Notes under the pieces: model-generated
What the model saw: the letters and a program-made list of their open reading frames with translations, nothing else
Database searches by the model: none
Told to the model about the DNA's origin: nothing
Source: Candidatus Omnitrophota bacterium
Lineage (GTDB): Bacteria; Omnitrophota; Gorgyraeia; Zapsychrales; Zapsychraceae
DNA length: 64,000 nucleotides
Assembly: GCA_020429915.1 (NCBI GenBank)
Contig: JAGQKV010000015.1
Coordinates: 1,593 to 65,592 of the forward strand
Reading direction: 5' to 3'
Program-made: the position numbers and the translations under genes
In this document: piece after piece, positions 1-64,000 of the stretch
How the letters are laid out: each line of letters starts with the position of its first letter
Numbering within the stretch: the stretch's first letter is position 1

Positions 1-562
1 AGTCCGTCACCGGTTTCGAGAAAACTGTGCATCGCCTTGAGCATCCGCAACGCCTCCGCATCGGTAAAATTGCCGATCGTGGATCCGGGGAAATACACGA
101 CCCTTTTGCGAAACGGAAAATCGATCTCGGGCAGGTGCAGTTCGCGGGTGAAGTCCGCGAACAGGGCGTGAACCTTGAGTTCAGGGTAGTCCCGCTTCAG
201 GTCGAGCACCGCTTCTTTGAGATGATCGTCGGAAATATCGATGGGAATAAACCCGGCCAGATGATCGCAGTGTTCCAGCAACAGACGGACCTTCTCGCCG
301 TTACCGCTGCCGTACTCGATCAGCAGGCATTCCTCTCCCAACCGGCAAACGATGGGCTGAATGTTATCGCGCATGATGTCCAGTTCGGTCCGGGTGGGAT
401 AGTATTCCGGAGTTTCACAAATCTTGGTGAACAGCTCCGATCCGGTCTCATCGTAAAAATATTTGCTCGGTAAGGATTTCTGCCCGCGGGACAGGCCTGC
501 GCAGACATCGCGGAAGAAGACATCCTGCTCGGGTTTGATATTCTTGAAACTGATTTCCGTCA
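1..562 (-). CDS. egtD: L-histidine N-alpha-methyltransferase EgtD (N-terminal ~187 aa; C-terminus lies beyond the window start)
   Basis: Minus-strand translation from the ATG at 560-562 reads MTEISFKNIKPEQDVFFRDVCAGLSRGQKSLPSKYFYDETGSELFTKICETPEYYPTRTELDIM..., which matches the EgtD N-terminal signature (LP.KYFYD..GS.LF..I...PEYY.TR.E). The ATG overlaps the egtB stop (ATGA), the usual egtB-egtD arrangement. Confidence 0.75.
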
Positions 563-1831
563 TAACTCCAATCCATCGTCGGCCAACCGGATGCCCATAA
601 ACTGCCAGCGCTGGTCCGGGTAGAAAAAATTGCGGTAAGTCGGCCGGATGTGCGACTGCGATGTGGCGCACGATCCGCCGCGCAACACCTTTTGATTGCA
701 CATAAATTTGCCGTTGTACTCTCCGACCGCACCGGCCGCGGGCCGGTAACCGGGATACCCCACATACGGTGAAGACGTCCACTCCCACACATCACCGTAG
801 GCTTGCGAGCTTTCCGGGCTGCAGGCGTCGAGCGCGACCGGGTGGAAATAGCGGCGGTCCACAAAATTCCCAGCAATTTCCTCGTTGCGAAAGGCGACCT
901 CCCACTCTTCTTCGCTAGGCAGGCGTTTGCCTTTCCAGCGCGCGAACGCGTCCGCCTCGTAAAAGCTGACATGGCATACCGGCACGTATGGATTTACCTT
1001 CACGTAACCGTTCAGGGTAAAATAATGCCAGTCATTGCCTTCCAAATCCCAGTACAACGGGGCCCGCCACTGCTGCTGTCGCACGGCGCTCCAACCGTCC
1101 GACAACCATAACTCGGGACGTTCATATCCGCCGTCGGTGATAAACTCGATATACTCGCCGTTGGTGATCAGCCGGGAACCGATCTGAAACGCGGGCACGA
1201 TCTTGTCGTGACGCGGGAATTCATTGTCATAACCGAATCCGTTACCGTCATGGCCGATGGCCTGAACCGATTCGGGAAAGCGCGTGTAGCGCAATGGCGG
1301 GGTACTTTGCGCATAGAGAATGGCGCAGTTCCAGTAAACGGGGTGCAGCGGGCTGCAGGCGAAGACGTGCTTCAAGTCGGTAATCATCAGTTCTTGATGC
1401 TGCTGTTCATGATGCAGGCCGAGTTCGATCAGGGCACTGATCTCATCGGCCGCCGCCGGATCCGGATCTTCCAGGAGCGCTTGCATCCGCTCATTGACGG
1501 CATGACGATATTCAAAGACCTCCGCGACCGTCGGCCGGGACAACTGCCCGCGATTTGCCCGACAGTGCCGGTCGCCGACGGCATTATAGTAAGAATTGAA
1601 TATGTAAGAATAGCGCGGATGATAATCGCGATAGCCGGCAATGAATTTCTTGAGCAGAAAAGTCTCGAAGAACCACGTGGTGTGCGCCAGGTGCCATTTG
1701 GCCGGACTCACATCCGGCATGGTTTGAACGACAAAATCTTCAGCCGCTAAATGTTTGCAAAGTTCTTCGGATAACCGGCGGACCGCCATGAAGCGCTCAC
1801 GCATGGTCGGCAGTTGTGTCTCTACGCTCAT
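560..1831 (-). CDS. egtB: Ergothioneine biosynthesis sulfoxide synthase EgtB (DinB-like N-terminal domain plus FGE-sulfatase domain)
   Basis: 423-aa ORF with a DinB-like region (HLAHTTWFFETF) followed by an FGE-sulfatase-like C-terminal region (GDVWEWTSSPY...RGGSCATS), and translationally coupled to egtD. Confidence 0.85.
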   Translation of the reverse strand: MSVETQLPTMRERFMAVRRLSEELCKHLAAEDFVVQTMPDVSPAKWHLAHTTWFFETFLLKKFIAGYRDYHPRYSYIFNSYYNAVGDRHCRANRGQLSRPTVAEVFEYRHAVNERMQALLEDPDPAAADEISALIELGLHHEQQHQELMITDLKHVFACSPLHPVYWNCAILYAQSTPPLRYTRFPESVQAIGHDGNGFGYDNEFPRHDKIVPAFQIGSRLITNGEYIEFITDGGYERPELWLSDGWSAVRQQQWRAPLYWDLEGNDWHYFTLNGYVKVNPYVPVCHVSFYEADAFARWKGKRLPSEEEWEVAFRNEEIAGNFVDRRYFHPVALDACSPESSQAYGDVWEWTSSPYVGYPGYRPAAGAVGEYNGKFMCNQKVLRGGSCATSQSHIRPTYRNFFYPDQRWQFMGIRLADDGLEL

Positions 1832-1896
1832 AAAGATTACCTCACGCTATCGATTAATCAACTTTGTGCGGTACGGCAGGATCCCGGCCCGTGACG

Positions 1897-2400
1897 CTAC
1901 TGGACCGAGACGATCTTGACATCAAACTGTAGGGTCTTGCCCGCCAGCGGATGATTGAAATTCAATACGACGGTGTTTTCCTTTACTTCCCAGACGATCG
2001 CGGGTACCGCCCCGCCGTCCGGATTTCTGATCTCGATGATCATTCCCGGCTCAGGGGTAAAATCGGCGGGGAACTTGGACTTTTCGACCTCGCGGTAGGC
2101 CTCTTCGTTGATCTCACCGTAGGCGTCTTTCGCGGCAACGATGACCGTCCGCTCGTCCCCGGCTATCATGCCGGCCAACTTTTTCTCCAGACCAGGAATG
2201 ATGGCGCCGGCGCCGTGTTCGTATTCCAACGGTTCTTTCCCTTCGGAACTTTCCACGACCTGGCCGTCGATGGTGAGTTTGTAATCGAACTTTACCGTCC
2301 GACCGTCTTCAATCTTGATTTCCTGGGCTTGAACAAGGGTGGGATAGGTACTGCCGGTAAAGGCCAGCAGGGCCAGACAAACGGGCAACACAAAACGCAT
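1897..2400 (-). CDS. FKBP-type peptidyl-prolyl cis-trans isomerase, periplasmic (signal peptide)
   Basis: 167 aa. The N-terminal signal peptide is MRFVLPVCLALLAFTGSTYPTLVQA. The rest is an FKBP fold (VKFDYKLTIDGQVVESS...LEYEHGAGAIIPGLEKKLAGMIAGDERTV). Confidence 0.8.
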   Translation of the reverse strand: MRFVLPVCLALLAFTGSTYPTLVQAQEIKIEDGRTVKFDYKLTIDGQVVESSEGKEPLEYEHGAGAIIPGLEKKLAGMIAGDERTVIVAAKDAYGEINEEAYREVEKSKFPADFTPEPGMIIEIRNPDGGAVPAIVWEVKENTVVLNFNHPLAGKTLQFDVKIVSVQ

Positions 2401-2403
2401 GGA

Positions 2404-2661
2404 TTACTCCTCACTGACGGGATTGGCGACGGCAGCCGCAGCTTCCGACGTCTGCAATTCATTCAACCTGGTGACGGCGGTCGCCTTCAGGCCCTTGGCC
2501 GCCTTTTCCGCTTGGTACTCGACTGTTTCGCCATCGTTAAGGAATCTGAATCCGTCGCCCTGAATGGTGGTGTAGTGGACGAAAACGTCCTCGCCGGCGT
2601 CCGTGGTGATAAATCCGTAGCCCTTCTTGCGATGAAACCATTTGACAATGCCTTTGGCCAT
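2404..2661 (-). CDS. Cold-shock domain protein (CspA family)
   Basis: 85 aa. MAKGIVKWFHRKKGYGFITTDAGEDVFVHYTTIQGDGFRFLNDGETVEY is a typical CSD with RNP1/RNP2-like motifs. There is a long 5' leader upstream. Confidence 0.85.
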   Translation of the reverse strand: MAKGIVKWFHRKKGYGFITTDAGEDVFVHYTTIQGDGFRFLNDGETVEYQAEKAAKGLKATAVTRLNELQTSEAAAAVANPVSEE

Positions 2662-2814
2662 GGTGCGTCCTCCTTATTGAGGTTTTTGGGGTTGGGATAT
2701 TGCCTATGGCCTAACCAGCGGAGGGATCAGCTACATGTCAATTCTCTCCAGCAGCCTTATCACAATACACCTTGGCCAAAGGATTGTCAAATTTAAGTCA
2801 GCAGCGAGGAGGAC

Positions 2815-3825
2815 TTACCACGCCTTTTGCCAGCCGACGGTAAATTCCAGATCCGAAATCAGCTGCGGACCGTTCACATCGACATCGATCGGAAAACCGA
2901 CTTCAAGGGCGAGCCGGTGACCGTGCAGCCAATTGTCTCCGGTTCCGATCAAATTAAGTCCGAAAAGGGCATCGAGTTGACGTCCCGCTTGTCGTGTGGG
3001 ATCGGCCGTCTGCACCATGTTCGGATTGAGGTCCGGATCGGCGCCGTCGATATCTCCCCAATACTTTTTACGCAGTCGAAATGAGCCGGATACCCAGTCC
3101 GCGGGTTCATAAGCAATCCAGGTACTTGCCTCGTACCGGTTGCCCAGCGTATAATCACGGTCGTTCTCGCCCAAACGCTGCACCGCCGTGAACTGCGTTC
3201 CCCAGCTCAACCGTTCATGCTGACCGGTGTAGGTTATGCCGGGATGCAGATCGTAGGTCCCCGAGCCGAGCTGCATGGGATACGGCAACAGCTGGTTCGG
3301 CCCCATGGGCGTGCGGTCCCGCTCATCGATGGACCCGCTCGGGAAACTGACCCCGAAATTCAGATGGACGCGCTGCGTTTCGTCTTGATAGACCGAAAAA
3401 AGTCCGGACAGCTTGATATCACCGATACCCGAAGAACTGGTGCTGAACATCCCGCCCATCCGTGTGCGATGGTCCATATCCTTCTCGACGTACGGAATCA
3501 TCAGCATAATTGTGATATCATCAGTCAAACCGTACATACCGCCGACCATATGCATGTCCATGGTCATGCTGAGCGGAGCCACCATAAACTCGCTCAGGAC
3601 CCGACTGGTGTCGACCTCGTCTTCGCCAACATAGGTTTCATCCATGTCCATCCGCATGTAGCGGTAGGAGACCATCCACTCCCCCTGCTTGTGCAAGTGA
3701 TCCCCCATGACACCGATCGGGGCATGATCATTGGCCGTGCTGTGGGCCGCGGCCGTGGAAACGGACGTGATGACAAAAACAAAACCGATTAAGTTGCATA
3801 CAGTCTTTCGGATCAAACTATGCAT
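2815..3825 (-). CDS. Outer-membrane beta-barrel protein (putative transporter; resembles the MetA-pathway phenol-degradation-like OMP family)
   Basis: 336 aa with a signal peptide and a body rich in Gly and aromatic residues. The C-terminus GWQKAW ends in an aromatic residue, typical of OMP barrels. It sits immediately upstream of mlaD. The family assignment is tentative. Confidence 0.5.
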   Translation of the reverse strand: MHSLIRKTVCNLIGFVFVITSVSTAAAHSTANDHAPIGVMGDHLHKQGEWMVSYRYMRMDMDETYVGEDEVDTSRVLSEFMVAPLSMTMDMHMVGGMYGLTDDITIMLMIPYVEKDMDHRTRMGGMFSTSSSGIGDIKLSGLFSVYQDETQRVHLNFGVSFPSGSIDERDRTPMGPNQLLPYPMQLGSGTYDLHPGITYTGQHERLSWGTQFTAVQRLGENDRDYTLGNRYEASTWIAYEPADWVSGSFRLRKKYWGDIDGADPDLNPNMVQTADPTRQAGRQLDALFGLNLIGTGDNWLHGHRLALEVGFPIDVDVNGPQLISDLEFTVGWQKAW

Positions 3826-3881
3826 AAAACACTCCTCTACTGAGTATTGAAAAGTAATTTGAAATGGTTACGGAAGGGATA

Positions 3882-4256
3882 TCAGACCGGTTTGGGGACC
3901 GGTTCGGGAAGCTCTTGCTGGGGATCGGGATAAAAAGTAGGCGCGGGTGCGATAAATCGGCCGGTTTTTAGAGCAGGGGTTGCGGTCAGAACGAGGACGG
4001 TTTCCATCGTTCCTCCGAACGACGGAAAGTCCAACCCCGGTTCTCCCCGGCCGCCGGGCCGCTTGAAGGTTAACCCGCCGTCTTTGGCTCCGTGCTGATG
4101 ATGGCGGTGGGTACACATACAAACCAGGCGCCGGCCGTTACAGATCTTTCCTTCCTGGTCCGCCCGGATAAACGCGCCCAGGGGAATGATCCAGGCGCAA
4201 AAACTGATCAAGGCCAGTAACAAGGCACCACTTCGGATGTAGGGTATTGTTTGCAT
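3882..4256 (-). CDS. Hypothetical small membrane protein with a Cys/His-rich motif (CMCTHRHHQHG)
   Basis: 124-aa ORF between the OMP gene and mlaD. It has an N-terminal hydrophobic helix. There is no homology call and it may not be expressed. Confidence 0.25.
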   Translation of the reverse strand: MQTIPYIRSGALLLALISFCAWIIPLGAFIRADQEGKICNGRRLVCMCTHRHHQHGAKDGGLTFKRPGGRGEPGLDFPSFGGTMETVLVLTATPALKTGRFIAPAPTFYPDPQQELPEPVPKPV

Positions 4257-4338
4257 TTTAATACAAGACGGATTAACGAAGAAGGCGATTATAGGTAAAC
4301 CGGCGGGAATTGTAAAGATCTTTCTGAGCGGGGTCGCG

Positions 4339-5091
4339 CTATTGACCGCCGCGTTCTTCTTTGAGCATCTGAATACTGCGCTCGCGCTTGTCCTTCGGAC
4401 GGTACAACAATTTCCACGGATTCATTTTTAAATCATAGGTAAACTGATCAAGATTGACCGCCGCGGAGCGCATCCGGGACATGGTATCGTCGATATTCTC
4501 TTCGTTGACCGTGATCCGTTCATCCAGATTGGCGGTAATCGATCGGAGACTCGCCATGCTGGCGTCGACATTGACCACGATGCGGTCGATGGCCTCTTTG
4601 TTTTTGGTGAGCCGTTCATTGAGATTGACCGAAATCTCCCGAATCTCCTTGGCGATCTCCTGCCCGTCCAGCAGCAGGGTATCCATGTCCGCCGGATCAC
4701 GGCCGTAGATCACGGAGCCGGGCTCAAGATAGCCGTTACCAGATCCCGTTACGGCCAGACCGACGTACTTCTCCCCCAGAAATCCCATGTTCTTCACATA
4801 CGCGCGGGTGCCTTTGGTCAACCGCGCGCTTTGCTCCAGCCAGACGGTCAGCTGCAGCATCGTCCCGCCCGGCTGCTCCACGATATCAATCGCCTCCACC
4901 TTGCCGACCTCCAGCCCGTTGAGCATGACCGGCGCGTTCAGACTCACCCCGTCGATATTCTTAAAGAGGACTTTCACCGTGTACCCTTCCTTCACGAACC
5001 GGAAATCGCCGGACTTAACGGTGAGATAGGCCAACAGTCCGATCACCACGGCGATCATCATCCCGATCTTGGCGTTATTGGATATTTTCAT
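4339..5091 (-). CDS. mlaD: MlaD, MCE-domain phospholipid ABC-transporter substrate-binding protein
   Basis: 250 aa. N-terminal TM anchor, then an MCE domain (VKVLFKNIDGVSLNAPVMLNGLEVGKVEAI), then a C-terminal coiled region. It follows mlaF and mlaE. Confidence 0.85.
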   Translation of the reverse strand: MKISNNAKIGMMIAVVIGLLAYLTVKSGDFRFVKEGYTVKVLFKNIDGVSLNAPVMLNGLEVGKVEAIDIVEQPGGTMLQLTVWLEQSARLTKGTRAYVKNMGFLGEKYVGLAVTGSGNGYLEPGSVIYGRDPADMDTLLLDGQEIAKEIREISVNLNERLTKNKEAIDRIVVNVDASMASLRSITANLDERITVNEENIDDTMSRMRSAAVNLDQFTYDLKMNPWKLLYRPKDKRERSIQMLKEERGGQ

Positions 5092-5118
5092 CAGTTCCCC
5101 CCCGCTGGTAAACGGTGT

Positions 5119-5883
5119 CTAAGTGATTTGAATCGGCCCCTCGATGTTGCCATGTATGAATTGCTGAACGATCTCGTTCTTGGACCGCTTGATCTGCTCC
5201 GGGGTGCCCACTTCCAGGATCCGTCCCTGATAGATCATGGCCGCGCGGTCGGCGATGCGCCAGATGCTTTCCATGTTGTGGGTCACCACGACCGATGTCA
5301 AATTCAGTTTCTTGGTAAGATCCAGGATCAGCTGGTCCACTACGTGGCAGACCACCGGGTCCAATCCCGCGGTCGGCTCGTCGTAGAAAACCACTTCCGG
5401 GTCCATGGCGATGGCCCGCGCCAGACCGACGCGTTTTTTCATCCCCCCCGACAATTCGCTCGGGTACAGATTCTCAAATCCCTTCAGGCCTACGAGATTC
5501 AGCTTCATCTTGGAAATGATCCCGATAATCTTGTCGTTGAGTTTGGTGTGTTCCTGCAGCGGCAGGGCCACGTTTTCCTGCACCGTGAGAAAGTCGAGCA
5601 GGGCCGCGGACTGAAAGCTCATGCCGAAACGGCGTTTGATGTCCTCGGCCTCCTCGCCCTTGACCGCATTGATTTCCTTGTCCCCGAAATAAACCTCGCC
5701 CTTTTCCGGAGTGATCCCGCCGGTCATGATTCGCAGCAATGTGGACTTGCCGCTGCCCGACCCGCCCATGATCACAAAGGTCTCGCCGACATGGATGTCC
5801 AGGGTGACATTGTCGAGCACGGTGCGGGTGCCGAAGACCTTGGTGATGTTGCGTACCGATATCGCGGGTTTGGCCTTGACCAT
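5119..5883 (-). CDS. mlaF: MlaF, phospholipid ABC-transporter ATP-binding protein
   Basis: Walker A GGSGSGKST and signature LSGGMKKRVGLARA. The gene order mlaE-mlaF-mlaD is as expected. Confidence 0.9.
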   Translation of the reverse strand: MVKAKPAISVRNITKVFGTRTVLDNVTLDIHVGETFVIMGGSGSGKSTLLRIMTGGITPEKGEVYFGDKEINAVKGEEAEDIKRRFGMSFQSAALLDFLTVQENVALPLQEHTKLNDKIIGIISKMKLNLVGLKGFENLYPSELSGGMKKRVGLARAIAMDPEVVFYDEPTAGLDPVVCHVVDQLILDLTKKLNLTSVVVTHNMESIWRIADRAAMIYQGRILEVGTPEQIKRSKNEIVQQFIHGNIEGPIQIT

Positions 5884-5884
5884 G

Positions 5885-6685
5885 CTATATCTCCGAAAAA
5901 TAAAAGATGCCGGTGACGACCGCGTCGGCCAGGATGATCAGGATAAAACTCGTCACCACACTGACGGTGGTGGCCTGCCCCACTCCCACCGCGCCGCCGC
6001 GGGTGCGCAACCCCTGATAAGCGCCGACCATGCTGATGATGACGGCAAAGACAAACGGTTTGGTTAATCCGGTGTAAATATCCTTGAGTGTCAAGAAATC
6101 AAATGAGGTCTGCATGTACAGCGCCGGGTTGATATTCAGGCTGTAAACACCGATAACATAGCCGCCCATAATCCCGGCCACGTCGCCGATGACGGTCAAA
6201 CACGGCAGCATGACCAGTAACGCCAGGAATTTGGGGACCACCAGAAAACGCACCGGGCTGATGGCCATCGTTTGGATGGCCTCGATCTGTTCGTTGACCT
6301 TCATGGAACCGATTTCGGCCGTGATGGCCGCCCCGATCCGTCCGGCGATGACCAGGGCGGTGAGGACCGGTCCGAGCTCGCGGCAGATACTGATGCTGGT
6401 GAGGCTGGCCACGTAGATCTTCGCCCCCATCTTGGACAATTGGTAGGAGGATTGCATCGCGAGGACCACGCCGGTGAAAAAGGTGACAAAGATCACGATA
6501 ATGATCGAATTCACCCCCATGAACACCATCTGCCGGCTGACCGCGGATCCGTTCACCGGTTTGCCGCGAAAAGGCCCGACGACAATCCAGTAAAGGGTGT
6601 CGATCAGCAGTTTGAGAAAATCGCGCGTGACCGCGAAGTAATATGTTACGGGCCGGCCGAGATTTTCGAAGATCCTAAGAATCAT
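5885..6685 (-). CDS. mlaE: MlaE, phospholipid ABC-transporter permease
   Basis: 266-aa polytopic membrane protein of the MlaE/YrbE family, translationally coupled to mlaF. Confidence 0.85.
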   Translation of the reverse strand: MILRIFENLGRPVTYYFAVTRDFLKLLIDTLYWIVVGPFRGKPVNGSAVSRQMVFMGVNSIIIVIFVTFFTGVVLAMQSSYQLSKMGAKIYVASLTSISICRELGPVLTALVIAGRIGAAITAEIGSMKVNEQIEAIQTMAISPVRFLVVPKFLALLVMLPCLTVIGDVAGIMGGYVIGVYSLNINPALYMQTSFDFLTLKDIYTGLTKPFVFAVIISMVGAYQGLRTRGGAVGVGQATTVSVVTSFILIILADAVVTGIFYFSEI

Positions 6686-7088
6686 GTTTCACGTCGGACT
6701 GCAGGTTGGCGGAGCAGACCACCGAGATTGTCCGCAGCAACTCCTGGGTATTGATCGGTTTGGTGAGGTAGGCGTCCGCGCCCATCTGCATCCCGATCTC
6801 GATGTCCTCAAGTTCGTCGCGGGCGGTGACCATAACAATCTTGATGTCCCGGCATTCCTCTTCGTTCTTGATCAACTGACAAAAATTGAAGCCGTTGATC
6901 AGCGGCATCATGACATCCAGGATGATCAGATCCGGCTTGTTGTCCATGGCCAGTTGCAGTCCGCGGTCCGCCCGGTCCGCGCGGGACACGGCGTACCCCT
7001 CCCTTTCGAGGACGCGCGCCAGCAAGGCCACCTCGACCGGTTCGTCATCGACAATCAACACTCGCGTTTGGCTCGTCTTGGCGTTCAT
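6675..7088 (-). CDS. Stand-alone response-regulator receiver domain (CheY-like)
   Basis: Start placed at the internal Met (MNAKTSQTRVLIVDDEP...). The canonical DD, phospho-acceptor D (LIILDVMMP), T (VMVTA) and K (YLTKP) are all present. It overlaps the mlaE start by ~11 nt. Confidence 0.75.
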   Translation of the reverse strand: MNAKTSQTRVLIVDDEPVEVALLARVLEREGYAVSRADRADRGLQLAMDNKPDLIILDVMMPLINGFNFCQLIKNEEECRDIKIVMVTARDELEDIEIGMQMGADAYLTKPINTQELLRTISVVCSANLQSDVKHDS

Positions 7089-7098
7089 AAACTCCTGA

Positions 7099-7716
7099 TT
7101 ATTCCGGCGGTTCCCGGTCAATCTCGGTATGGATGATCTGCATGTGAATATCGTACAGGACCGAGAGATAGGCGACAAAAAAGAAGGCCACGCCCAGGAT
7201 CTTGAATATTTCCTGAAACAGACTCAACGGATAGGTGTCCTCGAAAAAGTAGTCGGAGATAATCATACATCCGAAAAACATCGAGGCCACCAAAAACATG
7301 AACACGAAATTGCCGTACTGGAGGACTTGTTTGCGGTACCGGCAGATGGTGACGGCCCCGATCACGCCGAAGGCGGCCAGGACCCATTCGTCGAAAGGAT
7401 GTCCGCTCTCCCGCCCGCCGAACAAACGGAGGACGCCGCTCCCGATCCCCTCATGGATTATAAAGTATTCATCCAGACAAAGATAGAAAAAACCCAGCGC
7501 AGAAAACAGCCAGAAGTTCCAGCTTTCATAACCGTCGACAATCTTGTGATGGAGAAAATTGACCAGGGCCGCGATCAGCGACGTCCCGGCCAGGAGCAGC
7601 GCGGAAAAGAAGGTAAAGAACTCGTGCTCCTGAAAATAATGCATCGGGTCATAGTGATTAAGACCCGCGGTGGTGGCCCACAAAAAAAGCCCGACGCTGA
7701 CACCCAGCGCCGTCAA
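7099..7716 (-). CDS. Hypothetical polytopic membrane protein
   Basis: 205 aa with several hydrophobic helices and no recognisable family. It lies between the ABC-2 exporter and the receiver gene. Confidence 0.5.
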   Translation of the reverse strand: MTALGVSVGLFLWATTAGLNHYDPMHYFQEHEFFTFFSALLLAGTSLIAALVNFLHHKIVDGYESWNFWLFSALGFFYLCLDEYFIIHEGIGSGVLRLFGGRESGHPFDEWVLAAFGVIGAVTICRYRKQVLQYGNFVFMFLVASMFFGCMIISDYFFEDTYPLSLFQEIFKILGVAFFFVAYLSVLYDIHMQIIHTEIDREPPE

Positions 7717-7850
7717 AATAAGTTGATGCGATGCCTTGATGAAACCCCTCCCGATTCCGTCGTTTGTATTCCATGAGAATTATAACAAATACGGATCAAA
7801 TCAGAAGGAAAATGGCAATTATTATGGCTAAAACAGGACCGTGCGCGAAT

Positions 7851-8633
7851 TCAGGATCGCAGCCCCGTCCCCTTGCCCAGAAAATAGAAAATAACGGCGG
7901 TGAAGATGGCCGCAAAGAGGATGAGGATCAGGAAACTGAGCAGGATATTGACATCCGAGAAACCGTAAAAACCGTAGCGGAAGCCGTTGATCATATAAAG
8001 GATCGGATTGACCCGCGAGATTGTCCGCCAGACACCCGGCAGCAGGCTGATCGAGTAAAAAACACCGCCCAAATAAGTCAGCGGCGTCAGGATAAAGGTC
8101 GGAACGATGGATATGTCGTCGAACTTCTTGGCCAGGATCCCGTTGATCAAACCGCCCAACGCGAAAACCACGGCGGTCAGCACGATAAAGACCATGATGT
8201 AGCCGAAGTGATGAATCACCGGCCGGGTAAAAAACACCGAGACGGCAAAGACCAGCAGACCACACAGGATCCCCCGTAAGGCGCCGCTGAAGGCATACCC
8301 CCCGACAATCACCCAGTTCGGCGCCGGCGACACCAGCAGTTCTTCCACACTGCGCTGGAACTTGGAGCTGAAAAACGAGCCGGCCACGTTGACGTAGGAA
8401 TTGTTAATCACCGACATCATCACCAGCCCCGGCACGATAAACGCCATGTAGCTGACGCCGTTGATGTCGCTGATCTGAGATCCGATGAACTTGCCGAAGA
8501 TCAGAAAATACAACGACTGGGTGATGATCGGCGGAAAAAGCGTCTGTGGCCAGATCCGTAAAAACCGCACCACCTCTTTGCGGAAGAGCGTGTACATCGC
8601 GACCATGTTCTGTTGATGGGTACTGCGGGTCAT
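7851..8633 (-). CDS. ABC-2 family transporter permease (YadH/NodJ-like)
   Basis: 260-aa six-TM protein with an ABC-2 membrane-domain pattern. It overlaps the upstream ATPase gene by 4 nt. Confidence 0.8.
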   Translation of the reverse strand: MTRSTHQQNMVAMYTLFRKEVVRFLRIWPQTLFPPIITQSLYFLIFGKFIGSQISDINGVSYMAFIVPGLVMMSVINNSYVNVAGSFFSSKFQRSVEELLVSPAPNWVIVGGYAFSGALRGILCGLLVFAVSVFFTRPVIHHFGYIMVFIVLTAVVFALGGLINGILAKKFDDISIVPTFILTPLTYLGGVFYSISLLPGVWRTISRVNPILYMINGFRYGFYGFSDVNILLSFLILILFAAIFTAVIFYFLGKGTGLRS

Positions 8634-9538
8634 TTAAGCAGCTCCAGAAATAATTTCTCCATACGGTTGCCTTGCGGACGGAAATCCCGGATAGACATCC
8701 CGGTCGACTGACTGACTTTATTCAGCAAGGCTGCGATATCGGTCCCTTTGGACAACTCCATGGTGAATGTGTTGTCATCGACGCGCTGCGCGTTGATGTC
8801 GGCCAGCGGACCGATGTCGGTGACCCGGTCCACGTGGACGACGTATGTCTCCTTCTCGAGAATGCCCACCAGATTGCGCACCGAATCATTAGTAATAATC
8901 TTACCGTCCTTGATCATCGCGGCGTTGCGGCACATCTGCTCAACTTCTTCCAGATAATGTGTCGTCAACAGAACGGTGAGTCCGTTACGATTCAGATCGC
9001 GCAGATAATCCCACATGCTGTAACGTAACTCAACGTCCACCCCGGCGGTGGGTTCGTCCAGGATCAGCAGCCGCGGGCGGGTGATCAGGGCACGTGCGAT
9101 CATCAAACGCCGCTTCATCCCGCCGGACAGATTGCGGGACGGCTGGGATTTCTTTTCCCACAACTCCAGACGCTTCAGGAGCTGTTCGCATTCGGAGGCG
9201 GCCTCCGCACGCGGGATGCCGAAGTAGCCGGCCTCTGTCAGGACGATGTCTTCGACCTTTTCGAATTGATTGAAGTTCATCTCCTGCGGCACAACCCCGA
9301 TCATGCGTTTGGCCGCGTTGTGCTCGTGGTCGATGTCGTGTCCGAACACGCTGGCCTGTCCGCCGGTCTTGTTGACCAGCCCGGTGAGGATCCCGATGAT
9401 CGTGGTCTTCCCCGCGCCGTTGGCGCCGAGCAACGCGAAGAAATCTCCGGCCTCGACCTGAAGATCGATCCCTTTGAGGGCCTCGGTGCCGTTGGCATAC
9501 GTCTTGACCAGATTGGAAATGGAAATGGCTTGGTTCAT
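8630..9538 (-). CDS. ABC transporter ATP-binding protein (ABC-2 / YadG-like)
   Basis: Walker A GANGAGKTT, signature LSGGMKRRL and Walker B LLILDEPT. A C-terminal extension is typical of the YadG family. Confidence 0.85.
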   Translation of the reverse strand: MNQAISISNLVKTYANGTEALKGIDLQVEAGDFFALLGANGAGKTTIIGILTGLVNKTGGQASVFGHDIDHEHNAAKRMIGVVPQEMNFNQFEKVEDIVLTEAGYFGIPRAEAASECEQLLKRLELWEKKSQPSRNLSGGMKRRLMIARALITRPRLLILDEPTAGVDVELRYSMWDYLRDLNRNGLTVLLTTHYLEEVEQMCRNAAMIKDGKIITNDSVRNLVGILEKETYVVHVDRVTDIGPLADINAQRVDDNTFTMELSKGTDIAALLNKVSQSTGMSIRDFRPQGNRMEKLFLELLK

Positions 9539-9600
9539 AAGATTGGGATTATATCACAAATCGCCGCCGCAAACCGGAATTCGTCAAGGCGACGGGAAAA

Positions 9601-10434
9601 TCACTTTAAAACACTGAATCGGGGAAACTCCTGCGGACGGATCACGGCCAGGGTGTCTTCGGGAAATTCCTGCCAGTCATTCGGCTCGGCATCGGGGACC
9701 GTTGACGATACGACGGTCATGCGGCTTTGCGGATCGAAACGGTAAAACAGCGTGTTCCCCTTACGGAAGATCCACACCGTCTCACCGTCGCTCATGAAGA
9801 AATTGAGATACCGGTTTTCGTCCTCGATCTTCGCATAGAGTTTGTTGATCGCCGCCCGGATGCCTTGTTCGACGTCGTCATCATATTCTTTGACCGACTT
9901 CATAATCAGCAAGAAATACAGTTCCGAATCGATCCACGATTCAGGCGGATTCTGGTTACATACCGCCGGCGGATGCCGGGCCAGAAAATCCTCACCGATC
10001 AGATCGATCAGTATCTGTTTGCGCATGCCCCCGTTATGTCCGAACAACCATTTGCGGCCGTTGTAGGTGATACGGAACGGATGCGGGTTCGGCACTCCCT
10101 CCACGCAACCGGAAGACGCCCTCCTCAGGTGGCCCATCACGATCTCCGGTTCGAGGACGGCGATGTAACGCACGGCTTCGTCATACTCCTCGTTGAAGCT
10201 GGCGGCCTCGTCCCCGCGAATCACCACTTCGTCGCCCCGATCGTAAAATCCGACCGACCAGCCGTCCGGATAGATCTCTCCAAGATTCTTCAGCGAGTTT
10301 TTCGCGGTGATCAACTGATCTACAATGAATTCGCGGTCGAGGTCCGCTCCCACCGCCACCCAAAAACGGCAGGCGGAGGCGGCCGGCGCGATCATGAGCA
10401 ACGCGATGATAAACAGGACCTGAATAAATTTCAT
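9601..10434 (-). CDS. Exported class II glutamine-amidotransferase-like Ntn hydrolase (Cys immediately after the predicted signal-peptide cleavage site)
   Basis: The start at the internal Met gives MKFIQVLFIIALLMIAPAASA|CRFWVAVGA.... The Cys-first pattern is typical of class II GATase/Ntn-hydrolase domains (normally Met-Cys at the cytoplasmic N-terminus). Motifs GHLRRASSG and FGHNGGM are present. The ATGA overlap with the upstream gene was verified (cat at 10432-10434). Confidence 0.55.
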   Translation of the reverse strand: MKFIQVLFIIALLMIAPAASACRFWVAVGADLDREFIVDQLITAKNSLKNLGEIYPDGWSVGFYDRGDEVVIRGDEAASFNEEYDEAVRYIAVLEPEIVMGHLRRASSGCVEGVPNPHPFRITYNGRKWLFGHNGGMRKQILIDLIGEDFLARHPPAVCNQNPPESWIDSELYFLLIMKSVKEYDDDVEQGIRAAINKLYAKIEDENRYLNFFMSDGETVWIFRKGNTLFYRFDPQSRMTVVSSTVPDAEPNDWQEFPEDTLAVIRPQEFPRFSVLK

Positions 10435-10718
10435 TGGGAAATGTAAGAGGATTTGTACTGGCCGGCACGCTCCCGGCGTTCTTTTTCGGCCTGGCGTTTG
10501 GCCTTTTCCGTACGCCGGGTCCGGCGTTGCGCCTTGCGGCGGCGGAGAATGTTTCCTTTTTCCCGGGCACTCTTGCCGAGTGTGGCAAACCAGTCGGTGA
10601 CTTTGTTCCACGACGTCACCCGGTTGACATCCGTTTTTTCCGCCCCATAGCCGGCGGGGGAACCGAGCAACAGCGTCACGGTCACGAATAGCACGGGCAG
10701 CCGCCTACTCGCGCGCAT
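10431..10718 (-). CDS. Small secreted basic protein, paralogue A (conserved core NRVTSWNKVTDWFATLGK plus a Lys/Arg-rich tail)
   Basis: Start at the internal Met (MRASRRLPVLFVTVTLLLGSPAGYGA...; cat at 10716-10718). It has a signal peptide, then a core shared with the next gene, then RRRKAQRRTRRTEKAKRQAEKERRERAGQYK. Confidence 0.5.
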   Translation of the reverse strand: MRASRRLPVLFVTVTLLLGSPAGYGAEKTDVNRVTSWNKVTDWFATLGKSAREKGNILRRRKAQRRTRRTEKAKRQAEKERRERAGQYKSSYISQ

Positions 10719-11037
10719 CAATCCCTCCGCGGCCGTGCGGCATGCGCTTTTTATCCACCGTTTCCATGATCTGACGCTGCTGGCTGCGCATCTGTTTTTG
10801 AATCCGCTTCTGCTGCTTTTGGTGGGCCTTAAACACCCGCCGTTCCTGACGGCTCTTGCGACGTTCCAACAGGATACGCCGCTTTTCGGTATCATCTTTG
10901 CCCACGGTGGCAAACCAGTCGCCGATCTTGTTCATGGTCGTAACACGGTTGGGATCCTTGGCCGCGTCGGCCGGAACGGTGGAGCAGGTTAACAGCAGGA
11001 CCACGCCGCACAGTCCGGTGAATAGCCTTTTCCTCAT
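10705..11037 (-). CDS. Small secreted basic protein, paralogue B (core NRVTTMNKIGDWFATVGK plus a Lys/Arg/Gln-rich tail)
   Basis: 110 aa. Signal peptide MRKRLFTGLCGVVLLLTCSTVPADA. It clearly parallels the adjacent gene; this is a tandem duplication. Confidence 0.55.
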   Translation of the reverse strand: MRKRLFTGLCGVVLLLTCSTVPADAAKDPNRVTTMNKIGDWFATVGKDDTEKRRILLERRKSRQERRVFKAHQKQQKRIQKQMRSQQRQIMETVDKKRMPHGRGGIDARE

Positions 11038-11045
11038 TTCGTCTC

Positions 11046-11507
11046 CTACTCGTAGTACTCGATGGTAGTGTGTTCTTTCGGGTCGAACTTCATCGACTTC
11101 ATCCCCCAGTTCAGCACCTGCCCGGTGTCCTGATCAATCACCACGTGGAACGGGACCACCGGAAAGATCCCCAGGAAGGTATGACGCTTGTCCTTGAAGA
11201 GCAATGTCCATGTCCGCCGCAGCTCCAACCCCGTTTGGTCCTTGGGCAGGACGGCGTAAACGCGCGGTTGGCCGTTGCGGTACCATGTCGAGCGTCGCTC
11301 GGTCCGGTAGGGATCCAAGCTCACCAGACGGTCATACAGGCTTTGATTCAGAATGAATTCCTGTGCGAGCAGAATGGCCTCGACGCGGTCGACACCGTCA
11401 TCGGTGCGCACATCTTCCGCCAATTCCTTGATCGTGGCGTGATCCAGAACGGGAGTACAACCGCCCAACAGCGCGGCACAGGCTAAAGTTAAGATCAGTC
11501 GCTTCAT
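11046..11507 (-). CDS. Hypothetical lipoprotein
   Basis: 153 aa. The lipobox LLGG|C follows an MKRLILTLACAA signal. No family call. Confidence 0.55.
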   Translation of the reverse strand: MKRLILTLACAALLGGCTPVLDHATIKELAEDVRTDDGVDRVEAILLAQEFILNQSLYDRLVSLDPYRTERRSTWYRNGQPRVYAVLPKDQTGLELRRTWTLLFKDKRHTFLGIFPVVPFHVVIDQDTGQVLNWGMKSMKFDPKEHTTIEYYE

Positions 11508-11544
11508 ATGGGAAGGTCGTTGCGGATCACCGGTACCCGACAGG

Positions 11545-11850
11545 TTAACGGCAATGTCCCGCGCAATACGGATGATAGCCGACGCCGATTCCGAAATGCG
11601 GACGGTAAAACCCTTGCGAGATGTACAAATCCCGGGACCGTTCCGTGGTGTATTCCAGACGAATTCTGTCGGCTTCGTTTTTTAACTCCAGATACTTTTC
11701 CATGCTGATGTCCCCGGCGGTCAGCGCCTCGCGCAGTTCGGTCAACCGCGCGTCATGCCAGGCCCGCGAACCGACACCGGTGTAGGCACTCACGCAACCC
11801 GTCACCACCGATACAATCAGTAAGATCTGCAATATTCGCATGCGGGACAC
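11545..11850 (-). CDS. Hypothetical small lipoprotein
   Basis: 101 aa. Signal peptide with lipobox VVTG|C. The C-terminus is Gly/Tyr/His/Cys-rich (GIGVGYHPYCAGHCR). Confidence 0.5.
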   Translation of the reverse strand: MSRMRILQILLIVSVVTGCVSAYTGVGSRAWHDARLTELREALTAGDISMEKYLELKNEADRIRLEYTTERSRDLYISQGFYRPHFGIGVGYHPYCAGHCR

Positions 11851-11902
11851 TCCTTGAGGGGTTCAGTCGAGGACTTACTGCGATTCTATCACAAATAAAA
11901 CT

Positions 11903-14767
11903 TTATCGGCGTGATATTTTGGCGGAAATGGCAGGCGATTCGGCGGAAACCGCGTCGGGGTCGGGACTGATCACGGAGCCCGGATCACTCCCCAGCAGGA
12001 GCGGCAGGCTGTTCACCGGGGAGACATTGAGGATGACAGGAACAAAACCATCCACGCTCATATCCTTAAGCAAGGACGGATTGACCGAAAAGTGCAATTC
12101 GTCCGCATCGCCCCGGGTCTCCAACTGTAAATTGGCGGGATTCAAATCGATCCCCCCCACCGCATCGGCGTCGGACACAGCCTGTTCCGCCGATGGCGCG
12201 GCGGTGACCATCACGGCATGGTCGCGCAGCGTGCGTTCGAAGACGGTTTGAAACTTCATCGTGCCGTTAAAGACTTTATTGATGTCGGTTCCCGAATTCT
12301 CGATCAGGACCCGGTGCGCGAACGTGCCGAGGGACGTCCAGCTTTCATGCCGCGCCTTGATTTCGAGTTGGCCCGCCCACTCGACGCCTTTGGCCTCGAT
12401 CCGGGCGCGGCGACGGTCCTCCGCGGCCCGCAGATGAACGAACAGCAGATTGTCTTTCTTGCGCCACTCCTCGGGCACCGGTTTCTCCACGGTCTCGACA
12501 ATAATAATCCCGGTGTGGCCGTCAAAGTTATTCGCCCATGCCTCCTCCAGGTGGTCTTCGGCGCGCCAGGCATTGTAACGGTGGATCGTCTTGGACCCGT
12601 TTTTGCGCCGCAACGGATCCAGCCGGTAGCCGAACTCCTCCAGGGCTCCGACAATCAGGTCTTTAGTCACCGTCTTGCCCGCTCCGTGTCGTCCGTGCAG
12701 GACGAGTACCAGCGGTTCATCCGCGCGTTTCCGGCGGACGGCATTGCCGAGCCAACCGGCGATCTGAAGGATTCCCTGGCTGAACGGCTGTTCCTCCTCG
12801 GCGAGCGTCGCGTAATCGGTGACGTTATAATCCCGTTTGAGATGCCCGTACTCATCCCGGCGAATAAAGGTGGTCATGACGATCGCAGTCCCTTGTTTGA
12901 CCGGCGGGCGGCGAAAACGTCTTTCGCCCAGCTCGACCGCGGGCTTGCGATAATGCAGGGATTCCCAGTAGCGGGCGTCGCTGGTATCCGTCCCGTTGGG
13001 GCGTACACTCAGGACCGAAAAGCGGTCCGTTGCCCAAACGGCCGAGGCCAGGGCCTCATCAAAGTCGGGACTCTGCCGGGAGGTAAATTGCATAGCCAAC
13101 ACCTGGTCGATCGGCACGCTACGCCCGGTTTCTGTGTTGACGAAAAAATCGCCGCTGCGGTCCAGCAGGAAGGTATCAAACCGGTATTTATCCTGGTCGT
13201 ATTGCCGGACCCGGACGATCATAATCCCCTTGTGATCGTCGCTAAAAATGCGGGCAAAACCGTAGAGCATCCGCTCCAGAGAAAGTTGAAACATGTTCGA
13301 CGGGCTGTCTAAATCGATCGGACGGTTGGGAGCGAAGGTATCAAGAATCTCTTCCGCCCTGTCCAGCATGCGCATCCAGTTACCGGCAACGGCAAACCAT
13401 TGCGTCCCCTCTTCGGCCCGGCCGTTAAGCACGTGCTCGATGTCACTGCCCGTTTCCCCATCCACGGTATCGCTTTGCTCCACCAAACGCCGCCACACTT
13501 CGCGCAGGTAGGACACATCACTATCCGGCAGGATGCGCTCGACCAGGATCGACTGGTCGCCGTCGGATTCGCCCTTGGCCAACTGCCGCAACGCTGCCGC
13601 CCCGTCTCCGAGGCCATCCAGACGGGCGCGCACCCGGCGCAGAGCGAACACCGGGATCCCGGCCCCGGGATCATCCTGTTCACTGATTGCGGCCGCCATT
13701 TGCGCGTAATCGACGCCGCCGGAGAAATATTTGCGCGGGATGCGTTGATCGGTCAACGGATCGATGTCTTCACGTATGTAGTTGTAAACACCGCGCTCAA
13801 AGGCCTCAACGTACTTACGGTAAATGTGTTCATTGGCCTGCACGTCCGGCTGTGCAATGCCTTCGGTCTTACCGCGATCGACGTACAATTGTCCCAGCAG
13901 ACTGTCACGCAAATGCTGCTTGTACCACACGGCCAGGATAAGCGATTGATAAATTTGACGCAGCCGCGCGAAATTCCGCCCCTCGTTGACCTCCCGCTCG
14001 ATCTCCGGAATAAGTACTTCCCGCACGACGTCCGCCGAGATTCCGCTGACGATATCGGACCGTTCGGGAACAAAGTCGTTGCCGAGGGCATGCCGGCTTA
14101 AGGCCACGTAGTCCTCCTCCAGCATCACCTTCATCCGGCTTTCCAGGACCATGACCGTGGTGCCGTCACGCTGAACGACCGCCTTGTCCGGCACGATCCA
14201 CACCTTGTTGAAGGTATTCATCGGGATCTCGGTGGTACCGAAACGCGCGAAGGCCTTGGCCTGCACGCGCTGCCAAAAGGTCCTGCCTAATTCTTTTTCG
14301 GGATAAAGCATCGACGCGGACAGCTGCTTCAGCAGATAGTCCTGGGCGAGCAGTTCGCGGCCCATATCTGTTTGTCCGAATTCGGCGGGAATGATACGGT
14401 CGGCTTCGTAGGGGGACAGATTGACCCACAGCCTGTCTTCCGGCACGGTAAGCGCCGTCAGGAAAAACTTGATCAGCTGCCGGGCTTCCGCGCTCAGTTC
14501 CTCATCGGACATGTGCGCCTCCCCCTGGTTGACCAAAAAATCGAACTGCAACGGATTATCAGGATCAAGGGTGATGCCTTGGATGACCGGCGGATGGTAG
14601 ACCGGACTGATATCCAGCATCGTCCCCGGGGCCGGCAAATCCGCCACGACGCCATCTGTCAGTCCATATACCGGACCTCCGGATACGAACAAACACACCG
14701 CTGTCACGAGGCTTGTCAGTCCGCGCCAACGGCGGATATTGCGGGATATGTAGAGTCTTAATGTCAT
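11903..14767 (-). CDS. Large (~955 aa) exported or membrane-anchored protein with a C-terminal P-loop NTPase (nucleotide-kinase-like) domain; N-terminal ~650 aa unassigned
   Basis: Start at Met16 of the ORF (cat at 14765-14767) gives MTLRLYISRNIRRWRGLTSLVTAVCLFVSGGPVYG, a signal peptide or type II anchor. The Walker A sits at ~aa 700 (EPLVLVLHGRHGAGKTVTKDLI), followed by a kinase-like region (IIIVETVEKP...LLFVHLRAAEDRRRARIEAKG). It is the first gene of an apparent six-gene minus-strand operon of exported proteins. Confidence 0.6.
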   Translation of the reverse strand: MTLRLYISRNIRRWRGLTSLVTAVCLFVSGGPVYGLTDGVVADLPAPGTMLDISPVYHPPVIQGITLDPDNPLQFDFLVNQGEAHMSDEELSAEARQLIKFFLTALTVPEDRLWVNLSPYEADRIIPAEFGQTDMGRELLAQDYLLKQLSASMLYPEKELGRTFWQRVQAKAFARFGTTEIPMNTFNKVWIVPDKAVVQRDGTTVMVLESRMKVMLEEDYVALSRHALGNDFVPERSDIVSGISADVVREVLIPEIEREVNEGRNFARLRQIYQSLILAVWYKQHLRDSLLGQLYVDRGKTEGIAQPDVQANEHIYRKYVEAFERGVYNYIREDIDPLTDQRIPRKYFSGGVDYAQMAAAISEQDDPGAGIPVFALRRVRARLDGLGDGAAALRQLAKGESDGDQSILVERILPDSDVSYLREVWRRLVEQSDTVDGETGSDIEHVLNGRAEEGTQWFAVAGNWMRMLDRAEEILDTFAPNRPIDLDSPSNMFQLSLERMLYGFARIFSDDHKGIMIVRVRQYDQDKYRFDTFLLDRSGDFFVNTETGRSVPIDQVLAMQFTSRQSPDFDEALASAVWATDRFSVLSVRPNGTDTSDARYWESLHYRKPAVELGERRFRRPPVKQGTAIVMTTFIRRDEYGHLKRDYNVTDYATLAEEEQPFSQGILQIAGWLGNAVRRKRADEPLVLVLHGRHGAGKTVTKDLIVGALEEFGYRLDPLRRKNGSKTIHRYNAWRAEDHLEEAWANNFDGHTGIIIVETVEKPVPEEWRKKDNLLFVHLRAAEDRRRARIEAKGVEWAGQLEIKARHESWTSLGTFAHRVLIENSGTDINKVFNGTMKFQTVFERTLRDHAVMVTAAPSAEQAVSDADAVGGIDLNPANLQLETRGDADELHFSVNPSLLKDMSVDGFVPVILNVSPVNSLPLLLGSDPGSVISPDPDAVSAESPAISAKISRR

Positions 14768-15140
14768 GGTTCTCCGGTACGATCTCGTATATGCAATTCC
14801 ATCCCGGATCATGGGATGTCGGTTGCTTCGGATATTTACGGAGAACTAAAGTCGATCACGCGAGGGTGATGGGATTGGGGAATGGTTCGGTATGAACAGT
14901 GATTATAAGTCTAAGTATAATCAGCATTTGGGGGTAAGTCAAGGGCCAAAGCAAGCGCTTTCGCGGTTTTCCCGGAACCCGCCGGGATCATAAAATCACA
15001 AGTCTTTTATTTTCAAAGTCTTTCGCCCTTACATCCGAACCGACCTTGCCATTTGGCCGCCATGGTTTATACTTTACGGACATTTTTGCGAATTGACGAA
15101 CGACCCGATTGAGCGAACAACATACGGACCGCTCCGGCAG

Positions 15141-15149
15141 CCCCCCCCC
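15141..15149. repeat. Homopolymeric C9 tract in the divergent intergenic region, ~55 bp upstream of the BTLCP start codon
   Basis: gcag-CCCCCCCCC-gcgg was read directly. It is the longest G/C homopolymer noticed in the window. Confidence 0.9.
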
Positions 15150-15204
15150 GCGGGTACCGGCCGGACATCGGTCTTGACGAAACGACAGCCAGGATATCAT
15201 CAGC

Positions 15205-15780
15205 ATGCGACGGACAACGAGTCTTTTCGTGGCCCTGTCCCTTCTTTTGAGGGGCACGGCCCTGGCCGGCATCGGCTCCGATGCGACGGCCCGCACATCA
15301 CAGGAACGCCTCGAGTTGGCGCGTTTTCTCAAGGCGCAAAACATCCACTCCCTGCCCGAATACGTGAAGTGGTTCGAACAGCACATGACCTACCGGCCCG
15401 ATGGAGAGCGCGACAACTGGGCGCGGCCGCTCGATACCCTGCTGCGTCAAGGCGGGGACTGCGAAGATTTGGCCTTCCTGAACAAGGCGATGATCGCCCT
15501 GTTCGGCATAGAAGGCCGGGTTCTGGGCACGCGCCGAGGAGACGAACATCACGTGTTCCTCGTGTTTGAACACGCCGGCCGCATCTTCGTTTTCGATAAC
15601 ACGCGCTGTATCCGCACCAAGGCGCATTCGCTGGACGACATCGCCGCCTTTCTCTACCGGAAATACGAAATCGATTATCTGCTGGAAGTGGAAAACTCAC
15701 CGCGCCACATCCGCGTCCTGTATGACACGTTCACGCTACGCGGTTACGCGCGCGGTCCCTTGCCATTACCCGCCAGTTAG
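15205..15780 (+). CDS. Bacterial transglutaminase-like cysteine proteinase (BTLCP), secreted
   Basis: 191 aa. Signal peptide MRRTTSLFVALSLLLRGTALA. The diagnostic GGDCEDLAFL motif holds the catalytic Cys. The downstream His/Asp region is present (HHVFLVFE...FDN). Confidence 0.75.
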   Translation: MRRTTSLFVALSLLLRGTALAGIGSDATARTSQERLELARFLKAQNIHSLPEYVKWFEQHMTYRPDGERDNWARPLDTLLRQGGDCEDLAFLNKAMIALFGIEGRVLGTRRGDEHHVFLVFEHAGRIFVFDNTRCIRTKAHSLDDIAAFLYRKYEIDYLLEVENSPRHIRVLYDTFTLRGYARGPLPLPAS

Positions 15781-15791
15781 GACGCACAGGA

Positions 15792-16688
15792 TTATTCAAA
15801 ACGCAGGCGGCAATCGATATGATTGGGACTCACCCGGATCAGATCCAGGCGAAAGCTGGAAAACTGCGTCGCCTCCAACCGGTCGGCAAATTCGTCGACG
15901 TTAATGTCGAGAGACAGAAAATACTGCGCTACGCCTTTGGAAAAGTCAATTTCCTCCATACTGCGGACGAACGGATATTCACCGAGCAGGATCTTGATCA
16001 GACTTTGACGCATCTTGCTGGACATGCCGCTGACCGACAGGATGACTTCCTTCTCGGCCAGACCGTATCCCGAGGCCTGACGGGAACCGCGGTCCTGTTG
16101 CTTGTGTTGACGGATGATTTCCTGATTGCTGGGGACGTCCTGATTGCGGAAGTTGCGGGCGACATACGTGTTGTCGCGCCGGCCTCGGTCCGAAGAATTG
16201 GGCCGGTACACCCGCGGAGAGGTATCGCGGTCCTCTGCCGGAAATTTACGGACCTGCTCGCCGACGGTGATCGGCTCCGGTTCGCCGGTGCTGATGATGA
16301 AAAAAGAATTGGAATACACCTGCTGCACGCGCTCGCGAATGGCCGTCTTATATTCAAACCGGTACTTCATATCACCGACGATCAAACCGATCACCTGAAT
16401 ACGGAAAGTCCTTTCCTCCCCCGCCAGCAGGACCTGCTGCGGGGTGTCGCAGAGGCTCTCCTCACACTCCCAGTCCCCGTTGACCTGCAGACAGTCGCTC
16501 AGCGAACACATTCCCAGGTAATAGACCGGTTCGGTCAATTCATTGCGGACGGTGACCACCACACTATCACCGGTGGTGTACTGCGGCTTGTCTGTCTCGA
16601 CGGTGATTGCCGCCGACGCTCCGGAAGCCGGCAGGCCGAAGATCCCTGCGACGAACAGCACGGTACATATGTTGCGAATGACATTCAT
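15792..16688 (-). CDS. Hypothetical secreted protein (Cys-containing)
   Basis: Start at the internal Met (MNVIRNICTVLFVAGIFGLPASGASAA). ~298 aa with a Cys cluster (CSLSDCLQVNGDWECEESLC). ATGA overlap with the SDR gene stop. Confidence 0.5.
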   Translation of the reverse strand: MNVIRNICTVLFVAGIFGLPASGASAAITVETDKPQYTTGDSVVVTVRNELTEPVYYLGMCSLSDCLQVNGDWECEESLCDTPQQVLLAGEERTFRIQVIGLIVGDMKYRFEYKTAIRERVQQVYSNSFFIISTGEPEPITVGEQVRKFPAEDRDTSPRVYRPNSSDRGRRDNTYVARNFRNQDVPSNQEIIRQHKQQDRGSRQASGYGLAEKEVILSVSGMSSKMRQSLIKILLGEYPFVRSMEEIDFSKGVAQYFLSLDINVDEFADRLEATQFSSFRLDLIRVSPNHIDCRLRFE

Positions 16689-17473
16689 GAGCTTCTCTTT
16701 TTGGTTCCCTGGATCCAGCGGACCATCGCGGTGACGATATCGCGCGGCAAAAAACGCGCGCCGAAAACAAGGAACCGATTTTGCCAGCCCGGGATGGCCA
16801 CCGCCTTGTTCTTCAGCAGACAATGGTAACCGTATTCGGCGACATCCCTGGCCGTGGCCAGGCTGCTCAACTGAAAAAGTCGCGTCTGGGCCACATCGGC
16901 CACCGTCTGAAAATTCGTGGCCGTCGGACCGGGACACAACACCGAGACCCGCACCCCGCTGCCGCGCAACTCATTGCGCAGGGCCTGCGAGTAACTCACC
17001 AGATAGGCCTTGCCGGCGTAATAAACAGCCATATACGGCCCCGGGAAAAATGCCGCCGTGGAGGCCACGTTGCAAATATAGCCTTGCCCGCGGGCGATCA
17101 TATCCGGCAGCACCAAACGCGTCAGCCGGACCAGGCTGATGAGATTCACCTGCAGAATGTCCCGTTCATTCTCCCAGGATTGTTCCATGTAGGGGCCGCA
17201 GTAACCGAAACCGGCATTATTGATCAGCATGTCCACACTCATCCCGCGGGACTGAATTTCGTTGTGGACACCCCGGGCCGCGTCTTCCCGGGCCAAATCC
17301 GCAGGTACCACGAGCACCCGGATTCCGTGACGATCCTGCAATTCCTTGTAAATCTCGTTGAGGCGGTTGAGATTGCGGGCGACCAGGACCAGGTCGTATT
17401 TTTCCGCGGCCAGCAAACGGGCGAATTCATACCCGATCCCCGACGAAGCCCCGGTGACGACGGCTGTTGCCAT
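16685..17473 (-). CDS. SDR-family NAD(P)-dependent oxidoreductase
   Basis: TGASSGIG Rossmann motif and YxxxK catalytic pair (YYAGKAY). 262 aa. Confidence 0.85.
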   Translation of the reverse strand: MATAVVTGASSGIGYEFARLLAAEKYDLVLVARNLNRLNEIYKELQDRHGIRVLVVPADLAREDAARGVHNEIQSRGMSVDMLINNAGFGYCGPYMEQSWENERDILQVNLISLVRLTRLVLPDMIARGQGYICNVASTAAFFPGPYMAVYYAGKAYLVSYSQALRNELRGSGVRVSVLCPGPTATNFQTVADVAQTRLFQLSSLATARDVAEYGYHCLLKNKAVAIPGWQNRFLVFGARFLPRDIVTAMVRWIQGTKKRSS

Positions 17474-17493
17474 GAAGGATTCCTTTGCCTGAT

Positions 17494-18222
17494 TTACTGG
17501 ATCGTGACATTCCCGGAGAGAGAATGCACATCAACAAAGATCCGGTGCGCCGCCCCCTCGTAATTCGCGTTGGTAAAGACGGCGTTATTGCGGGAAAAAT
17601 TCTCGGCGACGATCTCGGCGCCGCGCACGGTCGTGATTTGGGCCCCGGCGTCCGGGGGCAACTTTAACTGAATCTCACCGTGATGATTGTTCATCCAGAT
17701 GACGATGTCCCGGTCCAGTTTCTTCGCAGACAAATCGATCTCCAGACGGCCTTCCCGGTTGTAAATCCGCAGACGGTCCAGATTCATGTCGTTGAGATCC
17801 AGCTGTCCCCGCCCCTTGCCGTACTCCACCGTTAAGTCCAACGGTAACTTCGGATTCAGCTGAACATCCCACGCGTTCATCGCGTCCCCCTGACCGAAGA
17901 CGCCGATGGAAGGAATACTTTCCTGGGTGAGCGCCACGTAGGCTTTTTGGTCGACTTCGTAAAACTCGAGTACCGGGGCCCGTACCGGCGACATGTACCG
18001 GTGCTGACTGACCATCACCGGCAACGCCTCGGCTCCCATCTTCAGGTCCCCTTTTTGTATTTTGAGATAAAACTCGGTCGAGGTGGCCGTGGCGGATTCG
18101 ACGACATGGTTGGGGGTCATCCGGTAATCCGGCCGGGCGGCCATACGGGTCCGGGTCTCCGCGTCGCAACCGCCGCAGACCAGACAAATGACGAAGGGAA
18201 TGAATAACAGACAGGTACGCAT
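17494..18222 (-). CDS. Lipoprotein with a DUF4097/putative-adhesin-like beta-rich domain
   Basis: 242 aa. Lipobox LVCGG|C. The repetitive beta-strand pattern resembles the LiaF/DUF4097 toast-rack family. The assignment is tentative. Confidence 0.45.
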   Translation of the reverse strand: MRTCLLFIPFVICLVCGGCDAETRTRMAARPDYRMTPNHVVESATATSTEFYLKIQKGDLKMGAEALPVMVSQHRYMSPVRAPVLEFYEVDQKAYVALTQESIPSIGVFGQGDAMNAWDVQLNPKLPLDLTVEYGKGRGQLDLNDMNLDRLRIYNREGRLEIDLSAKKLDRDIVIWMNNHHGEIQLKLPPDAGAQITTVRGAEIVAENFSRNNAVFTNANYEGAAHRIFVDVHSLSGNVTIQ

Positions 18223-18308
18223 AACAGTTGACCATTATAGTACGGGGACCGGCCTCTTAGTAGAACTATTTGGCGGAGAGGCAATGGCCGGCAGGAACCC
18301 GCGACCGG

Positions 18309-18935
18309 TTACGCCTTCTCTCCCAATACCGGGATCAGCAGCTTCGCCGTTTCCACGAGCTGCTGATAGTCGCGATCGTCGGTCAGCATTTGCTGCACCG
18401 CCAACACAAAACGGCCCTTTTCATAGCGCATGGATATATTACGCATCGGCAGGCCGAGGATGTGGCGGCACAGGTCCTGGTTCAGGAAATCCTTGATAAC
18501 CAGTTCTTTATTGGTCTTCACGATAAACTTTTGATCGAACACATGCTGGCCGATCTCGACATCCTGCATTCCCAAAACCTTGGCCACATCCGAGAGCATC
18601 GACTTGGTATAAATGTAGAACTCCAGGTCCTTGTTCCCGGGCACGCCGGCCTCGACGATGGTGCTGGCATTTTTGTAGCGGGTGCGGGGACGGTAGTAAA
18701 CGTTCAAATCGTACCCGGCAAGCGGGACGGTCGCCCGGGGGTATCCCAACTTCTTTCCGGGTTCGTAGTGGCCGCTGAACTGGGCGGCCAACCGTTCCAA
18801 CAACCCCCGCTGCAGCTTGACCTCCCGCAGGCGTCTGAGCAGTTTGTACACCAGTACCCCCAGCATGAAAGCCAATTGGCAAACGACGACCACGATGATC
18901 AGCTTCTTGATCTGAATGAGCAGTTCCGTGTCCAT
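18309..18935 (-). CDS. Hypothetical membrane-anchored protein
   Basis: 208 aa with an N-terminal TM helix (LIIVVVVCQLAFMLGVLVY). No family call. Confidence 0.45.
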   Translation of the reverse strand: MDTELLIQIKKLIIVVVVCQLAFMLGVLVYKLLRRLREVKLQRGLLERLAAQFSGHYEPGKKLGYPRATVPLAGYDLNVYYRPRTRYKNASTIVEAGVPGNKDLEFYIYTKSMLSDVAKVLGMQDVEIGQHVFDQKFIVKTNKELVIKDFLNQDLCRHILGLPMRNISMRYEKGRFVLAVQQMLTDDRDYQQLVETAKLLIPVLGEKA

Positions 18936-19068
18936 GATTAAATCCTCTGTTCCTCTCCAAATTGGGTGACGATCACTTTATGGCCCCTTAGCCGACAACG
19001 GACCGGACCGTTTCGTGAAAGGTGAATTCCGCCGCGAAGGACATGGCGGTCAACCGGTCGCCGGCAGG

Positions 19069-20412
19069 TCAGACAATCCCGTACGCCAGCATCGCCTCGG
19101 CAACCTTACGGAACCCGGCGATATTGGCGCCGTTGACATAGTCGATATATCCGCTCTCGGTCTCACCGTAGCGGACGCATTGCGCATGGATTTTGCCCAT
19201 GATTTCCTGCAGTTTGTTGTCGATATTTTCCCGGGTCCAGCTCAAACGCATCACGTTCTGTGTGATTTCCAGTCCGGAAATCGCCACCCCGCCGGCATTG
19301 GCCGCCTTGGCCGGACCGAACAGCACCCCGGCCTCGCGAAAGACTTTGATGCCCTTCAGAGTCGTAGGCATGTTGGCCCCTTCGCTCACCAGCCGGCAGC
19401 CGTTGCGGACCAGCAGTTTGGCGCTCTCTTCATCCAGTTCATTTTGCGTCGCGCTGGGAAAGGCGAGGTCGCAGGGGACTTTCCACGGCCGCTGTGCCGC
19501 ATGAAATTCGGCATTGAATTCTTCGGCGTACTCCTCGATCGAACCGCGCTTGTTGAGTTTGAGATCCATCAGGAAGTTGAGCCGCTCTTCGTTGATGCCT
19601 TCCTTATCGTAGATGTAACCGTTGCGGTCCGAGATAGTCACCACCTTGGCCCCCAATTCGATCAGTTTTTCGACGGTGTACAACGCGACGTTTCCGGATC
19701 CCGACACGACGCAAATCTTGCCTTCCAGACCGTCATCCTGAGTACGCAGCATTTCGCGGGCAAAATAGACGCTTCCCCAACCGGTCGCCTCGGTGCGGAT
19801 CTCGCTGCCGCCGAACGACAATCCCTTACCGGTGATCGTCCCCTGAAATTTGTTGGTCAGACGTTTGTACTGACCGAAGAGATAACTGACTTCACGGGCA
19901 CCGCAGCCCAGATCCCCGGCAGGGATATCGACGTCGTCGCCGATATGCCGATGCAGTTCGGTCATATACGATTGGCAGAAACGCATGACCTCGCTGTCAC
20001 TCTTGCCGATCGGATTGAAGTTCGATCCTCCCTTGGCCCCGCCCATCGGCAGCGTGGTCAAGGCATTCTTGAAGGTCTGCTCAAACCCGAGGAACTTCAG
20101 GACCCCGAGATTCACCGATTTGTCAAAACGGAGCCCGCCTTTATACGGCCCGATAGCGTTGTTGAACTGCACCCGGAAACCGCGATTGGCACGCACGTTC
20201 TTGTTGTCGTCCTCCCAGCAGACACGAAAGATGATGATCCGGTCCGGCTCGGTCATACGCTCGAGAATGCTCACCTTCTTGAACCGGGGGTCCTGCAGCT
20301 TTTTCAAATACGGGAGGACGCTGCGCGCGACCTCTTCCACCGCCTGATAAAACTCGGGCTGACCGGGACTCCGTCTTTTCACACCGTTCATAAAACGATC
20401 GATCTCGTCCAT
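19069..20412 (-). CDS. gdhA: NADP-specific glutamate dehydrogenase
   Basis: 447 aa. Catalytic region GGAKGGSNFNP and dinucleotide motif VVSGSGNVA. The match to the GdhA family runs full length. Confidence 0.92.
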   Translation of the reverse strand: MDEIDRFMNGVKRRSPGQPEFYQAVEEVARSVLPYLKKLQDPRFKKVSILERMTEPDRIIIFRVCWEDDNKNVRANRGFRVQFNNAIGPYKGGLRFDKSVNLGVLKFLGFEQTFKNALTTLPMGGAKGGSNFNPIGKSDSEVMRFCQSYMTELHRHIGDDVDIPAGDLGCGAREVSYLFGQYKRLTNKFQGTITGKGLSFGGSEIRTEATGWGSVYFAREMLRTQDDGLEGKICVVSGSGNVALYTVEKLIELGAKVVTISDRNGYIYDKEGINEERLNFLMDLKLNKRGSIEEYAEEFNAEFHAAQRPWKVPCDLAFPSATQNELDEESAKLLVRNGCRLVSEGANMPTTLKGIKVFREAGVLFGPAKAANAGGVAISGLEITQNVMRLSWTRENIDNKLQEIMGKIHAQCVRYGETESGYIDYVNGANIAGFRKVAEAMLAYGIV

Positions 20413-20424
20413 CGACGGTCCTTT

Positions 20425-21033
20425 CTATTGTTGCGACAACAAGGCTTGCTGCAGGGCCTGTTGATACTGAAGCTGAAGGGCTTGCTGGTAGATCGCCATC
20501 TGCTGACGGACAGCCACTTGCCGCGCGATGTTCTGCGCCACCGCCTGGCGGATCGCCGCCTCCTGGATGGCCCGATACCGTTGTTGAATTACGGCCGCCT
20601 GCACGACACTGCGCTGAATGGATTGACGCACGACGTTCTGCATGACCGACTGCACGATCGTACGTTGAATGGATTGACGGATGGCCGCTTCGACCGTCCG
20701 TTGCATGACCTGCTGGGCCGCCTGCTGCTGCCGCTGCACCATAAACTGTTCGACCCCCTGCTGGTAAGCCTGCCGTACGGCCTGCTGCACAACCTGTTGT
20801 TGCAGTCCCTGCAAGATGCTCTGCTGAATGGCATTTTGCACGACCGCCTCGGTCACATTAAGCCGTTGCCGGACAATGGCCTGCTGCACGGCTTGCATCA
20901 CCATAGCCTGGTACGTACGCAGCACGGTCTGCTGGATCAACTCGCGGGCGGCGGCGTCTTGGTCCTGGGCGCGGGCCGTACCGGAAGCAGCGATTCCCAG
21001 GACGATCATTCCGACTAAAATCTTTCGTAGCAT
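20425..21033 (-). CDS. Secreted Gln-rich periodic-repeat protein (low complexity)
   Basis: 202 aa. Signal peptide MLRKILVGMIVLGIAASGTARA. The body is built almost entirely of ~8-residue units of the form (V/I)xQ(A/S)(I/V)xRQ / QQAxxQ. Confidence 0.55.
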   Translation of the reverse strand: MLRKILVGMIVLGIAASGTARAQDQDAAARELIQQTVLRTYQAMVMQAVQQAIVRQRLNVTEAVVQNAIQQSILQGLQQQVVQQAVRQAYQQGVEQFMVQRQQQAAQQVMQRTVEAAIRQSIQRTIVQSVMQNVVRQSIQRSVVQAAVIQQRYRAIQEAAIRQAVAQNIARQVAVRQQMAIYQQALQLQYQQALQQALLSQQ

Positions 21034-21044
21034 GGGCTATCTCC

Positions 21045-21794
21045 TTAGGGTTGGGGGATCCGGCGCTGGCTGACCGGGTGCACGGGCAACCGTTCTCCGC
21101 TCAGAATCGGCGATAATGGTTTGGCATCGATGCGCAGCCCGCCGTCGTGTTCAATCCGGATCGTATATAGGACGCCGGGGACGAACATCGTGCCCGGGGC
21201 CTCGATTTGCGCGTTTTTGATCCCCTCGTTCTCACGGACGGCCGGATTCAAGGCATGATCCCAAAACTCCCGCCACAGCTCGGCCTCGTACTCATTGTCC
21301 AGCCCTTCCACCTTGTAGCCGGAGGGCACCGCGTGGAATTTGGTGATTTCATACTCCTGGGTTTCCTTCCCGTTAAGCATGAAGACCTTCAGAAATAAAT
21401 ACGCGCTTTTGCCTTTAAGCAGGTCGCCATTGCGGATGTGAATGTCATCAAACCGGATGACCAGCGACTGGAACTGAATGATATTGCCGGAGAACTCGAA
21501 GTAGCGCGGCTCCATCGGCTTGCCGGCCGCGTCGTATTCGAGGAACTTGATGGTGGTATAGGTCTTGCCGTCCTCCTCGTGGTAATTCACCCCGGTCACC
21601 AGGATTTCGGCCACCCGGGAATCGGCCTCCAGGCGGCCGATCACTTTCTTGAGGATCTCAACCTTGTTGAGCTGCTCCTGGATAAAATTGTAACCCACCA
21701 CGCCTCCGCCGGTGAGCAGTAGCAATACGCCGGTCAGCCACAAGTTTTTGCGCGACCGCCGGACCGGATTTTTCACGACAGACTCTTCATCCAT
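21045..21794 (-). CDS. Hypothetical membrane-anchored protein
   Basis: 249 aa. An N-terminal TM (LWLTGVLLLLTGGGVVGY) is followed by a soluble domain. No family call. Confidence 0.5.
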   Translation of the reverse strand: MDEESVVKNPVRRSRKNLWLTGVLLLLTGGGVVGYNFIQEQLNKVEILKKVIGRLEADSRVAEILVTGVNYHEEDGKTYTTIKFLEYDAAGKPMEPRYFEFSGNIIQFQSLVIRFDDIHIRNGDLLKGKSAYLFLKVFMLNGKETQEYEITKFHAVPSGYKVEGLDNEYEAELWREFWDHALNPAVRENEGIKNAQIEAPGTMFVPGVLYTIRIEHDGGLRIDAKPLSPILSGERLPVHPVSQRRIPQP

Positions 21795-21893
21795 TTTACC
21801 TATCCTACATCTTTCCGTCGGGATTTTGAACTCCTATTATCCTTTTTTCGGACGGCCATCGCCGACCGCGCGCCGAACATGTTATAATCGGAC

Positions 21894-22082
21894 ATGGCCG
21901 TTTCCGAAGAATACAATTACGCCTGCCCTTGTTGCGGAGGGGATAATTCGCTGTTGATCGACCTGACCGCCGGATCCCGGCAACAGTTCGTCACCGACTG
22001 CGAGGTGTGCTGCCGGCCGCTCGTCATCAGCCTGTGCCTCTCGGGGACGGACATTACCGACTTTGAGGCCGCGCCGGAATAG
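21894..22082 (+). CDS. CPXCG-motif cysteine-rich small protein (zinc-ribbon-like)
   Basis: 62 aa. The first Cys pair is in YACPCCGG and the second in CEVCCRPL. This is the four-Cys CPXCG family pattern. Confidence 0.7.
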   Translation: MAVSEEYNYACPCCGGDNSLLIDLTAGSRQQFVTDCEVCCRPLVISLCLSGTDITDFEAAPE

Positions 22083-23130
22083 CCCCCTTCTCCAGCATTT
22101 TCACTTCTTGGACCACCGTTACGATAAGCTCTTCCACATACCGGGTGGTACCGTCCAGGTTCAAATGATGCCAATCCTTGAACTCTTTAATGGGATAAGG
22201 TTGCAGCAACGGAGGAATGGTGTGCAGATTTGCGTTGGCATGCTCCCAGCGCGCCACCAGTTGGCGGTAACGGTCATTGCTGCCGGTGGCCTCGCGGCGG
22301 TCGTAAAGGACTTGAGTGGTCGGGGAATTGGCCAGCAATACGGTAATGCCGCTCTCCCGGGCCACCCGAAAGAATTCCTGATACCAGTAATCCATATCCG
22401 GGTCTGCCTTCAGCGGTAAGTCGAAGAATTCCGAAGCGCGCACCTCGTCGTCGGTCACCGATACAAAACCGCCGATAATCAGCCCTCCGTTGTTTTTATC
22501 CAGGAACCGTACCGCCGGCGTCATGTAGTCCTTGTAAAAATAACCCGGACTCTTAATGGCCTTTTTGATGGCACTGCGGTAAAGCACCAGATTAAGAAGG
22601 CGTTCGAGCTTCACGGTCACCAGCCGGCCATATTCGGAAACCGGAAAGACTCCCAGGAGTTCCGGCAGCGAATACATCTGCGCCAGGTAATGTAACGATT
22701 CGTTACGGCCCGGGACCTTATCGGCAGCCCAAGCGCCGGTGATCGCCAACGGAGCCGAACCGAACAGGATGTATTTCGGCGGGCGGTGCCGCCGCAAATA
22801 TTTGCGCAGCAGGAGCGTGTACGACCGGATGCCCTGATTGAGCATCGCATAATTGTAGACCGAGAAATTGCGGCCCAGGGCGGCGCTTAAATCCTCCTCA
22901 AACCACTTGGCGTTGAGCCCCATAAAGCGGCTGTCACCCATGATAATCATGTCGTGGTCCAGCGCGGGGCCATGTTCCAGCCGGTACTGTTTGTAAACCA
23001 GCGCGCTGAGCGAGGGCGTGCGTAATTTGTAGACATTGAGGCTTACGTACAGCTCAGTCAAATAAAGCAGCGCCAGGCAAAACAGCAGGGCCTTCGGCCA
23101 GCGTTTAAAATTGAAAATATATGAAATCAT
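22054..23130 (-). CDS. SGNH/DltD-like partner protein of the MBOAT acyltransferase (putative polysaccharide O-acylation)
   Basis: 358 aa. N-terminal TM, then GDSRF (a GDS(L)-like motif). It lies immediately downstream of the MBOAT gene and overlaps it. This pairing is typical of AlgI/AlgJ-X and DltB/DltD systems. Confidence 0.55.
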   Translation of the reverse strand: MISYIFNFKRWPKALLFCLALLYLTELYVSLNVYKLRTPSLSALVYKQYRLEHGPALDHDMIIMGDSRFMGLNAKWFEEDLSAALGRNFSVYNYAMLNQGIRSYTLLLRKYLRRHRPPKYILFGSAPLAITGAWAADKVPGRNESLHYLAQMYSLPELLGVFPVSEYGRLVTVKLERLLNLVLYRSAIKKAIKSPGYFYKDYMTPAVRFLDKNNGGLIIGGFVSVTDDEVRASEFFDLPLKADPDMDYWYQEFFRVARESGITVLLANSPTTQVLYDRREATGSNDRYRQLVARWEHANANLHTIPPLLQPYPIKEFKDWHHLNLDGTTRYVEELIVTVVQEVKMLEKGAIPARPQSR

Positions 23131-24532
23131 TGGCTTCGGTCACACCGTAAATGAGGATCAACATGATCAGGGCATAGTACCAGATCCCCCGCGCGACCCA
23201 CGGCAGGCGGTAGAGCGCCAGAATATCGTTTCGCCAGTATTGCACTATTTGAACGGCCATGGCCGGTCCGGCGAAAAAGGCCACCTTCCGCATGATGATT
23301 CCGGTCACTCCGGCCTCCAATCCCGGCGGTTGCCATATCATGGCCGCCATGAGTTGACCGAAATGGGTTAACGACTCGGCGCGGAACATCATCCAGCCCA
23401 GGCATACGAAGTGAAAAAAGACAATCACCTGGACCACGCCGGCCGCGCCGGCCACCACCGGATGCGCCGGCCGAGCTCCTCCCAGCCGACCAGCCGCGAG
23501 CCGGTATCCCACGAGCAGTACGCCATGATAAAAACCCCACAGGACGAACGTCCACGCAGCACCGTGCCAGAGTCCGCCGATAACCATCGTCAGCATCAAG
23601 TTGCGCAGGGTCGCCGTCGTACCGTGACGGTTGCCGCCCAGCGGAATGTACAGATAATCCTTAAGCCAAGTGGACAGACTGATATGCCAGCGCCGCCAAA
23701 AATCGCTCGGAGACGCCGCCATGTACGGAGCGAAGAAATTGTTCATAATATCAAAGCCCATGCAACGGCTCACGCCGCGGGCGATATTCGAGTACCCCGC
23801 AAAATCTCCGAAAATCTGAAAGGCAAACGCGTAGGTCCCCAGCCAAACGCGTTCCTTGACCAAGCCCGCTTCGAGGCTGTAGGCGTTGTCCACGACCACC
23901 GCCAGATTGTCCGCGACGAAGACCTTCAGAAACAGGCCCCACAGGATCAGATAACTCCCTTCGCAGACCTGCTCCCAGGTCACGGTGCGCGGCCGCGCGA
24001 CCTGCGGAAGAAGATGTCGGGCGCGTTCAATCGGACCGGCCACCAGCTGCGGAAAAAAGGCGACGAACAGCGCGAACTCCAGGAGACTGTCGTGGGCCTT
24101 GAGTTCCCCCCGGTAGATGTCGATCGTATAGCTCATCGACTGAAAAGTGTAGAAAGAAATTCCCACCGGCAGGATGATGTCGAGCGTGGCCGGATGCAGA
24201 TTCCAGCCCGCCGCCTCGGCCAGGCGGATCAGATTTTCACTGAAAAAATTGAAGTACTTGAAGAATCCCAGGATCCCGAGATTGGAAACGACGCTGATCA
24301 TGAGAAAGCGCCGGCGCGACCGCTGGTCCGCGGCGCGCTGCATGCGCCCTCCGCACCAAAAGTCGATGAAGGTGGATATCCAGATCAACGACAAAAACCG
24401 CCAGTCCCATGCCCCGTAAAAGATATAGCTGGCGATCAGCAGCATGCGGTTCTGCCAACGGTGATCCAAGAGACGGTACAGTCCGAGAACGATACCGAAG
24501 AAGACAAAAAACTGGACCGAATTAAATAACAT
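23105..24532 (-). CDS. MBOAT-family membrane-bound O-acyltransferase (AlgI/DltB-like)
   Basis: 475-aa polytopic membrane protein with an MBOAT signature, including the conserved His region (WHISLSTWLKDYLYIPLGGN...GGLWHGAAW). Confidence 0.85.
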   Translation of the reverse strand: MLFNSVQFFVFFGIVLGLYRLLDHRWQNRMLLIASYIFYGAWDWRFLSLIWISTFIDFWCGGRMQRAADQRSRRRFLMISVVSNLGILGFFKYFNFFSENLIRLAEAAGWNLHPATLDIILPVGISFYTFQSMSYTIDIYRGELKAHDSLLEFALFVAFFPQLVAGPIERARHLLPQVARPRTVTWEQVCEGSYLILWGLFLKVFVADNLAVVVDNAYSLEAGLVKERVWLGTYAFAFQIFGDFAGYSNIARGVSRCMGFDIMNNFFAPYMAASPSDFWRRWHISLSTWLKDYLYIPLGGNRHGTTATLRNLMLTMVIGGLWHGAAWTFVLWGFYHGVLLVGYRLAAGRLGGARPAHPVVAGAAGVVQVIVFFHFVCLGWMMFRAESLTHFGQLMAAMIWQPPGLEAGVTGIIMRKVAFFAGPAMAVQIVQYWRNDILALYRLPWVARGIWYYALIMLILIYGVTEANDFIYFQF

Positions 24533-24617
24533 GAACGGTGAAGATATGGGTTAATCCAGCCTTAAATATAGCAAAGATTGAATCACCACGGAAGGATTAA
24601 CTATGGGGAAAGCCGTC

Positions 24618-25655
24618 TCAGTAACTGTCGGCGGTCAGCTCGACCTTGCCGCGGAAAATCCAGTAGATCGCCACGGTATACGACAGCACGAACGGGATGC
24701 CGATCACCGCGATATTCAGCATGTAATTGAGCGATTTTTGGGACCCGGAGGCGTTGTAAACAGTCAGACTGTACTCCGGCAGCGGATTGGACAGAACGAT
24801 GTGAGGAAAAATCCCGACCCCGAAGAGCGCGATCAGGGCGGTCATGGCCACGCACGATGACAGCAGGGCCAGGAGGTCGCGCCCGTGGTAAATTTCCCGC
24901 GGAATGTTGGCGATCGCCAACATGTTAACCAGCGGAATGAGGAACAACACCGGTGACAGGCGGAATTTCTCGGCCATCTCCGGGATGTAGACCAACGTGG
25001 CCATGGTCGTGGTCGCGTAGCAGATAATGAAGAAAATGATGCAATTGTTGATCCACCCACGGACCTTTTCGTGGATCTCGCCTTCGGTCTTCAGGCACAG
25101 ATAGATCGCGCCGTGCATCATGAACAAGGCGACCGTGGTCACTCCGACCAAAAGGGCGTAAGGATTGAACAGACCCAGAAATGTCCCGGCGTACTCCTTG
25201 TCCGGTCCGAGCGGGATGCCCATGACCAGATTTCCCAGCGCGATCCCCAATACCAGAGTGGCTACGATACTCGACACCGAGAAGCTCACGTCCCAAAACT
25301 GCCGCCAGGCCGGCGAATGATGTTTGCTGCGGAATTCGATGGAAATGGCGCGGAAGATCAAAGACATCAGCAGGAGCATCACTGCAAAATAAAATCCCGA
25401 CGCCAGCGTCGCGTACACGTCGGGAAAGGCAGCAAACAAAGCCCCGCCTCCCGTGACCAGCCACACTTCATTTCCGTCCCACACCGGCCCGATAGAATTG
25501 ATGCTGACCCGGCGCTCGTGATCGGTTTTCATCAGCAGGTGTAACGCACCCACGCCGAGGTCGAAACCGTCCAGCATGGCGTAACCGCTGAACAAAACGC
25601 CGATCAGGACGAACCAGATAAGATTGAGATCGAGAAAGGTAAAATCCATGGTCAA
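24618..25655 (-). CDS. cydB: Cytochrome bd ubiquinol oxidase subunit II
   Basis: 345 aa. Typical CydB N-terminus ([36 protein letters not shown]). It overlaps cydA by 4 nt. Confidence 0.9.
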   Translation of the reverse strand: MTMDFTFLDLNLIWFVLIGVLFSGYAMLDGFDLGVGALHLLMKTDHERRVSINSIGPVWDGNEVWLVTGGGALFAAFPDVYATLASGFYFAVMLLLMSLIFRAISIEFRSKHHSPAWRQFWDVSFSVSSIVATLVLGIALGNLVMGIPLGPDKEYAGTFLGLFNPYALLVGVTTVALFMMHGAIYLCLKTEGEIHEKVRGWINNCIIFFIICYATTTMATLVYIPEMAEKFRLSPVLFLIPLVNMLAIANIPREIYHGRDLLALLSSCVAMTALIALFGVGIFPHIVLSNPLPEYSLTVYNASGSQKSLNYMLNIAVIGIPFVLSYTVAIYWIFRGKVELTADSY

Positions 25656-27001
25656 GCCCTCTGCCTGTCCGCCAAATGTTCTACGTCTTCCGGCCCGTGC
25701 TTGATCTTCCGGTCAAGCAGGAATATGAACAGCACAAACAGCAGCAGATAGATAACGGTAAACATAATCAGTGACGTCAGCACCATATTCGCGGTGACCG
25801 TTTTGGACAAGGCCTCCGAGGTGCGCAATAGTCCGTAGACAATCCACGGCTGGCGGCCAACCTCCGCGGTAAACCAACCGGCCTGATTGGCGATCTGCGG
25901 ACCAAGCACTGAGAAGACAAATGCCCACAACAGCGGCCGGCACTCAAAGAGTTTTCCGCGCAGCAGCATAAACATACCCGTCACGTTGAGGGCGATCAGA
26001 GTGAAACCGATCGCCACCATGATATGATAAAACTGAAAGACGACATTCACCGGAGGCCGGTCCTCCTTCGGAAAGGCGTTCAAGCCGGTGACCGGCGCGT
26101 CGGGATCGCCGTACAGAAGCACGCTGACCATGCGCGGGATCCGGATCCCGAAGTTGACGCGTTGATTCTTCTCGTCCACCCATCCGAAAAGATACAGATC
26201 AGCCGGGGCCGACTCCGGATAGTGGGCCTCCATGGCCGCCATCTTCGGCGGTTGGTGTTCGGCCACCAGTTCGGCGCTGTGGTGCCCGCTGATCAACTGA
26301 CAGACAGAAGCGAACAGGGCCACGGTCAGAGCGATCTTCATCGATGCCTGGGCGAACTCCCGGTGACGGTTGCGTAGCAGATAGTAAGCACTGATGCTCA
26401 GGACCAGCGTGGCGCCGGCCTGCCAACAACCGAGCACGACGTGCATCAACCGGTCCATCGATGAGGGATTGAACACCATGGCCCAAAAGTCGGTGATCTC
26501 CGCCCGTGCCTCCATCCCCTGCCCGACGATGTGATATCCCGCCGGCGTCTGCATCCAGGATCCGGCCACCACGATCCAGATCGACGAAAAATGAGCGCCC
26601 AGACACACCATGATCGCCGATACGAAATGGACCCACGGTTTGACCTTGTCCCAACCGAATAAAAGCACCGCCAAAAAGCCCGATTCCAGAAAGAAGGCGA
26701 AGATTCCCTCCGCTGCCAGGGCGCTGCCGAAAATATCTCCGACGTAACGGGAATAAGTGGCCCAGTTCGTTCCGAACTCGAACTCCATAACGATACCGGT
26801 GGCCACACCGATCGCGAAGGTGAGTCCGAAGACCTTCACCCAAAACCGCGTCATGCTGTGATACAGCGGATTCTTGGTCTTCAGATACATCCCTTCCATG
26901 ATCACCATGATGATCCCCAGCCCGATACTGAGCGGCGGATACAAATAGTGGAAGGCAACGGTTAATGCGAATTGTATTCGTGATAAAAGTAAGACGTCCA
27001 T
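25652..27001 (-). CDS. cydA: Cytochrome bd ubiquinol oxidase subunit I
   Basis: 449 aa. CydA family; quinol-binding Q-loop region and heme ligands are in the expected context. Confidence 0.9.
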
Positions 27002-27088
27002 GACTTAATCCTGACTGGAAAGGTAATAATTTAACAGAAAATCCGGCAGATGCAAGCAGTAATTTTTTTAAACCGAAAAAAACGGGTT

Positions 27089-27664
27089 TTACAGGAGCGA
27101 TTGCAGATGCCGCTCCATGGCGGGGAGTTGCTTCGGGGTATCAATCTTATAGTAGCCGCGGATCGTCGCGTTTTGATCAATCAAAAAAACCATCTGATCC
27201 AACTGGAACAAGTCGGCGCGGGCGTCGAGGTGAAAACCGGCATGCATCCAGCTCTCGATTTCCTCCCGCGGTCCGTATAGGAGAAACCATTTTTGCTGCG
27301 CGTCCCCGTCGAGATCGGCGCGGATCCCGGCCAACCGCTCCGGATCAGCGGACACACTGATAATCTGGAAGTTCTCACGTCCGGCAAAGCGACGATACAG
27401 TGCCCGTAACGACTGCAGCGTCGCCTCATGCGGGACGCTGCGCTCCGGCGAAATAAAATGCACAAGCCAAACCTTTCCTTTCATCTTGTGCAGATTGTGT
27501 TTTTCGCCGTTAATATCACTCAGCTCAAAATACGGGACGCCGCCATAGGCAAACCCGCCGAATCCCTGGCCGGCGTCGCGGCGCATCAGATTAAATGCCA
27601 CCGTAGCAGCCACGACGAACAAGACGGCCCACGCCAGGACGACGGGCCGGTCTTCACGCTTCAT
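27089..27664 (-). CDS. SCO1/SenC-like thioredoxin-fold protein lacking the CxxxC copper-binding motif
   Basis: 191 aa. N-terminal TM, then a SCO-like fold (GKVWLVHFISPERSVPHEATLQSL). Where canonical SCO proteins carry CxxxC, this one has FISPER with no Cys. It is the last gene of the oxidase operon. Confidence 0.55.
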   Translation of the reverse strand: MKREDRPVVLAWAVLFVVAATVAFNLMRRDAGQGFGGFAYGGVPYFELSDINGEKHNLHKMKGKVWLVHFISPERSVPHEATLQSLRALYRRFAGRENFQIISVSADPERLAGIRADLDGDAQQKWFLLYGPREEIESWMHAGFHLDARADLFQLDQMVFLIDQNATIRGYYKIDTPKQLPAMERHLQSLL

Positions 27665-27878
27665 GCGGACCCTGCCTTTTTTGCATACGGCGAACCAGAG
27701 AGAACAGGACGAAAAAGATGATGAACGGCAGTGACAAGAAAAGACCGACGGGCCAAATGATCTTCAATAGGTACCCCTGGTCGTCGCGTCCCATACACGA
27801 CGGGCACGCCGCGGCCAATTGCGGAAAGGCCAGCAAGCAGGCCGTGGTGCCTGTCATCAGAAAAGAACGTCGCGCCAT
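27654..27878 (-). CDS. Small exported membrane protein with a CPSC motif
   Basis: 74 aa. Signal peptide, then CPSCMG, then a C-terminal TM helix. It lies between the subunit IV and SCO-like genes and overlaps the latter's start. Confidence 0.45.
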   Translation of the reverse strand: MARRSFLMTGTTACLLAFPQLAAACPSCMGRDDQGYLLKIIWPVGLFLSLPFIIFFVLFSLVRRMQKRQGPHEA

Positions 27879-27879
27879 T

Positions 27880-28161
27880 TCAATAAATCATTTGGTAAGG
27901 AAGGTCATACATTAACGATACGCAAAACAGGACGGCCAGCGGGATCGGCACGCACACCGCAATCTTCAGCGCCTTGGTCTCATAGCGCAAATGCATGTAG
28001 ACCATGGCGACGAGAATCATCTTGGTCGAGGCAAAGGCGAGCAGCATCGCCACCTGCGCGCTTTTCGGCACAGGCAGACTGTTCACTCCCAGTTCCAGCA
28101 CCGTCAGGACGGTCAGCCAGATCGCGTTCACGATATAGAGTTTTTTATGATCCGTGGACAT
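27880..28161 (-). CDS. Cytochrome c oxidase subunit IV (prokaryotic small subunit)
   Basis: 93 aa with 3 TM helices. Position and size match bacterial aa3/caa3 subunit IV. Confidence 0.7.
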   Translation of the reverse strand: MSTDHKKLYIVNAIWLTVLTVLELGVNSLPVPKSAQVAMLLAFASTKMILVAMVYMHLRYETKALKIAVCVPIPLAVLFCVSLMYDLPYQMIY

Positions 28162-28176
28162 GGATGCTTCCCTCCT

Positions 28177-28809
28177 TTAAATCAGGTAAATGACGGTGAA
28201 AACCAGAATCCAGATCAGATCGACGAAGTGCCAGTAGAGCCCGAGGATTTCGACCTTGTCGTAATCCTGCGAAGAGTACCGCCCTCTCATGGCGGCCATC
28301 AGGATGCAGAAGATGTAAATCACCCCGGAGAAAACGTGCAATCCGTGATAACAGGTGGTCACGTAAAACGCGCCCGCGTACACACTGGAGGTGGTCAGGA
28401 ACTTCGTCCCGCTCATTCCGGCCTTGGCCAACTGTTCGCCGAGATGTTCGCTGCCCATGATGAAATGTGTGTACTCATAAACTTGAATGCCCAGAAAGAT
28501 CATGCCGCCGAGCATCGTCAACAACAGGAACTTGACGAGCCCTTTCTGATCGTCACGCTGCACCGAATTCAGGGCCATGACCATGGTAAAACTCGTGCAG
28601 ATCAGCAGAAACGTGTTGAACGCGGTCAACGGAATATTCAGAACCGTTCCCGGCTCGGGCCATGAAGCCGCGCCGGCGCGCAACGCGGCCCCGCCGATAA
28701 GCAATGTCCCGAAACTGAGCCCGTCGATGAGGATAAACAGCCACATCCCGAGCTTCCCGGTGGTCGCGTCTCCCCAAACGTCTTTCCGGACAGACAAAGA
28801 TTGACTCAT
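28177..28809 (-). CDS. Cytochrome c oxidase subunit III
   Basis: 210 aa. Heme-copper oxidase subunit III family (…VYEYTHFIM…HGLHVFSGVIY…LYWHFVDLIWI). Confidence 0.88.
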   Translation of the reverse strand: MSQSLSVRKDVWGDATTGKLGMWLFILIDGLSFGTLLIGGAALRAGAASWPEPGTVLNIPLTAFNTFLLICTSFTMVMALNSVQRDDQKGLVKFLLLTMLGGMIFLGIQVYEYTHFIMGSEHLGEQLAKAGMSGTKFLTTSSVYAGAFYVTTCYHGLHVFSGVIYIFCILMAAMRGRYSSQDYDKVEILGLYWHFVDLIWILVFTVIYLI

Positions 28810-28820
28810 GCCTTCACTCC

Positions 28821-29534
28821 TTAATTTTGCGGTTTGCTAAACGTAAAAGTCAGCTCCTCGGTTCCGCCTTCCGTCAGCGATACCTTTACCTTTTGCGTGC
28901 CGAGCTTTTCATGCCACGCTTCGACTTCATACATACCCGCCGGCAGATTCTCAATGCTGAATTCACCGGTTGTTTCGGACACGTCGAAATACGGGTGTTC
29001 CATGACCGCGATAAATCCGTTCATCCACGGATGCACATCGCACTTCATTTTGACCATCACCTCGGGCTTGTCGAAAGTCCGGGTGATTTTCTTCCTGAAC
29101 TTCGGCATGGCGATATTGAACTCATCATTGACCTCGGCCACCGCATGAACGTTGTGCAGCGTCCCGTCGGGATTGAGGATGTCGATGGGTTGATTGACCA
29201 TCACGCCCATCACGTGCGGATGGTACAAACATCCTTGCTGATCCAATACGGCGGCTTCGGCCGGGGCCGGATAGGCCTTCTTCGGCACCCCGCTGATCAC
29301 CCGGACAAAGACGTTCGCCAAGGTATTGCCTTCCCCTAACACCAGAAAATCCGGTGAGACCGGGTCGGCATGTTTGGTCAGGCAGATCGGATCGGCGTCC
29401 ATCTTGATCGGCCGGAGCTTGGGAACCGTACCCTCGTATATGGCCTTTCCCTTTATGGTCGCGGCCTGCGCGGAGGTCGTCACCATAACAGCAAAAATCG
29501 TTGTCAACAAAATGGGGATGTTACGTGTACTCAT
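28821..29534 (-). CDS. Exported beta-sandwich protein with a candidate type-1 (blue) copper ligand set; possible electron donor for the oxidase
   Basis: Start at the internal Met (MSTRNIPILLTTIFAVMVTTSAQA; cat at 29532-29534). It contains C-x2-H-x2-M (KMKCDVHPWM), like the amicyanin CTPHPFM ligand loop, plus upstream His residues (LYHPHVMGVM). The C-terminal segment resembles a carboxypeptidase-regulatory-like beta-sandwich (GEFSIENLPAGMYEVEAWHEKLG). The functional call is tentative. Confidence 0.45.
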   Translation of the reverse strand: MSTRNIPILLTTIFAVMVTTSAQAATIKGKAIYEGTVPKLRPIKMDADPICLTKHADPVSPDFLVLGEGNTLANVFVRVISGVPKKAYPAPAEAAVLDQQGCLYHPHVMGVMVNQPIDILNPDGTLHNVHAVAEVNDEFNIAMPKFRKKITRTFDKPEVMVKMKCDVHPWMNGFIAVMEHPYFDVSETTGEFSIENLPAGMYEVEAWHEKLGTQKVKVSLTEGGTEELTFTFSKPQN

Positions 29535-29548
29535 GTTACTTCTCCTTT

Positions 29549-30127
29549 CTAATGAATCACAAAAATCACGGTGTAGAAAACACACCAAATAATCGTCAGA
29601 AAATGCCAAAACCAGCCCACCAAGACCAGCGGCGTTTTCTCCTCAGTCGTTATTATACGGCGGCGCGTACGTAATGCCAGCCAAAATACGGCGGCCATGG
29701 CTCCCAGCACATGCACGGCGTGCAGACCGGTCATCGCGAAAATCGACGACGCCGAAATACTTGTTGCCAGGCGGATCCCTTCGCCGGCCAGCGTCTGCCA
29801 CAGCCAGAACTGCATGGCGCCGAATACGGCTCCACAGGCCAATGTGCCCCACAGGTACCGGTTGACGTCTTCGGGCCGCGATCCACCTACGGCGCGTACC
29901 GCCATCTTGTAAAAAACGCTGCTCAATAACAGGATCAATGTATTCGCCGTGGCCTGTATGAACGGTCGGTCACCCGCCCCAAACGAATACCAGTGTGTGG
30001 CCTGGACCCGCAGGACCGTATAGCCGAACAATGCCGTGGCAAAAAGCATCGACCAGGACGCCAAGGCGATCATCATGCCCAGTTGTGCCGTTTGCTGTTT
30101 TTCTTGCGGAGGGATTATTACTGTCAT
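29549..30127 (-). CDS. Second heme-copper oxidase subunit III-family protein (paralogue)
   Basis: 192-aa polytopic protein with subunit-III-like C-terminal helices (HAVHVLGAMAAVFWLALR...WHFLTIIW). It lies directly downstream of subunit I. Confidence 0.7.
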   Translation of the reverse strand: MTVIIPPQEKQQTAQLGMMIALASWSMLFATALFGYTVLRVQATHWYSFGAGDRPFIQATANTLILLLSSVFYKMAVRAVGGSRPEDVNRYLWGTLACGAVFGAMQFWLWQTLAGEGIRLATSISASSIFAMTGLHAVHVLGAMAAVFWLALRTRRRIITTEEKTPLVLVGWFWHFLTIIWCVFYTVIFVIH

Positions 30128-30134
30128 GAATAAA

Positions 30135-31892
30135 CTACGATGCGGCGGTTAGCTTCTCGGTTTGTGAGATCCAGTCGCGGCCTTGAATGGCCGGGTTGCT
30201 GTACTCATGCGGACCGGTGTAAACCGTCGGCATTTGAGCGAAATTACCGTGTGGAATCGGATAATCCACGGTCCACTCAATCGTGGCCGCGTTCCACGGA
30301 TTCCGTTCGGCCTTCTTCCCTTTCATTAGAGACCAGATGAGATTGACCACCAGCACAACCTGAGCCGCGCCGAGCAGCCAGGCCCACCAGCTGATCTGTG
30401 TGTTCAGCGGTTTCAGGTTCTGGAGGAATTCATAAATGTAGGGATCGTACAGCCGACGGTGCTGCCCGGCGTATCCGGTGACCATCATATTGTAGAAGAC
30501 AATATTCAGCGGAATAAACGTTCCCCAAAAATGGATCTTGCCCAACAGCGGATTGAGCATTTTACCGAACATTTTCGGAAACCAGAAGTACAAAGCGGCG
30601 TAAGACCCCATTAAGACACTCGCCGCCAAGGTATAATGAAAATGCCCCACAACAAACATCGAATCGTGGAGATAGATGTCGGAGGTGACCGTCGCCAAAT
30701 ACAGGCCGGTCAAACCGCCGATACCGAAGACAAAGACCACCGACAACGCGAAGAGCATCGGTGCACGCAATTGCAAGGACCCCTTCCAGAGAGTGCCCAG
30801 CCAATTGAGGAAAAAGACCGATGACGGAATACTGATCAGCAGCGTCAAAAACATGAAGGCCTTGCCCAACAACGGACTCATCCCCGTCGTGTACATGTGA
30901 TGCCCCCACACGATCGCGCTGAGACAGGTAATGATGCACATGCAGGTGGCGGTGACCCGGTAACCGAAGGCCGGTTTGCGGGAAAAAACCGATAGCAAGT
31001 CCGAGACGATGCCCCAGATCGGCAGGATCAAGATGTAAACCTCAGGGTGCCCGAAAATCCAGAACACATGCTGGTACAGCAAGGGGTCGCCGCCTTCCAC
31101 GGTCGCCTTGGAACCGGCAATAAAGAATTGTGTCCCGAAGACGTTTTCCAGCAGCAGGAAAATCAGACCGGCGGCGATGATCGGCACGAATACCGCGTTC
31201 AGAATCGCGGCCAACCAGATCCCCCACACGGTCAACGGCATTTGAAAATACCCCATGCCCGGCGCGCGCATGCGGATCACGGTCGTCACGTAGTTGATCG
31301 CGCCCATGATGACAGCGATCCCCATCAGCGTCAGGGACAGCGCCCATAGAGCCTGTCCGTGTCCGGCGATACCGCCGACGGGAGTACTCAACGGCGGGTA
31401 GGACGTCCACCCGGCCGCGGCCGGTCCGGCCGGCAGAAAATGCGAGGCCAACAGGATGACGCCCGACAGGAAGAACGTCCAGAACGAAAACATGTTCAGC
31501 ACAGGGAACGCCATGTCGCGGGCGCCGATCTGCAACGGGATGACAAAATTGGCAAAGGCCCCGCTGAGCAGGGGTGTCACCGCCCAGAAAATCATAATCG
31601 TTCCGTGCATCGTGAAGATCTGGTTATAGATATCCGGGGTGATGATGCCGTCCGAGGCACCGAAGAGCAGCTTTCCGATAATCGGGACGGGCTGTCCGGA
31701 GTACGCCAGCTGCCAGCGGATGAGCATGGCCTGCAACCCGCCCCATAGCAGCCAAAAGGTCCCGAACCATAGGAACTGAATCCCGATCATTTTGTGATCG
31801 GTGCTGAAAATGTATTTGGTTATAAAGGATTGTTTGTGCGCCGTTCCGTCAGACATATAACTCTCTCCCCTTTTTATATTTTCTTGTTCCAC
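30135..31892 (-). CDS. ctaD: Cytochrome c oxidase subunit I
   Basis: 585 aa. Canonical heme-copper oxidase subunit I (FTMHGTIMIFWAVTPLLSGAFANFVIPLQIGARDMAFP...), with the CuB and heme His ligands in context. Confidence 0.95.
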   Translation of the reverse strand: MEQENIKRGESYMSDGTAHKQSFITKYIFSTDHKMIGIQFLWFGTFWLLWGGLQAMLIRWQLAYSGQPVPIIGKLLFGASDGIITPDIYNQIFTMHGTIMIFWAVTPLLSGAFANFVIPLQIGARDMAFPVLNMFSFWTFFLSGVILLASHFLPAGPAAAGWTSYPPLSTPVGGIAGHGQALWALSLTLMGIAVIMGAINYVTTVIRMRAPGMGYFQMPLTVWGIWLAAILNAVFVPIIAAGLIFLLLENVFGTQFFIAGSKATVEGGDPLLYQHVFWIFGHPEVYILILPIWGIVSDLLSVFSRKPAFGYRVTATCMCIITCLSAIVWGHHMYTTGMSPLLGKAFMFLTLLISIPSSVFFLNWLGTLWKGSLQLRAPMLFALSVVFVFGIGGLTGLYLATVTSDIYLHDSMFVVGHFHYTLAASVLMGSYAALYFWFPKMFGKMLNPLLGKIHFWGTFIPLNIVFYNMMVTGYAGQHRRLYDPYIYEFLQNLKPLNTQISWWAWLLGAAQVVLVVNLIWSLMKGKKAERNPWNAATIEWTVDYPIPHGNFAQMPTVYTGPHEYSNPAIQGRDWISQTEKLTAAS

Positions 31893-32695
31893 GGCCAGCC
31901 CCAGTCTTGCGGGACCCCGCTGTCATCCTCTTCCTCACCCCAGTCACTCCAGTCGTCGGTTTCTTCCTGCTCCTGACGAAGTTCTTCGAGCCAGGCTCGA
32001 AAGTCCTCCGGTGAATCGACGGTAAGGAATCCGCGCATCCGGTAATGTCCGTTCCCGCACAGTTCGGCGCAGGCGATCTCGAACTTTCCGCTTTCCTTGG
32101 CCTGAAACCAAAAAGAGGTGATCATGCCGGGAGTCGCATCCTGTTTGATACGAAAGTGGGGGATATAAAAGGTATGAATAACGTCCATCGGAGCCATCTG
32201 CACCACCACCGGCGTGTCGACCGGGATATGCATTTGGTTCTGCGGGGCGATGATATCGTCATCGGTGGCGAAATATCCGTCCGGACCGGCGTAGCGGATA
32301 TTCCAGGCGAACTGTTGAGGCATCACTTCCACGCGCACGACATTTGCGCCCTTGGGAAAATTCCAGAAGGCCTCCTTGAGATCCTTGAAGGCCATCGCCT
32401 CAATTACCGCGTCAATGGAGAAAAATACGGTAAAACCCAGGACCACCGTCGCTACGATATATATTTTCTTGTCACCGCGTTCATAAACCGCCTTGTGCCC
32501 GGGCCGCGCCCGGTAACGAACGATGAAATACACCAATGACAGGACAACGACCGCCATATAAATCGCGACCACTGTATCGGTGTAATGAATGACCTTGTCG
32601 ATCCGGTATCCGTCCAACGAAACATCCTGCGGAGGCTTGATAAACCAGATACCGCTCAAGGCCGAGTGGATGAGGCTTTGGAAGAGAGTTCCCAT
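31874..32695 (-). CDS. ctaC: Cytochrome c oxidase subunit II (CuA; no fused cytochrome c domain)
   Basis: 273 aa. Two N-terminal TM helices. CuA ligands H...CAELCGNGHYRM. There is an acidic C-terminal tail and no CxxCH motif, so this is aa3-type, not caa3. Confidence 0.92.
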   Translation of the reverse strand: MGTLFQSLIHSALSGIWFIKPPQDVSLDGYRIDKVIHYTDTVVAIYMAVVVLSLVYFIVRYRARPGHKAVYERGDKKIYIVATVVLGFTVFFSIDAVIEAMAFKDLKEAFWNFPKGANVVRVEVMPQQFAWNIRYAGPDGYFATDDDIIAPQNQMHIPVDTPVVVQMAPMDVIHTFYIPHFRIKQDATPGMITSFWFQAKESGKFEIACAELCGNGHYRMRGFLTVDSPEDFRAWLEELRQEQEETDDWSDWGEEEDDSGVPQDWGWPWNKKI

Positions 32696-32807
32696 AACGC
32701 CCTTTTCTCCTTTCGAATACGGTCAGGTTATAAATTTTGGCATATTATATATAAATACTATTAATATTTGTATCCGGGAAACTACTTAGGATGGAAACGG
32801 GAGTATT

Positions 32808-34442
32808 TCAGGAGACGGCCGCGCTGCTTTGGTAGAGTTCCTGCCGGCGCTTCTTGATGGTCTCATCGGCGAGGTACTCGTCAAACGTGATTCCCTGCTT
32901 GTCGATATAGCCGACCGGGGTGATTTCAATAATCCGGTTGGCCACGGTCTGGACCAGTTCGTGATCATGCGACGAGAACAGGATGGTGCCGTTAAACTTG
33001 CTCATGCCGGAGTTCAGGGCCGTAATGGACTCAAGGTCAAGGTGGTTGGTGGGTTCATCAAAAATCAGGACGTTGGCCTGGGCCATCATCATCCGCGACA
33101 ACATGCAGCGGACTTTCTCACCTCCGGAGAGGACGGTCACGCTCTTCTGGGATTCCTCTCCCGAAAAGAGCATCCGGCCGAGAAAACCGCGGATATACTG
33201 CTCATCCTGCTCGGTGGAAAACTGGCGGAGCCAGTCGACGACGATCAAATCCCGCGAAAAGTACCTGTCATTTTCCTTGGGAAAATAGGCCTGCGAAGTG
33301 GTCGCCCCCCATTTGAAGGATCCTTTGTCCGGCTTCTCTTCGCCCGTTAACACCTCAAACAGGGTGGTCTTGGAAAGGTCGTTGCGGCCCACGAAGGCCA
33401 CTTTATCCCCCTTTTCAATAGTGATCGTGAGGTCCTTGAACATCGGCTGACCATCGATGGACTTGCTGAGATGATCGATATGCAACAGATCGTTGCCGGC
33501 CTCGCGCTCGGACTCAAACCCTATATAAGGGTACTTGCGGGAAGAGGGCTTGATATCGTTGAGGGTCAGATTTTCCAGGATCTTTTTGCGTGAGGTGGCC
33601 TGTCGGGACTTGGACGCATTGGCGCTGAACCGGGCGATAAAATTCTGCAGCTCCTTGCGTTTGTCCTCAATCTTCTTATTGGACTCCTGTTTCTGCCGCA
33701 TGGCCAGTTCGCTGGATTGCTGCCAGAAGGAATAGTTTCCCGGATAGAGCTGAATCTTGCCGAAATCGATGTCACAGATGTGCGTGCACACCTTGTCGAG
33801 AAAATGCCGGTCGTGCGAGACTACGATCGCGAGATTCGGAAAATCGATCAGAAAGTCTTCCAGCCACATCGATGTCTCGACATCCAGCTGGTTCGTGGGC
33901 TCATCCAGAAGCAATATATCCGGGGCTCCGAACAATGCCTGCGCCAACAGAACCTTGACCTTCTGACTCCCCTCCAACTGCTTCATTTTCAGTGAGTGCA
34001 GGTCTTCGCCGATACCCACGTCCGAAAGCAGTTTGGCCGCATCGCTTTCCGCGTTCCAGCCGTCGAGTTCGGCAAACTCCCCTTCCAGCTCAGAGGCGCG
34101 GATCCCGTCTTCATCCGAAAAATCGGGCTTGGCGTAGAGTGCGTCTTTTTCGGTCATAACCGCGTACAGCCGCTTGTGCCCTATGAGGACCGTGGTCAAC
34201 ACCTCGTACTCGTCATAGGCGAACTGGTCCTGCCTGAGGACGGACATGCGCTTGCCGTCCCCGATGCTCACGTCACCGGTCGTCGACTCAATGTCCCCGG
34301 ACAAAATCTTCAGAAATGTCGATTTTCCCGAACCGTTGGCACCGATCAATCCGTAACAGTTGCCGGGGGAAAACGTGATATTGACCCCGTCAAAGAGTTT
34401 ACGCGATCCGTACTGCAGACCGATATTGTTTACCGAAATCAT
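32808..34442 (-). CDS. ABC-F family ATPase (tandem ABC domains; EttA/Uup/YheS-like)
   Basis: 544 aa. Two Walker A motifs (GANGSGKST; an internal second NBD), a linker with a charged coiled region, and no TMD. Confidence 0.88.
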   Translation of the reverse strand: MISVNNIGLQYGSRKLFDGVNITFSPGNCYGLIGANGSGKSTFLKILSGDIESTTGDVSIGDGKRMSVLRQDQFAYDEYEVLTTVLIGHKRLYAVMTEKDALYAKPDFSDEDGIRASELEGEFAELDGWNAESDAAKLLSDVGIGEDLHSLKMKQLEGSQKVKVLLAQALFGAPDILLLDEPTNQLDVETSMWLEDFLIDFPNLAIVVSHDRHFLDKVCTHICDIDFGKIQLYPGNYSFWQQSSELAMRQKQESNKKIEDKRKELQNFIARFSANASKSRQATSRKKILENLTLNDIKPSSRKYPYIGFESEREAGNDLLHIDHLSKSIDGQPMFKDLTITIEKGDKVAFVGRNDLSKTTLFEVLTGEEKPDKGSFKWGATTSQAYFPKENDRYFSRDLIVVDWLRQFSTEQDEQYIRGFLGRMLFSGEESQKSVTVLSGGEKVRCMLSRMMMAQANVLIFDEPTNHLDLESITALNSGMSKFNGTILFSSHDHELVQTVANRIIEITPVGYIDKQGITFDEYLADETIKKRRQELYQSSAAVS

Positions 34443-34535
34443 AATAAAGTCTCCGTAGGCTGTATCGGGGGGGCATTATAACACAGGATGGAAATCCGGA
34501 CAGGCTTTTTTTGCCGGGTTGCAACCCGCTGCCGG

Positions 34536-36335
34536 TCAAATCTTTTCGCTGAAAATCTGCAGATTTTCCTGCATCCGGAGCAGCAACCGCGACTTCATGG
34601 TGCGGCCGTGCAGTTCCCCGTCCCGGATGGGATGCCACTTACCCGGGACCAGGACCTGAGACTGAATGAAACGTTCGATCGCGGCCTGCAGTTCATTGAC
34701 GTCGATCTTGCGCCTGACCTTGATCGCTTCGTTGACGATCCAGGTCAGACCGTCACCGGTCTTACGAAACTGGTGATTGATGACCTCGGAACGTTCGGCG
34801 ATACGCTTCATAATACTGCGGGTATTACCGCCGGCGACGCGGATCAACCGGTTGTAGCGTTGCTGGAATTCCACGGCCTTACGGCGGCGGTAGTCGTTCA
34901 GTTCCAGGTCCGCCTCCCCGGCGTACGACGCGGCCATGATCTTGCAGAAATCCTCTTCGTCCATAATCGGCCATTTCCCGGCTTCGTAGTGATGCAGGAC
35001 AAACACCGGCAGCAGGCGCAGGATATGCCGGACTAAAAACACCGGCGGATGGTCGATGCCGTCGGGGACCGGACCCTCTCCGGCCGCAGTCTTGATGTGT
35101 TCGAAGTAGTTGAGGACCTTGCGGAAATCTTCCACCCGGTCGGGGTATCGCTTCAGCAGGCGATCACACTGCGCGTGCGTGAAGCCGACGCGCCACAGCA
35201 TGCGGCGATTGCGTTCGCTGCGAAAGTGGGCGTCGAAAATTTCCAGGACCGGATGCTCGTCATAATCCTCCAACGGCTTTTTTTCACGGGTGACGATGAA
35301 ATCCGTCATCTGAATAAAGGTCTGGATGATCTTCCGCGCCCAGTAGCGCTGCTCGGTCAGGGTCGTCGAAAAACGGTCGACATCCTCATAACGGTATTTG
35401 TTGTGCTTCGCCGCGAACTGGCGGATCGACCCGTAATCCAGGATCGCGCCGCTGGCCAGCATGTTGTCGCCGTCCCACGCCAGCCAATTGAAGATATACT
35501 CCTCCTCCATGACGGCCGCCAGCCGCGCGTGCGTGCGGGTGATATACTCGAGCGCGCGCCAGTAGCGTCCCGGCGCGCTCTTGGGAAGCTCGTACACACC
35601 GTTGGCCTCCTGCCGCTGGAGAAAGTAATCGAAGGACCGTTTCAGCTCAGGGAGCTGCCCGGTCTTGAGATAACGGAACAAGTGCGCGGGACGAATCAGA
35701 TTGGGCGCGGTGCGCACACCCAGACCGGTCTTGTCCGGATATTCAATCACCGTCAGACAGCGCTCGGTAGGATATCCTTCCCGGTAAAAAATTTCCGACA
35801 TGATGGCACTGCCGAGCATCTCGTCGAGATCGGCCAGCCCCGAGGCATATCCCAATTCGTCGCTGCCGGTCGGGATCGGCCGGTCCGTTTGCTGGGCCCC
35901 CGGAGACAGGATCGTCACCCCGGTGCCGCAACTGGAAATATCGTAGGTCTTCGAACGGGTCTTGATGCATCCGTTCCAGATGCTGCGGCCGTCACCGGAT
36001 GTTTCGCCGCGTTTATTGTCGTGCTGGATCTGCAGATAACGCGTTGCCATGTACAGGCGGTCTTCGTATCCGTCTTTGGGAAAACGGCGCCGGTTGGCCC
36101 AATCGTATTCGTTGAGGATCTGCAGGGAAAAAGTCTTGAGAATGACCTGCTCGAGATTCTTGGTGATACGGCGGGTATGGTCCTTGGGAATCAGTCCCAG
36201 TTCACGGGCGAGGGGAAAATTGAAATAGATCACCCGGCCGCCGGGACGATAGCGGACCGGATAGTCGATATAGCCCTCCGGACTTACATCCCGCCAGGGA
36301 TGCGTACCGTCGATCTGATCAAACTTTTCATACAT
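34536..36335 (-). CDS. Divergent SelO/YdiU (UPF0061)-family protein adenylyltransferase-like pseudokinase
   Basis: 599 aa. GDGRSI (cf. SelO GDGRA(I/V)). SSCGTGVT...LGSAIMSEIFYREGYPTERCL (cf. KGAGLTPYS...LRSSIRE..A.EAMH.LGIPTTR). The catalytic-loop region WDGDNMLASGAILDYGSI aligns with SelO [23 protein letters not shown]. Confidence 0.5.
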   Translation of the reverse strand: MYEKFDQIDGTHPWRDVSPEGYIDYPVRYRPGGRVIYFNFPLARELGLIPKDHTRRITKNLEQVILKTFSLQILNEYDWANRRRFPKDGYEDRLYMATRYLQIQHDNKRGETSGDGRSIWNGCIKTRSKTYDISSCGTGVTILSPGAQQTDRPIPTGSDELGYASGLADLDEMLGSAIMSEIFYREGYPTERCLTVIEYPDKTGLGVRTAPNLIRPAHLFRYLKTGQLPELKRSFDYFLQRQEANGVYELPKSAPGRYWRALEYITRTHARLAAVMEEEYIFNWLAWDGDNMLASGAILDYGSIRQFAAKHNKYRYEDVDRFSTTLTEQRYWARKIIQTFIQMTDFIVTREKKPLEDYDEHPVLEIFDAHFRSERNRRMLWRVGFTHAQCDRLLKRYPDRVEDFRKVLNYFEHIKTAAGEGPVPDGIDHPPVFLVRHILRLLPVFVLHHYEAGKWPIMDEEDFCKIMAASYAGEADLELNDYRRRKAVEFQQRYNRLIRVAGGNTRSIMKRIAERSEVINHQFRKTGDGLTWIVNEAIKVRRKIDVNELQAAIERFIQSQVLVPGKWHPIRDGELHGRTMKSRLLLRMQENLQIFSEKI

Positions 36336-36341
36336 AAATCC

Positions 36342-36798
36342 TTATTGAACTTTGAAATCTGCCGAATCGGCGATGACATATCCGCCGATCTTCCAGGGGC
36401 CGCCGTTCATGCGCACCGGGGAAAGCGTCTCGATCGCCCGCGGTTTATTTTCGAACTCGGACTGAAACTGGATCACCGTCATCTCCAGGCCGGGATGATT
36501 GGGGATTTTTCCGAAGTAGCCCGAGTCAAATACCTCACGGGATTTGACCTCGCCCAAGGGGGACCGCTCGCGGCGCATCTCTTCCAGCCATTCCTCGCGG
36601 TCGACTTTGCCCTGAAAGAGCGGATGGGATTGGTTCCATCCCTCTTCGTACAAGCCCGCGTCCATCACCGCCAACCACACCAGCGTGGCCTCCAGCGTAG
36701 CCGGATCGACCTCTTTCTTTTGCGTCCATGCCGTGGTGGCGGTCAGCGTTAACACACTCACGCACAAGACCGCCACGCTCATCATCACTCGTCGCATC
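36342..36798 (-). CDS. Hypothetical secreted protein
   Basis: Start at the internal Met (MRRVMMSVAVLCVSVLTLTATTAWTQ; the cat was verified). ~150 aa. No family call. Confidence 0.45.
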
Positions 36799-37399
36799 AC
36801 AAAACCTCCGTCGTTTTCCACATCCGCGGTGCGGGGGCGCTGGACCGGCTCCTTTCGATTAACGCATTGATTCGCGGGAGCAGCAGCCCGGCGAGGAAAT
36901 CTCCGTCGCGGGCCTTGATCCGGCCACGGTCTTCGCCCTGGATCACCATATCCATCTCCCGGATGATCCGTTCCATGGCACCCACCATCCGGCCGGAGAC
37001 GATCCTGGCCCAGGCATAAACAATGGCGAAAAACAGCCACACCAGACCGAGCAGGTACGCGCCGCCGGTGTTCACCAGCGCGGTGCGCGTCAAATTCGGC
37101 GTTTGATTGATATACGTTATCAGCTCTCGCTGGCCGTAAAGGATAAGGATACTGCTGGCACTACAAAAAACAAACGTCGGGACCATGGTCATACACATGA
37201 TCGGTATCTGAAAGCGGTTGACCCGCATCAAATCGGCACGTCGCACGGGGTGGCGCATGCGTCCTCCTTGGAGTTGGTAACGATCGGGATCGGTTTGCGG
37301 TCGGTGTCATAACCTCGGGAAGCAGAATAAGTTATATTTTACAAGCAGACCGAAACGCGAACAAGTAAATTACTGAATAATTGACCGTCCGGACGGCGG

Positions 37400-37966
37400 T
37401 TAACGTGACGGGTCCAGGCCGAGGACCTGGTGTTTGACGGTGCGGTCGAAAGGCTGATCACCTACCCACGTAGCGAAGATCCCCTTGCCGAAGTCGGCCC
37501 CGGGAACGGTGCCGAGTACGCGGCCGTTATGTTCAAAACGCGTACCCGCTCCCGGGATGTAGGTCATGGCAAAGAGATCGCCCGCCTGCAGATCGACAAA
37601 TATGCCGCTCAGGGAATCGATGCGCGCCTGGACGCGACGGAACTCATCGGCAGTCATATTTTTCTCCATGCGCTTGGCGATAAAGTCGATAAAGCGGCGC
37701 GCGGTGACCGGTTTGAAGTACGAGATCTCGACACGTTTGCCCACATCATCGAGGGCATGGGTGCGATCGGTATCTTTATCGAGGTAAAAGCCCGCGACAA
37801 AAAGGTCCATAAAGAGGAGTTTTTTGGTGCTCGTCCCCAAGAGTTCCAGGGCCACGCCCCCCTCCCGGTGAGAGTCCCGGAACGAGACCTCCTTGGTTAT
37901 GTTGGCCATGACCGGAGACTGCAGGCTGAGGGCGACGAAGATTGTCAACACGGCGGTTTTACGCAT
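37400..37966 (-). CDS. Chalcone-isomerase-like (CHI-fold) periplasmic protein
   Basis: Start at the internal Met (MRKTAVLTIFVALSLQSPVMA; cat at 37964-37966). ~188 aa. The CHI-like family commonly co-occurs with cfa/DUF1365/DUF1295 clusters. Confidence 0.5.
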   Translation of the reverse strand: MRKTAVLTIFVALSLQSPVMANITKEVSFRDSHREGGVALELLGTSTKKLLFMDLFVAGFYLDKDTDRTHALDDVGKRVEISYFKPVTARRFIDFIAKRMEKNMTADEFRRVQARIDSLSGIFVDLQAGDLFAMTYIPGAGTRFEHNGRVLGTVPGADFGKGIFATWVGDQPFDRTVKHQVLGLDPSR

Positions 37967-37970
37967 ACGA

Positions 37971-39272
37971 TTACAATTGCCCGATAAACGCCTGATCCTT
38001 GTCGGATAACGCGAATTCGAGCGGATCGTTAAGATTAAGGTTGTTGGGCCTGGAATAGACAGCTTGGACCACGCTGATGTGGCGCATTTTGAAGGCCGCC
38101 TCGCAGTAGCACAAGTAGAAGTTCCACTTGCGAACAAACCGATCGTCCATGCCGAGCTTCTTGACCCGGGCGATCTGCTTGTTGAACAAATGATACCATA
38201 TTTTCAGCGTTTTGGCATATGACGGCGTCATGTCTTCGTAGTGGTGGAGATTGAGCGTGCCGGTAGCATTGATCGCCTGTTGGACGGACCGCACGCTGGG
38301 CAGCAGGCTGCCCGGAAAAATATGCTTCTGGATCCAATCCGTGTTCCGGCGGGCAATCTCGTAGCGGTGGTCCGGGAAAAGGATCATCTGGATCGCCACC
38401 AGACCGTCCTTCTTGAGGACCCGGTGAATGGTTGCGAAATACTCTTTAAGATACTTGTGGCCAACGGCTTCTATCATTTCTATCGATGCGACCTTATCAT
38501 AGGAACCCGTCAAATGTCGGTAGTCCTTCAGCTGTACGTCCACCTTCCCGGTCAGCCCGGCACGGAAGATCCGCTCCTTGGCATACTTGTACTGTTCCTT
38601 GGAAATGGTGACGGTGGTCACCCGGCAGCCGTAATGCTTCGCGGCGTGTTCGGCAAATCCTCCCCAGCCGGTGCCGATCTCCAGGACATGGTCGGTCGGG
38701 CGCAATTGCAGCTTTCGGCACAGGACCTCGTACTTGGCGAACTGCGCCTCCTCCAGCGTCTGCTGGGGGTCCTGAAAATAAGCGGCCGAGTAGGTCATAG
38801 TCGGGTCCAGCCACAGACGGAAGAAATCGTTATTCAGATCGTAGTGGTCCGCAATGTTACGACGGCTTCCGCGAAGGGTGTTCTGCCGGAACCAGCCGTA
38901 ACATTTATTGATCATTCCCACCCAATTCACCGGCGATTTCTTGTCCCGGTCGGTGGCGATCGTGGGATGATTTTCGTGATTCAACAGCATCCAGCGGATC
39001 ACATCGGTAATGTCGGCAGTACTCCAATCTCCGTCGACATAGGCCTCACCGAATCCGACCGAACCGAACAGGACGCACCGGCGGAAAAAACGCATATCAT
39101 GAATATGGATTACCGCCTCGATCTCATGACCTTTACCGTAATTCAGACGGTGTCCGTCGGGAAGGATCATGACCAGACTCCCAAGTGACATGGGCCGGAA
39201 GACCGAGTCGATAATTTTCAGGCACAGCCGGTCGAACCACCGCGGCGCAGAATCAGTGTATTTTGTATGCAC
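37971..39272 (-). CDS. cfa: Cyclopropane-fatty-acyl-phospholipid synthase (Cfa-family SAM-dependent methyltransferase)
   Basis: Cfa N-terminal region (FGSVGFGEAYVDGDW), SAM motif VLEIGTGWGG, and a C-terminal Cfa-type domain. The start is uncertain: the candidate GTG at ~39270-39272 gives a ~433-aa product, and other candidates are at 39191 and 39353. Confidence 0.85.
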   Translation of the reverse strand: MHTKYTDSAPRWFDRLCLKIIDSVFRPMSLGSLVMILPDGHRLNYGKGHEIEAVIHIHDMRFFRRCVLFGSVGFGEAYVDGDWSTADITDVIRWMLLNHENHPTIATDRDKKSPVNWVGMINKCYGWFRQNTLRGSRRNIADHYDLNNDFFRLWLDPTMTYSAAYFQDPQQTLEEAQFAKYEVLCRKLQLRPTDHVLEIGTGWGGFAEHAAKHYGCRVTTVTISKEQYKYAKERIFRAGLTGKVDVQLKDYRHLTGSYDKVASIEMIEAVGHKYLKEYFATIHRVLKKDGLVAIQMILFPDHRYEIARRNTDWIQKHIFPGSLLPSVRSVQQAINATGTLNLHHYEDMTPSYAKTLKIWYHLFNKQIARVKKLGMDDRFVRKWNFYLCYCEAAFKMRHISVVQAVYSRPNNLNLNDPLEFALSDKDQAFIGQL

Positions 39273-40041
39273 GTAGGACCTCCCTCTGTAGTTCAGGATT
39301 TTCACGCTTTTTATGATGCGGTATTTTCTTGATGAAATGCAGTACGGCGGCATGCCAGTGTATGAGAAAGATAACCTTCAGAGTGACCAGCGGTATCGTG
39401 AAGCCCACCCGTAACAGCTCGGTATTGGTCAGCGACCGGCGCTTGCCGGTCATCGTGGTGTAAAGGAACTTCCGTTCCTTTTTCAGGTCGTCGATACGGA
39501 TAAAGAGCCGCTCGCCCGGTACCTTCAGCCGGAAGTCCATCGGGACGTCCAGGTCGATAAACGGTGAGATGTAGTAGTACTTCTTCTGAACGGAACGGAA
39601 GGTGTCCTTGTGCAAAGTTTCCAGCCCCAGGAAAAACGGTTTAAGCTCGCCGAACGTATTGCCGACCTGAGCGACAGCGCAAACGGGACGGTGATCGGGA
39701 TCGAAGCAAAAATAAAAAGACACAGGATTAAACACATAACCGGCCGTACGGACGTTGGTCATCAGCATCACCCGCGCGATGGGCTCATTGACTCCCTTGC
39801 CGCGGGCATAAGCCAGCACATTCTCTTTAACGCCGGTATGACCGAAACAGATATGGTCACTGTCCCGAAATTCGAACAACGCGCGACGGTTGCGGTTGAA
39901 CAGTGGCAGCTTTTGTGACAGCGTGTCGAGTTCATCGAGATCGAGATAGAACATGTAGATCCGGTGCGTAAAGCGGTGCCGCTTGGGAGCGACCCGGCAG
40001 TGCATGACATCAAGCTCATACAGGCAGGAATTTAAATCCAT
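39253..40041 (-). CDS. DUF1365-family protein (UfaO-like candidate)
   Basis: 262 aa. Conserved DUF1365 features (…CRVAPKRHRFTHRIYMFYLDLDEL…GYVFNPVSFYFCFD…). Its partners in this cluster are the classical DUF1365 partners. Confidence 0.75.
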   Translation of the reverse strand: MDLNSCLYELDVMHCRVAPKRHRFTHRIYMFYLDLDELDTLSQKLPLFNRNRRALFEFRDSDHICFGHTGVKENVLAYARGKGVNEPIARVMLMTNVRTAGYVFNPVSFYFCFDPDHRPVCAVAQVGNTFGELKPFFLGLETLHKDTFRSVQKKYYYISPFIDLDVPMDFRLKVPGERLFIRIDDLKKERKFLYTTMTGKRRSLTNTELLRVGFTIPLVTLKVIFLIHWHAAVLHFIKKIPHHKKRENPELQREVLRAYKIH

Positions 40042-41294
40042 TTCAGCTCTCCCAAAAGCCGCTGGGCCACGTTCATTCCGGCTGTGAAACCGTCTTCGTG
40101 AAATCCGTATCTGAAATAGGCGCCGCAGAAAAAGGTGTGTCCGTTCTGGTTCAGTTGATTGAGCCGCGGTTGCGCCTTGATGGCATCCACGTCAAAGAGC
40201 GGGTGATGATACTCCTTCTCCCAAATAATCCTGCCCCGGTCGATATCTCCCGGATCATTGATCGATACAAAGTAATCCCGTTTGCGGGACACGTGCTGCA
40301 GCTTGTTCATAAAGTAAATCGTCGTCGGCAGGGTCCTTCCTTCGCGCCGTGCGATCCGGTAGTTCCACGCTGACCACGCTTTTCGGGTCTTGGGCATTAC
40401 CGAACTGTCGGTGTGGAGCGTCGCCGTATTGGGTTGGTACTTGAATTTGGACAGCAGGTGCTTCTCGTCCGGTGTGGGGTCTGCAAGAATGTCCAGACTT
40501 TGATCGGCATGCGCGGCGAGGATAACCTTGTCGAACGCATGCCGCCGGTCGTCGGCCGTCTTGATTTCAATCCGTCCCGCCTGGCGGCGCACGGCAATCA
40601 CCGGGCTGCCCAGATGCACCTTGCCCTCAAACAACGCCATCACCTTGTCGCGGTATTGCCGACTGCCGCCGACCAGAGTTTTCCATTGGTATTGGGTGTT
40701 TAGCCCCAGGAAGCCGTGGTTCTTGAAAAACCGGACCAGCGTGACGATCGGAAAATCCAGCATCTGTTCGGGCGGAGTCGACCACACCGCCGAACTCATC
40801 GGGACCAAATAGTGATCGAGCATGTCCCGTGCGTATCCCCGGTCCGTGATATAACGGTCCACGGTCCAATCGATGTACGCGTTGTCTTCCAGGACTTCGG
40901 GGGCTTCCTTATTGAAGCGGTTGATGTCCATCAACATCCGGTAGTGTCGGGGTCGAAAAAGATTACGGCGTTGCGAGAACAGGCCGTTCAGTCCGGTGCC
41001 GCAGTATTCCAGACCGGTGGGCAGGTACTGCACGCTGAACGACATGTCGGTGTCCTTCTCTTCAATATCCAGGGTCTTGAAAAATTTGAGAAGGTTCGGA
41101 TACGTCACATGATTGAAAACCATGAAGGCCGAATCGATGTGGATGTCGTCTCCGTCGTCGTCGACCGTCAGCGTGTTCGTATGCCCGCCGGCGTAATTTT
41201 CCTTGTCAAAAAAAGTGATGTCGTATTTATGGCGCAGAAAGTAACCCGCTGCCATTCCCGACACGCCCGTCCCGATGATCGCAATTTTATCCAT
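40032..41294 (-). CDS. NAD/FAD-binding amine-oxidase-like oxidoreductase (COG2907; UfaD-like candidate fatty-acyl desaturase)
   Basis: 420 aa. N-terminal dinucleotide-binding motif MDKIAIIGTGVSGMAAGYFL. The amine-oxidase fold runs full length. Confidence 0.8.
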   Translation of the reverse strand: MDKIAIIGTGVSGMAAGYFLRHKYDITFFDKENYAGGHTNTLTVDDDGDDIHIDSAFMVFNHVTYPNLLKFFKTLDIEEKDTDMSFSVQYLPTGLEYCGTGLNGLFSQRRNLFRPRHYRMLMDINRFNKEAPEVLEDNAYIDWTVDRYITDRGYARDMLDHYLVPMSSAVWSTPPEQMLDFPIVTLVRFFKNHGFLGLNTQYQWKTLVGGSRQYRDKVMALFEGKVHLGSPVIAVRRQAGRIEIKTADDRRHAFDKVILAAHADQSLDILADPTPDEKHLLSKFKYQPNTATLHTDSSVMPKTRKAWSAWNYRIARREGRTLPTTIYFMNKLQHVSRKRDYFVSINDPGDIDRGRIIWEKEYHHPLFDVDAIKAQPRLNQLNQNGHTFFCGAYFRYGFHEDGFTAGMNVAQRLLGELKWI

Positions 41295-42345
41295 GTTTGA
41301 CCTTCTTTTTCAGCTGATAGTGGCTGACCAGCCACTCCCGACCGTTGTCGTAGCCCCACAATTCGGCACACGCCATGAAGAACACCCGCCAGTAAACCCA
41401 CCATTTCCGGTATTCCTGTTCCCCGTAGGTCTGCCGCAGAATCGGCATGATCTCCACCTTATGGGCGTCCATATTGCGCAGCCAGCCTTCCGAGGTTTTT
41501 TGATAGTGGGTCCCCGGGACCTGCCAGTGTTCGGCGATGGCAAAGTCATCCTGAAAGTGGTACAGCAGATCATCCGACGGCATGATACCTCCGGTGAAAA
41601 AATAGCGGGCCATCCAGTCGTAACCGCCGTCGTCAACGGTATAGAAATAGGTGTATTTGCGATGCGTGAAGATATGGATAAACAGCTTTCCGTCATCCTT
41701 CAACCAACCCGCGATACGCTGCAGCAGCTCCTTGTAGTTGCGCATGTGTTCGAACATCTCGATAGAGACGACGCGGTCGTACCGACCCGGCGCCTCAAAG
41801 TCGTTCATATCGGCGGTGCGAATAGTGACGTTCGTAAGTCCGCGCGCCTTGGCCTGGTCTTCAATGTACTCTTTTTGTGTTCGTGAATTGGAGACGCCCG
41901 TGATCCGGCTGCCGGGAAATTTCTCCGCCATGTACAGTGTCAGCGATCCCCAGCCGCACCCGAGATCGAGGACATCCTGACCGTCGCACAGGTCGGCCCG
42001 GCCGCAGGTCAGAAACAACATGTCCTCTTCGGACTGATCGAAATCCGTGACGCCTTTCTTCCAGTATCCGCAGCTGTACTTCATATGTTTGCCCATCACA
42101 TACCGGAAGAACTCGGTCGGGACTTCGTAGTGCTGCTGATTGGCCTCGGTGGTGTTCAACGCGATGGTGGAGCTCTTCATCTCCTCAACGACTTCCTTGA
42201 GCCGCTGCTGGGCGGCCGCCACACCTCCCCGGCCTTCGTTCTTGAGCTTGCTTTTGAGCAGTCCCCGGATACCGAACCGGATGACCGGGTCCGGAATCAG
42301 ATTGCGTTCGAGAAATCCTTGACTCATGAGGGCGATGTTTTTCAT
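41287..42345 (-). CDS. Second Cfa-family class I SAM-dependent methyltransferase (UfaM-like candidate)
   Basis: 352 aa. SAM motif VLDLGCGWGS. Cfa/mycolic-acid-methyltransferase-like C-terminal region (…FEHMRNYKELL…IHIFTHRKY…). Confidence 0.8.
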   Translation of the reverse strand: MKNIALMSQGFLERNLIPDPVIRFGIRGLLKSKLKNEGRGGVAAAQQRLKEVVEEMKSSTIALNTTEANQQHYEVPTEFFRYVMGKHMKYSCGYWKKGVTDFDQSEEDMLFLTCGRADLCDGQDVLDLGCGWGSLTLYMAEKFPGSRITGVSNSRTQKEYIEDQAKARGLTNVTIRTADMNDFEAPGRYDRVVSIEMFEHMRNYKELLQRIAGWLKDDGKLFIHIFTHRKYTYFYTVDDGGYDWMARYFFTGGIMPSDDLLYHFQDDFAIAEHWQVPGTHYQKTSEGWLRNMDAHKVEIMPILRQTYGEQEYRKWWVYWRVFFMACAELWGYDNGREWLVSHYQLKKKVKHG

Positions 42346-43127
42346 GGGTTTGTCCTTTTTGGGGGTAGCGGGATCAGGACGCTGGTCGTTTCCTGATAGC
42401 GTCGGTATTCTTCTCCCCGGGATTTAAGTGATTGTTGCTCCGCCAGTGGAATGCCGGTGATTTTTAAGATGATAAAGACGATGGTCAGCGGCGACACCAC
42501 CGTCAGCCAGCCACCGGGGGTGGCCAAGGCATACAGATACACCGCCGTCCAGATGACGATCTCAAAAAAATAATTGGGGTGGCGGGAATAGGCCCATAAA
42601 CCGATCCGGCAGACCTTCCCCCGGTTATCGGCATCGTTCTGAAATGTCCGCAATTGTTCGTCGGTGATGCTTTCTCCGACAAGACCGATCACAAAAATCA
42701 ACGCCGCCGTCAGCTCCCACGCGTTCAGGCCGGTCCGCGGATTGAACGCCACGCACAGGACCGGAAGGACAACGATCATCTGTAGCAGTGCCTGAAATTC
42801 GAACAGTTTGAAGAAATTCATGCGCGCCCGCTTCCCCCATTTCCGGCGGAACATGGCGTATCGTTTGTCTTCGTGGCCCTCCTGATGCATACGTCTGAAA
42901 ATAAAGAAGATAATCCGGGCGCCCCACAGCAGAAGCAGGACCAGCAACAGTATGTTGCGTTGCGTCCAGCCGGCGCCCCGGACGATAAAGATCGCGGCCA
43001 TCATCGCGAAACCGAATCCCCATCCCATATCCACAATCGTGGCGTCATCATTGCGCAGGTGAATGAGCCAAATCAAGGCCATCATTACCGTTACCGCCAG
43101 ACATCCTGTCAGGTACGCCGTGAGCAT
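42342..43127 (-). CDS. DUF1295-family membrane protein (steroid-5-alpha-reductase / ICMT-like fold)
   Basis: 261-aa polytopic protein with a conserved C-terminal ...GLWAYSRHPNYFFEIVIW... motif. Confidence 0.75.
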   Translation of the reverse strand: MLTAYLTGCLAVTVMMALIWLIHLRNDDATIVDMGWGFGFAMMAAIFIVRGAGWTQRNILLLVLLLLWGARIIFFIFRRMHQEGHEDKRYAMFRRKWGKRARMNFFKLFEFQALLQMIVVLPVLCVAFNPRTGLNAWELTAALIFVIGLVGESITDEQLRTFQNDADNRGKVCRIGLWAYSRHPNYFFEIVIWTAVYLYALATPGGWLTVVSPLTIVFIILKITGIPLAEQQSLKSRGEEYRRYQETTSVLIPLPPKRTNP

Positions 43128-43136
43128 CCTTTCTCC

Positions 43137-43679
43137 CTATTTTTGCGGATCCTTGGATCCGTTAGCAGTGCTACCGTCCATCACGGCTTCGAGCTTAAAG
43201 AACCATTTCATCAAGAGACCGGACAACTGTTCGACCTCTTTCCGCTCCAAAAGGTAGACGGACTGCTGAATCATTTCACTGAAACCGAAAAATACTGTCC
43301 GGATGATTTCCTCCCCGGCCGGGGTAATGTGAATCAGGTTCACGCGCCGGTCATGCGCGGCCGGGACCCGGCTGATATAACCGTCCTTCGTCATCCGGTC
43401 CAGCAACCGGGTGATGTTGGAGGGCGTTACAATCATGTGGTATCCCAAATCATTCTGGGAAATCCCTTCCCCCTGCCCCATGAATTTGATCAGCATCAGG
43501 GCGTTAAACTTGACCGGCGTGAGATTGTGCGGTCGGAAGAATTCATCCATACGTTTCTCTAAAAGGGAATACACACAAAAAATGCCGTGAAAGACCTCGG
43601 CACTGGGCCGTCCTTTAATGGCGTTGAAGTAGAAATCCTTGCGCGATGGCCGGGTTGGTCCGTTAGTTTTATTAATCAT
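43137..43679 (-). CDS. MarR-family transcriptional regulator (first gene of the lipid-modification cluster)
   Basis: 180 aa. Winged-HTH region (ISQNDLGYHMIVTPSNITRLLDRMTKDGYISRVPAAHDRRVNLIHITPAGEE). Confidence 0.85.
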   Translation of the reverse strand: MINKTNGPTRPSRKDFYFNAIKGRPSAEVFHGIFCVYSLLEKRMDEFFRPHNLTPVKFNALMLIKFMGQGEGISQNDLGYHMIVTPSNITRLLDRMTKDGYISRVPAAHDRRVNLIHITPAGEEIIRTVFFGFSEMIQQSVYLLERKEVEQLSGLLMKWFFKLEAVMDGSTANGSKDPQK

Positions 43680-43715
43680 GGCTGCCTCCTGAGATTAAAT
43701 TTAACATAGCAATAG

Positions 43716-43727
43716 TTGACATGTCAA
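43716..43727. promoter_or_regulatory. Perfect 12-bp palindrome TTGACATGTCAA in the marR upstream region (candidate MarR operator overlapping a -35-like hexamer)
   Basis: Read directly, 37 bp upstream of the marR start codon. MarR regulators bind such palindromes and usually autoregulate. Confidence 0.45.
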
Positions 43728-43874
43728 ATATATTTTGAAAATAAATCGTAAGCTACTGTTTTATAACGACTTAACCGATGTCTTCGGAATTATTTACTTG
43801 ACAAACCAGCCTATTCATGTAAGATATAGTTAACAGGAGTTAACAAGAGCTAACTGAACGGGAGATTTTTCAAG

Positions 43875-44849
43875 ATGAATTTAGTCGAAATACTTTCATG
43901 GTCAGATAAAAGATCCAGAGCTTACTTAGAGTAGATCAGGTGGAACGGAAAGCCCAAATGCCCGCATTGTGGGAGCGAGGATCATGTGAGACTTAAAGGA
44001 AAGGCCCCTAGAGCCGGTGTCATTAAGTGTAAGAATAAGGAATGCCGCAAGCAGTATACCGTGACCGTGGCGACCATCTTCCATTCTTCCCACGTTCCCC
44101 TTAGAAAGTGGATCGCGGCCTACTGGCTTATGTGTTCTGCCAAAAAAGGCTATTCGGCTAATCAGTTATCCCGTGACGTAGATGTGACGTATAAGACCGC
44201 TTGGTTTATGGCCCACAGAATCCGCCACGCCATGAGATACAATTCGTTCAAGAAATTGGACGGAGACGTTGAGGTGGATGAAACTTATGTGGGCGGTAAA
44301 GCCAAAAATAAACGCCAGTCATATCACGCCAGAAAAAAGCGTGAAAAAGAACAGCGCAAGACTGGGAAAAACAGCACTAAGGTTCCGGTTATGGCTCTCG
44401 TCGAGCGTGACGGTAGCGTTAAATCTCAAGTGTTGTATCGTGTTTCGGCTAAGAAACTGAGAACGGCAATCGAATTGTATGTTGATCCGAAAGCAACCGT
44501 ACACACCGACGAGCTTCCCCTCTATCGCGGGATAGGACACAAGTTTGCTGGTGGCCATAAGACGGTGAACCATTCGATCAACGAATATGTCAACGGTGAT
44601 TGCACCACCAACACGGTGGAATCATATTTCGCCCTGCTGAAGCGTGGAGTAATAGGAATATATCACCATGTTAGCACGACTCATTTACAAAGATATTGTG
44701 ACGAATTTGTTTTCCGCTGGGATCATAGAAAACTCAGCATCGAAGAGGCTTTCAACCGCGCATTGCAGTTGAGTGATGGGAAGCGACTGTCTTATAAGGG
44801 CAGGATTAAGCGGTTTGCAGATAAGTCTTGGTGGAGAAGTGATATTTAA
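43875..44849 (+). pseudogene. IS1595-family transposase interrupted by an in-frame TAG (expected Gln codon) at 43932-43934
   Basis: The frame from ATG 43875 reads MNLVEILSWSDKRSRAYLE*IRWNGKPKCPHCGSEDHVRLKGK... and continues into the 287-aa ORF that the track starts at GTG 43986. The family consensus is ...YLEQLRW...CPxCG, so the stop sits where the conserved Gln is (CAG to TAG). Confidence 0.65.
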
Positions 44850-45130
44850 TGAGCCACGCGAACCCACAACAGCAACCAGATAAGCCAAGACTGGTTATTA
44901 TAGACTGGGAAGATAGCGTCCAACCCATAGCGCAGTGGATGTATTTATGCGACCTTGACCAACATCAGATTGTAAAGTGTCGGTCTGTTGGATGGTTGAT
45001 TGGCGATGGGCGCAGGGTCAAAGCATTGGCGCAAAATTTGGGTGATATTGGCCGTAAAGATAGCATCCAAGTCAGCGGCATACTTAAGATCCCCGCGCGC
45101 TGCATCACCAGAATTCAGGATTTAGGCTAG
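44849..45130 (+). CDS. Hypothetical 93-aa protein translationally coupled to the transposase (IS passenger or accessory gene)
   Basis: A TAATG overlap links it to the transposase stop. No family call. Confidence 0.35.
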   Translation: MSHANPQQQPDKPRLVIIDWEDSVQPIAQWMYLCDLDQHQIVKCRSVGWLIGDGRRVKALAQNLGDIGRKDSIQVSGILKIPARCITRIQDLG

Positions 45131-45143
45131 AAGGCGGTTATTT

Positions 45144-45290
45144 ACGTTTGCCCTTCGTCTCATCCTGACTGAGGACAGAAGCCCCCAACTGTCTAATTTG
45201 TCTATTAGACAGGCTGTTTGGTTCCCTCATAGCTTTGGAGGCTATGCTGGACATTTTGTTTCCTGTTTCTTTTTTTGGTTTGGTCATTTC
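45144..45290 (-). CDS. Putative small protein (49 aa, Lys-rich N-terminus) with a strong RBS
   Basis: Not in the supplied track. The minus-strand ORF reads MTKPKKETGNKMSSIASKAMREPNSLSNRQIRQLGASVLSQDETKGKRK, and an AAGGAG lies 5 nt upstream of the ATG. A perfect hairpin (GGGAGGC-ttaatt-GCCTCCC, 45306-45325) lies just upstream. Confidence 0.3.
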
Positions 45291-45430
45291 TGACTCCTTT
45301 GTTAAGGGAGGCTTAATTGCCTCCCAATCTGCTCGTCGAGGCTAGACAAAAAAACACAATAAAAAACCCGAAATATACATTGAATAGTTTAAGGCTAGTG
45401 ATAATATGGTTTTAGGGCAAAAAAAAATCT

Positions 45431-45459
45431 TTGACTTTTTTTGCAATTTTTTATATTAT
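45431..45459 (+). promoter_or_regulatory. Near-consensus sigma70-type promoter (TTGACT, 16-17 bp spacer, TATATT/TATTAT) firing toward the antisense of tRNA-like gene 1
   Basis: Read directly in the AT-rich island. Confidence 0.4.
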
Positions 45460-45485
45460 GTTGTACCTTTTAATGCTCTGTTTTG

Positions 45486-45559
45486 CGCCCCCTCCGGGAT
45501 TCGAGCCCGGAACCTCACGTTTAGCGGACGCGCGCTCTATCCAATTGAGCTAAGGGGGC
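45486..45559 (-). tRNA. tRNA-like gene 1 (class I, Arg-like body; loop CCGCUAA implies anticodon GCU; C33 and C54 non-canonical)
   Basis: The minus-strand sequence GCCCCCUUAGCUCAAUUGGAUAGAGCGCGCGUCCGCUAAACGUGAGGUUCCGGGCUCGAAUCCCGGAGGGGGCG folds as a cloverleaf. It has a 7-bp acceptor, a GCUC/GAGC D-stem with G18G19, a 5-bp anticodon stem, a 5-nt variable loop and a 5-bp T-stem. CCA is not encoded. Confidence 0.45.
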
Positions 45560-45678
45560 GACAAAACATAAAAATAGCCCGTGGCGGACATAAAAAATCC
45601 GCAACGTGGTCAAACGTTAATGATCGTGGTACAGGGCCTAATCTGACAACCACGAGCATTTCACGGGCAAATCTGAGA

Positions 45679-45714
45679 AGCCGTGTTGTCATTACTGATA
45701 GCACGGCTTTTCTT
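45679..45714 (+). terminator. Rho-independent terminator candidate on the plus strand (AGCCGTG-16 nt loop-CACGGCT followed by TTTCTT)
   Basis: Read directly. Together with the promoter at 45431 it would bracket a ~245-nt plus-strand transcript. Confidence 0.4.
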
Positions 45715-45862
45715 ATATATATAGTATTACTATGGCACGCGATTTCAATAAAAAACTAGAAAATATTGCCATTCGCTCTTTCTAATCGGAATATGGGAAC
45801 CTTCGGTCGGATGAACTTTTCCTTGCGTAGCAGTTAGTAATGGATTACTATTAAGGAGATAT

Positions 45863-45949
45863 GGGGACGGTGAGACTCGAACTCACAAATCCCGGCTAGG
45901 AGATACTGGATTAGGAATCCAGCGCGTTTGCCAGTTTCGCCACGCCCCC
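45863..45949 (-). tRNA. tRNA-like gene 2 (class II body with long variable arm, A73; anticodon loop UUCCUAA gives CCU)
   Basis: Minus strand: GGGGGCG-UG-GCGA-AACUGGCAA-ACGC-G-CUGGA-UUCCUAA-UCCAG-UAUCUCCUAGCCGGGAUUU-GUGAG-UUCGAGU-CUCAC-CGUCCCC-A. The T-arm is canonical, with U33 and A37. The ~19-nt variable region is Leu/Ser-like, which is unusual for a CCU (Arg-AGG) anticodon. Confidence 0.45.
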
Positions 45950-45965
45950 ACCCTCCCACAAAATA

Positions 45966-46067
45966 TTGCCGCTCCCAGACTTGAACTGGGACTACCAGCA
46001 CGAGAGTTGGCCCGGCCTCCTACAACCTTGCCAATAACTGGCGTGCGATCCATTACACTAAGCGGCA
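45966..46067 (-). tRNA. tRNA-like gene 3 (aberrant; canonical acceptor, D-arm and T-arm, but the anticodon-stem helix encloses a 37-nt insertion and no 7-nt loop)
   Basis: Minus strand: TGCCGCT-TA-GTGT-AATGGATC-GCAC-G-CCAGT...(37 nt)...GCTGG-TAG-TCCCAG-TTCAAGT-CTGGG-AGCGGCA-A. The T-loop TTCAAGT is canonical. The first base is T1:A72. It may be a pseudo-tRNA or a tRNA-like structured RNA. Confidence 0.35.
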
Positions 46068-46078
46068 TCCCTGTAAAT

Positions 46079-46591
46079 CTATTCCTCCCAAGCGGTTGCG
46101 GGACTATCTTGATTTGGCTCAGGCCACGGGTCAATTTCTGCGATCTTTAAGTCTTTGTCGGCGTTATACTTATAAATTGCCGGGCGTCTTCCTGAGCCGT
46201 CTTTAATCCGCTTTATAATTTCTCTGCTCTCAAGTCGGCTGCATACGTTCGAGAAGAAATTCGGTGAGCACTCAATATCTGGGTGCTTGGTGATAAAAGC
46301 CTCCTCAACATCTGTGTATGTGAATGGGCGTTCGAGTGTTTTGACGAGATCTTCAACTAGGGCTGTGCGGTTTACGGTTCGGCTAGACTTATTGGCAGTC
46401 TTTCCAATATTTCTCGACGAGGATTGGCCATTTTCTGCTGCCGAACCACGCAACACCTCTAGTGCGGCGAGTTTTTCGCGGTACTCTTTTTCGATTTGAC
46501 GCTTAAGTCGTAGGTATGTTTTATCATCAATCATATGCTCCCATCTCCTCTCAGGTGAGTCATATATTAACATAATAAGGTGGTTTGTCAA
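46079..46591 (-). CDS. Hypothetical protein, possibly winged-helix DNA-binding, immediately 5' of the tRNA-like cluster; start uncertain
   Basis: 170-aa ORF in the AT-rich island. C-terminal region FTYTDVEEAFITKHP...FFSNVCSRLESREIIKRIKDGSGRRPAIYK. It is not an integrase. Confidence 0.4.
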   Translation of the reverse strand: MTNHLIMLIYDSPERRWEHMIDDKTYLRLKRQIEKEYREKLAALEVLRGSAAENGQSSSRNIGKTANKSSRTVNRTALVEDLVKTLERPFTYTDVEEAFITKHPDIECSPNFFSNVCSRLESREIIKRIKDGSGRRPAIYKYNADKDLKIAEIDPWPEPNQDSPATAWEE

Positions 46592-46603
46592 AGGGGAAAT
46601 GCC

Positions 46604-46732
46604 ATGAAGGAGAAAAAAAAGAAGCAGTTAGGCAAGGTTATCCCTCCGACCGATCTGTCGGTGGAGGAAGCCTTGAAAAAGGCCTTTGAGGGCGATCAGG
46701 AAGAAAGCCCTAAAGACAATAATGGCAAGTAG
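46604..46732 (+). CDS. Putative small protein (42 aa: MKEKKKKQLGKVIPPTDLSVEEALKKAFEGDQEESPKDNNGK)
   Basis: Not in the track (below its size cutoff). A GGGG/AAAGGGG RBS-like motif lies upstream. The A8 tract sits inside codons 3-6. Confidence 0.25.
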   Translation: MKEKKKKQLGKVIPPTDLSVEEALKKAFEGDQEESPKDNNGK

Positions 46733-46759
46733 ATACGTAGATATTGGTTTTTAAAGTAT

Positions 46760-47386
46760 CTAATTCCCGATGTCTTTTGACTCTGAAACGACTTTGGAAA
46801 CGGGTTCGGGGGGCTTGCGGGAGAAGATTTTCTTAACAAACCGGAACATGACTTTGAGAAACCAGACCGAAAATATAATGAAGATGACGACCAGAATCCC
46901 GGCGATTACCGGGTGCGTGCTGATCAAATACAGCACCCCGATCACCGAGACGTCCTCAGTCACGCTGGCCACGGAATTTGTGATGGGTTCGGGTGAGGTG
47001 TTGATCGCAGCCCGGGCGGTGGCCTTGGTGATGTGGGAGTTAAAGGCGACGGTCCCGGTGACCAGCGCGGTGGCCATTTGTATGGACGGATCCGCCCCGT
47101 TCATGGCCATGTATCCCAGAGTCAGCCCCCCTACCGGACGGATAAACGTATGCGCGGCATCCCAGGTGGAATCTACATACGGGACCTTGTCTGCCACGAA
47201 TTCAATGAGGCACAGGATCACCGCGACCGCGATGACCAGCGGGTGACCGAGCACTTCGAGGTTGCCAGGCAGCTGGATCCATTCCATGCGCTGCGCGATG
47301 CCCAAGCCAGCCACGGTGAGATACAGATTGATCCCGGATGCCCAGGAACTGCCCAGCAGAAAACCCAGTGAACTCAATTCTCCCAC
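46760..47386 (-). CDS. DUF4126-family membrane protein (start uncertain; likely GTG near 47386)
   Basis: Polytopic. The family-like N-terminus is ...ELSSLGFLLGSSWASGINLYLTVAGLGIAQRM.... The upstream 30 codons of the ORF are probably not translated. Confidence 0.55.
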   Translation of the reverse strand: MGELSSLGFLLGSSWASGINLYLTVAGLGIAQRMEWIQLPGNLEVLGHPLVIAVAVILCLIEFVADKVPYVDSTWDAAHTFIRPVGGLTLGYMAMNGADPSIQMATALVTGTVAFNSHITKATARAAINTSPEPITNSVASVTEDVSVIGVLYLISTHPVIAGILVVIFIIFSVWFLKVMFRFVKKIFSRKPPEPVSKVVSESKDIGN

Positions 47387-47512
47387 AGGATGGTCCTCGC
47401 AAATCCGACTATATCGCCGCGCGGCTACGGTGGCGGTAACCGGGGCGCAGACGGATGAAAAAAGGCAACGCCTCATGCAAACATGAAGCGCTGCCTTTAA
47501 TCATGGATTCGT

Positions 47513-48343
47513 TTATGCGGATTGCAATGCGTCTTCCGCTTGTTTAATTACGTGTACATCTCGCTGCGGATACGGAATGGAGCAGCCGGCCTTTTCCAGT
47601 TCGACTTTACCTTTTTCCTGCATATCCCAGTAGACCGCCCAGTAGTCGGCCGGCTTGACCCACGGACGGCAGATGATATTGACCGAACTGTCGCCCAATT
47701 CTGAAACGGCGATGACCGGTGCCGGATCTTTCAGAATACGCTCATCGGCATTCACCAGATCGGTCAGGACCTGCTTGGCGACCTTCAGATCGTCGTCGTA
47801 GGAGACGCCGAAGACCATATCGACACGGCGCTGTTCGATGGCGGAGAAGTTGGTGATGATCCCACCGGTGATCTGACTGTTGGGAACGATAATCTTGCGG
47901 TTGTCCGGATGAGCCAGGATGGTGTTGAAGATCTGGATTTCCTTGACCGATCCCATGGTCCCGCCAGCGTCGATAAAGTCACCGATCTTAAACGGACGGA
48001 AAAGCAGAATCATGACTCCGGCCGCAAAATTGGACAGCGTTCCCTGCAGTGCCATACCCACGGCCAAGCCAGCCGCACCGAGCACGGCGATGAACGACGT
48101 TGTCTGCACGCCCAAACGGCCGATCGCCGCCATAATCGTAAAGATCAGGATTGCGTACTTAACGAGATTAGCGGTGAAGCCAACCAAAGCCTTATCCGTC
48201 TTGGCCGCTTCCATCAACTTCTTGACCAATTTGGCCGCCGTGTTGGCCACCCATTTACCAACCAGGTAAATAATGATGGCGGCGACAAGATTGAGGATAA
48301 AGGGAACCCCGATATCCGTGATCTTCTGGATAATTTCTTCCAT
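47513..48343 (-). CDS. Small-conductance mechanosensitive channel (MscS family)
   Basis: 276 aa. Three N-terminal TM helices, then the MscS beta-domain (…LFRPFKIGDFIDAGGTMGSVKEIQIFNTIL…). Confidence 0.88.
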   Translation of the reverse strand: MEEIIQKITDIGVPFILNLVAAIIIYLVGKWVANTAAKLVKKLMEAAKTDKALVGFTANLVKYAILIFTIMAAIGRLGVQTTSFIAVLGAAGLAVGMALQGTLSNFAAGVMILLFRPFKIGDFIDAGGTMGSVKEIQIFNTILAHPDNRKIIVPNSQITGGIITNFSAIEQRRVDMVFGVSYDDDLKVAKQVLTDLVNADERILKDPAPVIAVSELGDSSVNIICRPWVKPADYWAVYWDMQEKGKVELEKAGCSIPYPQRDVHVIKQAEDALQSA

Positions 48344-48398
48344 TACTGAACTCCTTGTTTTATTGTTGATTCTGTACCGGTCGATTTCCGGCTATTTG

Positions 48399-49004
48399 CT
48401 ATTGATCGGCCCCCATCAGGGCAGCCTTGGCTTCTTCAGCCGTATTGGAGAGCTGGGTTTGGAATTTCTCTGTGGTCTGGTTGGCCAATGCAGCGAGCTT
48501 GGCCTTGGCCTGCGAGATGATCTCCTGAGCCTCAGGGGACTCAGGCTTGATGGCCAGGATACTTTGCGCCTTTTGGGTCGCTTCTTTATATTGTTCATTG
48601 TCCAGCAAAGCGCGGGCCTCGGTAAGCATAGCCTCGACCTTGGACACTATCTCATCGGCCTTGGCCTTGGCGTCGGCAGCGGCCGTCTCCATCTTTTCCT
48701 GCATGGCGGCTGTCTTGTCCTTGATTTGGCGATTGAGCTGTTCGATGTTATCCTGTTGCGCAACTAGGCTTTCAGACGCCGACTGGGTCACATCCGCAAC
48801 CTTCTCTTCGGCCTGGTGGGCCATTTCCCGCGCCCGTTGATTGAAGTCCACCGGATGATTCTCCACCAAACCTCCGGCCTTGGCGACCTTTTCGCGAAAT
48901 GTCTGACGGTCACCCGCCGCTTCGTGCCCGGGGGTGAAATAGCTGTAGGCAAACAGTCCGACCAATGCGAGTACGACGATAATCAGCACGATACTTCCCT
49001 TCAT
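48399..49004 (-). CDS. Membrane-anchored coiled-coil protein
   Basis: 201 aa. N-terminal TM, then an Ala/Glu/Lys/Gln-rich alpha-helical region. It lies downstream of the flotillin gene. Confidence 0.5.
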   Translation of the reverse strand: MKGSIVLIIVVLALVGLFAYSYFTPGHEAAGDRQTFREKVAKAGGLVENHPVDFNQRAREMAHQAEEKVADVTQSASESLVAQQDNIEQLNRQIKDKTAAMQEKMETAAADAKAKADEIVSKVEAMLTEARALLDNEQYKEATQKAQSILAIKPESPEAQEIISQAKAKLAALANQTTEKFQTQLSNTAEEAKAALMGADQ

Positions 49005-49221
49005 GACGTCTCCTTAACTTGGGGTCCGGGTTGATGATTTTTTATCTCTGCTAACATTTCATTGGCTGACAATGGACACGTATTTTACAAAAAAGGCGGG
49101 ATTTTGGCAAGAATAATAATGTTCCAACTTGATTAAACACAGGCGTTTTGAACCCGTCAGCAAAAAGGCGCGCCCCGCCTGAGAGGCGGTGACGCGCCTT
49201 GTTCTTCCACAATAGACCGGA

Positions 49222-50610
49222 CTATTCTTCCGGTTTCGGCTTGGGTGCCGGTTTCGGTTTGTTGACCGTCTTTACTCCTCCGGTCCCTTTGGCCTGTCCG
49301 CCCTCGGATTTCACATCGCCTAGATAGGCGGGCAGATCGATTCCGGCCATACCGGTGACATCGTGGAGCGCCGGTAGGGATTTCACCAAATTACTCATAA
49401 AATTTGCGGTGGAGCTTCCTTTTTCACCGTTGCCGCTGTCCCAGACCGTGACCTTGTCGATCTTGATGTTCTTGATCGCCTCGGTCTGCAGCTGGACGAT
49501 TTGCTCCAGCTTTTCCACGATCAGCATGGTGGCCGCATCCCGGGCATTATCCCCGCAGGAATCGACCAAGCGGTTGTAACCCTCTGCCTTGGCATCCAGG
49601 ACCTTCTGGATACCCTCAGCCTCGGCCGATTTGATGGAGATAATCGCGTCGGCTTCCCCACGTGCTTCACGGCGGTTTTGTTCCGCCCGTGCCTCGGCGT
49701 CGATCTCGATCTTGCGCTTTTCAATCTCCTTGGGAACGACCTGCTCGGCCTCAAGCCGGCGCGTTTCCGCGGAGGCCTTGGCCTTTTGGATCTCGGCGAT
49801 CGCATTCTGTTCGGCCACCTGACCGCGCTGTTCGGCGATCGCTTCCTTCTCCTGCAAGTCCGCATCAAAGCCCGCAATATTGGCCTTGGATTTGTTTTCC
49901 CCTTCCACGGCCTGCGCGTTAAACTCGGCCACACGGATACGGCGTTCCTTATCAGCCTGGGCGGATCCGACCTCACCGAGTTTTTCCTGTTCGGCCACGT
50001 CGATCTTGGCCTGGTTGACCGCGGTCGCCGCGGCTTTCTTTCCGATACTTTCGATATAGCCGGATTCGTCGGTGATGTCGGTGATGTTAACGTTGATCAA
50101 TGTCAGACCGATCTTCCGTAATTCGGGTTCGATGTTGTTACGGATAGCCATCAGGAAGCGTTCGCGGTCCTGGTTGATTTCCTCGATCTTTAGTGAGGCG
50201 ACTGTCAGACGCAGCTGCCCGAAGATGATTTCGGTGGCCATCTTCTCGATCTCATTGGTCGTCAGTTCCAGCAGACGGACCGCCGCATTGTTCATCGCCT
50301 CGGGCGACGTATCGATGGCGATGGTGAACGTACTCGGCACATTGATCCGAATATTTTGGAAGGACAGCGCCCCTTTCAGCGGGATGCTGATCGTCATCGG
50401 GGTCAGGTCCAGGAATTTGGCGTCCTGGATCAGCGGCCACACAAACGCACCACCCCCGTGGAAACACTTGACGGATTGACCTTCCCCTACTTTACCGTAG
50501 ATCGCCAGGATCGCGTTCGACGGGCACCGCTTGTAACGTGACGCCAGGAACATACCTAATCCCAGAATGAAGAGGGAAAAGACAATCACTGTACCGGTTA
50601 AGGAGCCCAT
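49222..50610 (-). CDS. Flotillin-like SPFH/band-7 protein (YqiK/FloT-like)
   Basis: 462 aa. N-terminal TM, SPFH domain, a long EA-rich coiled coil (flotillin repeats), and a Pro/Lys-rich C-terminus. Confidence 0.85.
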   Translation of the reverse strand: MGSLTGTVIVFSLFILGLGMFLASRYKRCPSNAILAIYGKVGEGQSVKCFHGGGAFVWPLIQDAKFLDLTPMTISIPLKGALSFQNIRINVPSTFTIAIDTSPEAMNNAAVRLLELTTNEIEKMATEIIFGQLRLTVASLKIEEINQDRERFLMAIRNNIEPELRKIGLTLINVNITDITDESGYIESIGKKAAATAVNQAKIDVAEQEKLGEVGSAQADKERRIRVAEFNAQAVEGENKSKANIAGFDADLQEKEAIAEQRGQVAEQNAIAEIQKAKASAETRRLEAEQVVPKEIEKRKIEIDAEARAEQNRREARGEADAIISIKSAEAEGIQKVLDAKAEGYNRLVDSCGDNARDAATMLIVEKLEQIVQLQTEAIKNIKIDKVTVWDSGNGEKGSSTANFMSNLVKSLPALHDVTGMAGIDLPAYLGDVKSEGGQAKGTGGVKTVNKPKPAPKPKPEE

Positions 50611-50622
50611 GTTTTCTCCTTT

Positions 50623-51207
50623 CTATATTTGCCGGACCGATATGGTCCGGTCGTCGATAACCTTCACGACTTTGACTGTCTTAAAAGATTCGATGTCGAC
50701 CTTGTCTTCCGACATGGCCTCCAATTCTTTGAGAATTCCGCCCGGCATGGAAACGTTCACTTTGCCGCGGCCCTCAGCCGGGATCCTTTGATAAACACTG
50801 GCATTTAGTCCAATGGTATCTCCAATCTTGAAGACCGCTCCTTTGGAAACGAGCTTTCCTGCCATACGGAAGAGCATGGCCGTAATCCACATCGTAGCCA
50901 AACCCGCAACGATGGCGATCACCGTCGAGACCATCACCGACAGACCAAACTGCTTGTAGGCTGTCAGCCCGGCCCAACCGAACATCATGATGAAAGCGGT
51001 GAGTGTGTTCACGGAGATCAGCTCGAAAGCCGCGTCGGAATGCGTATCGCCGTCCATATCTCCGTCGATCCCATCCATACTACCGTCCATGTCTCCACCG
51101 ACCAGCATCAATATCAACCGGACGGTGAAAAAGACGGTTCCACCCAGGGCACAACTCCAGAATACCTTGGTCAGCACATCCGCTTCGGCAAAAAATTCTA
51201 GGCTCAT
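50623..51207 (-). CDS. NfeD-like / YqiJ-family membrane protein (flotillin partner)
   Basis: Start at the internal Met (MSLEFFAEADV...; cat at 51205-51207). TM helices, then a C-terminal OB-like beta domain. It is the canonical upstream partner of the flotillin gene. Confidence 0.7.
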   Translation of the reverse strand: MSLEFFAEADVLTKVFWSCALGGTVFFTVRLILMLVGGDMDGSMDGIDGDMDGDTHSDAAFELISVNTLTAFIMMFGWAGLTAYKQFGLSVMVSTVIAIVAGLATMWITAMLFRMAGKLVSKGAVFKIGDTIGLNASVYQRIPAEGRGKVNVSMPGGILKELEAMSEDKVDIESFKTVKVVKVIDDRTISVRQI

Positions 51208-51223
51208 CGTCTCATCCCTCCTC

Positions 51224-51715
51224 TCAGGATTTCTTGTCAAATTTGCCGGCCTCACAGGCCCGAACAAATCCTTCGCCGATACACTTGAGGTCTTCCCACT
51301 CCTTGCGTATCCGTTCCGCTTCCTTTATGGTGATGCGCTTGCCTTCGTTGTACGATTGTGAGATCGCGTCGAGGGCCTCGGAGAATTCCTTAATCATGCT
51401 GTGCACATTCTTCAGGACCCGGCCGCCGACGGACGGCAGTTCGTGATCTTGCGGGTTCGGGGCGTAAAAGCCGCCGGCATGACGGCACATCCAGTTGATG
51501 ATCTCGTTGTCCTCGGTAATTTCATGGATCATCTGCAACCGGTCTAACGGGTTGGCCGCGCCGCTGGGCGCGATCTTAGCGGTGTCGTCGGAATCCTGAC
51601 ACCACTTGTAAACTAAGGATTGAGATACGTTCATCCGCGCGGCCACCGCCTTGACGCCGACTTTGTCGATGGCCTTCTTCAGCACTTGATATGACTTTTG
51701 CACAATGGCCTCCAT
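51224..51715 (-). CDS. Hypothetical protein with HTH-like segment (AARMNVSQSLVYKWCQ)
   Basis: 163 aa. It resembles small phage-type regulators. No confident family call. Confidence 0.4.
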   Translation of the reverse strand: MEAIVQKSYQVLKKAIDKVGVKAVAARMNVSQSLVYKWCQDSDDTAKIAPSGAANPLDRLQMIHEITEDNEIINWMCRHAGGFYAPNPQDHELPSVGGRVLKNVHSMIKEFSEALDAISQSYNEGKRITIKEAERIRKEWEDLKCIGEGFVRACEAGKFDKKS

Positions 51716-51804
51716 TCTTCAGGTTCATCCAAAGTATACTCCAATCAAAGTGCCTTGTTAATTACAATCTGGACGCCTTTCTGTAATCGTTTACGAACCG
51801 GATT

Positions 51805-52473
51805 TCAGAATATGACGGGCCGTAACTGATTATAAAAATCCGGCGGTAACTCCTTCTGGGAAAGCGCTTTCAGGCGGCCGATCACGGCGATCCAGCGCTG
51901 GCAATCCTGGTACCCTCCCTTCAATCCGGGCAGGATCACCGCCTGCGGATCCCGGATTTCCGGCAGCAATTGTTGAAAGACCTTGGAGGCGAAAATGACT
52001 TTGACGGTGGTCCCGGGGTCCGCTTTGAGCGCGGCGCGGAAGGCCTCTTCCGCCTCGTCCAGCTGTCCCAGACGCAGCCGCGCAATCCCCAGATTATAGT
52101 GTGACCAGAAATAGGCCGGATTCAATTCAGCCGACTTGGCAAATGCCTTGACGGCTTGGGCGTCTTTTCCCTGCCCGGCCAGACAGTAGCCCAGCATGAA
52201 ATAACCGTTGGGATTCTGCGGGAGATAATCAGTCACCTTCCGATAGTAAAACGCGGTGCTGCGGGCATAGTCCGGATCCATATCGGTTGCCGAACGGTTG
52301 GATGCCGCCAGTTCAGTCAATGCGGGCATATACCGGTTCAGGGCGCGCAGTTTGGCAATCCCCAGGGCCTGGTGATCTTTAACGTATAAAGTCACGGCCG
52401 TGCCCGCAACAATATAGAAAAAACCGACACTCAAGAAGACGGACTTGGCCTTACCTCTAAATCCCGGCTTCAT
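51805..52473 (-). CDS. Membrane-anchored TPR-repeat protein
   Basis: 222 aa. N-terminal TM, then TPR-like repeats (…YFMLGYCLAGQGKDAQAVKAFAKSAELNPAYFWSHYNLGIARLRLGQLDEAEEAFRAALKADP…). Confidence 0.65.
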   Translation of the reverse strand: MKPGFRGKAKSVFLSVGFFYIVAGTAVTLYVKDHQALGIAKLRALNRYMPALTELAASNRSATDMDPDYARSTAFYYRKVTDYLPQNPNGYFMLGYCLAGQGKDAQAVKAFAKSAELNPAYFWSHYNLGIARLRLGQLDEAEEAFRAALKADPGTTVKVIFASKVFQQLLPEIRDPQAVILPGLKGGYQDCQRWIAVIGRLKALSQKELPPDFYNQLRPVIF

Positions 52474-54589
52474 TCGACCCGCCTCCCTTCCGGCGTTCGT
52501 CCCACCACGCCCTTCCGATGCCGACGAACATGGCGTAGAAGATCACTAATATGCTGTAGTGGAATCCGCGGTATCCGGCCCCGCCGAACCGGAATGTCAC
52601 CGTATGCGCTCCGGCCGGCAACGGGATGCCCATAAAAGACCCGTTGGTTTCGCGGATGTGCTGAGGGTGGCCATCGACTGTCGCTTGCCAACGCCGGTGC
52701 CAGTTCTGGTTGAACACCAGAAAGTGCCACGCCGGCTGGTCCGTCTTGAGTTCGACACGATCGACGGTGGCGCGGACGAGTTCGACGCCCGGCGTCGTAT
52801 CCGTTACGGCCTCATAATTCCGCATCCCGTCCCTCAACTTTGGTATCTCCACGACGGAAAGAACGGTCGCCTGGTCTTGGCGTAGGGTGAATTCGCGTTC
52901 CAAAGCGGAATAATCATACGTCCCGCTCATATTCACCGCGACATCATCAAAGAGGATAAACTTGTGCCGCTTGTAATCGAACAGCGCGCTGGGGCGTACC
53001 GCATTGTACAAATCATGATAGTTGCGCAGCGCATAGTACAGGCTGGGCTTGTGGGTATCCGTCGGGATACCCATGATTTCTTTGTTCTGATAGGAACCGG
53101 TGTCGTAGGGATCGTCACCTTTGTACGGTCCGTTGCGCACCGCGGAGTTGACATTCAGGTAGTGGTAAACTTCCAGGGACTGACATCCGACGGCGGCCGT
53201 CAACAGGAACAACCCCACGGCGGGCCGCGTGACCGCGGCTGGTACAACACGCAATACAAAAAAAAGTGCGCTGAACGCAATCATTCCATAGGTACTCCAG
53301 ATCGTATTGCCCCAGATGACCACCATCACGGTGAATACGGCGTGCACGGCCAGTGTCCAACATATCCATCCGCCTGCCGGGTACGGTTTCTCTCGCGCGC
53401 ACAGGTCGTCGAACAGGATCGCCGCCGCCAGCACAAATATCGGCAGCATGGCCAGCCAGAAAAACCAGTGCAGGTTCCGGAAATATTTAAAAAGAAAGAT
53501 GTGCCGGTGCAGGAAATCGTAGACCGGCGTCAAGGCAGGTACGCTGAGTAAAAACAGAAATCCCCCCCACGTTACCAGGAGCAGGAACTTTCTGTTCAAG
53601 CGGACGCCGGCGCCCATCAAAAATATCAGATAAATGAAGCCGGGGAAAAAAATGATCGCGAACTTGAACCGACGCATATCACTGAAGGCGCTGGTATACA
53701 CCAGCTCCTCGAGCATCGCCCATTCGGTGACGGTTTGTTTGCCCACGGCCAGCGCGTGGTCGGAGGCGGCGGTTGACGCCCGTCGCGGCATCACAAACTC
53801 GCCCTCCCGGGCGCTTTGAAAGATTATCGCCGCCGGGATCATCGCCATAATCAGGCTGAAGGCGCAAACTGCGGTCAACACCTTGTGCCGCCAAAGGAAA
53901 GTACCGGCCTCTCGCAGCCGATCCATGGCCCGCCGCGGAAAGAAGGCCGCCCCGAAAACAAGAAACGACGCGAAGATTATCAGAAAATACAAAGGAATAT
54001 ACGTGGTGGCGAGGTTCATCAGGCAATAGGTCAGTCCCAGCAAATTGACCGCTCGCGGGCGGCGAAGAAAATCCAACAAAAAACCGAAGAACCACACTAA
54101 CGGCACACTGACCAGAACAATATAGGAATCAAACTGGCGCGTGCCCAGCGAAGAAAATAAAAACAACAGGAATCCGGCGTAAGCCGCCGTCTTCGTCTTG
54201 AGAACGATGCGGCCCAAAAAGTAGAAGCCCAGCGCCGCCATAAAGTAGTAGATCGCAAGATAGCTCGTGTAAGCGGTCAGATGCGGCATACCGCACCAGC
54301 GCAGGACGACCGGAATCAGGAAGAACGGATTGAAGGAACCCATACGGCGCAGGAAGAATTCGTTGGGCACGCCACCGTTGATACCGGGGTCCCAGAACGG
54401 ATAGACGCCCTTCACCATATTATCGATAAAGAATTTAACGTGCTGGTAGTACCCGACGGCATCGGATTGCAGCGACAAACGGCCGGACACGAAGCCCCGG
54501 AAACATATCAACCATATCAGGAAACTGAAAAGTATCCAGCCGGCCATCTGGCGGCCGGAGGGCGCGTTGGAAGATGCCTCCCGGAGCAT
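52457..54589 (-). CDS. YfhO-family polytopic membrane protein (putative glycosyltransferase of surface polymers)
   Basis: 710 aa with >10 TM helices. The N-terminal region carries the YfhO-like motif DAVGYYQHVKFFIDNMVKGVYPFWDPGINGGVPNEF. Confidence 0.55.
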   Translation of the reverse strand: MLREASSNAPSGRQMAGWILFSFLIWLICFRGFVSGRLSLQSDAVGYYQHVKFFIDNMVKGVYPFWDPGINGGVPNEFFLRRMGSFNPFFLIPVVLRWCGMPHLTAYTSYLAIYYFMAALGFYFLGRIVLKTKTAAYAGFLLFLFSSLGTRQFDSYIVLVSVPLVWFFGFLLDFLRRPRAVNLLGLTYCLMNLATTYIPLYFLIIFASFLVFGAAFFPRRAMDRLREAGTFLWRHKVLTAVCAFSLIMAMIPAAIIFQSAREGEFVMPRRASTAASDHALAVGKQTVTEWAMLEELVYTSAFSDMRRFKFAIIFFPGFIYLIFLMGAGVRLNRKFLLLVTWGGFLFLLSVPALTPVYDFLHRHIFLFKYFRNLHWFFWLAMLPIFVLAAAILFDDLCAREKPYPAGGWICWTLAVHAVFTVMVVIWGNTIWSTYGMIAFSALFFVLRVVPAAVTRPAVGLFLLTAAVGCQSLEVYHYLNVNSAVRNGPYKGDDPYDTGSYQNKEIMGIPTDTHKPSLYYALRNYHDLYNAVRPSALFDYKRHKFILFDDVAVNMSGTYDYSALEREFTLRQDQATVLSVVEIPKLRDGMRNYEAVTDTTPGVELVRATVDRVELKTDQPAWHFLVFNQNWHRRWQATVDGHPQHIRETNGSFMGIPLPAGAHTVTFRFGGAGYRGFHYSILVIFYAMFVGIGRAWWDERRKGGGSNEAGI

Positions 54590-54804
54590 GAAACCCTTTC
54601 CGCGTGGGGATTGGTCGTAACCTGTTTTGAGATAACCCGGGTGAGAAGGAAATTGGGCCTGATTAATGAGGTATTGTAACCAAAACCCGACCGAATCACA
54701 AGCAAAATGCCTGCCGTCAGATAAAGTGAAGTTTGTATATCACGCCCTGACAAATATCAGTATAATGGCGATACCAATAAACGTCCGCAGCAAAGGAGCG
54801 ACGC

Positions 54805-55647
54805 ATGCCCACAGGGAAATCCAAGCCGAAGACCGGATATATCAAAGCCTACAACAACTACGAATTTCTGAATAGCCCCTCCGCCCGGACGATTCGTATC
54901 CTGACCGAGATGGTCGAACCCCGCGAGCGCCTGCGCAAGCATCATGTGCACAACACGGTCGTTTTCTTCGGATCGGCACGTACCCTCCCCCGGGCCACGG
55001 CGCGCAAGAATTTTCGTGCCGCCGAGCAGGCTTACAAGGCGGCGGCCCGCCCGAGCAAACGCCTTAAGGACGATCTCCAAGCGGCCGAGAGTGAACTGAT
55101 GATGTCGCGCTTCTATGAAGATGCCGTCGATCTCGCCGAAAAACTGACGATCTGGTTCAAGGAACCGCTGTTCAAGAGACGGCGCTTTCTGGTGTGCACG
55201 GGCGGCGGCCCCGGAATCATGGAAGCGGCCAACCGCGGCGCCAAGAAGGCCAAGGGCGAGTCGGTGGGGTTAAATATCAGCCTCCCGCTCGAACAGGACC
55301 CCAACCCGTACCAAACCAGAGACATCTCCTTCGAATTTCACTACTTCTTTATCCGTAAATTCTGGTTCTTCTATCTGTCCAAGGCGATGATCGTGTTTCC
55401 GGGGGGATTCGGCACCCTCGATGAACTCTTCGAATTGCTGACACTCGTGCAAACCGAAAAGACCAGGAAGTACATGCCCATCGTGCTCTATGGAAAGGAT
55501 TATTGGAATGAAGTGGTAAACTTTCAGGCCCTCGCCCATTGGGGGATGGTGAGCCCGCAGGACCTGAAACTCTTTAAGATTTGCGACGACGTGGACTCCG
55601 CCTTCAATTATCTTCAGGCGGAGCTGAAAAAGCACCATCTCCAGTAG
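54805..55647 (+). CDS. LOG-family protein (lysine-decarboxylase-like / nucleotide 5'-monophosphate nucleosidase fold)
   Basis: 280 aa. LOG signature GGGPGIMEAANRGA and …FPGGFGTLDELFE… motif. Confidence 0.8.
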   Translation: MPTGKSKPKTGYIKAYNNYEFLNSPSARTIRILTEMVEPRERLRKHHVHNTVVFFGSARTLPRATARKNFRAAEQAYKAAARPSKRLKDDLQAAESELMMSRFYEDAVDLAEKLTIWFKEPLFKRRRFLVCTGGGPGIMEAANRGAKKAKGESVGLNISLPLEQDPNPYQTRDISFEFHYFFIRKFWFFYLSKAMIVFPGGFGTLDELFELLTLVQTEKTRKYMPIVLYGKDYWNEVVNFQALAHWGMVSPQDLKLFKICDDVDSAFNYLQAELKKHHLQ

Positions 55648-55695
55648 GCACGGCCGTCACTTACCGTTTGCGGCTGAAGTAAACGACCGCCCCCA

Positions 55696-56271
55696 TCACA
55701 ACGAGCGTGATCCCGACGAGGACGATAAATTCCCACCATTGCGGTTCTTCCGACATACCAGATTCGACTCCAATTCGTTGACCAGCTCTTCGCGCGTCAG
55801 GCGGAAAAGCAAATACACAAAGACCGTCACCGGCACCAAGGCCACGGGGCCATAGTGCAGCACCGAAAAAAAGGCGTACATTATCAAGACCATCACCATC
55901 AGTACCGCCAGACGGTAGGCCCAGTAATGGTAGCGTTGCAGAAAGATACCCGCGCAGACCAGGTAGAATGAAATCGCGGCAATGACGTACACCGTCGATC
56001 CCTCCGGCGCCACATACATCACGCGATAGCCCTGCCGGTCGTTCATATAATCCATTACCGGAATGGACACAAAAAACGCGGATAAAATCACGTAGTATCC
56101 GAGCAACCCCACGATGGTCAGCTCTCCGGCCACCAGCCGCACGTGGCTGGCCGGCTCTCCGCGCAGCTGCCGGCGGCGCTGCATGATCATATGAAACAGC
56201 AGAAAAAACGGCACCACATTGGTCAGGAGAATGCGAAAAACAAGATTGAGCGGCAACGCTTCGGAAGGCAT
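55696..56271 (-). CDS. Hypothetical polytopic membrane protein
   Basis: 191 aa with 4-5 hydrophobic helices. No family call. Confidence 0.45.
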   Translation of the reverse strand: MPSEALPLNLVFRILLTNVVPFFLLFHMIMQRRRQLRGEPASHVRLVAGELTIVGLLGYYVILSAFFVSIPVMDYMNDRQGYRVMYVAPEGSTVYVIAAISFYLVCAGIFLQRYHYWAYRLAVLMVMVLIMYAFFSVLHYGPVALVPVTVFVYLLFRLTREELVNELESNLVCRKNRNGGNLSSSSGSRSL

Positions 56272-56279
56272 ACGCGATA

Positions 56280-56696
56280 TTATATACGCTCGAGCTCGGT
56301 GCGAATCAGCATAAGAACATCTAGGTTGTTGCGTGATATCATGACGATGGGACTGTGATGGGCCTCGGGATCGGCGCTGCCGTACATCAGCGACAGGTCA
56401 ATGCCGGCCTCGGCGATCTTGTCGGTAACCGATTGCAGGGCGCCGGGTTTATTGGACAGCGTCAGGAGCACGACCTCTTCCTCCTGCACGTCGAAGCCTT
56501 TTTTCTCGAGGAGATTCTTGGCCTCGTTGTTGTCTTCAGTCACAAACATGATCGCGACCATTCCGCCGACTGCATACGCGCACAAGGCCAGAATATTGAT
56601 GCCGGAACTGGAGACCACGCTCAAGACTTCGGCCAGGGTCCCGGCTGTATCTTTCAGGTGGATCATGAGTTGACGGTCTAATTCAGCTTTTATCAT
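56280..56696 (-). CDS. ACT-domain protein (tandem ACT-like regulatory domains)
   Basis: 138 aa. Two beta-alpha-beta-beta-alpha-beta units with a Gly-containing ligand loop (DTAGTLAEVLSVVSSSGINI; NKPGALQSVTDKIAEAGIDL). Confidence 0.7.
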   Translation of the reverse strand: MIKAELDRQLMIHLKDTAGTLAEVLSVVSSSGINILALCAYAVGGMVAIMFVTEDNNEAKNLLEKKGFDVQEEEVVLLTLSNKPGALQSVTDKIAEAGIDLSLMYGSADPEAHHSPIVMISRNNLDVLMLIRTELERI

Positions 56697-56780
56697 GGGA
56701 AGGTCCTTTCCGGTGTCTGCCGGGTCAAATGACGTCCTACTTTATTCTCACCTATAAATATAACACATCCCGGGCGGGAA

Positions 56781-57956
56781 TCAGTTACCGGTTTTATAAA
56801 TCCCGCGGCGGATCGCCCGCTCACCGAATTTGTCTTTGATTTGATCGCAGGCCCGGTGCAAATCTTCATCCCGTTTCTCAGCCGGATCTTCAAATAAACT
56901 GTCCCGCACGTAAGGGTCTTCAAAATTGGCCACACGCACCCCGATAAGACGGATGTGCATGCCCGGCCGGAAAAATATTTTATACAGGTGCAGCGCCGTG
57001 GTGTAAATCGTGTCGGAAAAATTGGTGCGGTGGTCGAGCGTTTCGGCACGGCTGAATGTCTGAAAACCCTTGAGCCGGATCTTGAGCGTGACCGTTTTCC
57101 CCTTCAGATCGTGCTTGCGCATCCGCCGGGACACCTTTTCCGAGAGATACAGCAGCCGGTCGATGATTTCCTCCTGGTCGGTGGTATCCTGCTCAAAGGT
57201 ATGTTCGTTGCTGACCGACTTTATCTCATCATCCACCGCCACCGGGCGTTCGTCGATACCGTTGGCCAGCTGGTGCAAGTGTAGTCCGTGCGTCCCGAAA
57301 CGTTTGCTCAAGGCCTCGATCGGTGTCCGGGCGAGCTCGCCCACCGTCTTGATTTGCAATTGATGCAGCGCACTTTCGGTGTGCTTGCCGACCCCCCAAA
57401 TCTTGCCGATCGGCAGCGGCCACAGAAAATTCCGGACCTGGTCCGGCTTGATTTCCAGCAGCCCGTCCGGTTTGTTGTAATCCGAGGCGATCTTGGCGAT
57501 CATTTTGTTGGGAGCGATACCGATCGAGGCGGTCAGTCCGACCCGGGCCCGGATGTCTTTTTTAATGGCCCGGCACAAATCCAGTGGGCTGCGCCCATCG
57601 GACAGACATCCGGTCAGGTCCATAAAGGCCTCGTCAATACTGACCGGTTGGATGTCGGGAGTGTAGTCCTTGAGGACGGCAAAGATCTGGCGGGATACTT
57701 CGCGGTATTTCTGATGATTGCCGCGCAGGTAAATCCCCTGCGGGCAGCGGCGATAAGCGATGGAGATCGGCAGCGCCGAGTGGATGTTGTACTTTCGCGC
57801 TTCGTAGGAGCAGGTGGCGACCACGCCGCGGCCCTGACCGCCCTTCGGATCGGCGCCGATAATCACCGGCTTGCCGCGCAACGCCGGATTGTCGCGCTGT
57901 TCAACGGCCGCGAAAAAGGCATCCATATCCATATGCGCGATGATTCGCTCGGGCAT
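56781..57956 (-). CDS. dinB: DNA polymerase IV (Y-family translesion polymerase)
   Basis: 391 aa. N-terminal MDMDAFFAAVEQRDNPALRGKPVIIG and catalytic SIDEAFMDLTG motifs. Confidence 0.92.
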   Translation of the reverse strand: MPERIIAHMDMDAFFAAVEQRDNPALRGKPVIIGADPKGGQGRGVVATCSYEARKYNIHSALPISIAYRRCPQGIYLRGNHQKYREVSRQIFAVLKDYTPDIQPVSIDEAFMDLTGCLSDGRSPLDLCRAIKKDIRARVGLTASIGIAPNKMIAKIASDYNKPDGLLEIKPDQVRNFLWPLPIGKIWGVGKHTESALHQLQIKTVGELARTPIEALSKRFGTHGLHLHQLANGIDERPVAVDDEIKSVSNEHTFEQDTTDQEEIIDRLLYLSEKVSRRMRKHDLKGKTVTLKIRLKGFQTFSRAETLDHRTNFSDTIYTTALHLYKIFFRPGMHIRLIGVRVANFEDPYVRDSLFEDPAEKRDEDLHRACDQIKDKFGERAIRRGIYKTGN

Positions 57957-57974
57957 GGCGGCTCCCCGGTCGGA

Positions 57975-59048
57975 TTAAACGTTGAAGCGAAAATAAATCA
58001 CATCCCCGTCGCGGACTTCATACTCCTTGCCTTCCAGCGAGACGCGATTTTTGGCCTGCACGGCTTGATAAGAACCCAGTTCTTTCAAATCGTCGTAGTG
58101 GTAAACTTCGGCGCGGATGAATCCGCGGGCGATATCGGTATGGATCTTGGCGGCGGCCTTGACGGCCGGCGTTCCCTTGGGGATCGTCCACGCGCGGGAT
58201 TCCTTTTCCCCCGCGGTAAAGAAACAGATGAGTCCCAGCAACTCCTGCCCGGCGCGGGCGACCTTTCCGAGTCCCGGCGTCACGATACCGGCTTCCTCAT
58301 AATATGTGGCCCGTTCCTCGGGAGGTAACTCGAGGATTTCCGACTCCAGTTTGGTGCACAGTTCGACGATACCCGCGTTTTCCTGTTTCGCCCGTTCCTG
58401 CAGCGGTCCGAGTATGCTTTCATCGGCCCCGCTTTCGTCGGTGTTGGCGACATAGAGAATCGGTTTGCCGGTCAGGAACTGGAATTCCTTGGTAAATTCC
58501 TCGGGAATCTTCATCAGACGTGCCGAGGTGCCGGCGTTAAATCCGGCGAGGATCTCTTCCATCTTGGCCACGTTTTCCTTGGCCGCCTTCTCTCCGGATT
58601 TCGCGGTCTTGCGCAGCTTCTCCAGGGCCTTCTCGGCCTGCTGTATATCGGCGAGCAACAATTCGGTCTCGATGGTCTCCACCGCGTTGATCGGGTCGAG
58701 ATCGCCCATGACATTTACCACATTATCGTCGTGAAAACACCGGACCACATGGAGGATCGCATCCACCTGCCGGATATTCGCCAGAAACTTGTTCCCCAGC
58801 CCTTCCCCCTGACTGGCGCCCTTGACCAGCCCGGCAATATCGACGAACCGAATCCCGGCCGGGGTGGTCTTGACGGATGAGAATTCCCGGGTCAGATGCT
58901 CCAGCCGCGGATCGGGCAACGGCACGATCCCCACATTCGGGTCGATGGTAGTAAAGGGAAAGTTTTCGGCCGCGATCCCGGCCCCGGTCAAGGCGTTGAA
59001 CAACGAGGATTTGCCCACGTTCGGCAAACCCACAATTCCGATTTCCAT
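57975..59048 (-). CDS. ychF: Ribosome-binding ATPase YchF (Obg-family GTPase)
   Basis: 357 aa. G1 motif GLPNVGKSSLFNALT, a coiled-coil insert, and a C-terminal TGS domain. Confidence 0.92.
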   Translation of the reverse strand: MEIGIVGLPNVGKSSLFNALTGAGIAAENFPFTTIDPNVGIVPLPDPRLEHLTREFSSVKTTPAGIRFVDIAGLVKGASQGEGLGNKFLANIRQVDAILHVVRCFHDDNVVNVMGDLDPINAVETIETELLLADIQQAEKALEKLRKTAKSGEKAAKENVAKMEEILAGFNAGTSARLMKIPEEFTKEFQFLTGKPILYVANTDESGADESILGPLQERAKQENAGIVELCTKLESEILELPPEERATYYEEAGIVTPGLGKVARAGQELLGLICFFTAGEKESRAWTIPKGTPAVKAAAKIHTDIARGFIRAEVYHYDDLKELGSYQAVQAKNRVSLEGKEYEVRDGDVIYFRFNV

Positions 59049-59153
59049 TCCTGTCTCTCCTTCCTGGCGATGCCCGGCCGCTGAGCCGGCGGAGTCTAAA
59101 CGAGCCTGTATGATACACCAATTTGAGGGGGCTGTCCCGTCAAATTATACGCC

Positions 59154-59190
59154 CAAAAAAAGGCAGCCCGGACCCTGCCGGAGCTGCCTT
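59154..59190 (-). terminator. Rho-independent terminator downstream of the MORN-repeat gene (minus strand: AAGGCAGC-loop-GCTGCCTT followed by a U7 run)
   Basis: The plus strand shows an A7 run, then GGCAGC...GCTGCC. On the minus strand this is a GC-rich hairpin followed by UUUUUUU. Confidence 0.6.
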
Positions 59191-59213
59191 ATAAACGTCT
59201 CTTACATATCAAT

Positions 59214-59957
59214 TTACAATTCGCTGTGCGTAACCGTTTCCTCCTTGACCAACTTATCATCGATAAAAGTCTTGATGAGCGTTTTGTCGTCGTTCTGACG
59301 GGTAAGCGTTTGGTAATATTTCGCCAGCGGATCGCCGCTTTCATCTTCGAATTGCTCGCAATCCCGTCGCGCCTCTTTGGAGTTGATCACGGTCAGCTCG
59401 CAGGTTTCGCGCAGAATCCCGCTGGGATAATACCGGTGATACGGCCCGTCGTTCTGTCCGTCCTTAAAATCTCCCTGGTAGACAAGCCGGCCCTGTTCAT
59501 CATAACGTTTGATGGTGCCGTTGAGCGCGTCGTTCTTGGCGCGGCCTTCCATCTTCAACTGACCGTTGCGATAGTACTCTTTGAAAGATCCGTGCAGATC
59601 TCCGTTGCGGTATTTGCGTTCCGCCTTGAGAGCCCCGTTGCTGTAATAGCGCTTGCTCTGCCCGTGATACTCCCCGTCCTTAAAAAAACTCTCCTCCATA
59701 ATCTGGCCATTGCGGAAGTAAATTTGTTGCAGGCCGTCACGCTTACCGTTCTCAAAATTGCCTTTGATAAACAGATTGCCGTTGGGATGATACCCGAGGG
59801 TTTCCCCCTCAAGTTTACCATCTTTGTAATAGCCGACGCTCTCCAGGACGCCGTTGGAATAATAAGTCTTGTTTTCTCCGTCGGGAATTTGCTCTTGGGC
59901 GTATGCGGATACGGTGGCCAGCAGAGTGATCGCCACCAATAGGATAAATCTGGGCAT
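59214..59957 (-). CDS. Exported MORN-repeat (YwqK-like) protein
   Basis: Start at the internal Met (MPRFILLVAITLLATVSAYA; cat at 59955-59957). It contains ~9 MORN-like repeats (YYxNGxLxxEGxxKDGKxxG). Confidence 0.7.
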   Translation of the reverse strand: MPRFILLVAITLLATVSAYAQEQIPDGENKTYYSNGVLESVGYYKDGKLEGETLGYHPNGNLFIKGNFENGKRDGLQQIYFRNGQIMEESFFKDGEYHGQSKRYYSNGALKAERKYRNGDLHGSFKEYYRNGQLKMEGRAKNDALNGTIKRYDEQGRLVYQGDFKDGQNDGPYHRYYPSGILRETCELTVINSKEARRDCEQFEDESGDPLAKYYQTLTRQNDDKTLIKTFIDDKLVKEETVTHSEL

Positions 59958-60088
59958 GAACCTGTCCTCCTCTTCGCGGATCGTCATTCTTTGAGTCTGT
60001 GATATTTTAACGTCGCGTCGATCGAAATACAAGCAACATTCCCAACTTCGCGTTGACCCTGTCCGGTACTGACGTTAAAATACCGACT

Positions 60089-61069
60089 ATGAGCCTGGTT
60101 TTACGAATAACACTCGCATTATTGCTGTATAGCGGACTGTTCCCGAACCGCGCGGCGGCGCAGTACACCCGCAACAGCATCTACACGGCGGCCCGCGCGG
60201 GAGACTATGCAGCCGTGGAGAAATTCATCAGCCGACGCGTCAATCAGGAATCCCTGGATAACCTCTTGGGAGCCGCTGTCGCCGGACAGCAGCTCGACAT
60301 CATCGCATTGCTGATCGATAAAGGGGCTGATCCCAACAGCCTGACGTCCTACAACAGCCATCTCTTGAATACCGCCATCATGTTCGGATTCGACCGAGCG
60401 GCCGCCAAACTCGTCGAACTGGGAGCCGATCCGAATCAATACGGATACCGGAATCGTGAACGTAATGTATTTATTGATTGGGATTGGACACCGCTGATGT
60501 GCGCGGCCTTTCGCGGGAACGAGGAGCTGGTCGAGCTTCTGCTGGCACACGGCGCCGATCCGCAACTCAAAGGCCGTTCGACATCGGACGTGGATATTGA
60601 AACGGCCGCCGATATCGCCGCCTACAGCGGCCACCTGGATACCCTGAAACTGTTGCTGCAAAAAGGCGCGCCCCTCAGCCGCGAAACCATATTCAAAACG
60701 GTCCGCGGCGGTCATTTCAAAGTATTTCGCTTTTTGTTGAAACAGGAAGACGATCTGAACCGACTGAGCCGCCAGCACCGGACGTTACTGATGGAGGCGG
60801 CCTGGTGGGGGCATGAAGATATCGTGAAGTTCCTGCTGCGAAAAGGAGCGGACGTAAACTATCGCAACGCCGCGGGAGAAACCGCCTTACTGACGGTGCT
60901 TTCCAATCCCGACCGCGAATTGAATGTCCAACTGAACATCCTCAAACGTCTCATCCGCAACGGGGCCGTAGTCGGCAATGATCTTCCGACGGCGCGCTCC
61001 CTGGCACAACGCTACAATAAGAAACCTATCCTGGCTTATCTCGATACGATTGACGAAAAGGGAAAGTGA
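60089..61069 (+). CDS. Exported ankyrin-repeat protein
   Basis: Start at the internal Met (MSLVLRITLALLLYSGLFPNRAAA). It has 6 or more ANK repeats (…GADPN…LLxxAxxxGHxxxVxxLLxxGA…). Confidence 0.75.
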   Translation: MSLVLRITLALLLYSGLFPNRAAAQYTRNSIYTAARAGDYAAVEKFISRRVNQESLDNLLGAAVAGQQLDIIALLIDKGADPNSLTSYNSHLLNTAIMFGFDRAAAKLVELGADPNQYGYRNRERNVFIDWDWTPLMCAAFRGNEELVELLLAHGADPQLKGRSTSDVDIETAADIAAYSGHLDTLKLLLQKGAPLSRETIFKTVRGGHFKVFRFLLKQEDDLNRLSRQHRTLLMEAAWWGHEDIVKFLLRKGADVNYRNAAGETALLTVLSNPDRELNVQLNILKRLIRNGAVVGNDLPTARSLAQRYNKKPILAYLDTIDEKGK

Positions 61070-61453
61070 TCAGACGGCTGTCTGAGCGCCGGCGACTTGG
61101 CGCTTAATGTTGATGATGATCTCCACGCAGTCAAAGGCCTTGACCGCATAAGCATCGGCCCCGGCCTCTTTAGCCTCATCCGTCTGATTCGGCTCGGCAA
61201 GACCGGACATGACAATGACCTTGACTGTGTCACCCGCCTCCTGTTTGATGCGGCGGCATAGCTCCAGACCGCTGACGTCCTCCAACCCCATCTCCACCAA
61301 CACGATCTGCGGTTGTTCCTGGGTATAAAGCGCCAACGCCTCGCGTCCGGCTTGCGCCAAGACGAACCGGTCAAAGCCGTAATTCAGCAAACGGACACGT
61401 ATGAGTTCGCAAAAGTGCTCGCTGCGGTCAACAATCAAAATCTTTGGATTCAT
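61070..61453 (-). CDS. Atypical single-domain response-regulator receiver (phospho-acceptor Asp replaced by Glu; first acidic pair is DR)
   Basis: 127 aa. MNPKILIVDRSE…QIVLVEMGLEDVSG…VIVMSGLA…YAVKAF. By comparison with CheY, D57 becomes E, D13 becomes R, T87 becomes S, and K109 is conserved. Confidence 0.7.
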   Translation of the reverse strand: MNPKILIVDRSEHFCELIRVRLLNYGFDRFVLAQAGREALALYTQEQPQIVLVEMGLEDVSGLELCRRIKQEAGDTVKVIVMSGLAEPNQTDEAKEAGADAYAVKAFDCVEIIINIKRQVAGAQTAV

Positions 61454-61599
61454 GGACTATCTCCCCTTTTTAGCAATATGGTTCTAGCTTACTTGAATCC
61501 CGCCACAGGCACAATATGGGATAAACACTCATAAATTACTTATTTCTTATAAGTATTGATAACCCGGATTTTAAAACTTATATGTTGTAATTAATAAAG

Positions 61600-62421
61600 T
61601 TACAATGATTTTAGGTAAGTAGCCAAGTTTGTCTTCTTACCGGACAATTTTAGCTTGGTGCGGATGCTGTTGCGGTGATTATCCACGGTTCGCTGGGAGA
61701 TGTTCAGAATCCGGGCGATGTCCTTGCTGCTCAATCCCCCCCGGATCATGTTGCAGATTTCCACTTCCTTGGGAGTCAGTTTCAGGGTCTTACGCGAGAT
61801 CTTCTGGCCGAACGCCGCCGTCACCGTTCTGAGATTCTTCTCCAGAATCGCCAGATGACGACGGTCCGCGGTACCTGTCCGGCGCTTAAGCTGATTGACG
61901 ATCGGCAGCACAAGCTCCTCAATATTGGCACTGACCTCCTGCTTGAACCGGTTCTTCTCCTGTTCGATCTGGGACAAGACCTCCTGCAGTGCGATATTCT
62001 TTTGCTCCAAGTCCCGCGTCTGCGTCAACAGCTTATCCTGTGATTCGCGCAGGGCGTTCTCCGTCTTTTTTTGATTGGTCAGGTCCCGGGCGATGGCGTA
62101 TATCACCTGATTGGCCGGAACCGAGGTCCAACCCAGCCACTTGTAGCTGCCATTCTTGCATCGGTAACGATTCTCGAAATAAAGCGTCTTGCGGCCTTCC
62201 CCGAGCTTCTCAAGCTCATCGAGGGTCGCCTGCACATCTTCCGGATGGACAAATTCCAGAAACTTGACGGATAGCAGCAATTCTTTGGAATGGCCCAGGG
62301 TGCGCATAAAGGCGGGATTCACGTCCAGGAAATAGCCGTCCAAAGACGCGATACACAGGAGGTCCAGGGAGAGATTGAAAAATTTGTCGATGCGCCGGTC
62401 TTCCCCCTCATATGATTTCAT
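61600..62421 (-). CDS. PAS-domain LuxR-family transcriptional regulator
   Basis: 273 aa. N-terminal PAS domain (…LDLLCIASLDGYFLDVNPAFMRTLGH…YRCKNGSYKWLGW…), a coiled linker, and a C-terminal LuxR HTH (LTPKEVEICNMIRGGLSSKDIARILNISQRTVDNHRNSIRTKL). Confidence 0.85.
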   Translation of the reverse strand: MKSYEGEDRRIDKFFNLSLDLLCIASLDGYFLDVNPAFMRTLGHSKELLLSVKFLEFVHPEDVQATLDELEKLGEGRKTLYFENRYRCKNGSYKWLGWTSVPANQVIYAIARDLTNQKKTENALRESQDKLLTQTRDLEQKNIALQEVLSQIEQEKNRFKQEVSANIEELVLPIVNQLKRRTGTADRRHLAILEKNLRTVTAAFGQKISRKTLKLTPKEVEICNMIRGGLSSKDIARILNISQRTVDNHRNSIRTKLKLSGKKTNLATYLKSL

Positions 62422-62440
62422 CGGGGCCCCTCGCGGAGCA

Positions 62441-63718
62441 CTATGGGGGAGGGAAATCGGCGAAAGACGTCGTTTCTTGCCATGTTATTATATTAGCAAT
62501 AAATGGGGAAAAAGGAACCGCAATGTTGGCCTTGTGCGTGTAATTGCGCACCGCAAACACGCTCAGATCAATACCGGTCTGTGTTCCTCCGCCGCCGCGT
62601 ACCGAGATGGCGCCGGTAAAATTAAATTCACCCAGACCGACGGTACTTTCGGCGCGAAATTCGCCATTGGCCCCGTCGCTGCCGTCGGCAATTACGAAGG
62701 CTTCCACGGTCAGGTCCGCGCCGCCAGCGACCGCTCCGTCGGGTATGACGACATCCTGTTTGGCGAACAAACCGATCTGGGCGTCCGGTGTCAACGGATC
62801 GGGGACGATGTCGCCTTCAATGTAAATGTTTCCGCCGGCCACCAGAAGCAAAGATGTATCGAACTCGCCGGAGACCCGGATATCCCCGGTGGCAAAAATG
62901 AGGCGCGGCGCGAAACCCGGAGTGCCGTCCAGGGCGCCCAGGTTGTCCAGATCAATGGTCAAATCGCCGGCCTCCTTGTACCCGCCCAGCGTAGCGGCCA
63001 GTCCGGTCGCCAAAGTATCATACCGGTTGATGTCCACGCCGGGAAAGGTCACCGACGGATAGGGATTCACCGCGCCGGTAATGGTGATGTCCGGATCGGA
63101 CTGCGGATTGGACGGATTGAGCTCATCAATATAAAGCACGTTGCCATCGATGGTGATATGCCGCTGCGCCGCGTCCGGCAGTGCATCGTTGACGTCAAAG
63201 AACAGGTCCTGCCCGAGAACATCCGCCTCCACAACCGCCCCGCTTTTAAAGCGTAAGGCTCCCGGCGTTGACAATAAAAACCGACTCGGGTCGTCGATCA
63301 GCACACGCGCCAGGATCGCCCGGTTCAAATTGCTTTCGGCGTCGTATCCCACGGAACGCACCCAGCGGGTCTCTCCGAGGTCCTCAATATCGGGTCCGTT
63401 GACCACTTCGATACTATAGGTACCGATAACGGTGGTATCGTCCGCCTCGACGGCATTAAGCAAGACATTGCTGACCGCCATATTCGGCATGTCGGGATCC
63501 GTCCCGAGACCCCAGTCAGGGTCCCGCCGGAATTCAAACAGCGCGCGGTCGATCCCCGCCTCCGCGGTCGAGAATGCCTGATGAACGGCGCGGCGCTGAT
63601 CGGCCTCGCGCAATTGCTGGGTCGACCGGACAAACGCGGCCCCGAGTAAAATGGTTAAAAAGAGGGCCACCGCCAGGCTCATAATCAGGAGATATCCGTC
63701 CGAATTGTTGATCTTCAT
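62441..63718 (-). CDS. PilX-N-like (minor pseudopilin-like) N-terminal anchor protein with a large beta-rich extracellular domain
   Basis: 425 aa. The N-terminal hydrophobic segment (LLIMSLAVALFLTILLGAAFV) resembles the type IV pilus PilX N-terminal domain. The Gly/Asp/Thr-rich repetitive C-terminal region suggests a beta-helix or adhesin-like fold. Confidence 0.5.
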   Translation of the reverse strand: MKINNSDGYLLIMSLAVALFLTILLGAAFVRSTQQLREADQRRAVHQAFSTAEAGIDRALFEFRRDPDWGLGTDPDMPNMAVSNVLLNAVEADDTTVIGTYSIEVVNGPDIEDLGETRWVRSVGYDAESNLNRAILARVLIDDPSRFLLSTPGALRFKSGAVVEADVLGQDLFFDVNDALPDAAQRHITIDGNVLYIDELNPSNPQSDPDITITGAVNPYPSVTFPGVDINRYDTLATGLAATLGGYKEAGDLTIDLDNLGALDGTPGFAPRLIFATGDIRVSGEFDTSLLLVAGGNIYIEGDIVPDPLTPDAQIGLFAKQDVVIPDGAVAGGADLTVEAFVIADGSDGANGEFRAESTVGLGEFNFTGAISVRGGGGTQTGIDLSVFAVRNYTHKANIAVPFSPFIANIITWQETTSFADFPPP

Positions 63719-64000
63719 CAGTTTGCCGCTCCTGTATCGGGGCTGTTGGCGTTGCGCGGAAAAATCTCCGTGGCCGTATTGATACTAACCGACCGACGCA
63801 GTAAATCATCGGTCAGAGTCAGCATAAGCCTGAGTCCGCGTCCCGTGTCGTCGTCCCTGACAAATGCGGAATTGGCCGCGTCGACTTTGTCCGATATCGT
63901 CCGGCTTCCCGCCGCGCGCTCCACGAGCAGCCGGCCGTCCAAAGTAATCCGGTACGTGGCGAACACCTCGCCGTTAATCCCCGTGAAGACGGCCGTGTTG
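63718..64000 (-). CDS. C-terminal part of an upstream minus-strand gene (N-terminus beyond the window end); possibly another pilus-associated protein
   Basis: The open frame runs to the window edge and its stop overlaps the start of the PilX-like gene. Confidence 0.3.
   Translation of the reverse strand, partial: NTAVFTGINGEVFATYRITLDGRLLVERAAGSRTISDKVDAANSAFVRDDDTGRGLRLMLTLTDDLLRRSVSINTATEIFPRNANSPDTGAAN

Follow-up and report, generated by a model that had tools for sequence, protein, structure and literature searches.

G1, a 954-aa protein encoded in a 64,000-nt stretch of Candidatus Omnitrophota DNA (contig JAGQKV010000015.1; hereafter the window), is one of the small members of an unannotated, very large modular protein family. 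In the reading we favor, to which we assign a probability of about 0.6, G1 is an exported member of this family with a kinase-like cargo, while the five genes behind it (G2–G6) form a separate cassette with G1 as a variable neighbor. The first-pass annotation had described all six genes as one extracytoplasmic system; its kinase-like domain and predicted export have held up, and the gene order is conserved elsewhere, whereas the single system and an inverted topology have not.

G1 and its family

The lead gene of the proposed system was found as an intact minus-strand open reading frame. Module boundaries were set by BLAST against 120 matches, giving the following features (the slash marks the predicted cleavage site).

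11903-14767, minus strand: G1, 954 aa, ordered as signal peptide, N-module, cargo, C-module, and tail
14663..14767, minus strand: G1 signal peptide, aa 1-35 (...GGPVYG/LTDG)
13715..14662, minus strand: G1 N-module, aa 36-351, with motifs LPAPGTM, WVNLSPYE, NTFNKVWIVP, and RKYFSGG
12788..13714, minus strand: G1 cargo, middle region, aa 352-660, without recognisable domain
12170..12787, minus strand: G1 cargo, P-loop nucleotide-kinase-like domain, aa 661-866, AAA_18-type
12671..12694, minus strand: Walker A motif GRHGAGKT, aa 692-699 of G1
11990..12169, minus strand: G1 C-module, aa 867-926 (GGIDLNPANL...DGFVPVILNVSPVNSLPLLLG)

A search with G1 revealed 3279 matches among 8000 candidates scored. 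The best 120 of these share only the N-terminal 32–47% of the query (43–59% identity, mostly 50–59%) and bear highly diverse Pfam domains; the C-module is also present in 112 of them, and their cargo spans 149 to 1212 aa. The first ~650 aa of G1 had been said to match nothing, a statement that fails for aa 1-351, which match more than 3000 proteins. In other members, the space between both modules is taken by UGPase, PGM, glycolytic enzymes, receiver domains, HEAT repeats, or further domains. Invariant family motifs include RKYFSGG and GGIDLNP, with GGI being 100% conserved. For the N-module (~310 aa), neither Pfam, NCBIfam, nor PDB returned a match, and a structural search with its confident AF2 model found no neighbor. 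The C-module (~60 aa, opening with GGIDLNP) was modeled as mostly beta (AF2 pLDDT 69–87). More than 573 genomic loci of the family were found. The best 80 all stem from MAGs assigned to Omnitrophota or carrying the label Planctomycetales or "bacterium", and several of these MAGs contain more than one paralogue. The family appears to be confined to Omnitrophota. In their general plan, members combine a cleavable Sec signal peptide, the N-module, a cargo that varies from a single to many enzyme or regulatory domains, the C-module, and a short polar tail.

The cargo of G1 consists of a lineage-specific region of ~300 aa, followed by an AAA_18-type nucleotide-kinase-like P-loop domain. Searched against 1.84 billion representatives, it returned only six matches. 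Five of these are N/C-module proteins themselves, either with a complete N-terminal end or as fragments that terminate in the C-module; the remaining match (E 8.6e-5) is to P0125, an unrelated AAA+ ATPase. The middle region is matched by residues 817–1068 of the related protein P0122, located after its PfkB domain. AF2 confidence was low for the G1 cargo. AAA_18 scored 22.6–26 bits in G1, under the Pfam cut-off of 29.4, but exceeded it in P0122 (37 bits) and P0124 (42 bits); overall, it was matched in 7/7 relatives (best E 4.9e-12). The Walker A motif is conserved in all seven, with G52, G55, G57, and K58 (alignment A2) invariant, and the same applies to a Walker B-like motif (hhhhE[TS]V) and to a pair of arginines within a basic segment, which we interpret as a kinase lid. 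Like the AAA_18 P-loop NTPases (PF13238; thymidylate, APS, adenylate, and shikimate kinase fold), the domain combines the Walker A pattern GxxGxGK[TS], a hydrophobic strand with an acidic residue at its end, and two invariant arginines in a lid-like basic stretch. It differs in its sub-threshold score in G1, in that no specific kinase family or substrate can be assigned, and in its setting within a modular protein predicted to be exported. PDB profile matches to thymidylate and APS kinases were weak. The proposed P-loop domain is a genuine nucleotide-kinase-like domain by its AAA_18 matches across the relatives, with G1 itself below the cut-off; the suggested likeness to PPK2 or zeta-type kinases was not recovered, with PPK2 unmatched and zeta-toxin matches sub-threshold only.

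Signal peptide and predicted location of the cargo

The architecture and family membership of G1, the conservation of its Walker A motif, and its signal-peptide profile are shown directly by the sequence data. The family-wide N-terminal profile comprises a KR-rich n-region, a 12-residue uncharged h-region, and a Pro/Ser c-region, in which small residues precede a conserved LNLPxPG motif. The Kyte–Doolittle score of the G1 signal peptide is under the TM threshold, and an internal hydrophobic segment is absent in 104 of 120 family members. As the P-loop domain sits behind a cleavable Sec signal peptide by every sequence criterion, its predicted location is extracytoplasmic, in line with the first-pass annotation. 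The inverted topology considered there (N-in anchor with a cytoplasmic C-terminus) does not fit the basic n-region and the short h-region, which indicate a C-out orientation. G1 would be translocated by Sec and cleaved after PVYG, and its cargo, including the kinase-like domain, would therefore act outside the cytoplasm. Candidate sites are the periplasm and the cell surface, where the hydrophobic stretch of the C-module (aa 907-926; Kyte–Doolittle 1.54) might anchor it.

Family cargo such as kinases, NAD-/UTP-dependent enzymes, receiver domains, and DnaJ normally depends on cofactors found in the cytoplasm, a point against a conventional periplasmic role. The hydrophobic N-terminus could instead tether the protein to the membrane or not act in export at all, in which case the cargo of G1 and its family would stay on the cytoplasmic face, with ATP, NAD, and UTP at hand and the N- and C-modules organising enzymes at the inner membrane. 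The cargo list is indeed typical of the cytoplasm (P-loop kinase, PfkB, UGPase, PGM, PGI, TIM, aldolase, GAPDH, IDH, receiver, HATPase, sigma54 AAA, and DnaJ), and a localisation error was likewise suspected behind the extracellular prediction for glycolytic domains of giant Omnitrophota proteins by West-Roberts et al. (bioRxiv 10.1101/2023.11.21.568195). However, the family profile is that of a textbook signal peptide: its n-region is basic (N-in), its h-region spans only ~12 residues, helix-breaking Pro/Ser are present, and the cleavage positions are occupied by small residues. An N-in single span would place the remaining protein outside, and even if the C-module stretch were also membrane-spanning, the cargo between both spans would still be periplasmic. 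We therefore regard a cytoplasmic cargo as unlikely and retain export of G1.

The proposed G2–G6 cassette and its relation to G1

Downstream of G1, the following genes and promoter-like elements were identified, together with a divergent upstream neighbor.

11883..11895, minus strand: extended -10-like element TTTGTGATAGAAT in the G1–G2 gap, exact match
11545-11841, minus strand: G2, 98-aa lipoprotein with His/Cys-rich C-terminus, ATG behind an AAGGAG site
11046-11507, minus strand: G3, 153-aa lipoprotein
10705-11037, minus strand: G4, 110-aa basic secreted protein, C-terminal end PHGRGGID
10431-10718, minus strand: G5, 95-aa paralogue of G4
9601-10434, minus strand: G6, 277 aa, secreted class-II glutamine-amidotransferase-like Ntn hydrolase
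9548..9560, minus strand: extended -10 element TTTGTGATATAAT, 9 nt upstream of the start codon of the ABC ATPase gene
8630-9538, minus strand: ABC ATPase (Pfam ABC_tran, 9e-34)
7851-8633, minus strand: ABC-2 permease (Pfam ABC2_membrane, 3e-37)
15205..15780, plus strand: divergent neighbor, secreted transglutaminase-like (BTLCP/LapG-like) cysteine protease

All six genes G1–G6 are present as described, tightly packed, and each with a signal peptide or lipobox. G5 and G6 overlap by ATGA and G4 and G5 by 14 nt, and the gaps measure 8 nt (G3–G4), 37 nt (G2–G3), and 61 nt (G1–G2; 52 nt from an alternative GTG start of G2 at 11850). The lipobox cysteines of G2 (VTGC) and G3 (LGGC) are kept in six orthologues, which corroborates the two lipoproteins. 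Family searches with G2 (Pfam, NCBIfam) gave no match, G3 has 14 homologues, all from Omnitrophota and each at least 61% identical, and G4 retrieved close homologues only. G4 and G5 are the tandem small secreted paralogues that had been proposed (~43% identity, E 2e-9; both with A-x-A type signal peptides). The Cys-first Ntn hydrolase was confirmed as well, as G6 matches GATase_4 (69.9 bits vs. a cut-off of 23, E 2.2e-19) and PDB entries 1TE5 and 3MDN, and an invariant A/CRFWV places Cys22 immediately behind the signal peptide.

Other genomes retain this gene order. The ABC ATPase gene follows G6 in 6/6 related loci, the ABC-2 permease is present in all five that reach far enough, and the cysteine protease gene, whose product weakly matches Transglut_core (6e-4), Peptidase_C93 (6.5e-3), and LapG (2.9e-5), adjoins the G1 slot in four of five that extend upstream. 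The slot itself holds a 954-, 2327-, or 3749-aa protein, or is empty (for the 3749-aa gene, L087 and L088 reach no further than its 3′ part). Cassette and ABC-2 exporter are kept next to every form, except that L086 lacks G5. G1 is the short form, with full-length orthologues in P0001 (95%), P0002 (67%), and P0003 (60%); its longer positional orthologues and the related P0122 (4743 aa) additionally contain various combinations of PfkB, GNAT, methyltransferase, or receiver domains.

TGnTAnAAT occurs at the same place of the G1–G2 gap in L001, L003, L004, L085, L086, and L088, and TGnTATAAT lies 8–9 nt before the ABC ATPase ATG in 7/7 genomes. Given the variable G1 slot, the persistence of G2–G6 and the ABC-2 exporter, and these conserved extended -10 elements, the three are probably separate transcription units. 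G2–G6 would be a conserved envelope cassette under its own promoter, as would the exporter, and G1 a neighbor of the cassette that is not its obligatory lead gene. Read-through co-transcription from G1 into G2 is possible, since no terminator was found between them; the operon led by G1, as first annotated, is not established by the sequence.

It is quite unlikely that the six genes, perhaps together with the ABC-2 exporter, constitute one extracytoplasmic phosphotransfer or nucleotide-binding system, with G1 as kinase and G2–G6 as partners or substrates. The same order in six related loci and the tight spacing without a terminator would fit, yet this order is embedded in synteny more than 10 genes wide on both sides and can thus be explained by common descent. 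Moreover, L085 contains G2–G6 and the ABC genes without a G1-type gene, the slot ranges from 0 to 3749 aa, none of 80 loci has G2–G6 beside other members of G1's family, and the promoter-like element separates G1 from G2. A further point in its favor is the conserved GRGGID end of G4, which echoes GGID at the start of the G1 C-module; GGI[DN] occurs only at these two sites in ~19,000 aa of window ORFs, and the likeness could mean that G1 and the cassette are in fact functionally linked.

That G1 could be what is left of a giant multi-domain gene in decay, with no function of its own and its P-loop motif a relic, is highly improbable: it is far shorter than its 2327–3749-aa positional orthologues and diverges faster than the neighboring genes (60–67% vs. 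76–89% identity), but its ORF is intact in four genomes (60–95% identity) with every module kept, the N-module is 70–77% conserved among orthologues, and the Walker A motif, Walker B-like motif, and both arginines are invariant in seven relatives.

Relation to known systems

The closest counterparts come from the same phylum. Giant Omnitrophota proteins include a "multi-enzyme metabolic cluster" class (Nielsen & Lui 2026, bioRxiv 10.64898/2026.06.07.730766) and the Archaeovorins (West-Roberts et al. 2023). They share with the G1 family N-terminal signal peptides, a cargo predicted outside the cytoplasm, and many domains (PGM, ROK and PfkB kinases, GNAT, methyltransferases, HATPase, receiver, HEAT, and glycolytic enzymes). 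G1's relatives also reach 4743 aa, whereas G1 itself has just 954 aa and only one recognisable enzyme domain. Searching both papers by term turned up no mention of the shared N- and C-modules by which G1's family is defined. The definition of Archaeovorins comprises a length of at least 30 kaa together with C39 peptidase and SecA-like domains, all of which G1 lacks.

Sorting domains (T9SS CTD, PEP-CTERM/exosortase, LPXTG/sortase, and autotransporter barrel) resemble G1 in pairing an N-terminal Sec signal with a short conserved C-terminal module that recurs, within one phylum, in many proteins unrelated in other respects. None of the sorting-signal models of Pfam/NCBIfam matched G1, however. 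Its hydrophobic stretch is Pro/Asn-rich and followed by a long acidic tail instead of a basic cluster, and the large conserved N-module has no counterpart in C-terminal sorting systems.

MARTX toxins and polymorphic toxin systems place variable effector domains between conserved trafficking regions, and the G1 family likewise has conserved N- and C-terminal regions around a varying number of unrelated enzymatic domains. Sequence and fold similarity to these toxins was sought for G1, and none was found. In contrast to MARTX, G1 has a Sec signal peptide and lacks RTX or MARTX repeats, a cysteine protease domain, and a T1SS signal, and the family cargo consists of housekeeping-type enzymes, not toxins. 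By analogy, such framing is a plausible logic for delivering cytoplasmic-type enzymes into another cell. As the cargo across the family consists of ordinary cytoplasmic-type enzymes, the puzzle of an extracytoplasmic NTPase concerns the entire family. Since Omnitrophota have host-dependent traits, the cargo of G1 may alternatively act at or within a host cell.

The G1 family and its terminal modules

The first-pass annotation had reported six consecutive minus-strand genes, and all six open reading frames (here G1 to G6) could be confirmed:

Genes of the six-gene stretch (positions in the window)
11903-14767, minus strand: G1, 954 aa, modular protein
11545-11841, minus strand: G2, 98 aa, lipoprotein; start ATG behind AAGGAG
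11046-11507, minus strand: G3, 153 aa, lipoprotein
10705-11037, minus strand: G4, 110 aa, basic secreted protein
10431-10718, minus strand: G5, 95 aa, G4 paralogue
9601-10434, minus strand: G6, 277 aa, Ntn hydrolase

A search with the G1 protein returned 3279 significant matches among 8000 candidates scored. The search places the window in Candidatus Omnitrophota. Three matches are full-length orthologues (95% identity for P0001, from a MAG labelled Candidatus Omnitrophica bacterium, 67% and 60% for the other two); the others among the best 120 align with no more than the N-terminal 32-47% of G1 (43-59% identity, in most cases 50-59%). Past this N-terminal part the matched proteins diverge, carrying UDP-glucose pyrophosphorylase, phosphoglucomutase, PGI, TIM, aldolase, FBPase, GAPDH, or isocitrate dehydrogenase, and further ROK kinase, receiver, HATPase, sigma54 AAA, DnaJ, HEAT repeats, GNAT, macro, methyltransferases, and peptidases. 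Local comparison revealed a common frame, in which a long signal peptide and an N-module precede the cargo (149 to >1200 aa) and a C-module and a short acidic tail follow it; both modules are present in 112 of the 120 best matches. The N-module (G1 aa 36-351) is characterized by the motifs LPxPGTM, WVNLSPYE, and NTFNKVWIVP and ends in an invariant RKYFSGG; its invariant columns W114-E121, T185-I191, and Y347/G350/G351 are all found in G1. The C-module (G1 aa 867-926) contains an invariant GGI within GGIDLNP, followed by GFxPVIINxxPxxNLPLLLG, and G1 carries the general pattern GGIDLNP...GFxPVIxNxxP...LLG close to its C-terminus (aa 871-926). The cargo is bordered family-wide by invariant double glycines, ...PRKYFSGG (G1 aa 344-351) and GGIDLNP... 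(aa 871-877). This invariance at both borders, reminiscent of double-glycine processing sites, suggests that they may serve as such sites, which we regard as a lead only.

More than 573 family loci were found in species-representative genomes. By record label, the best 80 loci belong to Omnitrophota or Omnitrophica (50), 'Planctomycetales' MAGs (26), Ca. Aceula, which is Omnitrophota (2), and 'bacterium' (2). Several MAGs encode several paralogues, and some members are arranged in tandem, including three consecutive ones in one locus (L017, 1381-12179) and further tandems in L026, L064, and L043; within the 64-kb window, no member besides G1 was identified. Neighbour clustering across the 80 loci revealed no recurrent partner genes, the largest cluster comprising eight loci and looking like a spurious ORF.

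No Pfam, NCBIfam, or PDB sequence matched the N- or C-module of G1, and no Pfam model covered either module in 53 other family members. AF2 modelled the N-module with confidence (pLDDT 79.6, pTM 0.81), showing three beta-hairpins and about seven helices. Foldseek returned nothing below E 0.07 against the PDB (full-length G1 model) and nothing below E 0.17 against BFVD (N-module model). The N-module is a candidate for a new fold.

Predicted export signal and the P-loop cargo

For the export signal, 109 family N-termini were aligned on the LNLPxPG motif. The resulting profile is that of a textbook Sec signal peptide, comprising an n-region with 20-39% Lys/Arg and almost no acidic residues, an h-region of about 12 uncharged hydrophobic positions, and a Pro/Ser-rich c-region. 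The final positions are Ala/Gln, typically YA↓Q (arrow, end of the signal peptide), and PVYG↓L in G1, whose tripartite Sec-type signal peptide ends just before LNLPxPG (...RRWRGLTSLVTAVCLFVSGGPVYG↓LTDGVVADLPAPGTM). Tat export was rejected because the family consensus contains a single Arg (YR) and no twin-arginine motif. The first-pass annotation had considered it paradoxical that a P-loop NTPase is predicted outside the cytoplasm, and had offered an inverted topology, with an N-in anchor and a cytoplasmic C-terminus, as one solution. Such a topology does not fit a signal-peptide profile with a basic n-region, which would place the cargo outside the cytoplasm under every standard topology. As predicted from this profile, the paradox holds and extends to the whole framed family. 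The h-region of G1 is too short for a transmembrane-helix score, and no internal hydrophobic segment was found in 104 of 120 family members. The sole other hydrophobic element is a Pro/Asn-rich stretch of the C-module (KD 1.54 in G1; 58 of 120 members reach 1.6 or more), which forms a beta strand in the AF2 model. Many 'TM helices' have been reported in giant Omnitrophota proteins (bioRxiv 10.64898/2026.06.07.730766); these might in part be borderline Pro/Asn-rich stretches like that of the C-module (KD 1.5-2.0; beta in AF2).

The cargo of G1 (aa 352-866) was searched against 1.84 billion representatives and gave six matches, five of them framed proteins or fragments of framed proteins. These include P0122 (4743 aa; PfkB, a G1-like middle region, AAA_18, GNAT, methyltransferase, and receiver), P0123 (3711 aa; a framed protein or fragment), and P0124 (2327 aa; AAA_18 and GNAT). 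P0125, the weakest match (E 8.6e-5), was discarded as it is no relative but an unrelated AAA+ ATPase. In G1, AAA_18 (PF13238) scores 22.6 bits with the full protein and 26.0 bits with the isolated domain, against a gathering cut-off of 29.4, which is exceeded by P0122 (37 bits) and P0124 (42 bits); all seven relatives match this family. The Walker A motif noticed earlier was borne out, as GRHGAGKT fits GxxxxGK[ST] and is conserved in seven sequences, and the same applies to a Walker B-like acidic residue behind a hydrophobic strand (IIIVETV; hhhhE[TS]V). Two invariant arginines lie within a basic stretch, which we take to be the lid. Together, AAA_18 in the relatives and the conserved motifs and arginines argue that the P-loop domain is real and probably an active nucleotide-kinase-like NTPase.

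A specific kinase assignment could not be retained. The earlier likening to PPK2 found no match in the Pfam results for G1 (E ≤ 0.1), for the isolated P-loop domain (E ≤ 1), or among 25 of the 42 families found in the seven relatives. As for the zeta-type alternative, Zeta_toxin (PF06414; cut-off 22.3 bits) is absent from the list of G1 itself; it appears in five of seven relatives, below threshold, with a best E of 2.1e-4, comparable to a dozen other weak P-loop families, versus 4.9e-12 for AAA_18. Zeta toxin, TsaE, KAP, and Torsin are weak matches at the P-loop level, and a PDB profile search with the domain gave weak kinase-type matches only, i.e., thymidylate kinase (0.0035), APS kinase, and PezT (0.11). 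No recognizable domain was found in the ~300 aa ahead of the P-loop domain, and the AF2 full-length model of G1 is poor across the cargo.

Gene order and the probable G2-G6 unit

The six genes are tightly spaced, with an ATGA overlap of G5 and G6, a 14-nt overlap of G4 and G5, and gaps of 8 nt (G3-G4), 37 nt (G2-G3), and 61 nt (G1-G2). Downstream of G6 follow genes for an ABC ATPase and an ABC-2 permease. In relatives with a G1 of 60-95% identity, the order from G1 to G6 and the ABC ATPase (plus the ABC-2 permease on contigs long enough to include it) is kept, but the same holds for genes farther out on both sides. Genomes at a greater distance (G3 61-68% identity, ABC ATPase 70-73%) are informative here. 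In one locus (L086), the G1 slot holds a framed protein of 2327 aa and there is a single G4/G5 copy, and in two others (L087 and L088) a 3749-aa framed protein occupies the slot. L085 has only a 338-bp gap, with neither a G1-type gene nor a tblastn match, yet it retains the ABC genes and G2-G6 as well as the flanking synteny. Conversely, G2-G6 are absent near the other family members in all 80 loci. Across genomes, G1-type genes and G2-G6 do not co-occur as one functional system would require, and the initial view of a single operon forming a new phosphotransfer system holds only in part: the arrangement is real and its order conserved, but G2-G6 are independent of G1. Cargo length among positional orthologues ranges from 0 to 3749 aa, which indicates rapid domain gain and loss in the G1 slot.

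Exactly two copies of the 13-mer TTTGTGATA[G/T]AAT are present in the window, one between G1 and G2 and one 9 nt ahead of the ABC ATPase start codon. TGnTAnAAT, an extended -10 pattern, is conserved at both sites in all six related loci. At the ABC ATPase gene, a perfect extended -10 (TGnTATAAT; 9548-9560, minus strand) lies 8-9 nt upstream of the ATG in seven of seven genomes (the window, L001, L003, L004, L085, L086, and L088). This short distance implies that the ATPase mRNA would be leaderless or near-leaderless, without a Shine-Dalgarno site. No terminator was found behind G1, so read-through from G1 into G2 is possible. On balance, the best reading is one of three neighbouring units (G1, G2-G6, and the ABC-2 genes), with G1 as a fast-evolving, length-variable, and dispensable neighbour. 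One feature may keep a link between G1 and G4 open: the G4 C-terminus PHGRGGID (10705-10731) is conserved in six orthologues, and GGI[DN] occurs in ~19,000 aa of window ORFs only there and at the start of the G1 C-module (aa 871-877; 12137-12157).

The initial predictions for the smaller products stood. G2 and G3 are lipoproteins, as a lipobox (VTGC and LGGC, respectively) fitting [LVI][ASTVIG][GAS]C ends their signal peptides, with the Cys kept in six orthologues each. G4 and G5 are tandem paralogues (~43% identity), both with A-x-A signal peptides; searches for distant homologues of G3 and G4 yielded close Omnitrophota homologues only. G6 is a secreted Cys-first Ntn hydrolase resembling class-II glutamine amidotransferases by its GATase_4 match (69.9 bits versus a cut-off of 23) and PDB matches 1TE5 and 3MDN. 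Its invariant A↓CRFWV, with A-x-A↓C in six orthologues, puts the nucleophile Cys directly behind the predicted signal peptide, where it would be residue 1 of the mature protein. The C-terminus of G2 (11545-11600) forms a His/Cys-rich tail, GYHPYCAGHCR here, where relatives have HHHRHH or SRHHHH. The tail suggests that this lipoprotein binds metal; a Zip transporter is found within the conserved synteny of relatives. A secreted transglutaminase-like cysteine protease (15205-15780, plus strand; GGDCEDLA motif, weak LapG/BTLCP matches) is divergently encoded beside the G1 slot. Of the five related loci reaching that far upstream (L087 and L088 end short of this region), four share this arrangement, the G1-less locus among them. 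Giant surface proteins are substrates cleaved by LapG-type enzymes. Elsewhere in the window, 44001-46000 has a GC content of 0.458 versus ~0.55. This possible mobile insertion harbors small ORFs and one ORF of zinc-ribbon or transposase-like type (43986-44849).

Giant Omnitrophota proteins and a possible export chassis

Signal peptides and the same set of enzymes have been described for giant proteins of Omnitrophota (Nielsen & Lui 2026, 10.64898/2026.06.07.730766; West-Roberts et al. 2023, 10.1101/2023.11.21.568195), and G1 is therefore a small member of a phenomenon already noticed. West-Roberts et al. (2023) also reported C39 peptidase domains in such proteins, and glycolytic domains predicted to be extracellular, for which a possible localisation error was suspected. 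G1 also brings to light a defining N/C frame, which is absent from Pfam (2025 copy) and NCBIfam (2026) and for which no structural relative was found. Term searches of both giant-protein preprints found no mention of the shared modules, and neither term searches of Seymour 2023 and Williams 2021 nor wider literature searches found a description of the G1 family. G1 differs from the Archaeovorins (length ≥ 30 kaa, C39 peptidase, SecA-like domains; 10.1101/2023.11.21.568195) by its 954 aa and by having none of these domains. Likewise, no Pfam/NCBIfam match and no fold match in G1 pointed to MARTX (RTX repeats and CPD), autotransporters (C-terminal beta-barrel), or T9SS cargo (Por_Secre_tail).

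G1 would be exported by Sec and then cleaved, and the N/C frame would hold or deliver its kinase-like cargo outside the cytoplasm. Omnitrophota cells are reported to be ultra-small and to show host-dependent traits (PMC10066038); a role facing the host, or delivery to it, is therefore proposed as the most economical way for the cargo to reach nucleotides. At its widest, this leads to a reading to which we give roughly one chance in four: the frame could be a phylum-wide, Sec-dependent chassis by which these bacteria export hundreds of cytoplasmic-type enzymes, i.e., kinases, sugar-nucleotide and glycolytic enzymes, and signalling domains. Their site of action would lie beyond the cytoplasm of the producing cell, in an energised extracytoplasmic space where it meets the host or in the interior of the host cell, and they would possibly be freed at the invariant double-glycine borders (RKYFSGG↓ and GG↓IDLNP). 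G1 would then be the minimal, single-kinase version, and the GRGGID-tailed G4 would either be a co-factor or compete for the same recognition site.

The main interest lies in the putative family-wide export frame. Its two modules provide a simple sequence handle for finding all framed proteins, and G1, with 954 aa and a single cargo domain, lends itself to experiments on localisation, processing, and activity. Should the frame indeed export these enzymes, a whole phylum would carry out some of its kinase, sugar-nucleotide, and glycolytic reactions outside its own cytoplasm or in hosts. This would explain the puzzling 'extracellular' enzyme domains of giant Omnitrophota proteins, and would change genome-based reconstructions of Omnitrophota metabolism and lifestyle.

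Follow-up and report, generated by a model that had tools for sequence, protein, structure and literature searches.

A predicted type-1 copper protein encoded within a CuA-only haem-copper oxidase operon of Candidatus Omnitrophota is a candidate electron donor

Introduction

What delivers electrons to a haem-copper oxidase whose subunit II carries a CuA site and no cytochrome c domain? The question is raised by an operon in a 64-kb stretch of Candidatus Omnitrophota DNA (the window), in which an exported protein carrying the motif KMKCDVHPWM, here called Cupr, is encoded among the oxidase subunits. An earlier note on this DNA had proposed this embedded protein as a blue-copper protein and dedicated electron donor, and had suggested that copper insertion might be split between a small CPSC protein and an SCO fold lacking its cysteines. 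We examined both proposals by motif and profile searches, structure prediction and comparison of related loci.

Results

Layout of the operon and its oxidase subunits

ORF calls on the window place eight tightly packed cox genes on the minus strand between 27089 and 32695, with intergenic spacing of -19 to +15 nt (Table 1). Gene order, coordinates and identities all agree with those of the earlier note, as does the adjacency of cydAB, which follows the cox operon after a gap of 87 bp. The identical eight-gene order, again adjacent to cydAB, is found in the related locus L084, whose cupredoxin is 85% identical to that of the window. Since the order recurs in L084 and the four copper ligands of Cupr are invariant among its homologues (see below), the features of the operon are not due to chance.

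Table 1. Features of the cox operon and the adjacent cydAB genes (window coordinates)
Feature	Coordinates	Strand	Evidence
CoxII	31874..32695	-	PF00116, E = 4e-14; 2 transmembrane helices and CuA domain
CoxI, catalytic subunit, A1-type haem-copper oxidase	30135..31892	-	PF00115, E = 1.6e-137
Cox3a, subunit III paralogue	29549..30127	-	PF00510, E = 1e-7; NF050119, E = 1e-25
Cupr, exported two-domain predicted type-1 copper protein, 237 aa	28821..29534	-	Amicyanin alignment, AF2, Foldseek
Cupredoxin domain of Cupr, residues 92-178	29001..29261	-	Amicyanin alignment
Cox3b, conventional short subunit III, 210 aa	28177..28809	-	PF00510, E = 5e-15
CoxIV, small prokaryotic subunit IV	27880..28161	-	PF03626, E = 1.2e-10
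CPSC mini-protein, 74 aa	27654..27878	-	AACPSC, then one transmembrane helix
SCO-like paralogue	27089..27664	-	PF02630 below cut-off; AF2/Foldseek SCO fold
cydA, cytochrome bd quinol oxidase	25652..27001	-	PF01654, E = 1e-169
cydB, cytochrome bd quinol oxidase	24618..25655	-	PF02322, E = 4e-103

CoxI combines the haem-copper oxidase fold with the HPEVY motif of the A family (His ligand, D-channel Glu and cross-linked Tyr), and the GHPEVY sequence that marks an A1-type oxidase was located by motif search from residue 281. Its nearest solved chains are subunit I of actinobacterial and P. denitrificans aa3 oxidases (E = 1e-117 to 1e-108). Its score against TIGR02891 (576.8) lies under the cut-off of 670.75, which makes it a divergent A-family member. 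CoxII scores 138 bits against TIGR02866, under the cut-off of 147.7, and has an intact motif for the binuclear CuA site, H-x34-CAELCGNGHYRM (H-x34-C-A-E-L-C-x3-H-x2-M); a motif search found neither CxxCH nor a cytochrome c domain. At the end of the protein an acidic linker leads into 'VPQDWGWPWNKKI', and this tail is kept in L001, L082 and L086. The operon had been called aa3-type; an A1-type CoxI and a CuA-bearing CoxII place it in the A family, while 'aa3' itself stays putative, with ctaA and ctaB, which flank related operons, both absent from the 64-kb window.

The two subunit III proteins share 24-26% identity. Cox3a matches subunit III structures in the PDB with E-values down to 7.5e-16, and Cox3b matches the CyoC, QoxC and CtaE models (E = 1e-28 to 1e-31). 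Most related loci have a single Cox3 that resembles Cox3b, but two copies recur in seven (L001, L021, L046, L069, L082, L083 and L086) and are the norm in one class of cox cassette (PMC5317091). The duplicated subunit III, previously thought non-standard, is thus ordinary for cassettes of this type, and the two paralogues together with CoxIV would be structural subunits of this oxidase subclass.

Fold and predicted copper site of Cupr

Cupr begins with a predicted signal peptide ending AQA/A, and the mature protein comprises a cupredoxin domain flanked by pieces of a CarboxypepD_reg-like beta-sandwich (PF13620 at residues 185-232). The AF2 model (pLDDT 89.6) has the Greek-key cupredoxin beta-sandwich fold; its top Foldseek matches in the PDB are amicyanin, plastocyanin and pseudoazurin (E = 1e-5 to 1e-3), with TM-scores normalised to the target of 0.58-0.69. 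Residues 92-177 align to amicyanin, such that His127, Cys165, His168 and Met171, the last three forming C-x2-H-x2-M, coincide with the four amicyanin ligands, which we take to be His53, Cys92, His95 and Met98. This residue-by-residue correspondence with a solved structure suggests that the four side chains would cluster at one metal site. All four are invariant in 36 homologues that are 55-85% identical to the window protein (alignment A1). By predicted fold and by a complete amicyanin-type ligand set Cupr is therefore a type-1 copper cupredoxin that should bind copper, and the structure prediction and alignment proposed in the earlier note for this product both favour its view of a candidate blue-copper protein.

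Cupr was also considered as a true amicyanin. It scores only 18.1 bits against the amicyanin equivalog TIGR02657 (cut-off 110.2) and its neighbours are oxidase rather than mau genes, so we describe it as amicyanin-like. The Pfam cupredoxin models gave no match to Cupr. A comparison with PCuAC, likewise suggested earlier, came out negative: a regular-expression search for the PCuAC copper(I) motif H(M)x10Mx21HxM had no match in Cupr, and no protein of the operon matched the PCuAC models.

The Cupr family and its gene neighbourhoods

Cupr belongs to a large and unstudied family that has 6,949 clusters and is found in at least 596 GTDB species, which include Omnitrophota, Acidobacteriota, Planctomycetota-labelled MAGs, Marinimicrobia, Latescibacterota, Gemmatimonadota, Verrucomicrobiota and others. 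Gene neighbourhoods were compared for the 80 best Cupr loci. Because the genome scan that yielded these started from the two ligand-bearing motifs, conservation of the ligands among the 80 loci is built in; independent evidence of it comes only from alignment A1 and from second copies found by tblastn.

Respiratory genes lie beside Cupr in 74 of the 80 sampled genomes. CoxI or CoxII is found within 600 bp of Cupr at 56 of the 80 loci and within 3 kb at 65, and at 45 loci Cupr is encoded between a complex-III-type module and the oxidase. This module takes two forms. At 30 of the 80 loci it consists of ActC (NrfD-like), ActD (PF11821) and an ActF-like protein, these three being all that was found of the ActA-F set upstream of Cupr (a full set would add pentahaem ActA, iron-sulfur ActB and monohaem ActE), and most such loci contain no ORF with a CxxCH or iron-sulfur motif. 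At the other 15 it consists of cytochrome b and a multihaem cytochrome c of ~940 residues. Cupr does not keep to one position within the operons: it may precede CoxI or CoxII, follow Cox3b or the SCO-like gene, or stand between two Cox3 genes, which argues for functional linkage and against a merely inherited gene order. Among the 65 CoxII ORFs of Cupr loci the CuA motif is kept in 63, and CxxCH occurs in a single one, from a separate oxidase cluster; no Cupr-linked CoxII has a haem c domain. Comparative genomics thus strongly ties the Cupr family to CuA-only haem-copper oxidases and to complexes that would reduce Cupr, which strengthens the earlier idea of a dedicated donor.

Most copies of Cupr, that of the window among them, are predicted to be exported by way of an ordinary cleavable signal peptide and to lack a membrane anchor. 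Genomes often encode two or three copies, some of them away from the oxidase (L020, L055, L072, L074). In L074 one paralogue has a flexible linker and is predicted to be a lipoprotein, which recalls the membrane tethering of auracyanin or halocyanin. Two loci with the same oxidase subclass, L082 and L083, have no Cupr in the available sequence, which for L083 is a contig of just 3,960 bp; an operon-encoded Cupr is accordingly not obligatory.

The CxxC mini-protein and its cysteine-less SCO-like partner

The mini-protein, which matches no Pfam or NCBIfam model, has a signal-like N-terminus, the sequence A-C-P-S-C, a single transmembrane helix and a basic tail. A local HMM placed members of its family (uncurated) in ~56 of the 80 related loci, with the gene following CoxIV, preceding CoxII, or lying between Cupr and CoxI. 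Across phyla A-C-x-x-C is the sole invariant feature, which suggests a role in thiol or metal chemistry.

The neighbouring SCO-like protein contains no cysteine at all. Its AF2 model (pLDDT 86.7) is a membrane-anchored, SCO-type thioredoxin fold with a transmembrane helix at residues 3-33, and the top Foldseek match is B. subtilis Sco (1xzo, E = 3e-12), with 4hde, 1on4 and 1wp0 also found. Its score against PF02630 (19.7 bits) is under the cut-off of 22.8. All three SCO copper ligands, the CxxxC pair and the distal His, are absent, the aligned positions reading ERSVPH and D-Q-M instead of C-x3-C and H-S/T. In the subfamily to which it belongs, 24 of 27 members lack CxxxC, yet the proteins are full length and share motifs of their own, RDxxxxFGxxx[YF]G and [LV][LV]DQN (27 clusters at 50% identity), which argues that the gene is not a relic.

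The earlier note had called for a co-occurrence analysis of these two proteins, and they do go together: for all SCO-like subfamily members examined, those of the window, L001 and L081-L087, the gene is immediately preceded by the coding sequence of the mini-protein, which in L085 was not among the called genes. Where both are called the two genes overlap by 8-20 nt, 11 nt in the window, except in L001, where they abut. The mini-protein is also encoded in ~50 loci whose SCO retains CxxxC, and one operon, L086, encodes the pair as well as a canonical SCO1/SenC. The pair is for both reasons best seen as an extra module and not as a split replacement of SCO. Of the proposed split copper chaperone, a conserved and usually overlapping gene pair thus survives, but the substitution for SCO does not. 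A CxxxC-containing SCO, which the note had said would make the local protein irrelevant, does accompany an SCO-like protein of this subfamily, though in the related operon L086 rather than in the genome of the window.

Discussion

We consider it probable that the operon encodes an A1-type haem-copper O2 reductase with a CuA-only subunit II, a co-encoded periplasmic Cupr that donates electrons to it, and an accessory pair made up of the CxxC mini-protein and the SCO-like protein. The part assigned to Cupr as electron donor is well supported. Electrons from quinol would enter a complex-III-type module encoded elsewhere in the genome and pass to the type-1 copper site of Cupr, then to CuA of CoxII, the low-spin haem, the haem-CuB centre and O2. 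Cupr would take the place of the soluble or fused cytochrome c of classical oxidases; in many phyla its family is encoded between the quinol-oxidising and O2-reducing complexes, where cytochrome c usually acts. The CarboxypepD_reg-like sandwich, into which the cupredoxin domain is apparently inserted, may serve for docking or as a spacer. The 64-kb window shows no alternative donor, since it has no plausible CxxCH-bearing gene, and this favours Cupr. Two observations speak against the proposal: the two proteins do not complement each other in bulk charge, with a pI of 5.8 for mature Cupr and 4.4 for the periplasmic domain of CoxII, and the window contains no reductant for Cupr (ACIII, a bc complex or any c-type cytochrome), so that the upstream half of the chain is unseen for this organism.

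Cupr might instead be bound to the oxidase as a partner subunit that stabilises or tunes it and perhaps relays electrons within a supercomplex, without being a mobile dedicated donor. It would then resemble AcoP, a cupredoxin encoded in the cox-containing rus operon (PMC4059628, PMC10804444). The Cupr gene of the window is embedded in the structural operon, with a subunit III gene on either side, the extra beta-sandwich of Cupr could be a permanent docking domain, some copies are predicted to be lipid-anchored, and a place between complex-III-type and oxidase genes is what would be expected of a supercomplex component. We think this unlikely, given that anchors are missing from most copies, that genomes often have additional copies, some of them away from the oxidase, and that the ligands are the classical blue type-1 set; an electron relay is common to this reading and to ours, so the two overlap. 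Far less probable is a chaperone or store that supplies copper for the assembly of CuA or CuB, a functional analogue of PCuAC that compensates for the cysteine-less SCO-like protein. PCuAC is also cupredoxin-like in fold (PMC9145763), a functional SCO or PCuAC is missing from the window operon, and Cupr adjoins ctaA, ctaB and SCO in L055 and L086. Against this, Cupr has the rigid His-Cys-His-Met set of electron-transfer sites in place of the PCuAC motif, most Cupr loci already encode a canonical CxxxC SCO, and a chaperone would not be expected between complex-III-type and oxidase genes.

We read the mini-protein and SCO-like protein as a translationally coupled accessory pair that may act in the biogenesis or stabilisation of the CuA subunit, beside a canonical SCO encoded elsewhere. 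A possible but somewhat doubtful alternative is that they are supernumerary structural subunits, or the SCO-like gene a decaying relic, with no role in copper or thiol chemistry. The loss of all three ligands from the SCO-like protein, the location of the mini-protein gene among structural genes and the coexistence with canonical SCO in L086 would fit this; the invariant A-C-x-x-C of the mini-protein and the conserved, full-length SCO-like subfamily speak against it, although sequence alone does not separate a structural from an assembly role for the pair.

A bolder reading would make Cupr the only redox carrier from quinol oxidation to CuA in a cytochrome c-free chain, with an ACIII-derived arm (ActC-ActD-ActF, without ActA, ActB and ActE), Cupr and the A-type oxidase forming one operon-encoded supercomplex in many phyla, and the mini-protein and its cysteine-less SCO partner forming an unrecognised two-component thiol/copper module for CuA. 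We regard this as speculative, and its holding in full as improbable.

Comparison with known systems

With the two-coxIII cassettes (PMC5317091) the window shares the order CoxII-CoxI-CoxIII-CoxIII-CoxIV, which in some relatives (L046, L086) is followed by assembly genes; it differs in having a cupredoxin gene between the two coxIII genes, and its cassette lacks ctaA, ctaB, canonical SCO and DUF420. The SCO-like protein resembles SCO1/SenC (BsSco 1xzo; PF02630) and TlpA in its N-terminal membrane anchor and thioredoxin fold and shares homology with the canonical SCO that related operons encode, but it belongs to a separate subfamily, devoid of the copper-binding residues and gene-coupled to the mini-protein, that can coexist with canonical SCO.

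Amicyanin (Paracoccus; TIGR02657; PDB 1aac, 1mda) is the closest match to Cupr in both sequence and fold; in each the N-terminal His stands within an 'HNVH' sequence and the ligand loop is short, of the form C-x2-H-x2-M. Amicyanin, however, has just one domain (~105 aa), and its gene belongs to the methylamine dehydrogenase (mau) cluster, whose dehydrogenase supplies its electrons; Cupr has 237 aa, an added beta-sandwich and a place in oxidase operons. Auracyanin of Chloroflexus and Roseiflexus is a blue copper protein that takes electrons from alternative complex III (PMC8552683, PMC7439408), and has been described as carrying them from ACIII (ActE) to the photosynthetic reaction centre (PMC8552683). 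The predicted membrane tether of the L074 lipoprotein and the Cupr genes directly after ActC-ActD-ActF are reminiscent of it. Unlike Cupr, auracyanin is single-domain, belongs to another cupredoxin subfamily and falls outside the top 50 fold matches of Cupr; to our knowledge its gene is not beside an oxidase operon.

Archaeal sulfocyanin (SoxE) and halocyanin are cupredoxins that work with haem-copper oxidases instead of cytochrome c. AcoP, from the rus operon of Acidithiobacillus ferrooxidans, is a cupredoxin encoded and partnered with a haem-copper oxidase (PMC4059628, PMC5982212). Although they are limited to acidophiles or archaea, are single-domain and have no detected sequence relation to Cupr, AcoP, rusticyanin, sulfocyanin and halocyanin are precedents for cupredoxins that feed or partner haem-copper oxidases in the place of cytochrome c.

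Organisation of the cox operon

The eight genes of the cox operon are spaced by -19 to +15 nt, and cydA and cydB start 87 bp beyond it. The eight-gene oxidase operon with adjoining cydAB that the earlier note had described is confirmed by ORF coordinates and by Pfam and NCBIfam matches, and the same gene order, cydAB included, is found in L084, a related locus whose Cupr (the exported two-domain protein of the operon) is 85% identical. The nearest relatives are Candidatus Omnitrophota MAGs. A promoter and terminator scan gave nothing above shuffled controls to separate cox from cydAB. CoxI carries the A1-type signature GHPEVY, and the CuA motif of CoxII reads H-x34-CAELCGNGHYRM, with no CxxCH. 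Compared with actinobacterial aa3 subunit I, residues 66-79 of CoxI form an insertion of ~14 residues (PVPIIGKLLFGASDGI) in an N-terminal loop.

Genes of the cox operon and neighbouring features of the window
Feature	Coordinates	Strand	Description
CoxII	31874-32695	minus	PF00116
CoxII C-terminus	31874-31990	minus	~30-aa acidic linker and Trp-rich motif
CoxI	30135-31892	minus	PF00115, E = 1.6e-137
Cox3a	29549-30127	minus	divergent subunit III (Pfam/NCBIfam)
Cupr	28821-29534	minus	237 aa, exported; start at the ATG that homologues use
Cox3b	28177-28809	minus	conventional short subunit III (Pfam/NCBIfam)
Subunit IV	27880-28161	minus	Pfam/NCBIfam
Mini-protein	27654-27878	minus	74-aa ORF, no family match
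SCO-like protein	27089-27664	minus	191 aa, weak AhpC-TSA and SCO1/SenC matches
599-aa ORF	34536-36335		no Pfam match
Cyclopropane fatty-acid gene cluster	37971-43679		two cyclopropane fatty-acid synthase-like methyltransferases, DUF1365, amine-oxidase-like flavoprotein, DUF1295, MarR regulator
Low-GC segment	43986-46000		GC 0.458 (elsewhere about 0.55); possible mobile element
ORF in low-GC segment	43986-44849		Cys-rich, Zn-ribbon-like N-terminus

Cox3a and Cox3b share 24-26% identity. Their duplication, previously regarded as non-standard, proves to be an ordinary feature, since two subunit III copies recur in seven other loci (L001, L021, L046, L069, L082, L083 and L086) and are the norm for a conserved cox cassette (PMC5317091). 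The Trp-rich motif of the CoxII tail, (V/I)PxDWGWPW or DWGWAW, is common to the window, L001, L082 and L086, four members of the oxidase subclass with the paired mini-protein and SCO-like genes; the remaining loci that were searched, L046 included, gave no WGWPW-type motif. The flanks of the operon are unrelated to it, comprising an ABC-F ATPase gene, the cyclopropane fatty-acid cluster and an MBOAT gene. Adjoining the ABC-F ATPase gene, L084 has at the same position a 599-aa ORF, likewise without a Pfam match.

Cupr as a predicted type-1 copper cupredoxin

Alignment and modelling identify Cupr as a predicted type-1 copper cupredoxin. Residues 92-177 align to amicyanin in a phmmer search against PDB sequences (family profile E = 2e-4), with His127, Cys165, His168 and Met171 coinciding with the amicyanin copper ligands; both proteins also have the 'HNVH' context and a short C-x2-H-x2-M loop. 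All four ligand residues are invariant among 36 homologues of 55-85% identity, and Foldseek places the AlphaFold2 model built from this alignment (pLDDT 89.6) closest to amicyanin, plastocyanin and pseudoazurin among solved structures. These ligand and fold matches bear out the suggestion that the embedded protein is of the blue-copper type. The last 50 residues of Cupr correspond to the latter half of the CarboxypepD_reg domain and to NOMO-type repeats, and its N-terminal strand resembles the beginning of that domain, so the cupredoxin seems to sit as an insert within a beta-sandwich. Cupr matches no Pfam cupredoxin model and scores far under the cut-off of the amicyanin model, which accounts for the names 'hypothetical' or 'carboxypeptidase regulatory-like' given to the family at NCBI; 'plastocyanin' is used only at JGI.

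Outside the type-1 site, within residues 45-107, Cys51 and Cys102 are invariant in the family and probably form a disulfide. A second metal site made up of these cysteines with His55 and His107 could be present but is disfavoured: the two histidines, which lie in 'MDADPxC...H' and 'GCxYxPH', reach only ~90% conservation, with Asn, Arg or Tyr standing in for them in part of the family. A PCuAC-like chaperone role was rejected, the PCuAC motif being absent from Cupr.

Distribution and gene neighbourhoods of the Cupr family

The Cupr family comprises 6,949 clusters at 90% identity and occurs in at least 596 GTDB species representatives, its carriers being labelled Omnitrophota, Acidobacteriota, Planctomycetales, Marinimicrobia/Fidelibacterota, Latescibacterota, Gemmatimonas, Verrucomicrobiia, Binatia and Calditrichaceae, among others. 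The GTDB scan was seeded with two ligand-bearing Cupr peptides, so that conservation of the ligands in the 80 best loci is true by construction; the seeding leaves the sample of neighbouring genes unbiased. CoxI or CoxII lies within 600 bp of Cupr in 56 of these 80 loci and within 3 kb in 65. Cupr stands between ActC-ActD-ActF (ActCDF), the membrane arm of alternative complex III (ACIII), and the oxidase genes in 30 loci, and between a cytochrome b with a ~940-aa multihaem cytochrome c and the oxidase genes in 15. A further 25 have oxidase genes only, three a bc-type module only, one an ACIII-like module only, and six, mostly short contigs, no respiratory neighbour. Pfam confirmed the identities of ActD and the NrfD-like ActC on L074 and those of the bc-type genes on L055.

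The place of Cupr shifts by lineage: its gene can precede CoxI or CoxII, follow Cox3b or the SCO-like gene or, as in the window, separate the two Cox3 genes. Selection for co-expression fits this pattern better than inherited order does. Among the 65 CoxII ORFs of Cupr loci, C-x-[EQ]-x-C-x3-H-x2-M is kept in 63, and CxxCH occurs in only one, within a separate oxidase cluster. A second Cupr paralogue in L074 (9842-10636), divergently transcribed from an ActCDF-Cupr-oxidase operon, combines a lipoprotein signal (LAGC) with an Ala/Pro-rich linker, a form of tethering also seen in auracyanin and halocyanin.

Operons of the order ActC-ActD-ActF-Cupr-CoxI-Cox3-CoxIV-mini-CoxII were observed in L026, L031, L033, L043, L044, L051, L054, L056, L066, L074 and L078-L080. 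Each spans about 6.4-10 kb and holds the ACIII membrane arm without ActA, ActB and ActE, and no ORF with a CxxCH or iron-sulfur motif was found in them. ActA and ActB genes are additionally present on the opposite strand in L032, L058 and L077, together with a second ActC in L058.

Cupr as proposed electron donor to the oxidase

The neighbourhood counts, the varied gene position, the CuA-only CoxII and the tethered copy combine to favour Cupr as a carrier in which electrons would pass from a quinol-oxidising module to Cupr and on to the CuA site of CoxII. For the window oxidase we consider a role of Cupr as electron donor or relay probable, and still more probable if a bound-partner variant is included. 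A chain free of haem c throughout, in which an ActCDF arm, Cupr and the oxidase would be accompanied by a two-part CuA module, is considered unlikely. In the 64-kb window, ctaA, ctaB, DUF420 and canonical SCO genes are missing, as are ACIII, a bc complex and any plausible gene with a CxxCH motif, so that for this organism it shows neither what would reduce Cupr nor which haem the oxidase carries. L082 and L083 have the same oxidase subclass without Cupr in the sequence available, which for L083 is a contig of only 3,960 bp. Electrostatic docking of the acidic CoxII tail with Cupr was also considered, but bulk pI values lend it no support. The earlier interpretation thus finds partial support: the cupredoxin donor and the pairing of the mini-protein with the SCO-like protein are retained, while the pair as a split SCO replacement and the unusual coxIII duplication are abandoned.

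The mini-protein and the SCO-like protein

A word-based search returned three close homologues of the mini-protein only, and no Pfam or NCBIfam model matched it; with a pattern search and a local HMM, one family emerged in about 56 of the 80 loci, its gene following CoxIV, preceding CoxII or lying between Cupr and CoxI. Its profile gave nothing meaningful against PDB sequences. Members share an optional signal-like N-terminus, A-C-x-x-C, a stretch of ~10 residues, a single transmembrane helix and a basic tail; A-C-x-x-C is invariant and [FY]-G usually comes next. Since short forms start right at MVFCAVCFGDP, the likeliest topology of the mature protein is N-out/C-in, with the CxxC predicted at the extreme periplasmic N-terminus. 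Tat export through 'RRSFL' was rejected because the twin arginine is unconserved in the three close homologues, as was replacement of a missing CoxII helix, after subunit IIa of Thermus ba3, because the CoxII sequence has two hydrophobic transmembrane stretches.

The SCO-like protein contains no cysteine. Its AF2 model (pLDDT 86.7) comprises an N-terminal transmembrane helix and a SCO fold whose top matches are BsSco and other SCO proteins, with the CxxxC pair and the distal His all replaced. In an exhaustive HMMER search covering 1.84 billion representatives, the protein falls into a subfamily of its own, recognisable by RDxxxxFGxxx[YF]G and [LV][LV]DQN. Of the 152 sequences examined, 27 are members; CxxxC is absent from 24 of these and kept in three, and several have C-x5-C.

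In every context examined (window, L001, L081-L087) the mini-protein gene lies directly upstream of the SCO-like gene, in the order COX2-COX1-COX3-COX3-COX4-mini-SCO-like. The two overlap by 8-20 nt where both are called (11 nt in the window) and abut in L001; the mini-protein is uncalled in L085. The pairing underlying the idea of a split copper chaperone is thus real, but the pair does not replace SCO: the mini-protein accompanies a canonical CxxxC-bearing SCO in most other loci, and in L086 the pair is followed four genes downstream by canonical SCO1/SenC with DUF420. We therefore regard the pair as an additional module, which might serve thiol or copper handling or stabilise the CuA subunit, an assignment made with low confidence; its main rival is a purely structural role.

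L086 (GCA_900491325.1, a hydrothermal vent MAG; 5640-14143) holds all elements in one operon, COX2-COX1-COX3-COX3-COX4-mini-SCO-like-Cupr-CtaA-CtaB-canonical SCO-DUF420, and its SCO-like protein retains CxxxC. It is a useful reference for the reduced version in the window.

Significance and comparison with known systems

In several abundant, largely uncultured phyla, the step that brings electrons from the quinone pool to A-type oxidases lacks an agreed explanation. An Omnitrophota survey reports complexes I and II, quinone and 'cytochrome c oxidase' without naming a carrier to connect them (PMC10066038). The Cupr family, widespread and placed exactly at the quinone/oxidase connection, is a concrete, testable candidate for this missing link, and it warns that the presence of coxAB alone is a poor ground for inferring cytochrome c dependence. 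Two unannotated accessory families are also defined, that of the CxxC mini-protein and that of the Cys-less SCO paralogue, and each is relevant to the building of CuA sites. We read the window system as a probable cupredoxin-fed haem-copper oxidase whose donor family is widely distributed but uncharacterised, accompanied by these two accessory families. Full-text literature searches turned up no account of the Cupr family, of the mini-protein or of the ActCDF-cupredoxin-oxidase operon.

Blue-copper donors and partners of terminal oxidases and ACIII are already established, rusticyanin, sulfocyanin, halocyanin and plastocyanin among them. Auracyanin is the blue-copper partner of ACIII (PMC8552683, PMC7439408), and AcoP is a blue-copper protein of the A. 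ferrooxidans rus operon (PMC4059628, PMC5982212). In its proposed role Cupr would work like these proteins yet belongs to none of their families: it falls short of the amicyanin model threshold and lacks the gene context of amicyanin, and is set apart from the known blue-copper donors by its two-domain architecture and by a large family of its own.

Follow-up and report, generated by a model that had tools for sequence, protein, structure and literature searches.

A putative MarR-controlled operon for methylated furan fatty acids in an uncultured Omnitrophota bacterium

Methylated furan fatty acids (FuFAs) are oxygen-dependent, membrane-protecting lipids. Here we ask whether a compact, MarR-led gene cluster of an uncultured bacterium encodes their synthesis. 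The cluster lies at positions 37400-43679 of a 64,000-nt stretch of DNA from an Omnitrophota MAG, which was analysed as a whole and is referred to as the window. We favour, with a probability of about 0.58, an operon that under control of MarR remodels existing phospholipid acyl chains into FuFAs; its products are most likely mono- and dimethyl furan fatty acids. This reading is based on synteny and on homology, with UfaD and UfaO as characterised references at 30-36% identity, and the proposed route is that established for Rhodobacter sphaeroides and Rhodopseudomonas palustris.

Gene content, packing and regulation

Seven overlapping or abutting minus-strand genes were found, each with the expected Pfam domain (Table 1). 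Gene order, domains and the overlapping of genes (here by 4-20 nt) agreed with the original prediction of a seven-gene, MarR-led cluster, and all seven products and their lengths were reproduced by an independent gene caller on an identical ENA contig. Two gene models were rejected: a 460-aa ORF for MT2, whose 433-aa gene starts at a GTG behind a GGGAGG ribosome-binding site, and a start at 38137 for the CHI-like gene, which begins at 37966. The latter gene is followed by a 141-nt gap, in which no convincing terminator was found.

Table 1. Features of the operon, in positions of the window
Feature	Position	Strand	Description
Sigma-70-like promoter	43698..43727	minus	TTGACA, 18-nt spacer, TAAATT, upstream TG; consensus match only
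Putative MarR operator	43716..43727		Perfect 12-bp palindrome TTGACATGTCAA over the -35 hexamer; binding inferred
MarR	43137-43679	minus	180 aa; Pfam PF12802 (MarR_2) and PF01047 (MarR); operon gene 1
Junction marR/DUF1295			9-nt spacer
DUF1295 integral membrane protein	42342-43127	minus	261 aa; PF06966, E 6e-69
Junction DUF1295/MT1			4-nt overlap, ATGA (DUF1295 stop over MT1 start)
MT1, short CMAS-family SAM methyltransferase	41287-42345	minus	352 aa; PF02353, E 9e-44
Junction MT1/FAD			8-nt overlap
FAD protein, Amino_oxidase/NAD_binding_8	40032-41294	minus	420 aa; PF01593, PF13450
Junction FAD/DUF1365			10-nt overlap
DUF1365 protein	39253-40041	minus	262 aa; PF07103, E 1e-65
Junction DUF1365/MT2			20-nt overlap
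MT2, full-length CMAS-family methylase	37971-39272	minus	433 aa; PF02353, E 2e-88
Junction MT2/CHI-like			4-nt spacer
Chalcone_3 (CHI-like) protein	37400-37966	minus	188 aa; PF16036, E 1e-28; last operon gene

Five other Omnitrophota-type loci show the core order DUF1295-MT1-FAD-DUF1365-MT2; their DUF1365 proteins are 50-65% identical to that of the window. Given this recurrence, the grouping of the genes is not due to chance. In a sixth locus (L012), DUF1295 is absent and MT1-FAD-DUF1365-MT2 is retained. A regulator of the MarR or PAS-GerE type stands at the head of the related loci, and UV-repair genes often adjoin them.

The promoter matches 10 of 12 consensus positions, and the ATG of marR, preceded by an AGGAGG ribosome-binding site, lies 19 nt downstream of it. 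The palindrome overlapping the -35 box occurs once in the 64-kb window. It is also present upstream of marR in locus L005, nested in a perfect 20-bp palindrome TTAGTTGACATGTCAACTAA, and a variant, TTGATATATCAA, occupies the equivalent position in L007; promoter and palindromic putative operator are thus conserved in all three marR upstream regions compared. As judged from the position of the operator, MarR would sit on the -35 palindrome and repress the whole operon until some signal releases it. The protein reached no NCBIfam equivalog cut-off, and OhrR was absent among its best PDB matches; its single cysteine, Cys35, is kept in the L005 and L007 orthologues.

The FAD enzyme, the DUF1365 protein and the proposed route

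Reference sequences of UfaD and UfaO were taken from a 2.4.1-like R. sphaeroides locus, which was retrieved with a published deletion primer and matched exactly two further primer-derived strings as well as the UfaD and UfaO termini. The FAD enzyme aligns with UfaD over its full length (415 aa, 36% identity, 277 bits), and both proteins conserve an N-terminal GxGxxG and a C-terminal GFHEDGF. The DUF1365 protein shows 30% identity to UfaO along 250 aa (E 3e-31) and has the motifs H-x-R, FNPVSF, NTFG and SPF in common with it. Its AF2 model (pLDDT 91) consists of a beta-barrel and a long C-terminal helix, for which no close solved homologue was found. Both proteins had originally been called UfaD- and UfaO-like, and the comparisons bear this out. 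They are predicted from homology to be a FAD-dependent fatty-acyl desaturase and an O2-dependent furan-ring former, respectively. In the known pathway, the diene and furan steps both depend on O2, and UfaD and UfaO are necessary and sufficient for them (PMC7380195).

With the two methylases added, four steps can be proposed, the chemistry of which we infer from homology. Firstly, MT2 (UfaM type) would use SAM to convert a cis-monounsaturated chain, e.g., cis-vaccenate, into a methyl-branched trans-olefin (11Me-12t-18:1). The FAD enzyme, with O2 as electron acceptor, would then introduce a second, conjugated double bond, giving 11Me-10t,12t-18:2, and the DUF1365 protein would insert one O atom from O2 and close the furan ring to yield 9M5-FuFA. 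Finally, methylation of the furan ring by MT1 (FufM type) would produce the dimethyl 9D5-FuFA.

The FAD protein also matches Pfam Amino_oxidase, and among solved structures the amide oxidase LkcE is nearest to it. Together with the alkaloid N-methyltransferases as best solved relatives of MT1 and the resemblance of DUF1295 to steroid and sterol reductases, this could point to a substrate other than a fatty acid, such as an amine, an alkaloid-like compound, a quinone or an isoprenoid. On this reading, MT1 would methylate nitrogen, amines would be oxidised by the FAD protein, and DUF1295 would reduce an isoprenoid or a steroid. We hold this to be highly improbable. The 277 bits of the FAD protein on UfaD stand against 116 on LkcE and 22 on monoamine oxidase A, which places it on the UfaD side and far from true amine oxidases, as had been anticipated. 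For DUF1365 and UfaM-type MT2 proteins there are only lipid functions, and the plant alkaloid enzymes are a specialised branch within a family which includes Arabidopsis LIME1, a lipid-droplet protein with a link to FuFA.

Two methylases of different type

MT2 scored 292 bits on the NCBIfam Cfa equivalog NF008686, below the cut-off of 400, compared with 702 for E. coli Cfa. Its identity is 45% to a Salinivibrio methylase, the gene of which directly follows that for DUF1365, as against 36% to E. coli Cfa, and in a comparison with the Halomonas pair its summed bits were 279 for UfaM versus 82 for Cfa. In a tree of 15 sequences, built by NJ only and including two Halomonas sequences with OCR frameshifts, MT2 was placed in the UfaM clade with Halomonas YLGW01 UfaM (200/200), apart from the Halomonas and E. 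coli Cfa; R. sphaeroides UfaM (Q3J4I7) and R. palustris UfaM and FufM (Q6NBA4) were not in the comparison. Expression of the Halomonas YLGW01 UfaM in E. coli gave 11-methyl-octadec-12-enoate, and the proven ufaM genes adjoin ufaD and ufaO in both R. palustris and Halomonas. MT2 is predicted on these grounds to be a UfaM-type cis-vaccenate 11-methyltransferase. Its signature YSA / SIEMIEAVG / IQM differs from the YSC / S(V/I)G(M/A)FEH(V/F)G / LHT of proven bacterial cyclopropane synthases (LIHG in L. acidophilus). However, the MT2-like residues (E. coli C139 to A/S, H266 to Q) are also found in the cotton enzymes GhCPS1 and GhCPS2, which are FAD-Cfa domain fusions and genuine makers of cyclopropane fatty acids, so signature and clade do not fix the product of MT2.

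MT1 is only 29% identical to MT2, similar to the 26% reported between FufM, the furan-ring methylase, and UfaM. Its best solved relatives are coclaurine-type N-methyltransferases, with 270 bits over the full length on the plant CNMT 6GKV versus 101 bits on E. coli Cfa, and the DUF1295-linked methylases found in Ralstonia and Shinella share 46-47% identity with MT1. FufM in turn has a reported identity of 37.9% to Arabidopsis LIME1 (At4g33110), whose annotation reads putative coclaurine N-methyltransferase. According to published primers, an ATGA overlap joins the start of fufM to its upstream gene, and fufM ends ~1.05 kb later in ...DEWGV...RLKPA (stop); these peptides fit the C-terminus of the MT1 family, G-x-EW(G/I/L)V(S/A)HY..., e.g., EEWGVSHYRLRPAGTRS (stop) in Shinella. 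The comparison of FufM with MT1 is indirect and draws on literature identities and 11 primer-derived residues. It puts MT1 in the FufM/LIME1/coclaurine-NMT branch, and MT1 is therefore most likely a second, FufM-type methylase, giving dimethyl furan fatty acids.

Originally, one methylase had been assigned to the methyl-branched intermediate and the other to cyclopropane lipids. The first assignment is supported for MT2, while the second does not agree with the profile of MT1; neither protein clustered tightly with canonical Cfa in the placement that had been proposed as a test. A monomethyl FuFA made with UfaM as the one methylase, next to an ordinary parallel cyclopropane synthase, has some points in its favour: both methylases match Pfam CMAS and have the NCBIfam Cfa model as best match, and MT1 keeps every bicarbonate-site residue of cyclopropane synthases (equivalents of E. 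coli C139, E239, H266 and Y317). We nevertheless consider it improbable, since MT1, with 173 bits, stays below the 400-bit cut-off of the Cfa equivalog, has no counterpart to the Cfa N-terminal domain and is far nearer to coclaurine-type enzymes than to any Cfa. Furthermore, its family includes FufM, which left 18:1 unmethylated in vitro, and across phyla MT1-type genes are coupled to DUF1295 and not to Cfa contexts.

Accessory proteins, end product and oxygen

We regard DUF1295 and the CHI-like protein as accessory. The former also matches Pfam Steroid_dh (E 8e-10), and Foldseek searches with its AF2 model (pLDDT 93) returned PbSRD5A (7C83), sterol delta-14 reductase (4QUV) and SRD5A2 (7BW1) with probability 1.0 and TM 0.52-0.59, compared with only 0.51 and 0.38 for ICMT (5VG9). 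The model thus resembles the steroid-5-alpha-reductase-like fold of NADPH-dependent C=C reductases, and DUF1295 would be a membrane protein translationally coupled to MT1. The CHI-like protein carries an N-terminal signal-peptide-like stretch, MRKTAVLTIFVALSLQSPVMA, and would be exported; Chalcone_3 genes recur in the L005, L007, L013 and L014 clusters and on a Ralstonia megaplasmid. The R. sphaeroides operon differs in having no Cfa-like gene after ufaO; there, RSP1089 encodes an MFS transporter and RSP1088 a DUF3833 protein. Its accessory genes can be lost without loss of FuFA, and the R. palustris gene upstream of fufM has no reported phenotype; DUF1295 and the CHI-like protein may therefore be unconnected to FuFA synthesis proper.

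A reductase fold coupled to MT1 raises the possibility that membrane acyl chains are modified to an end product other than a furan, with the UfaD- and UfaO-like chemistry differing from that of the alphaproteobacterial relatives. DUF1295 would then saturate the methylated or methylene intermediate of MT1 to a methyl branch, in parallel to 10-methyl (tuberculostearic) acid synthesis, the logic of which is a methylase plus a reductase; cyclopropane or cyclopropene and conjugated-diene chains are further candidates. The identities of only 30-36% to UfaD and UfaO would allow this, and plant cyclopropane synthases, in which a UfaD-like FAD domain is fused to Cfa, have H266Q and C139S as MT2, yet form a cyclopropane. 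On balance we find such an outcome rather unlikely: FuFA steps are the only functions shown for DUF1365 or stand-alone UfaD-type proteins, family-wide motifs are conserved in both proteins of the window, in the MT2 clade the bacterial enzyme whose product has been measured forms the FuFA precursor, and one operon unites all four pathway enzymes.

Pairing of DUF1295 with an MT1-type methylase is a conserved module in Proteobacteria. The Ralstonia megaplasmid has the full set FAD-DUF1365-Cfa-like-DUF1295-MT1-like-...-CHI beside cryptochrome/photolyase genes, and Shinella has Sigma-ChrR-DUF1295-MT1-like. In Chlamydomonas, singlet oxygen was reported to co-induce CFA1, CFA2, DUF1365 and DUF1295 genes, and CFA2 is annotated as a coclaurine N-methyltransferase elsewhere in the same paper. 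Genes for COX2, COX1 and COX3 occur at positions 29549-32695 of the window. With a haem-copper oxidase 5 kb from the operon, the bacterium therefore meets O2, and some Omnitrophota classes are predicted aerobes. The operon likely acts in the context of UV, photo-oxidative or O2 stress.

The operon holds a homologue of every known methylated-furan-fatty-acid enzyme. The gene kit itself is already known from Proteobacteria; FuFA synthesis in this locus would add a new host, the Omnitrophota, and a new regulator, MarR.

Operon layout, putative regulation and surroundings

The minus-strand cluster named in the original prediction is present as described, all seven reading frames being found with their domains, and a gene caller applied to the identical ENA contig gave the same seven products. 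The genes are closely packed, with spacers of 9 nt (marR/DUF1295) and 4 nt (MT2/CHI-like gene) and overlaps of 4 nt (ATGA), 8 nt, 10 nt, and 20 nt. At 53-55% G+C the operon is in line with the surrounding window. Three large protein searches were made, in which the best 120 matches listed were close and mostly unnamed relatives, with the reference organisms not among them; the closest homologues among these 120 were named Candidatus Omnitrophica/Omnitrophota MAG proteins, from which the host was taken to be an Omnitrophota bacterium. The features are collected in the table below.

Features of the operon and of its surroundings in the window
Feature	Position	Strand	Remarks
MarR	43137-43679	-	180 aa; first gene
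DUF1295 membrane protein	42342-43127	-	261 aa
MT1, short CMAS methylase	41287-42345	-	352 aa
FAD protein (Amino_oxidase/NAD_binding_8)	40032-41294	-	420 aa
DUF1365	39253-40041	-	262 aa
MT2, full-length CMAS methylase	37971-39272	-	433 aa; GTG start at 39272 after GGGAGG
Chalcone_3 (CHI-like) protein	37400-37966	-	188 aa; N-terminus MRKTAVLTIFVALSLQSPVMA, signal-peptide-like
153-aa protein without family, DUF4019 protein, 599-aa protein	34536-37258	-	directly downstream; conserved with the operon in L005
COX2, COX1, COX3 (haem-copper oxidase)	29549-32695	-	5 kb downstream of the operon
IS1595/ISXO2-type transposase gene	43986-44849	+	in low-G+C stretch with two odd tRNAs and small ORFs
tRNA, class I, 75 nt	45485-45559	-	anticodon GCU (Ser codons AGY); C replacing U at position 33
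tRNA, class II, 90 nt	45861-45950	-	anticodon CCU (Arg codon AGG); long variable arm, 3-bp D stem

A promoter-like TTGACA-18-TAAATT was seen 5' of marR, and over its -35 hexamer lies a perfect palindrome, TTGACATGTCAA, which occurs once in the 64-kb window. This palindrome is conserved 5' of marR in the related locus L005, where it is contained in a 20-bp perfect palindrome, and a variant of it, TTGATATATCAA, is found in the related locus L007. With Pfam MarR winged-helix domains in the regulator and the palindrome overlapping its own promoter, the layout as read from sequence is that of a classic autorepressed MarR operon, for which we infer operator binding and an inducer. The regulator has one cysteine, conserved in three of three orthologues (window, L005, L007), and this residue aligns with Cys15 of B. 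subtilis OhrR. An OhrR-type peroxide sensor was considered and kept as a lead only, OhrR being absent from the 60 best PDB matches. No convincing intrinsic terminator was found after the CHI-like gene (z = -0.42).

The nearby haem-copper oxidase genes, together with the prediction that some Omnitrophota classes are aerobes (PMC10066038), make a supply of O2 for the UfaD and UfaO steps plausible. In the trio directly downstream of the operon the 599-aa protein gave a faint SelO/YdiU match (NCBIfam E 9e-8), and a faint Pfam SelO match was obtained in L005; an ABC-F ATPase gene follows the trio. On the other side, between marR and a DUF4126 gene, there is a stretch of low G+C content at approximately 43700-46600 (44-47%, compared to 53-58% around it). 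It looks like an insertion, since the DUF4126 gene abuts marR directly in the syntenic L005. No codon reassignment by the odd tRNAs was visible in the DUF1365 and DUF1295 genes, in which the columns with AGG have R or K and the column with AGC is invariantly S.

The four enzymes of the putative furan pathway

We consider furan fatty acids (FuFA) the probable product of the operon, with a probability of about 0.58. The proposed pathway runs from MT2 (UfaM type) over the FAD enzyme (UfaD) and the DUF1365 protein (UfaO) to MT1 (FufM type).

UfaD is known as RSP1091 and RPA2571, and UfaO, a DUF1365 protein, as RSP1090 and RPA2570 (PMC7380195). The R. sphaeroides reference was obtained through a 25-mer of the published deletion primer Up-1089-For, which matched a 3.0-Mb contig (L004) containing chrR, rpoE, ufaD, ufaO, and the genes following them. 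Since L004 also contains an exact match to a second primer-derived 32-mer and encodes UfaD and UfaO with the termini deduced from the expression primers, it represents R. sphaeroides 2.4.1 or a near-identical strain. Negative results of the pattern scans in the genome collection were taken with care, because a degenerate pattern containing the 2.4.1 32-mer had no match among the species-representative genomes, although the 32-mer is present in L004. Neither did a wobble-tolerant pattern with 20 plain bases, made for the RPA2570 end, match in the genome collection, where about 4 chance hits were expected for it. A wobble-tolerant pattern for the RPA0923/0924 junction had no match in metagenome contigs.

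The FAD protein of the window is 36% identical to R. sphaeroides UfaD from L004 (415/420 aa, 277 bits), and the two have an N-terminal GxGxxG and a C-terminal GFHEDGF in common. Among solved structures the best match was LkcE, a lankacidin amide oxidase, with 116 bits; a carotene desaturase and MAO-A scored 26 and 22 bits, respectively. By these scores the protein is UfaD-like and not a true amine oxidase. Its gene is located directly 5' of the DUF1365 gene with a 10-nt overlap, and the same adjacency was found in R. sphaeroides, Aminobacter, Ralstonia, Salinivibrio, and Klebsiella. The DUF1365 protein matched PF07103 at E 1.3e-65, with 234/235 profile positions covered, and is 30% identical to R. 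sphaeroides UfaO (250 aa, E 3e-31), keeping the family motifs H-x-R, FNPVSF, NTFG, and SPF. Its AlphaFold model (pLDDT 91) consists of a beta-barrel followed by a long helix at residues 206-237. In Foldseek the model resembled calycin-type barrels weakly, i.e., nitrobindin, Rv2717c, and the FABP-like Ycf58 (TM 0.28-0.52); no close solved homologue was found and no cofactor site was revealed by the model. Both earlier assignments, of the FAD enzyme as UfaD-like and of the DUF1365 protein as UfaO-like, are thus borne out by the comparison with the R. sphaeroides proteins.

The CMAS fold and SAM-binding motifs of canonical Cfa (E. coli, NCBIfam equivalog NF008686) are found in both methylases, which were expected to divide into one UfaM-type enzyme and one making cyclopropane lipids. 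UfaM is known as RSP2144 (Q3J4I7) and RPA2569 (PMC7380195). The closest solved relatives of the full-length methylase, MT2, are cyclopropane synthases. On NF008686 it scored 291.6 bits, below the cut-off of 400 bits, compared to 701.9 for the E. coli Cfa control; methylases encoded directly after DUF1365 in Salinivibrio and Ralstonia scored 293 and 247 bits, respectively. Its identity to these two proteins is 45 and 38%, and to E. coli Cfa 36%. In Halomonas sp. YLGW01, ufaD, ufaO, and ufaM are consecutive, and its ufaM gave 11-methyl-octadec-12-enoate when expressed in E. coli, while with its cfa cyclopropane fatty acids increased (PMC12089945). Both sequences were taken from the supplement of that paper, where they are damaged by OCR drop-outs. 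Against these damaged sequences the summed tblastn bits of MT2 were 279 on Halomonas UfaM and 82 on Halomonas Cfa, those of E. coli Cfa being 168 and 381, respectively. A neighbour-joining tree of few taxa (15 sequences, 323 columns, 200 bootstraps) placed Halomonas UfaM, the ufaO-linked proteins of Salinivibrio and Ralstonia, and all four Omnitrophota MT2 proteins in one clade (200/200), and E. coli Cfa with Halomonas Cfa in another (200/200).

Five proven cyclopropane synthases (E. coli, L. acidophilus, A. aeolicus, CmaA1, and MmaA2) were aligned with the MT2 clade. In E. coli numbering, the five have YSC at 137-139, S(V/I)G(M/A)FEH(V/F)G at 234-242, and L(L/I)H(T/G) at 265-267; the MT2 clade, Halomonas UfaM included, has YS(A/S), S(I/V)EM(I/F)EAVG, and Q replacing H at these three places, i.e., the changes C139A/S, G236E, H240A, and H266Q. 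Thus Cys139, His240, and His266, kept in five of the five synthases, are absent from MT2, while SxEMIEAVG, YS(A/S), and Q266 are common to MT2 and Halomonas UfaM. The bicarbonate site is formed by C139, E239, H266, and Y317 (PMC3132707, citing Courtois and Ploux 2005), and MT2 has A139, E239, Q266, and Y317 there. We dropped the C139/H266 signature as proof that MT2 makes something other than cyclopropane, since the same substitutions are present in genuine plant cyclopropane synthases: the cotton enzymes GhCPS1 and GhCPS2, which are fusions of an FAD domain and a Cfa domain, have S139 and Q266 (PMC3132707), thus sharing C139S/A and H266Q with MT2, and the fatty acids made by the cotton and Sterculia enzymes are of the cyclopropane rather than the furan kind. 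For this reason the signature is regarded as a marker of the UfaD-associated clade rather than as fixing the product. The same plant enzymes are a warning in favour of the main alternative to furan fatty acids, a different acyl-chain end product of the operon, which we consider rather unlikely. From its place in the tree and its score below the Cfa cut-off, MT2 is assigned to the UfaM type and not to canonical Cfa, as one half of the expectation had it.

The other half probably does not hold. The short methylase, MT1, scored 173.2 bits on NF008686 (cut-off 400 bits), is without the N-terminal domain of Cfa, and keeps the C, E, H, and Y of the bicarbonate site. It is 29% identical to MT2 over 189 residues; the identity of FufM, known as RPA0924, to UfaM is 26% (PMC7380195). 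The closest solved relatives of MT1 are plant coclaurine, pavine, and tetrahydroprotoberberine N-methyltransferases, with 270 bits on 6GKV (E 3e-79, residues 15-347) compared to 101 bits on E. coli Cfa. FufM (Q6NBA4) and Arabidopsis At4g33110/LIME1 share 37.9% identity (PMC10940516), and the annotation of the Arabidopsis gene is putative coclaurine N-methyltransferase (PMC3388832); this published identity puts FufM in the same CNMT-like branch that MT1 matched at 270 bits. The distance of MT1 from the plant CNMT/LIME branch is similar to that reported for FufM. FufM itself does not methylate 18:1 in vitro (PMC7380195).

FufM was available to us as peptides deduced from the published fufM primers (PMC7380195 supplement). 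RPA0924 starts with MSGLASL and overlaps the RPA0923 stop as ATGA, the junction form seen between DUF1295 and MT1 in the window and in Shinella; a primer approximately 1030 nt into the gene encodes DEWGV, and the gene, about 1.05 kb long, ends with RLKPA and the stop codon. Proteins of the MT1 family end in G-x-EW(G/I/L)V(S/A)HY(R/Q/L)(L/F)..., with EEWGVSHYRLRPAGTRS before the stop in Shinella and NEWGVAHYRFVKR in Ralstonia, a tail found in none of the Cfa or UfaM-type proteins. The primer peptides, the length, and the ATGA coupling are all compatible with the MT1 family. MT1 is probably of FufM type and not a Cfa, and given this the operon in the window probably encodes the full set of four enzymes needed to make dimethyl furan fatty acids. 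MT1 was far more conserved across phyla than its neighbours: it has at least 8000 homologues, and it is 60-74% identical to many Omnitrophota and Bacteroidota proteins among the matches listed (Mucilaginibacter mali 63%).

Related loci and accessory genes

Six related loci of Omnitrophota type were compared with the window.

Gene arrangement in the related Omnitrophota-type loci
Locus	Regulator end	Core genes	Further genes
L005	MarR	DUF1295-MT1-FAD-DUF1365-MT2	Chalcone_3; architecture identical to the window
L007	MarR-DUF1475	DUF1295-MT1-FAD-DUF1365-MT2	YceI, NmrA, Chalcone_3
L013	MarR-DUF1475	DUF1295-pyrimidine-dimer glycosylase-MT1-FAD-DUF1365-MT2	Chalcone_3, lipocalin
L006	PAS-GerE	DUF1295-MT1-FAD-DUF1365-MT2	UvdE
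L014	PAS-GerE	DUF1295-MT1-FAD-DUF1365-MT2	UvdE, Chalcone_3, lipocalin
L012	no regulator seen	MT1-FAD-DUF1365-MT2, no DUF1295	GTP cyclohydrolase I, UvdE

The genes for UvdE, pyrimidine-dimer glycosylase, GTP cyclohydrolase I, lipocalin, and YceI found among these loci match the theme of the photo-oxidative stress clusters of Proteobacteria. Small proteins with PAS and GerE (LuxR-type HTH) domains are encoded ahead of the cluster at L006 1-723 and L014 2617-3441; in their domain make-up these are reminiscent of LOV-HTH light sensors.

Each of the four enzymes of the FuFA pathway of R. sphaeroides and R. palustris (Lemke et al. 2014, 2020; PMC7380195) has a homologue in the window. The ufaD gene overlaps the ufaO gene directly after it, an arrangement also present in R. 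sphaeroides; the UfaM-type gene directly follows ufaO, which is likewise the case in R. palustris (RPA2571-2570-2569) and Halomonas; and the FufM-type gene is translationally coupled to the gene upstream, like RPA0924 to RPA0923 in R. palustris. The window differs in having all four in one operon, since ufaM is elsewhere in R. sphaeroides and fufM elsewhere in R. palustris, and its host belongs to a non-phototrophic candidate phylum, with 30-36% identity to R. sphaeroides UfaD and UfaO. The regulator is also different. MarR leads the operon, and no ECF sigma factor, ChrR, or photolyase gene was found within 10 kb on either side of it, whereas sigmaE and ChrR adjoin ufaD in R. sphaeroides, and the Aminobacter and Shinella genes likewise adjoin an ECF sigma factor and ChrR. 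Finally, the accessory genes are for DUF1295 and the CHI-like protein, compared to an MFS transporter, DUF3833, and an SDR in R. sphaeroides. In L004 (5566-7269) ufaO is followed by RSP1089, encoding an MFS_2 transporter, and RSP1088, encoding a DUF3833 protein, and the operon of the window has no counterpart to either; a reading of RSP1089 as Cfa-like and of RSP1088 as CHI-like was therefore wrong.

Further parallels in gene content were seen in other Proteobacteria. On the megaplasmid of Ralstonia wenshanensis each of the six gene types which accompany the regulator in the window is present (FAD-DUF1365-Cfa-like-DUF1295-MT1-like-DUF2878-lipocalin-CHI-lipocalin-cryptochrome), and a Shinella plasmid has sigma-ChrR-DUF1295-MT1-like with a 4-nt overlap. 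In the chromid of Salinivibrio kushneri and in Klebsiella, SDR-FAD-DUF1365 occur together with downstream DUF2878/DUF3833; the Salinivibrio cluster includes a Cfa-like gene and has MerR and photolyase genes ahead of it. Compared to these photo-oxidative clusters, the window has the DUF1295-MT1 pair first, and in the Omnitrophota loci MarR or PAS-GerE replace sigmaE-ChrR and MerR. In Chlamydomonas, singlet oxygen is reported to induce CFA1, CFA2, a DUF1365 gene, and a DUF1295 gene, CFA2 being annotated elsewhere in the same paper as coclaurine N-methyltransferase. Plants have the same four protein families together in UFAM1/UFAD1 (At3g23510, an FAD-Cfa fusion), UFAO1 (At1g30130, DUF1365), and LIME1/FUFM1 (At4g33110); however, these lipid-droplet proteins are eukaryotic and fused, and their FuFA role is itself hypothesised. 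From the six loci and the parallels in Proteobacteria and Chlamydomonas, the cluster belongs, by its gene content, to a gene set for UV and photo-oxidative stress that is widespread, and represents its form in Omnitrophota.

The DUF1295 protein matched Pfam Steroid_dh (E 8e-10), and its homologues are named "steroid 5-alpha reductase family enzyme" by JGI. In Foldseek its model (pLDDT 93) matched PbSRD5A (7C83), sterol delta-14 reductase (4QUV), and human SRD5A2 (7BW1) with probability 1.0 and TM 0.52-0.59, compared to a probability of 0.51 and a TM of only 0.38 for ICMT. The top match by E-value, ranked above the steroid reductases, was 8XKU_G, with probability 1.0 and 18% identity (146 columns); this is chain G of the chloroplast import motor Ycf2-FtsHi from Arabidopsis. 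On the model, the best interpretation of the protein is an NAD(P)H-dependent C=C reductase of the membrane. DUF1295 and MT1-like genes are paired in Proteobacteria. The CHI-like protein appears to be exported, judged by its N-terminus; no solved relative was found by sequence. The accessory genes of the R. sphaeroides ufaD-ufaO operon are dispensable for FuFA (PMC7380195).

We also considered a salvage branch for spent furan lipids, formed by DUF1295 and the apparently exported CHI-like protein and giving a regenerable membrane antioxidant cycle. When a furan fatty acid reacts with singlet oxygen or a peroxyl radical, the ring opens to an electrophilic dioxo-ene chain. DUF1295, acting as an enone reductase in the membrane like the steroid 5-alpha-reductases, could turn the conjugated C=C of this chain into a 1,4-diketone, which can cyclodehydrate back to the furan. 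In favour of such a branch are the co-occurrence of DUF1295 and CHI-like genes with FuFA enzymes from Omnitrophota to Betaproteobacteria, and the co-induction of green-algal DUF1295 genes with CFA and DUF1365 genes by singlet oxygen. We nevertheless regard it as a long shot. If true, the operon would be a catalytic antioxidant cycle instead of a source of sacrificial lipid, and MarR might sense lipid oxidation products via its single conserved cysteine.

Implications for Omnitrophota

No paper linking Omnitrophota with furan fatty acids was found in the literature searched. Furan fatty acids are rare, O2-dependent, and radical-scavenging lipids, until now tied mainly to Proteobacteria, algae, plants, and fish. 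What is new here is the phylum, a regulator of the MarR family instead of sigmaE-ChrR or MerR, and the fusion of all modules in one operon; no new mechanism is involved.

The residue signature and the tree together provide a working way to avoid annotating UfaM- and FufM-type enzymes as cyclopropane fatty acid synthase. With the genes for four biosynthetic steps, for DUF1295, and for the CHI-like protein under a single promoter within 5.7 kb, the operon would be a handy dimethyl-FuFA cassette, which would also allow a direct test of DUF1295 and CHI-like function. If the prediction of furan fatty acids is true, these lipids reach the Omnitrophota, an uncultured and mostly ultra-small phylum, and the operon would mark those Omnitrophota lineages which face oxygen, light, or UV, and provide a lipid biomarker for their environments.
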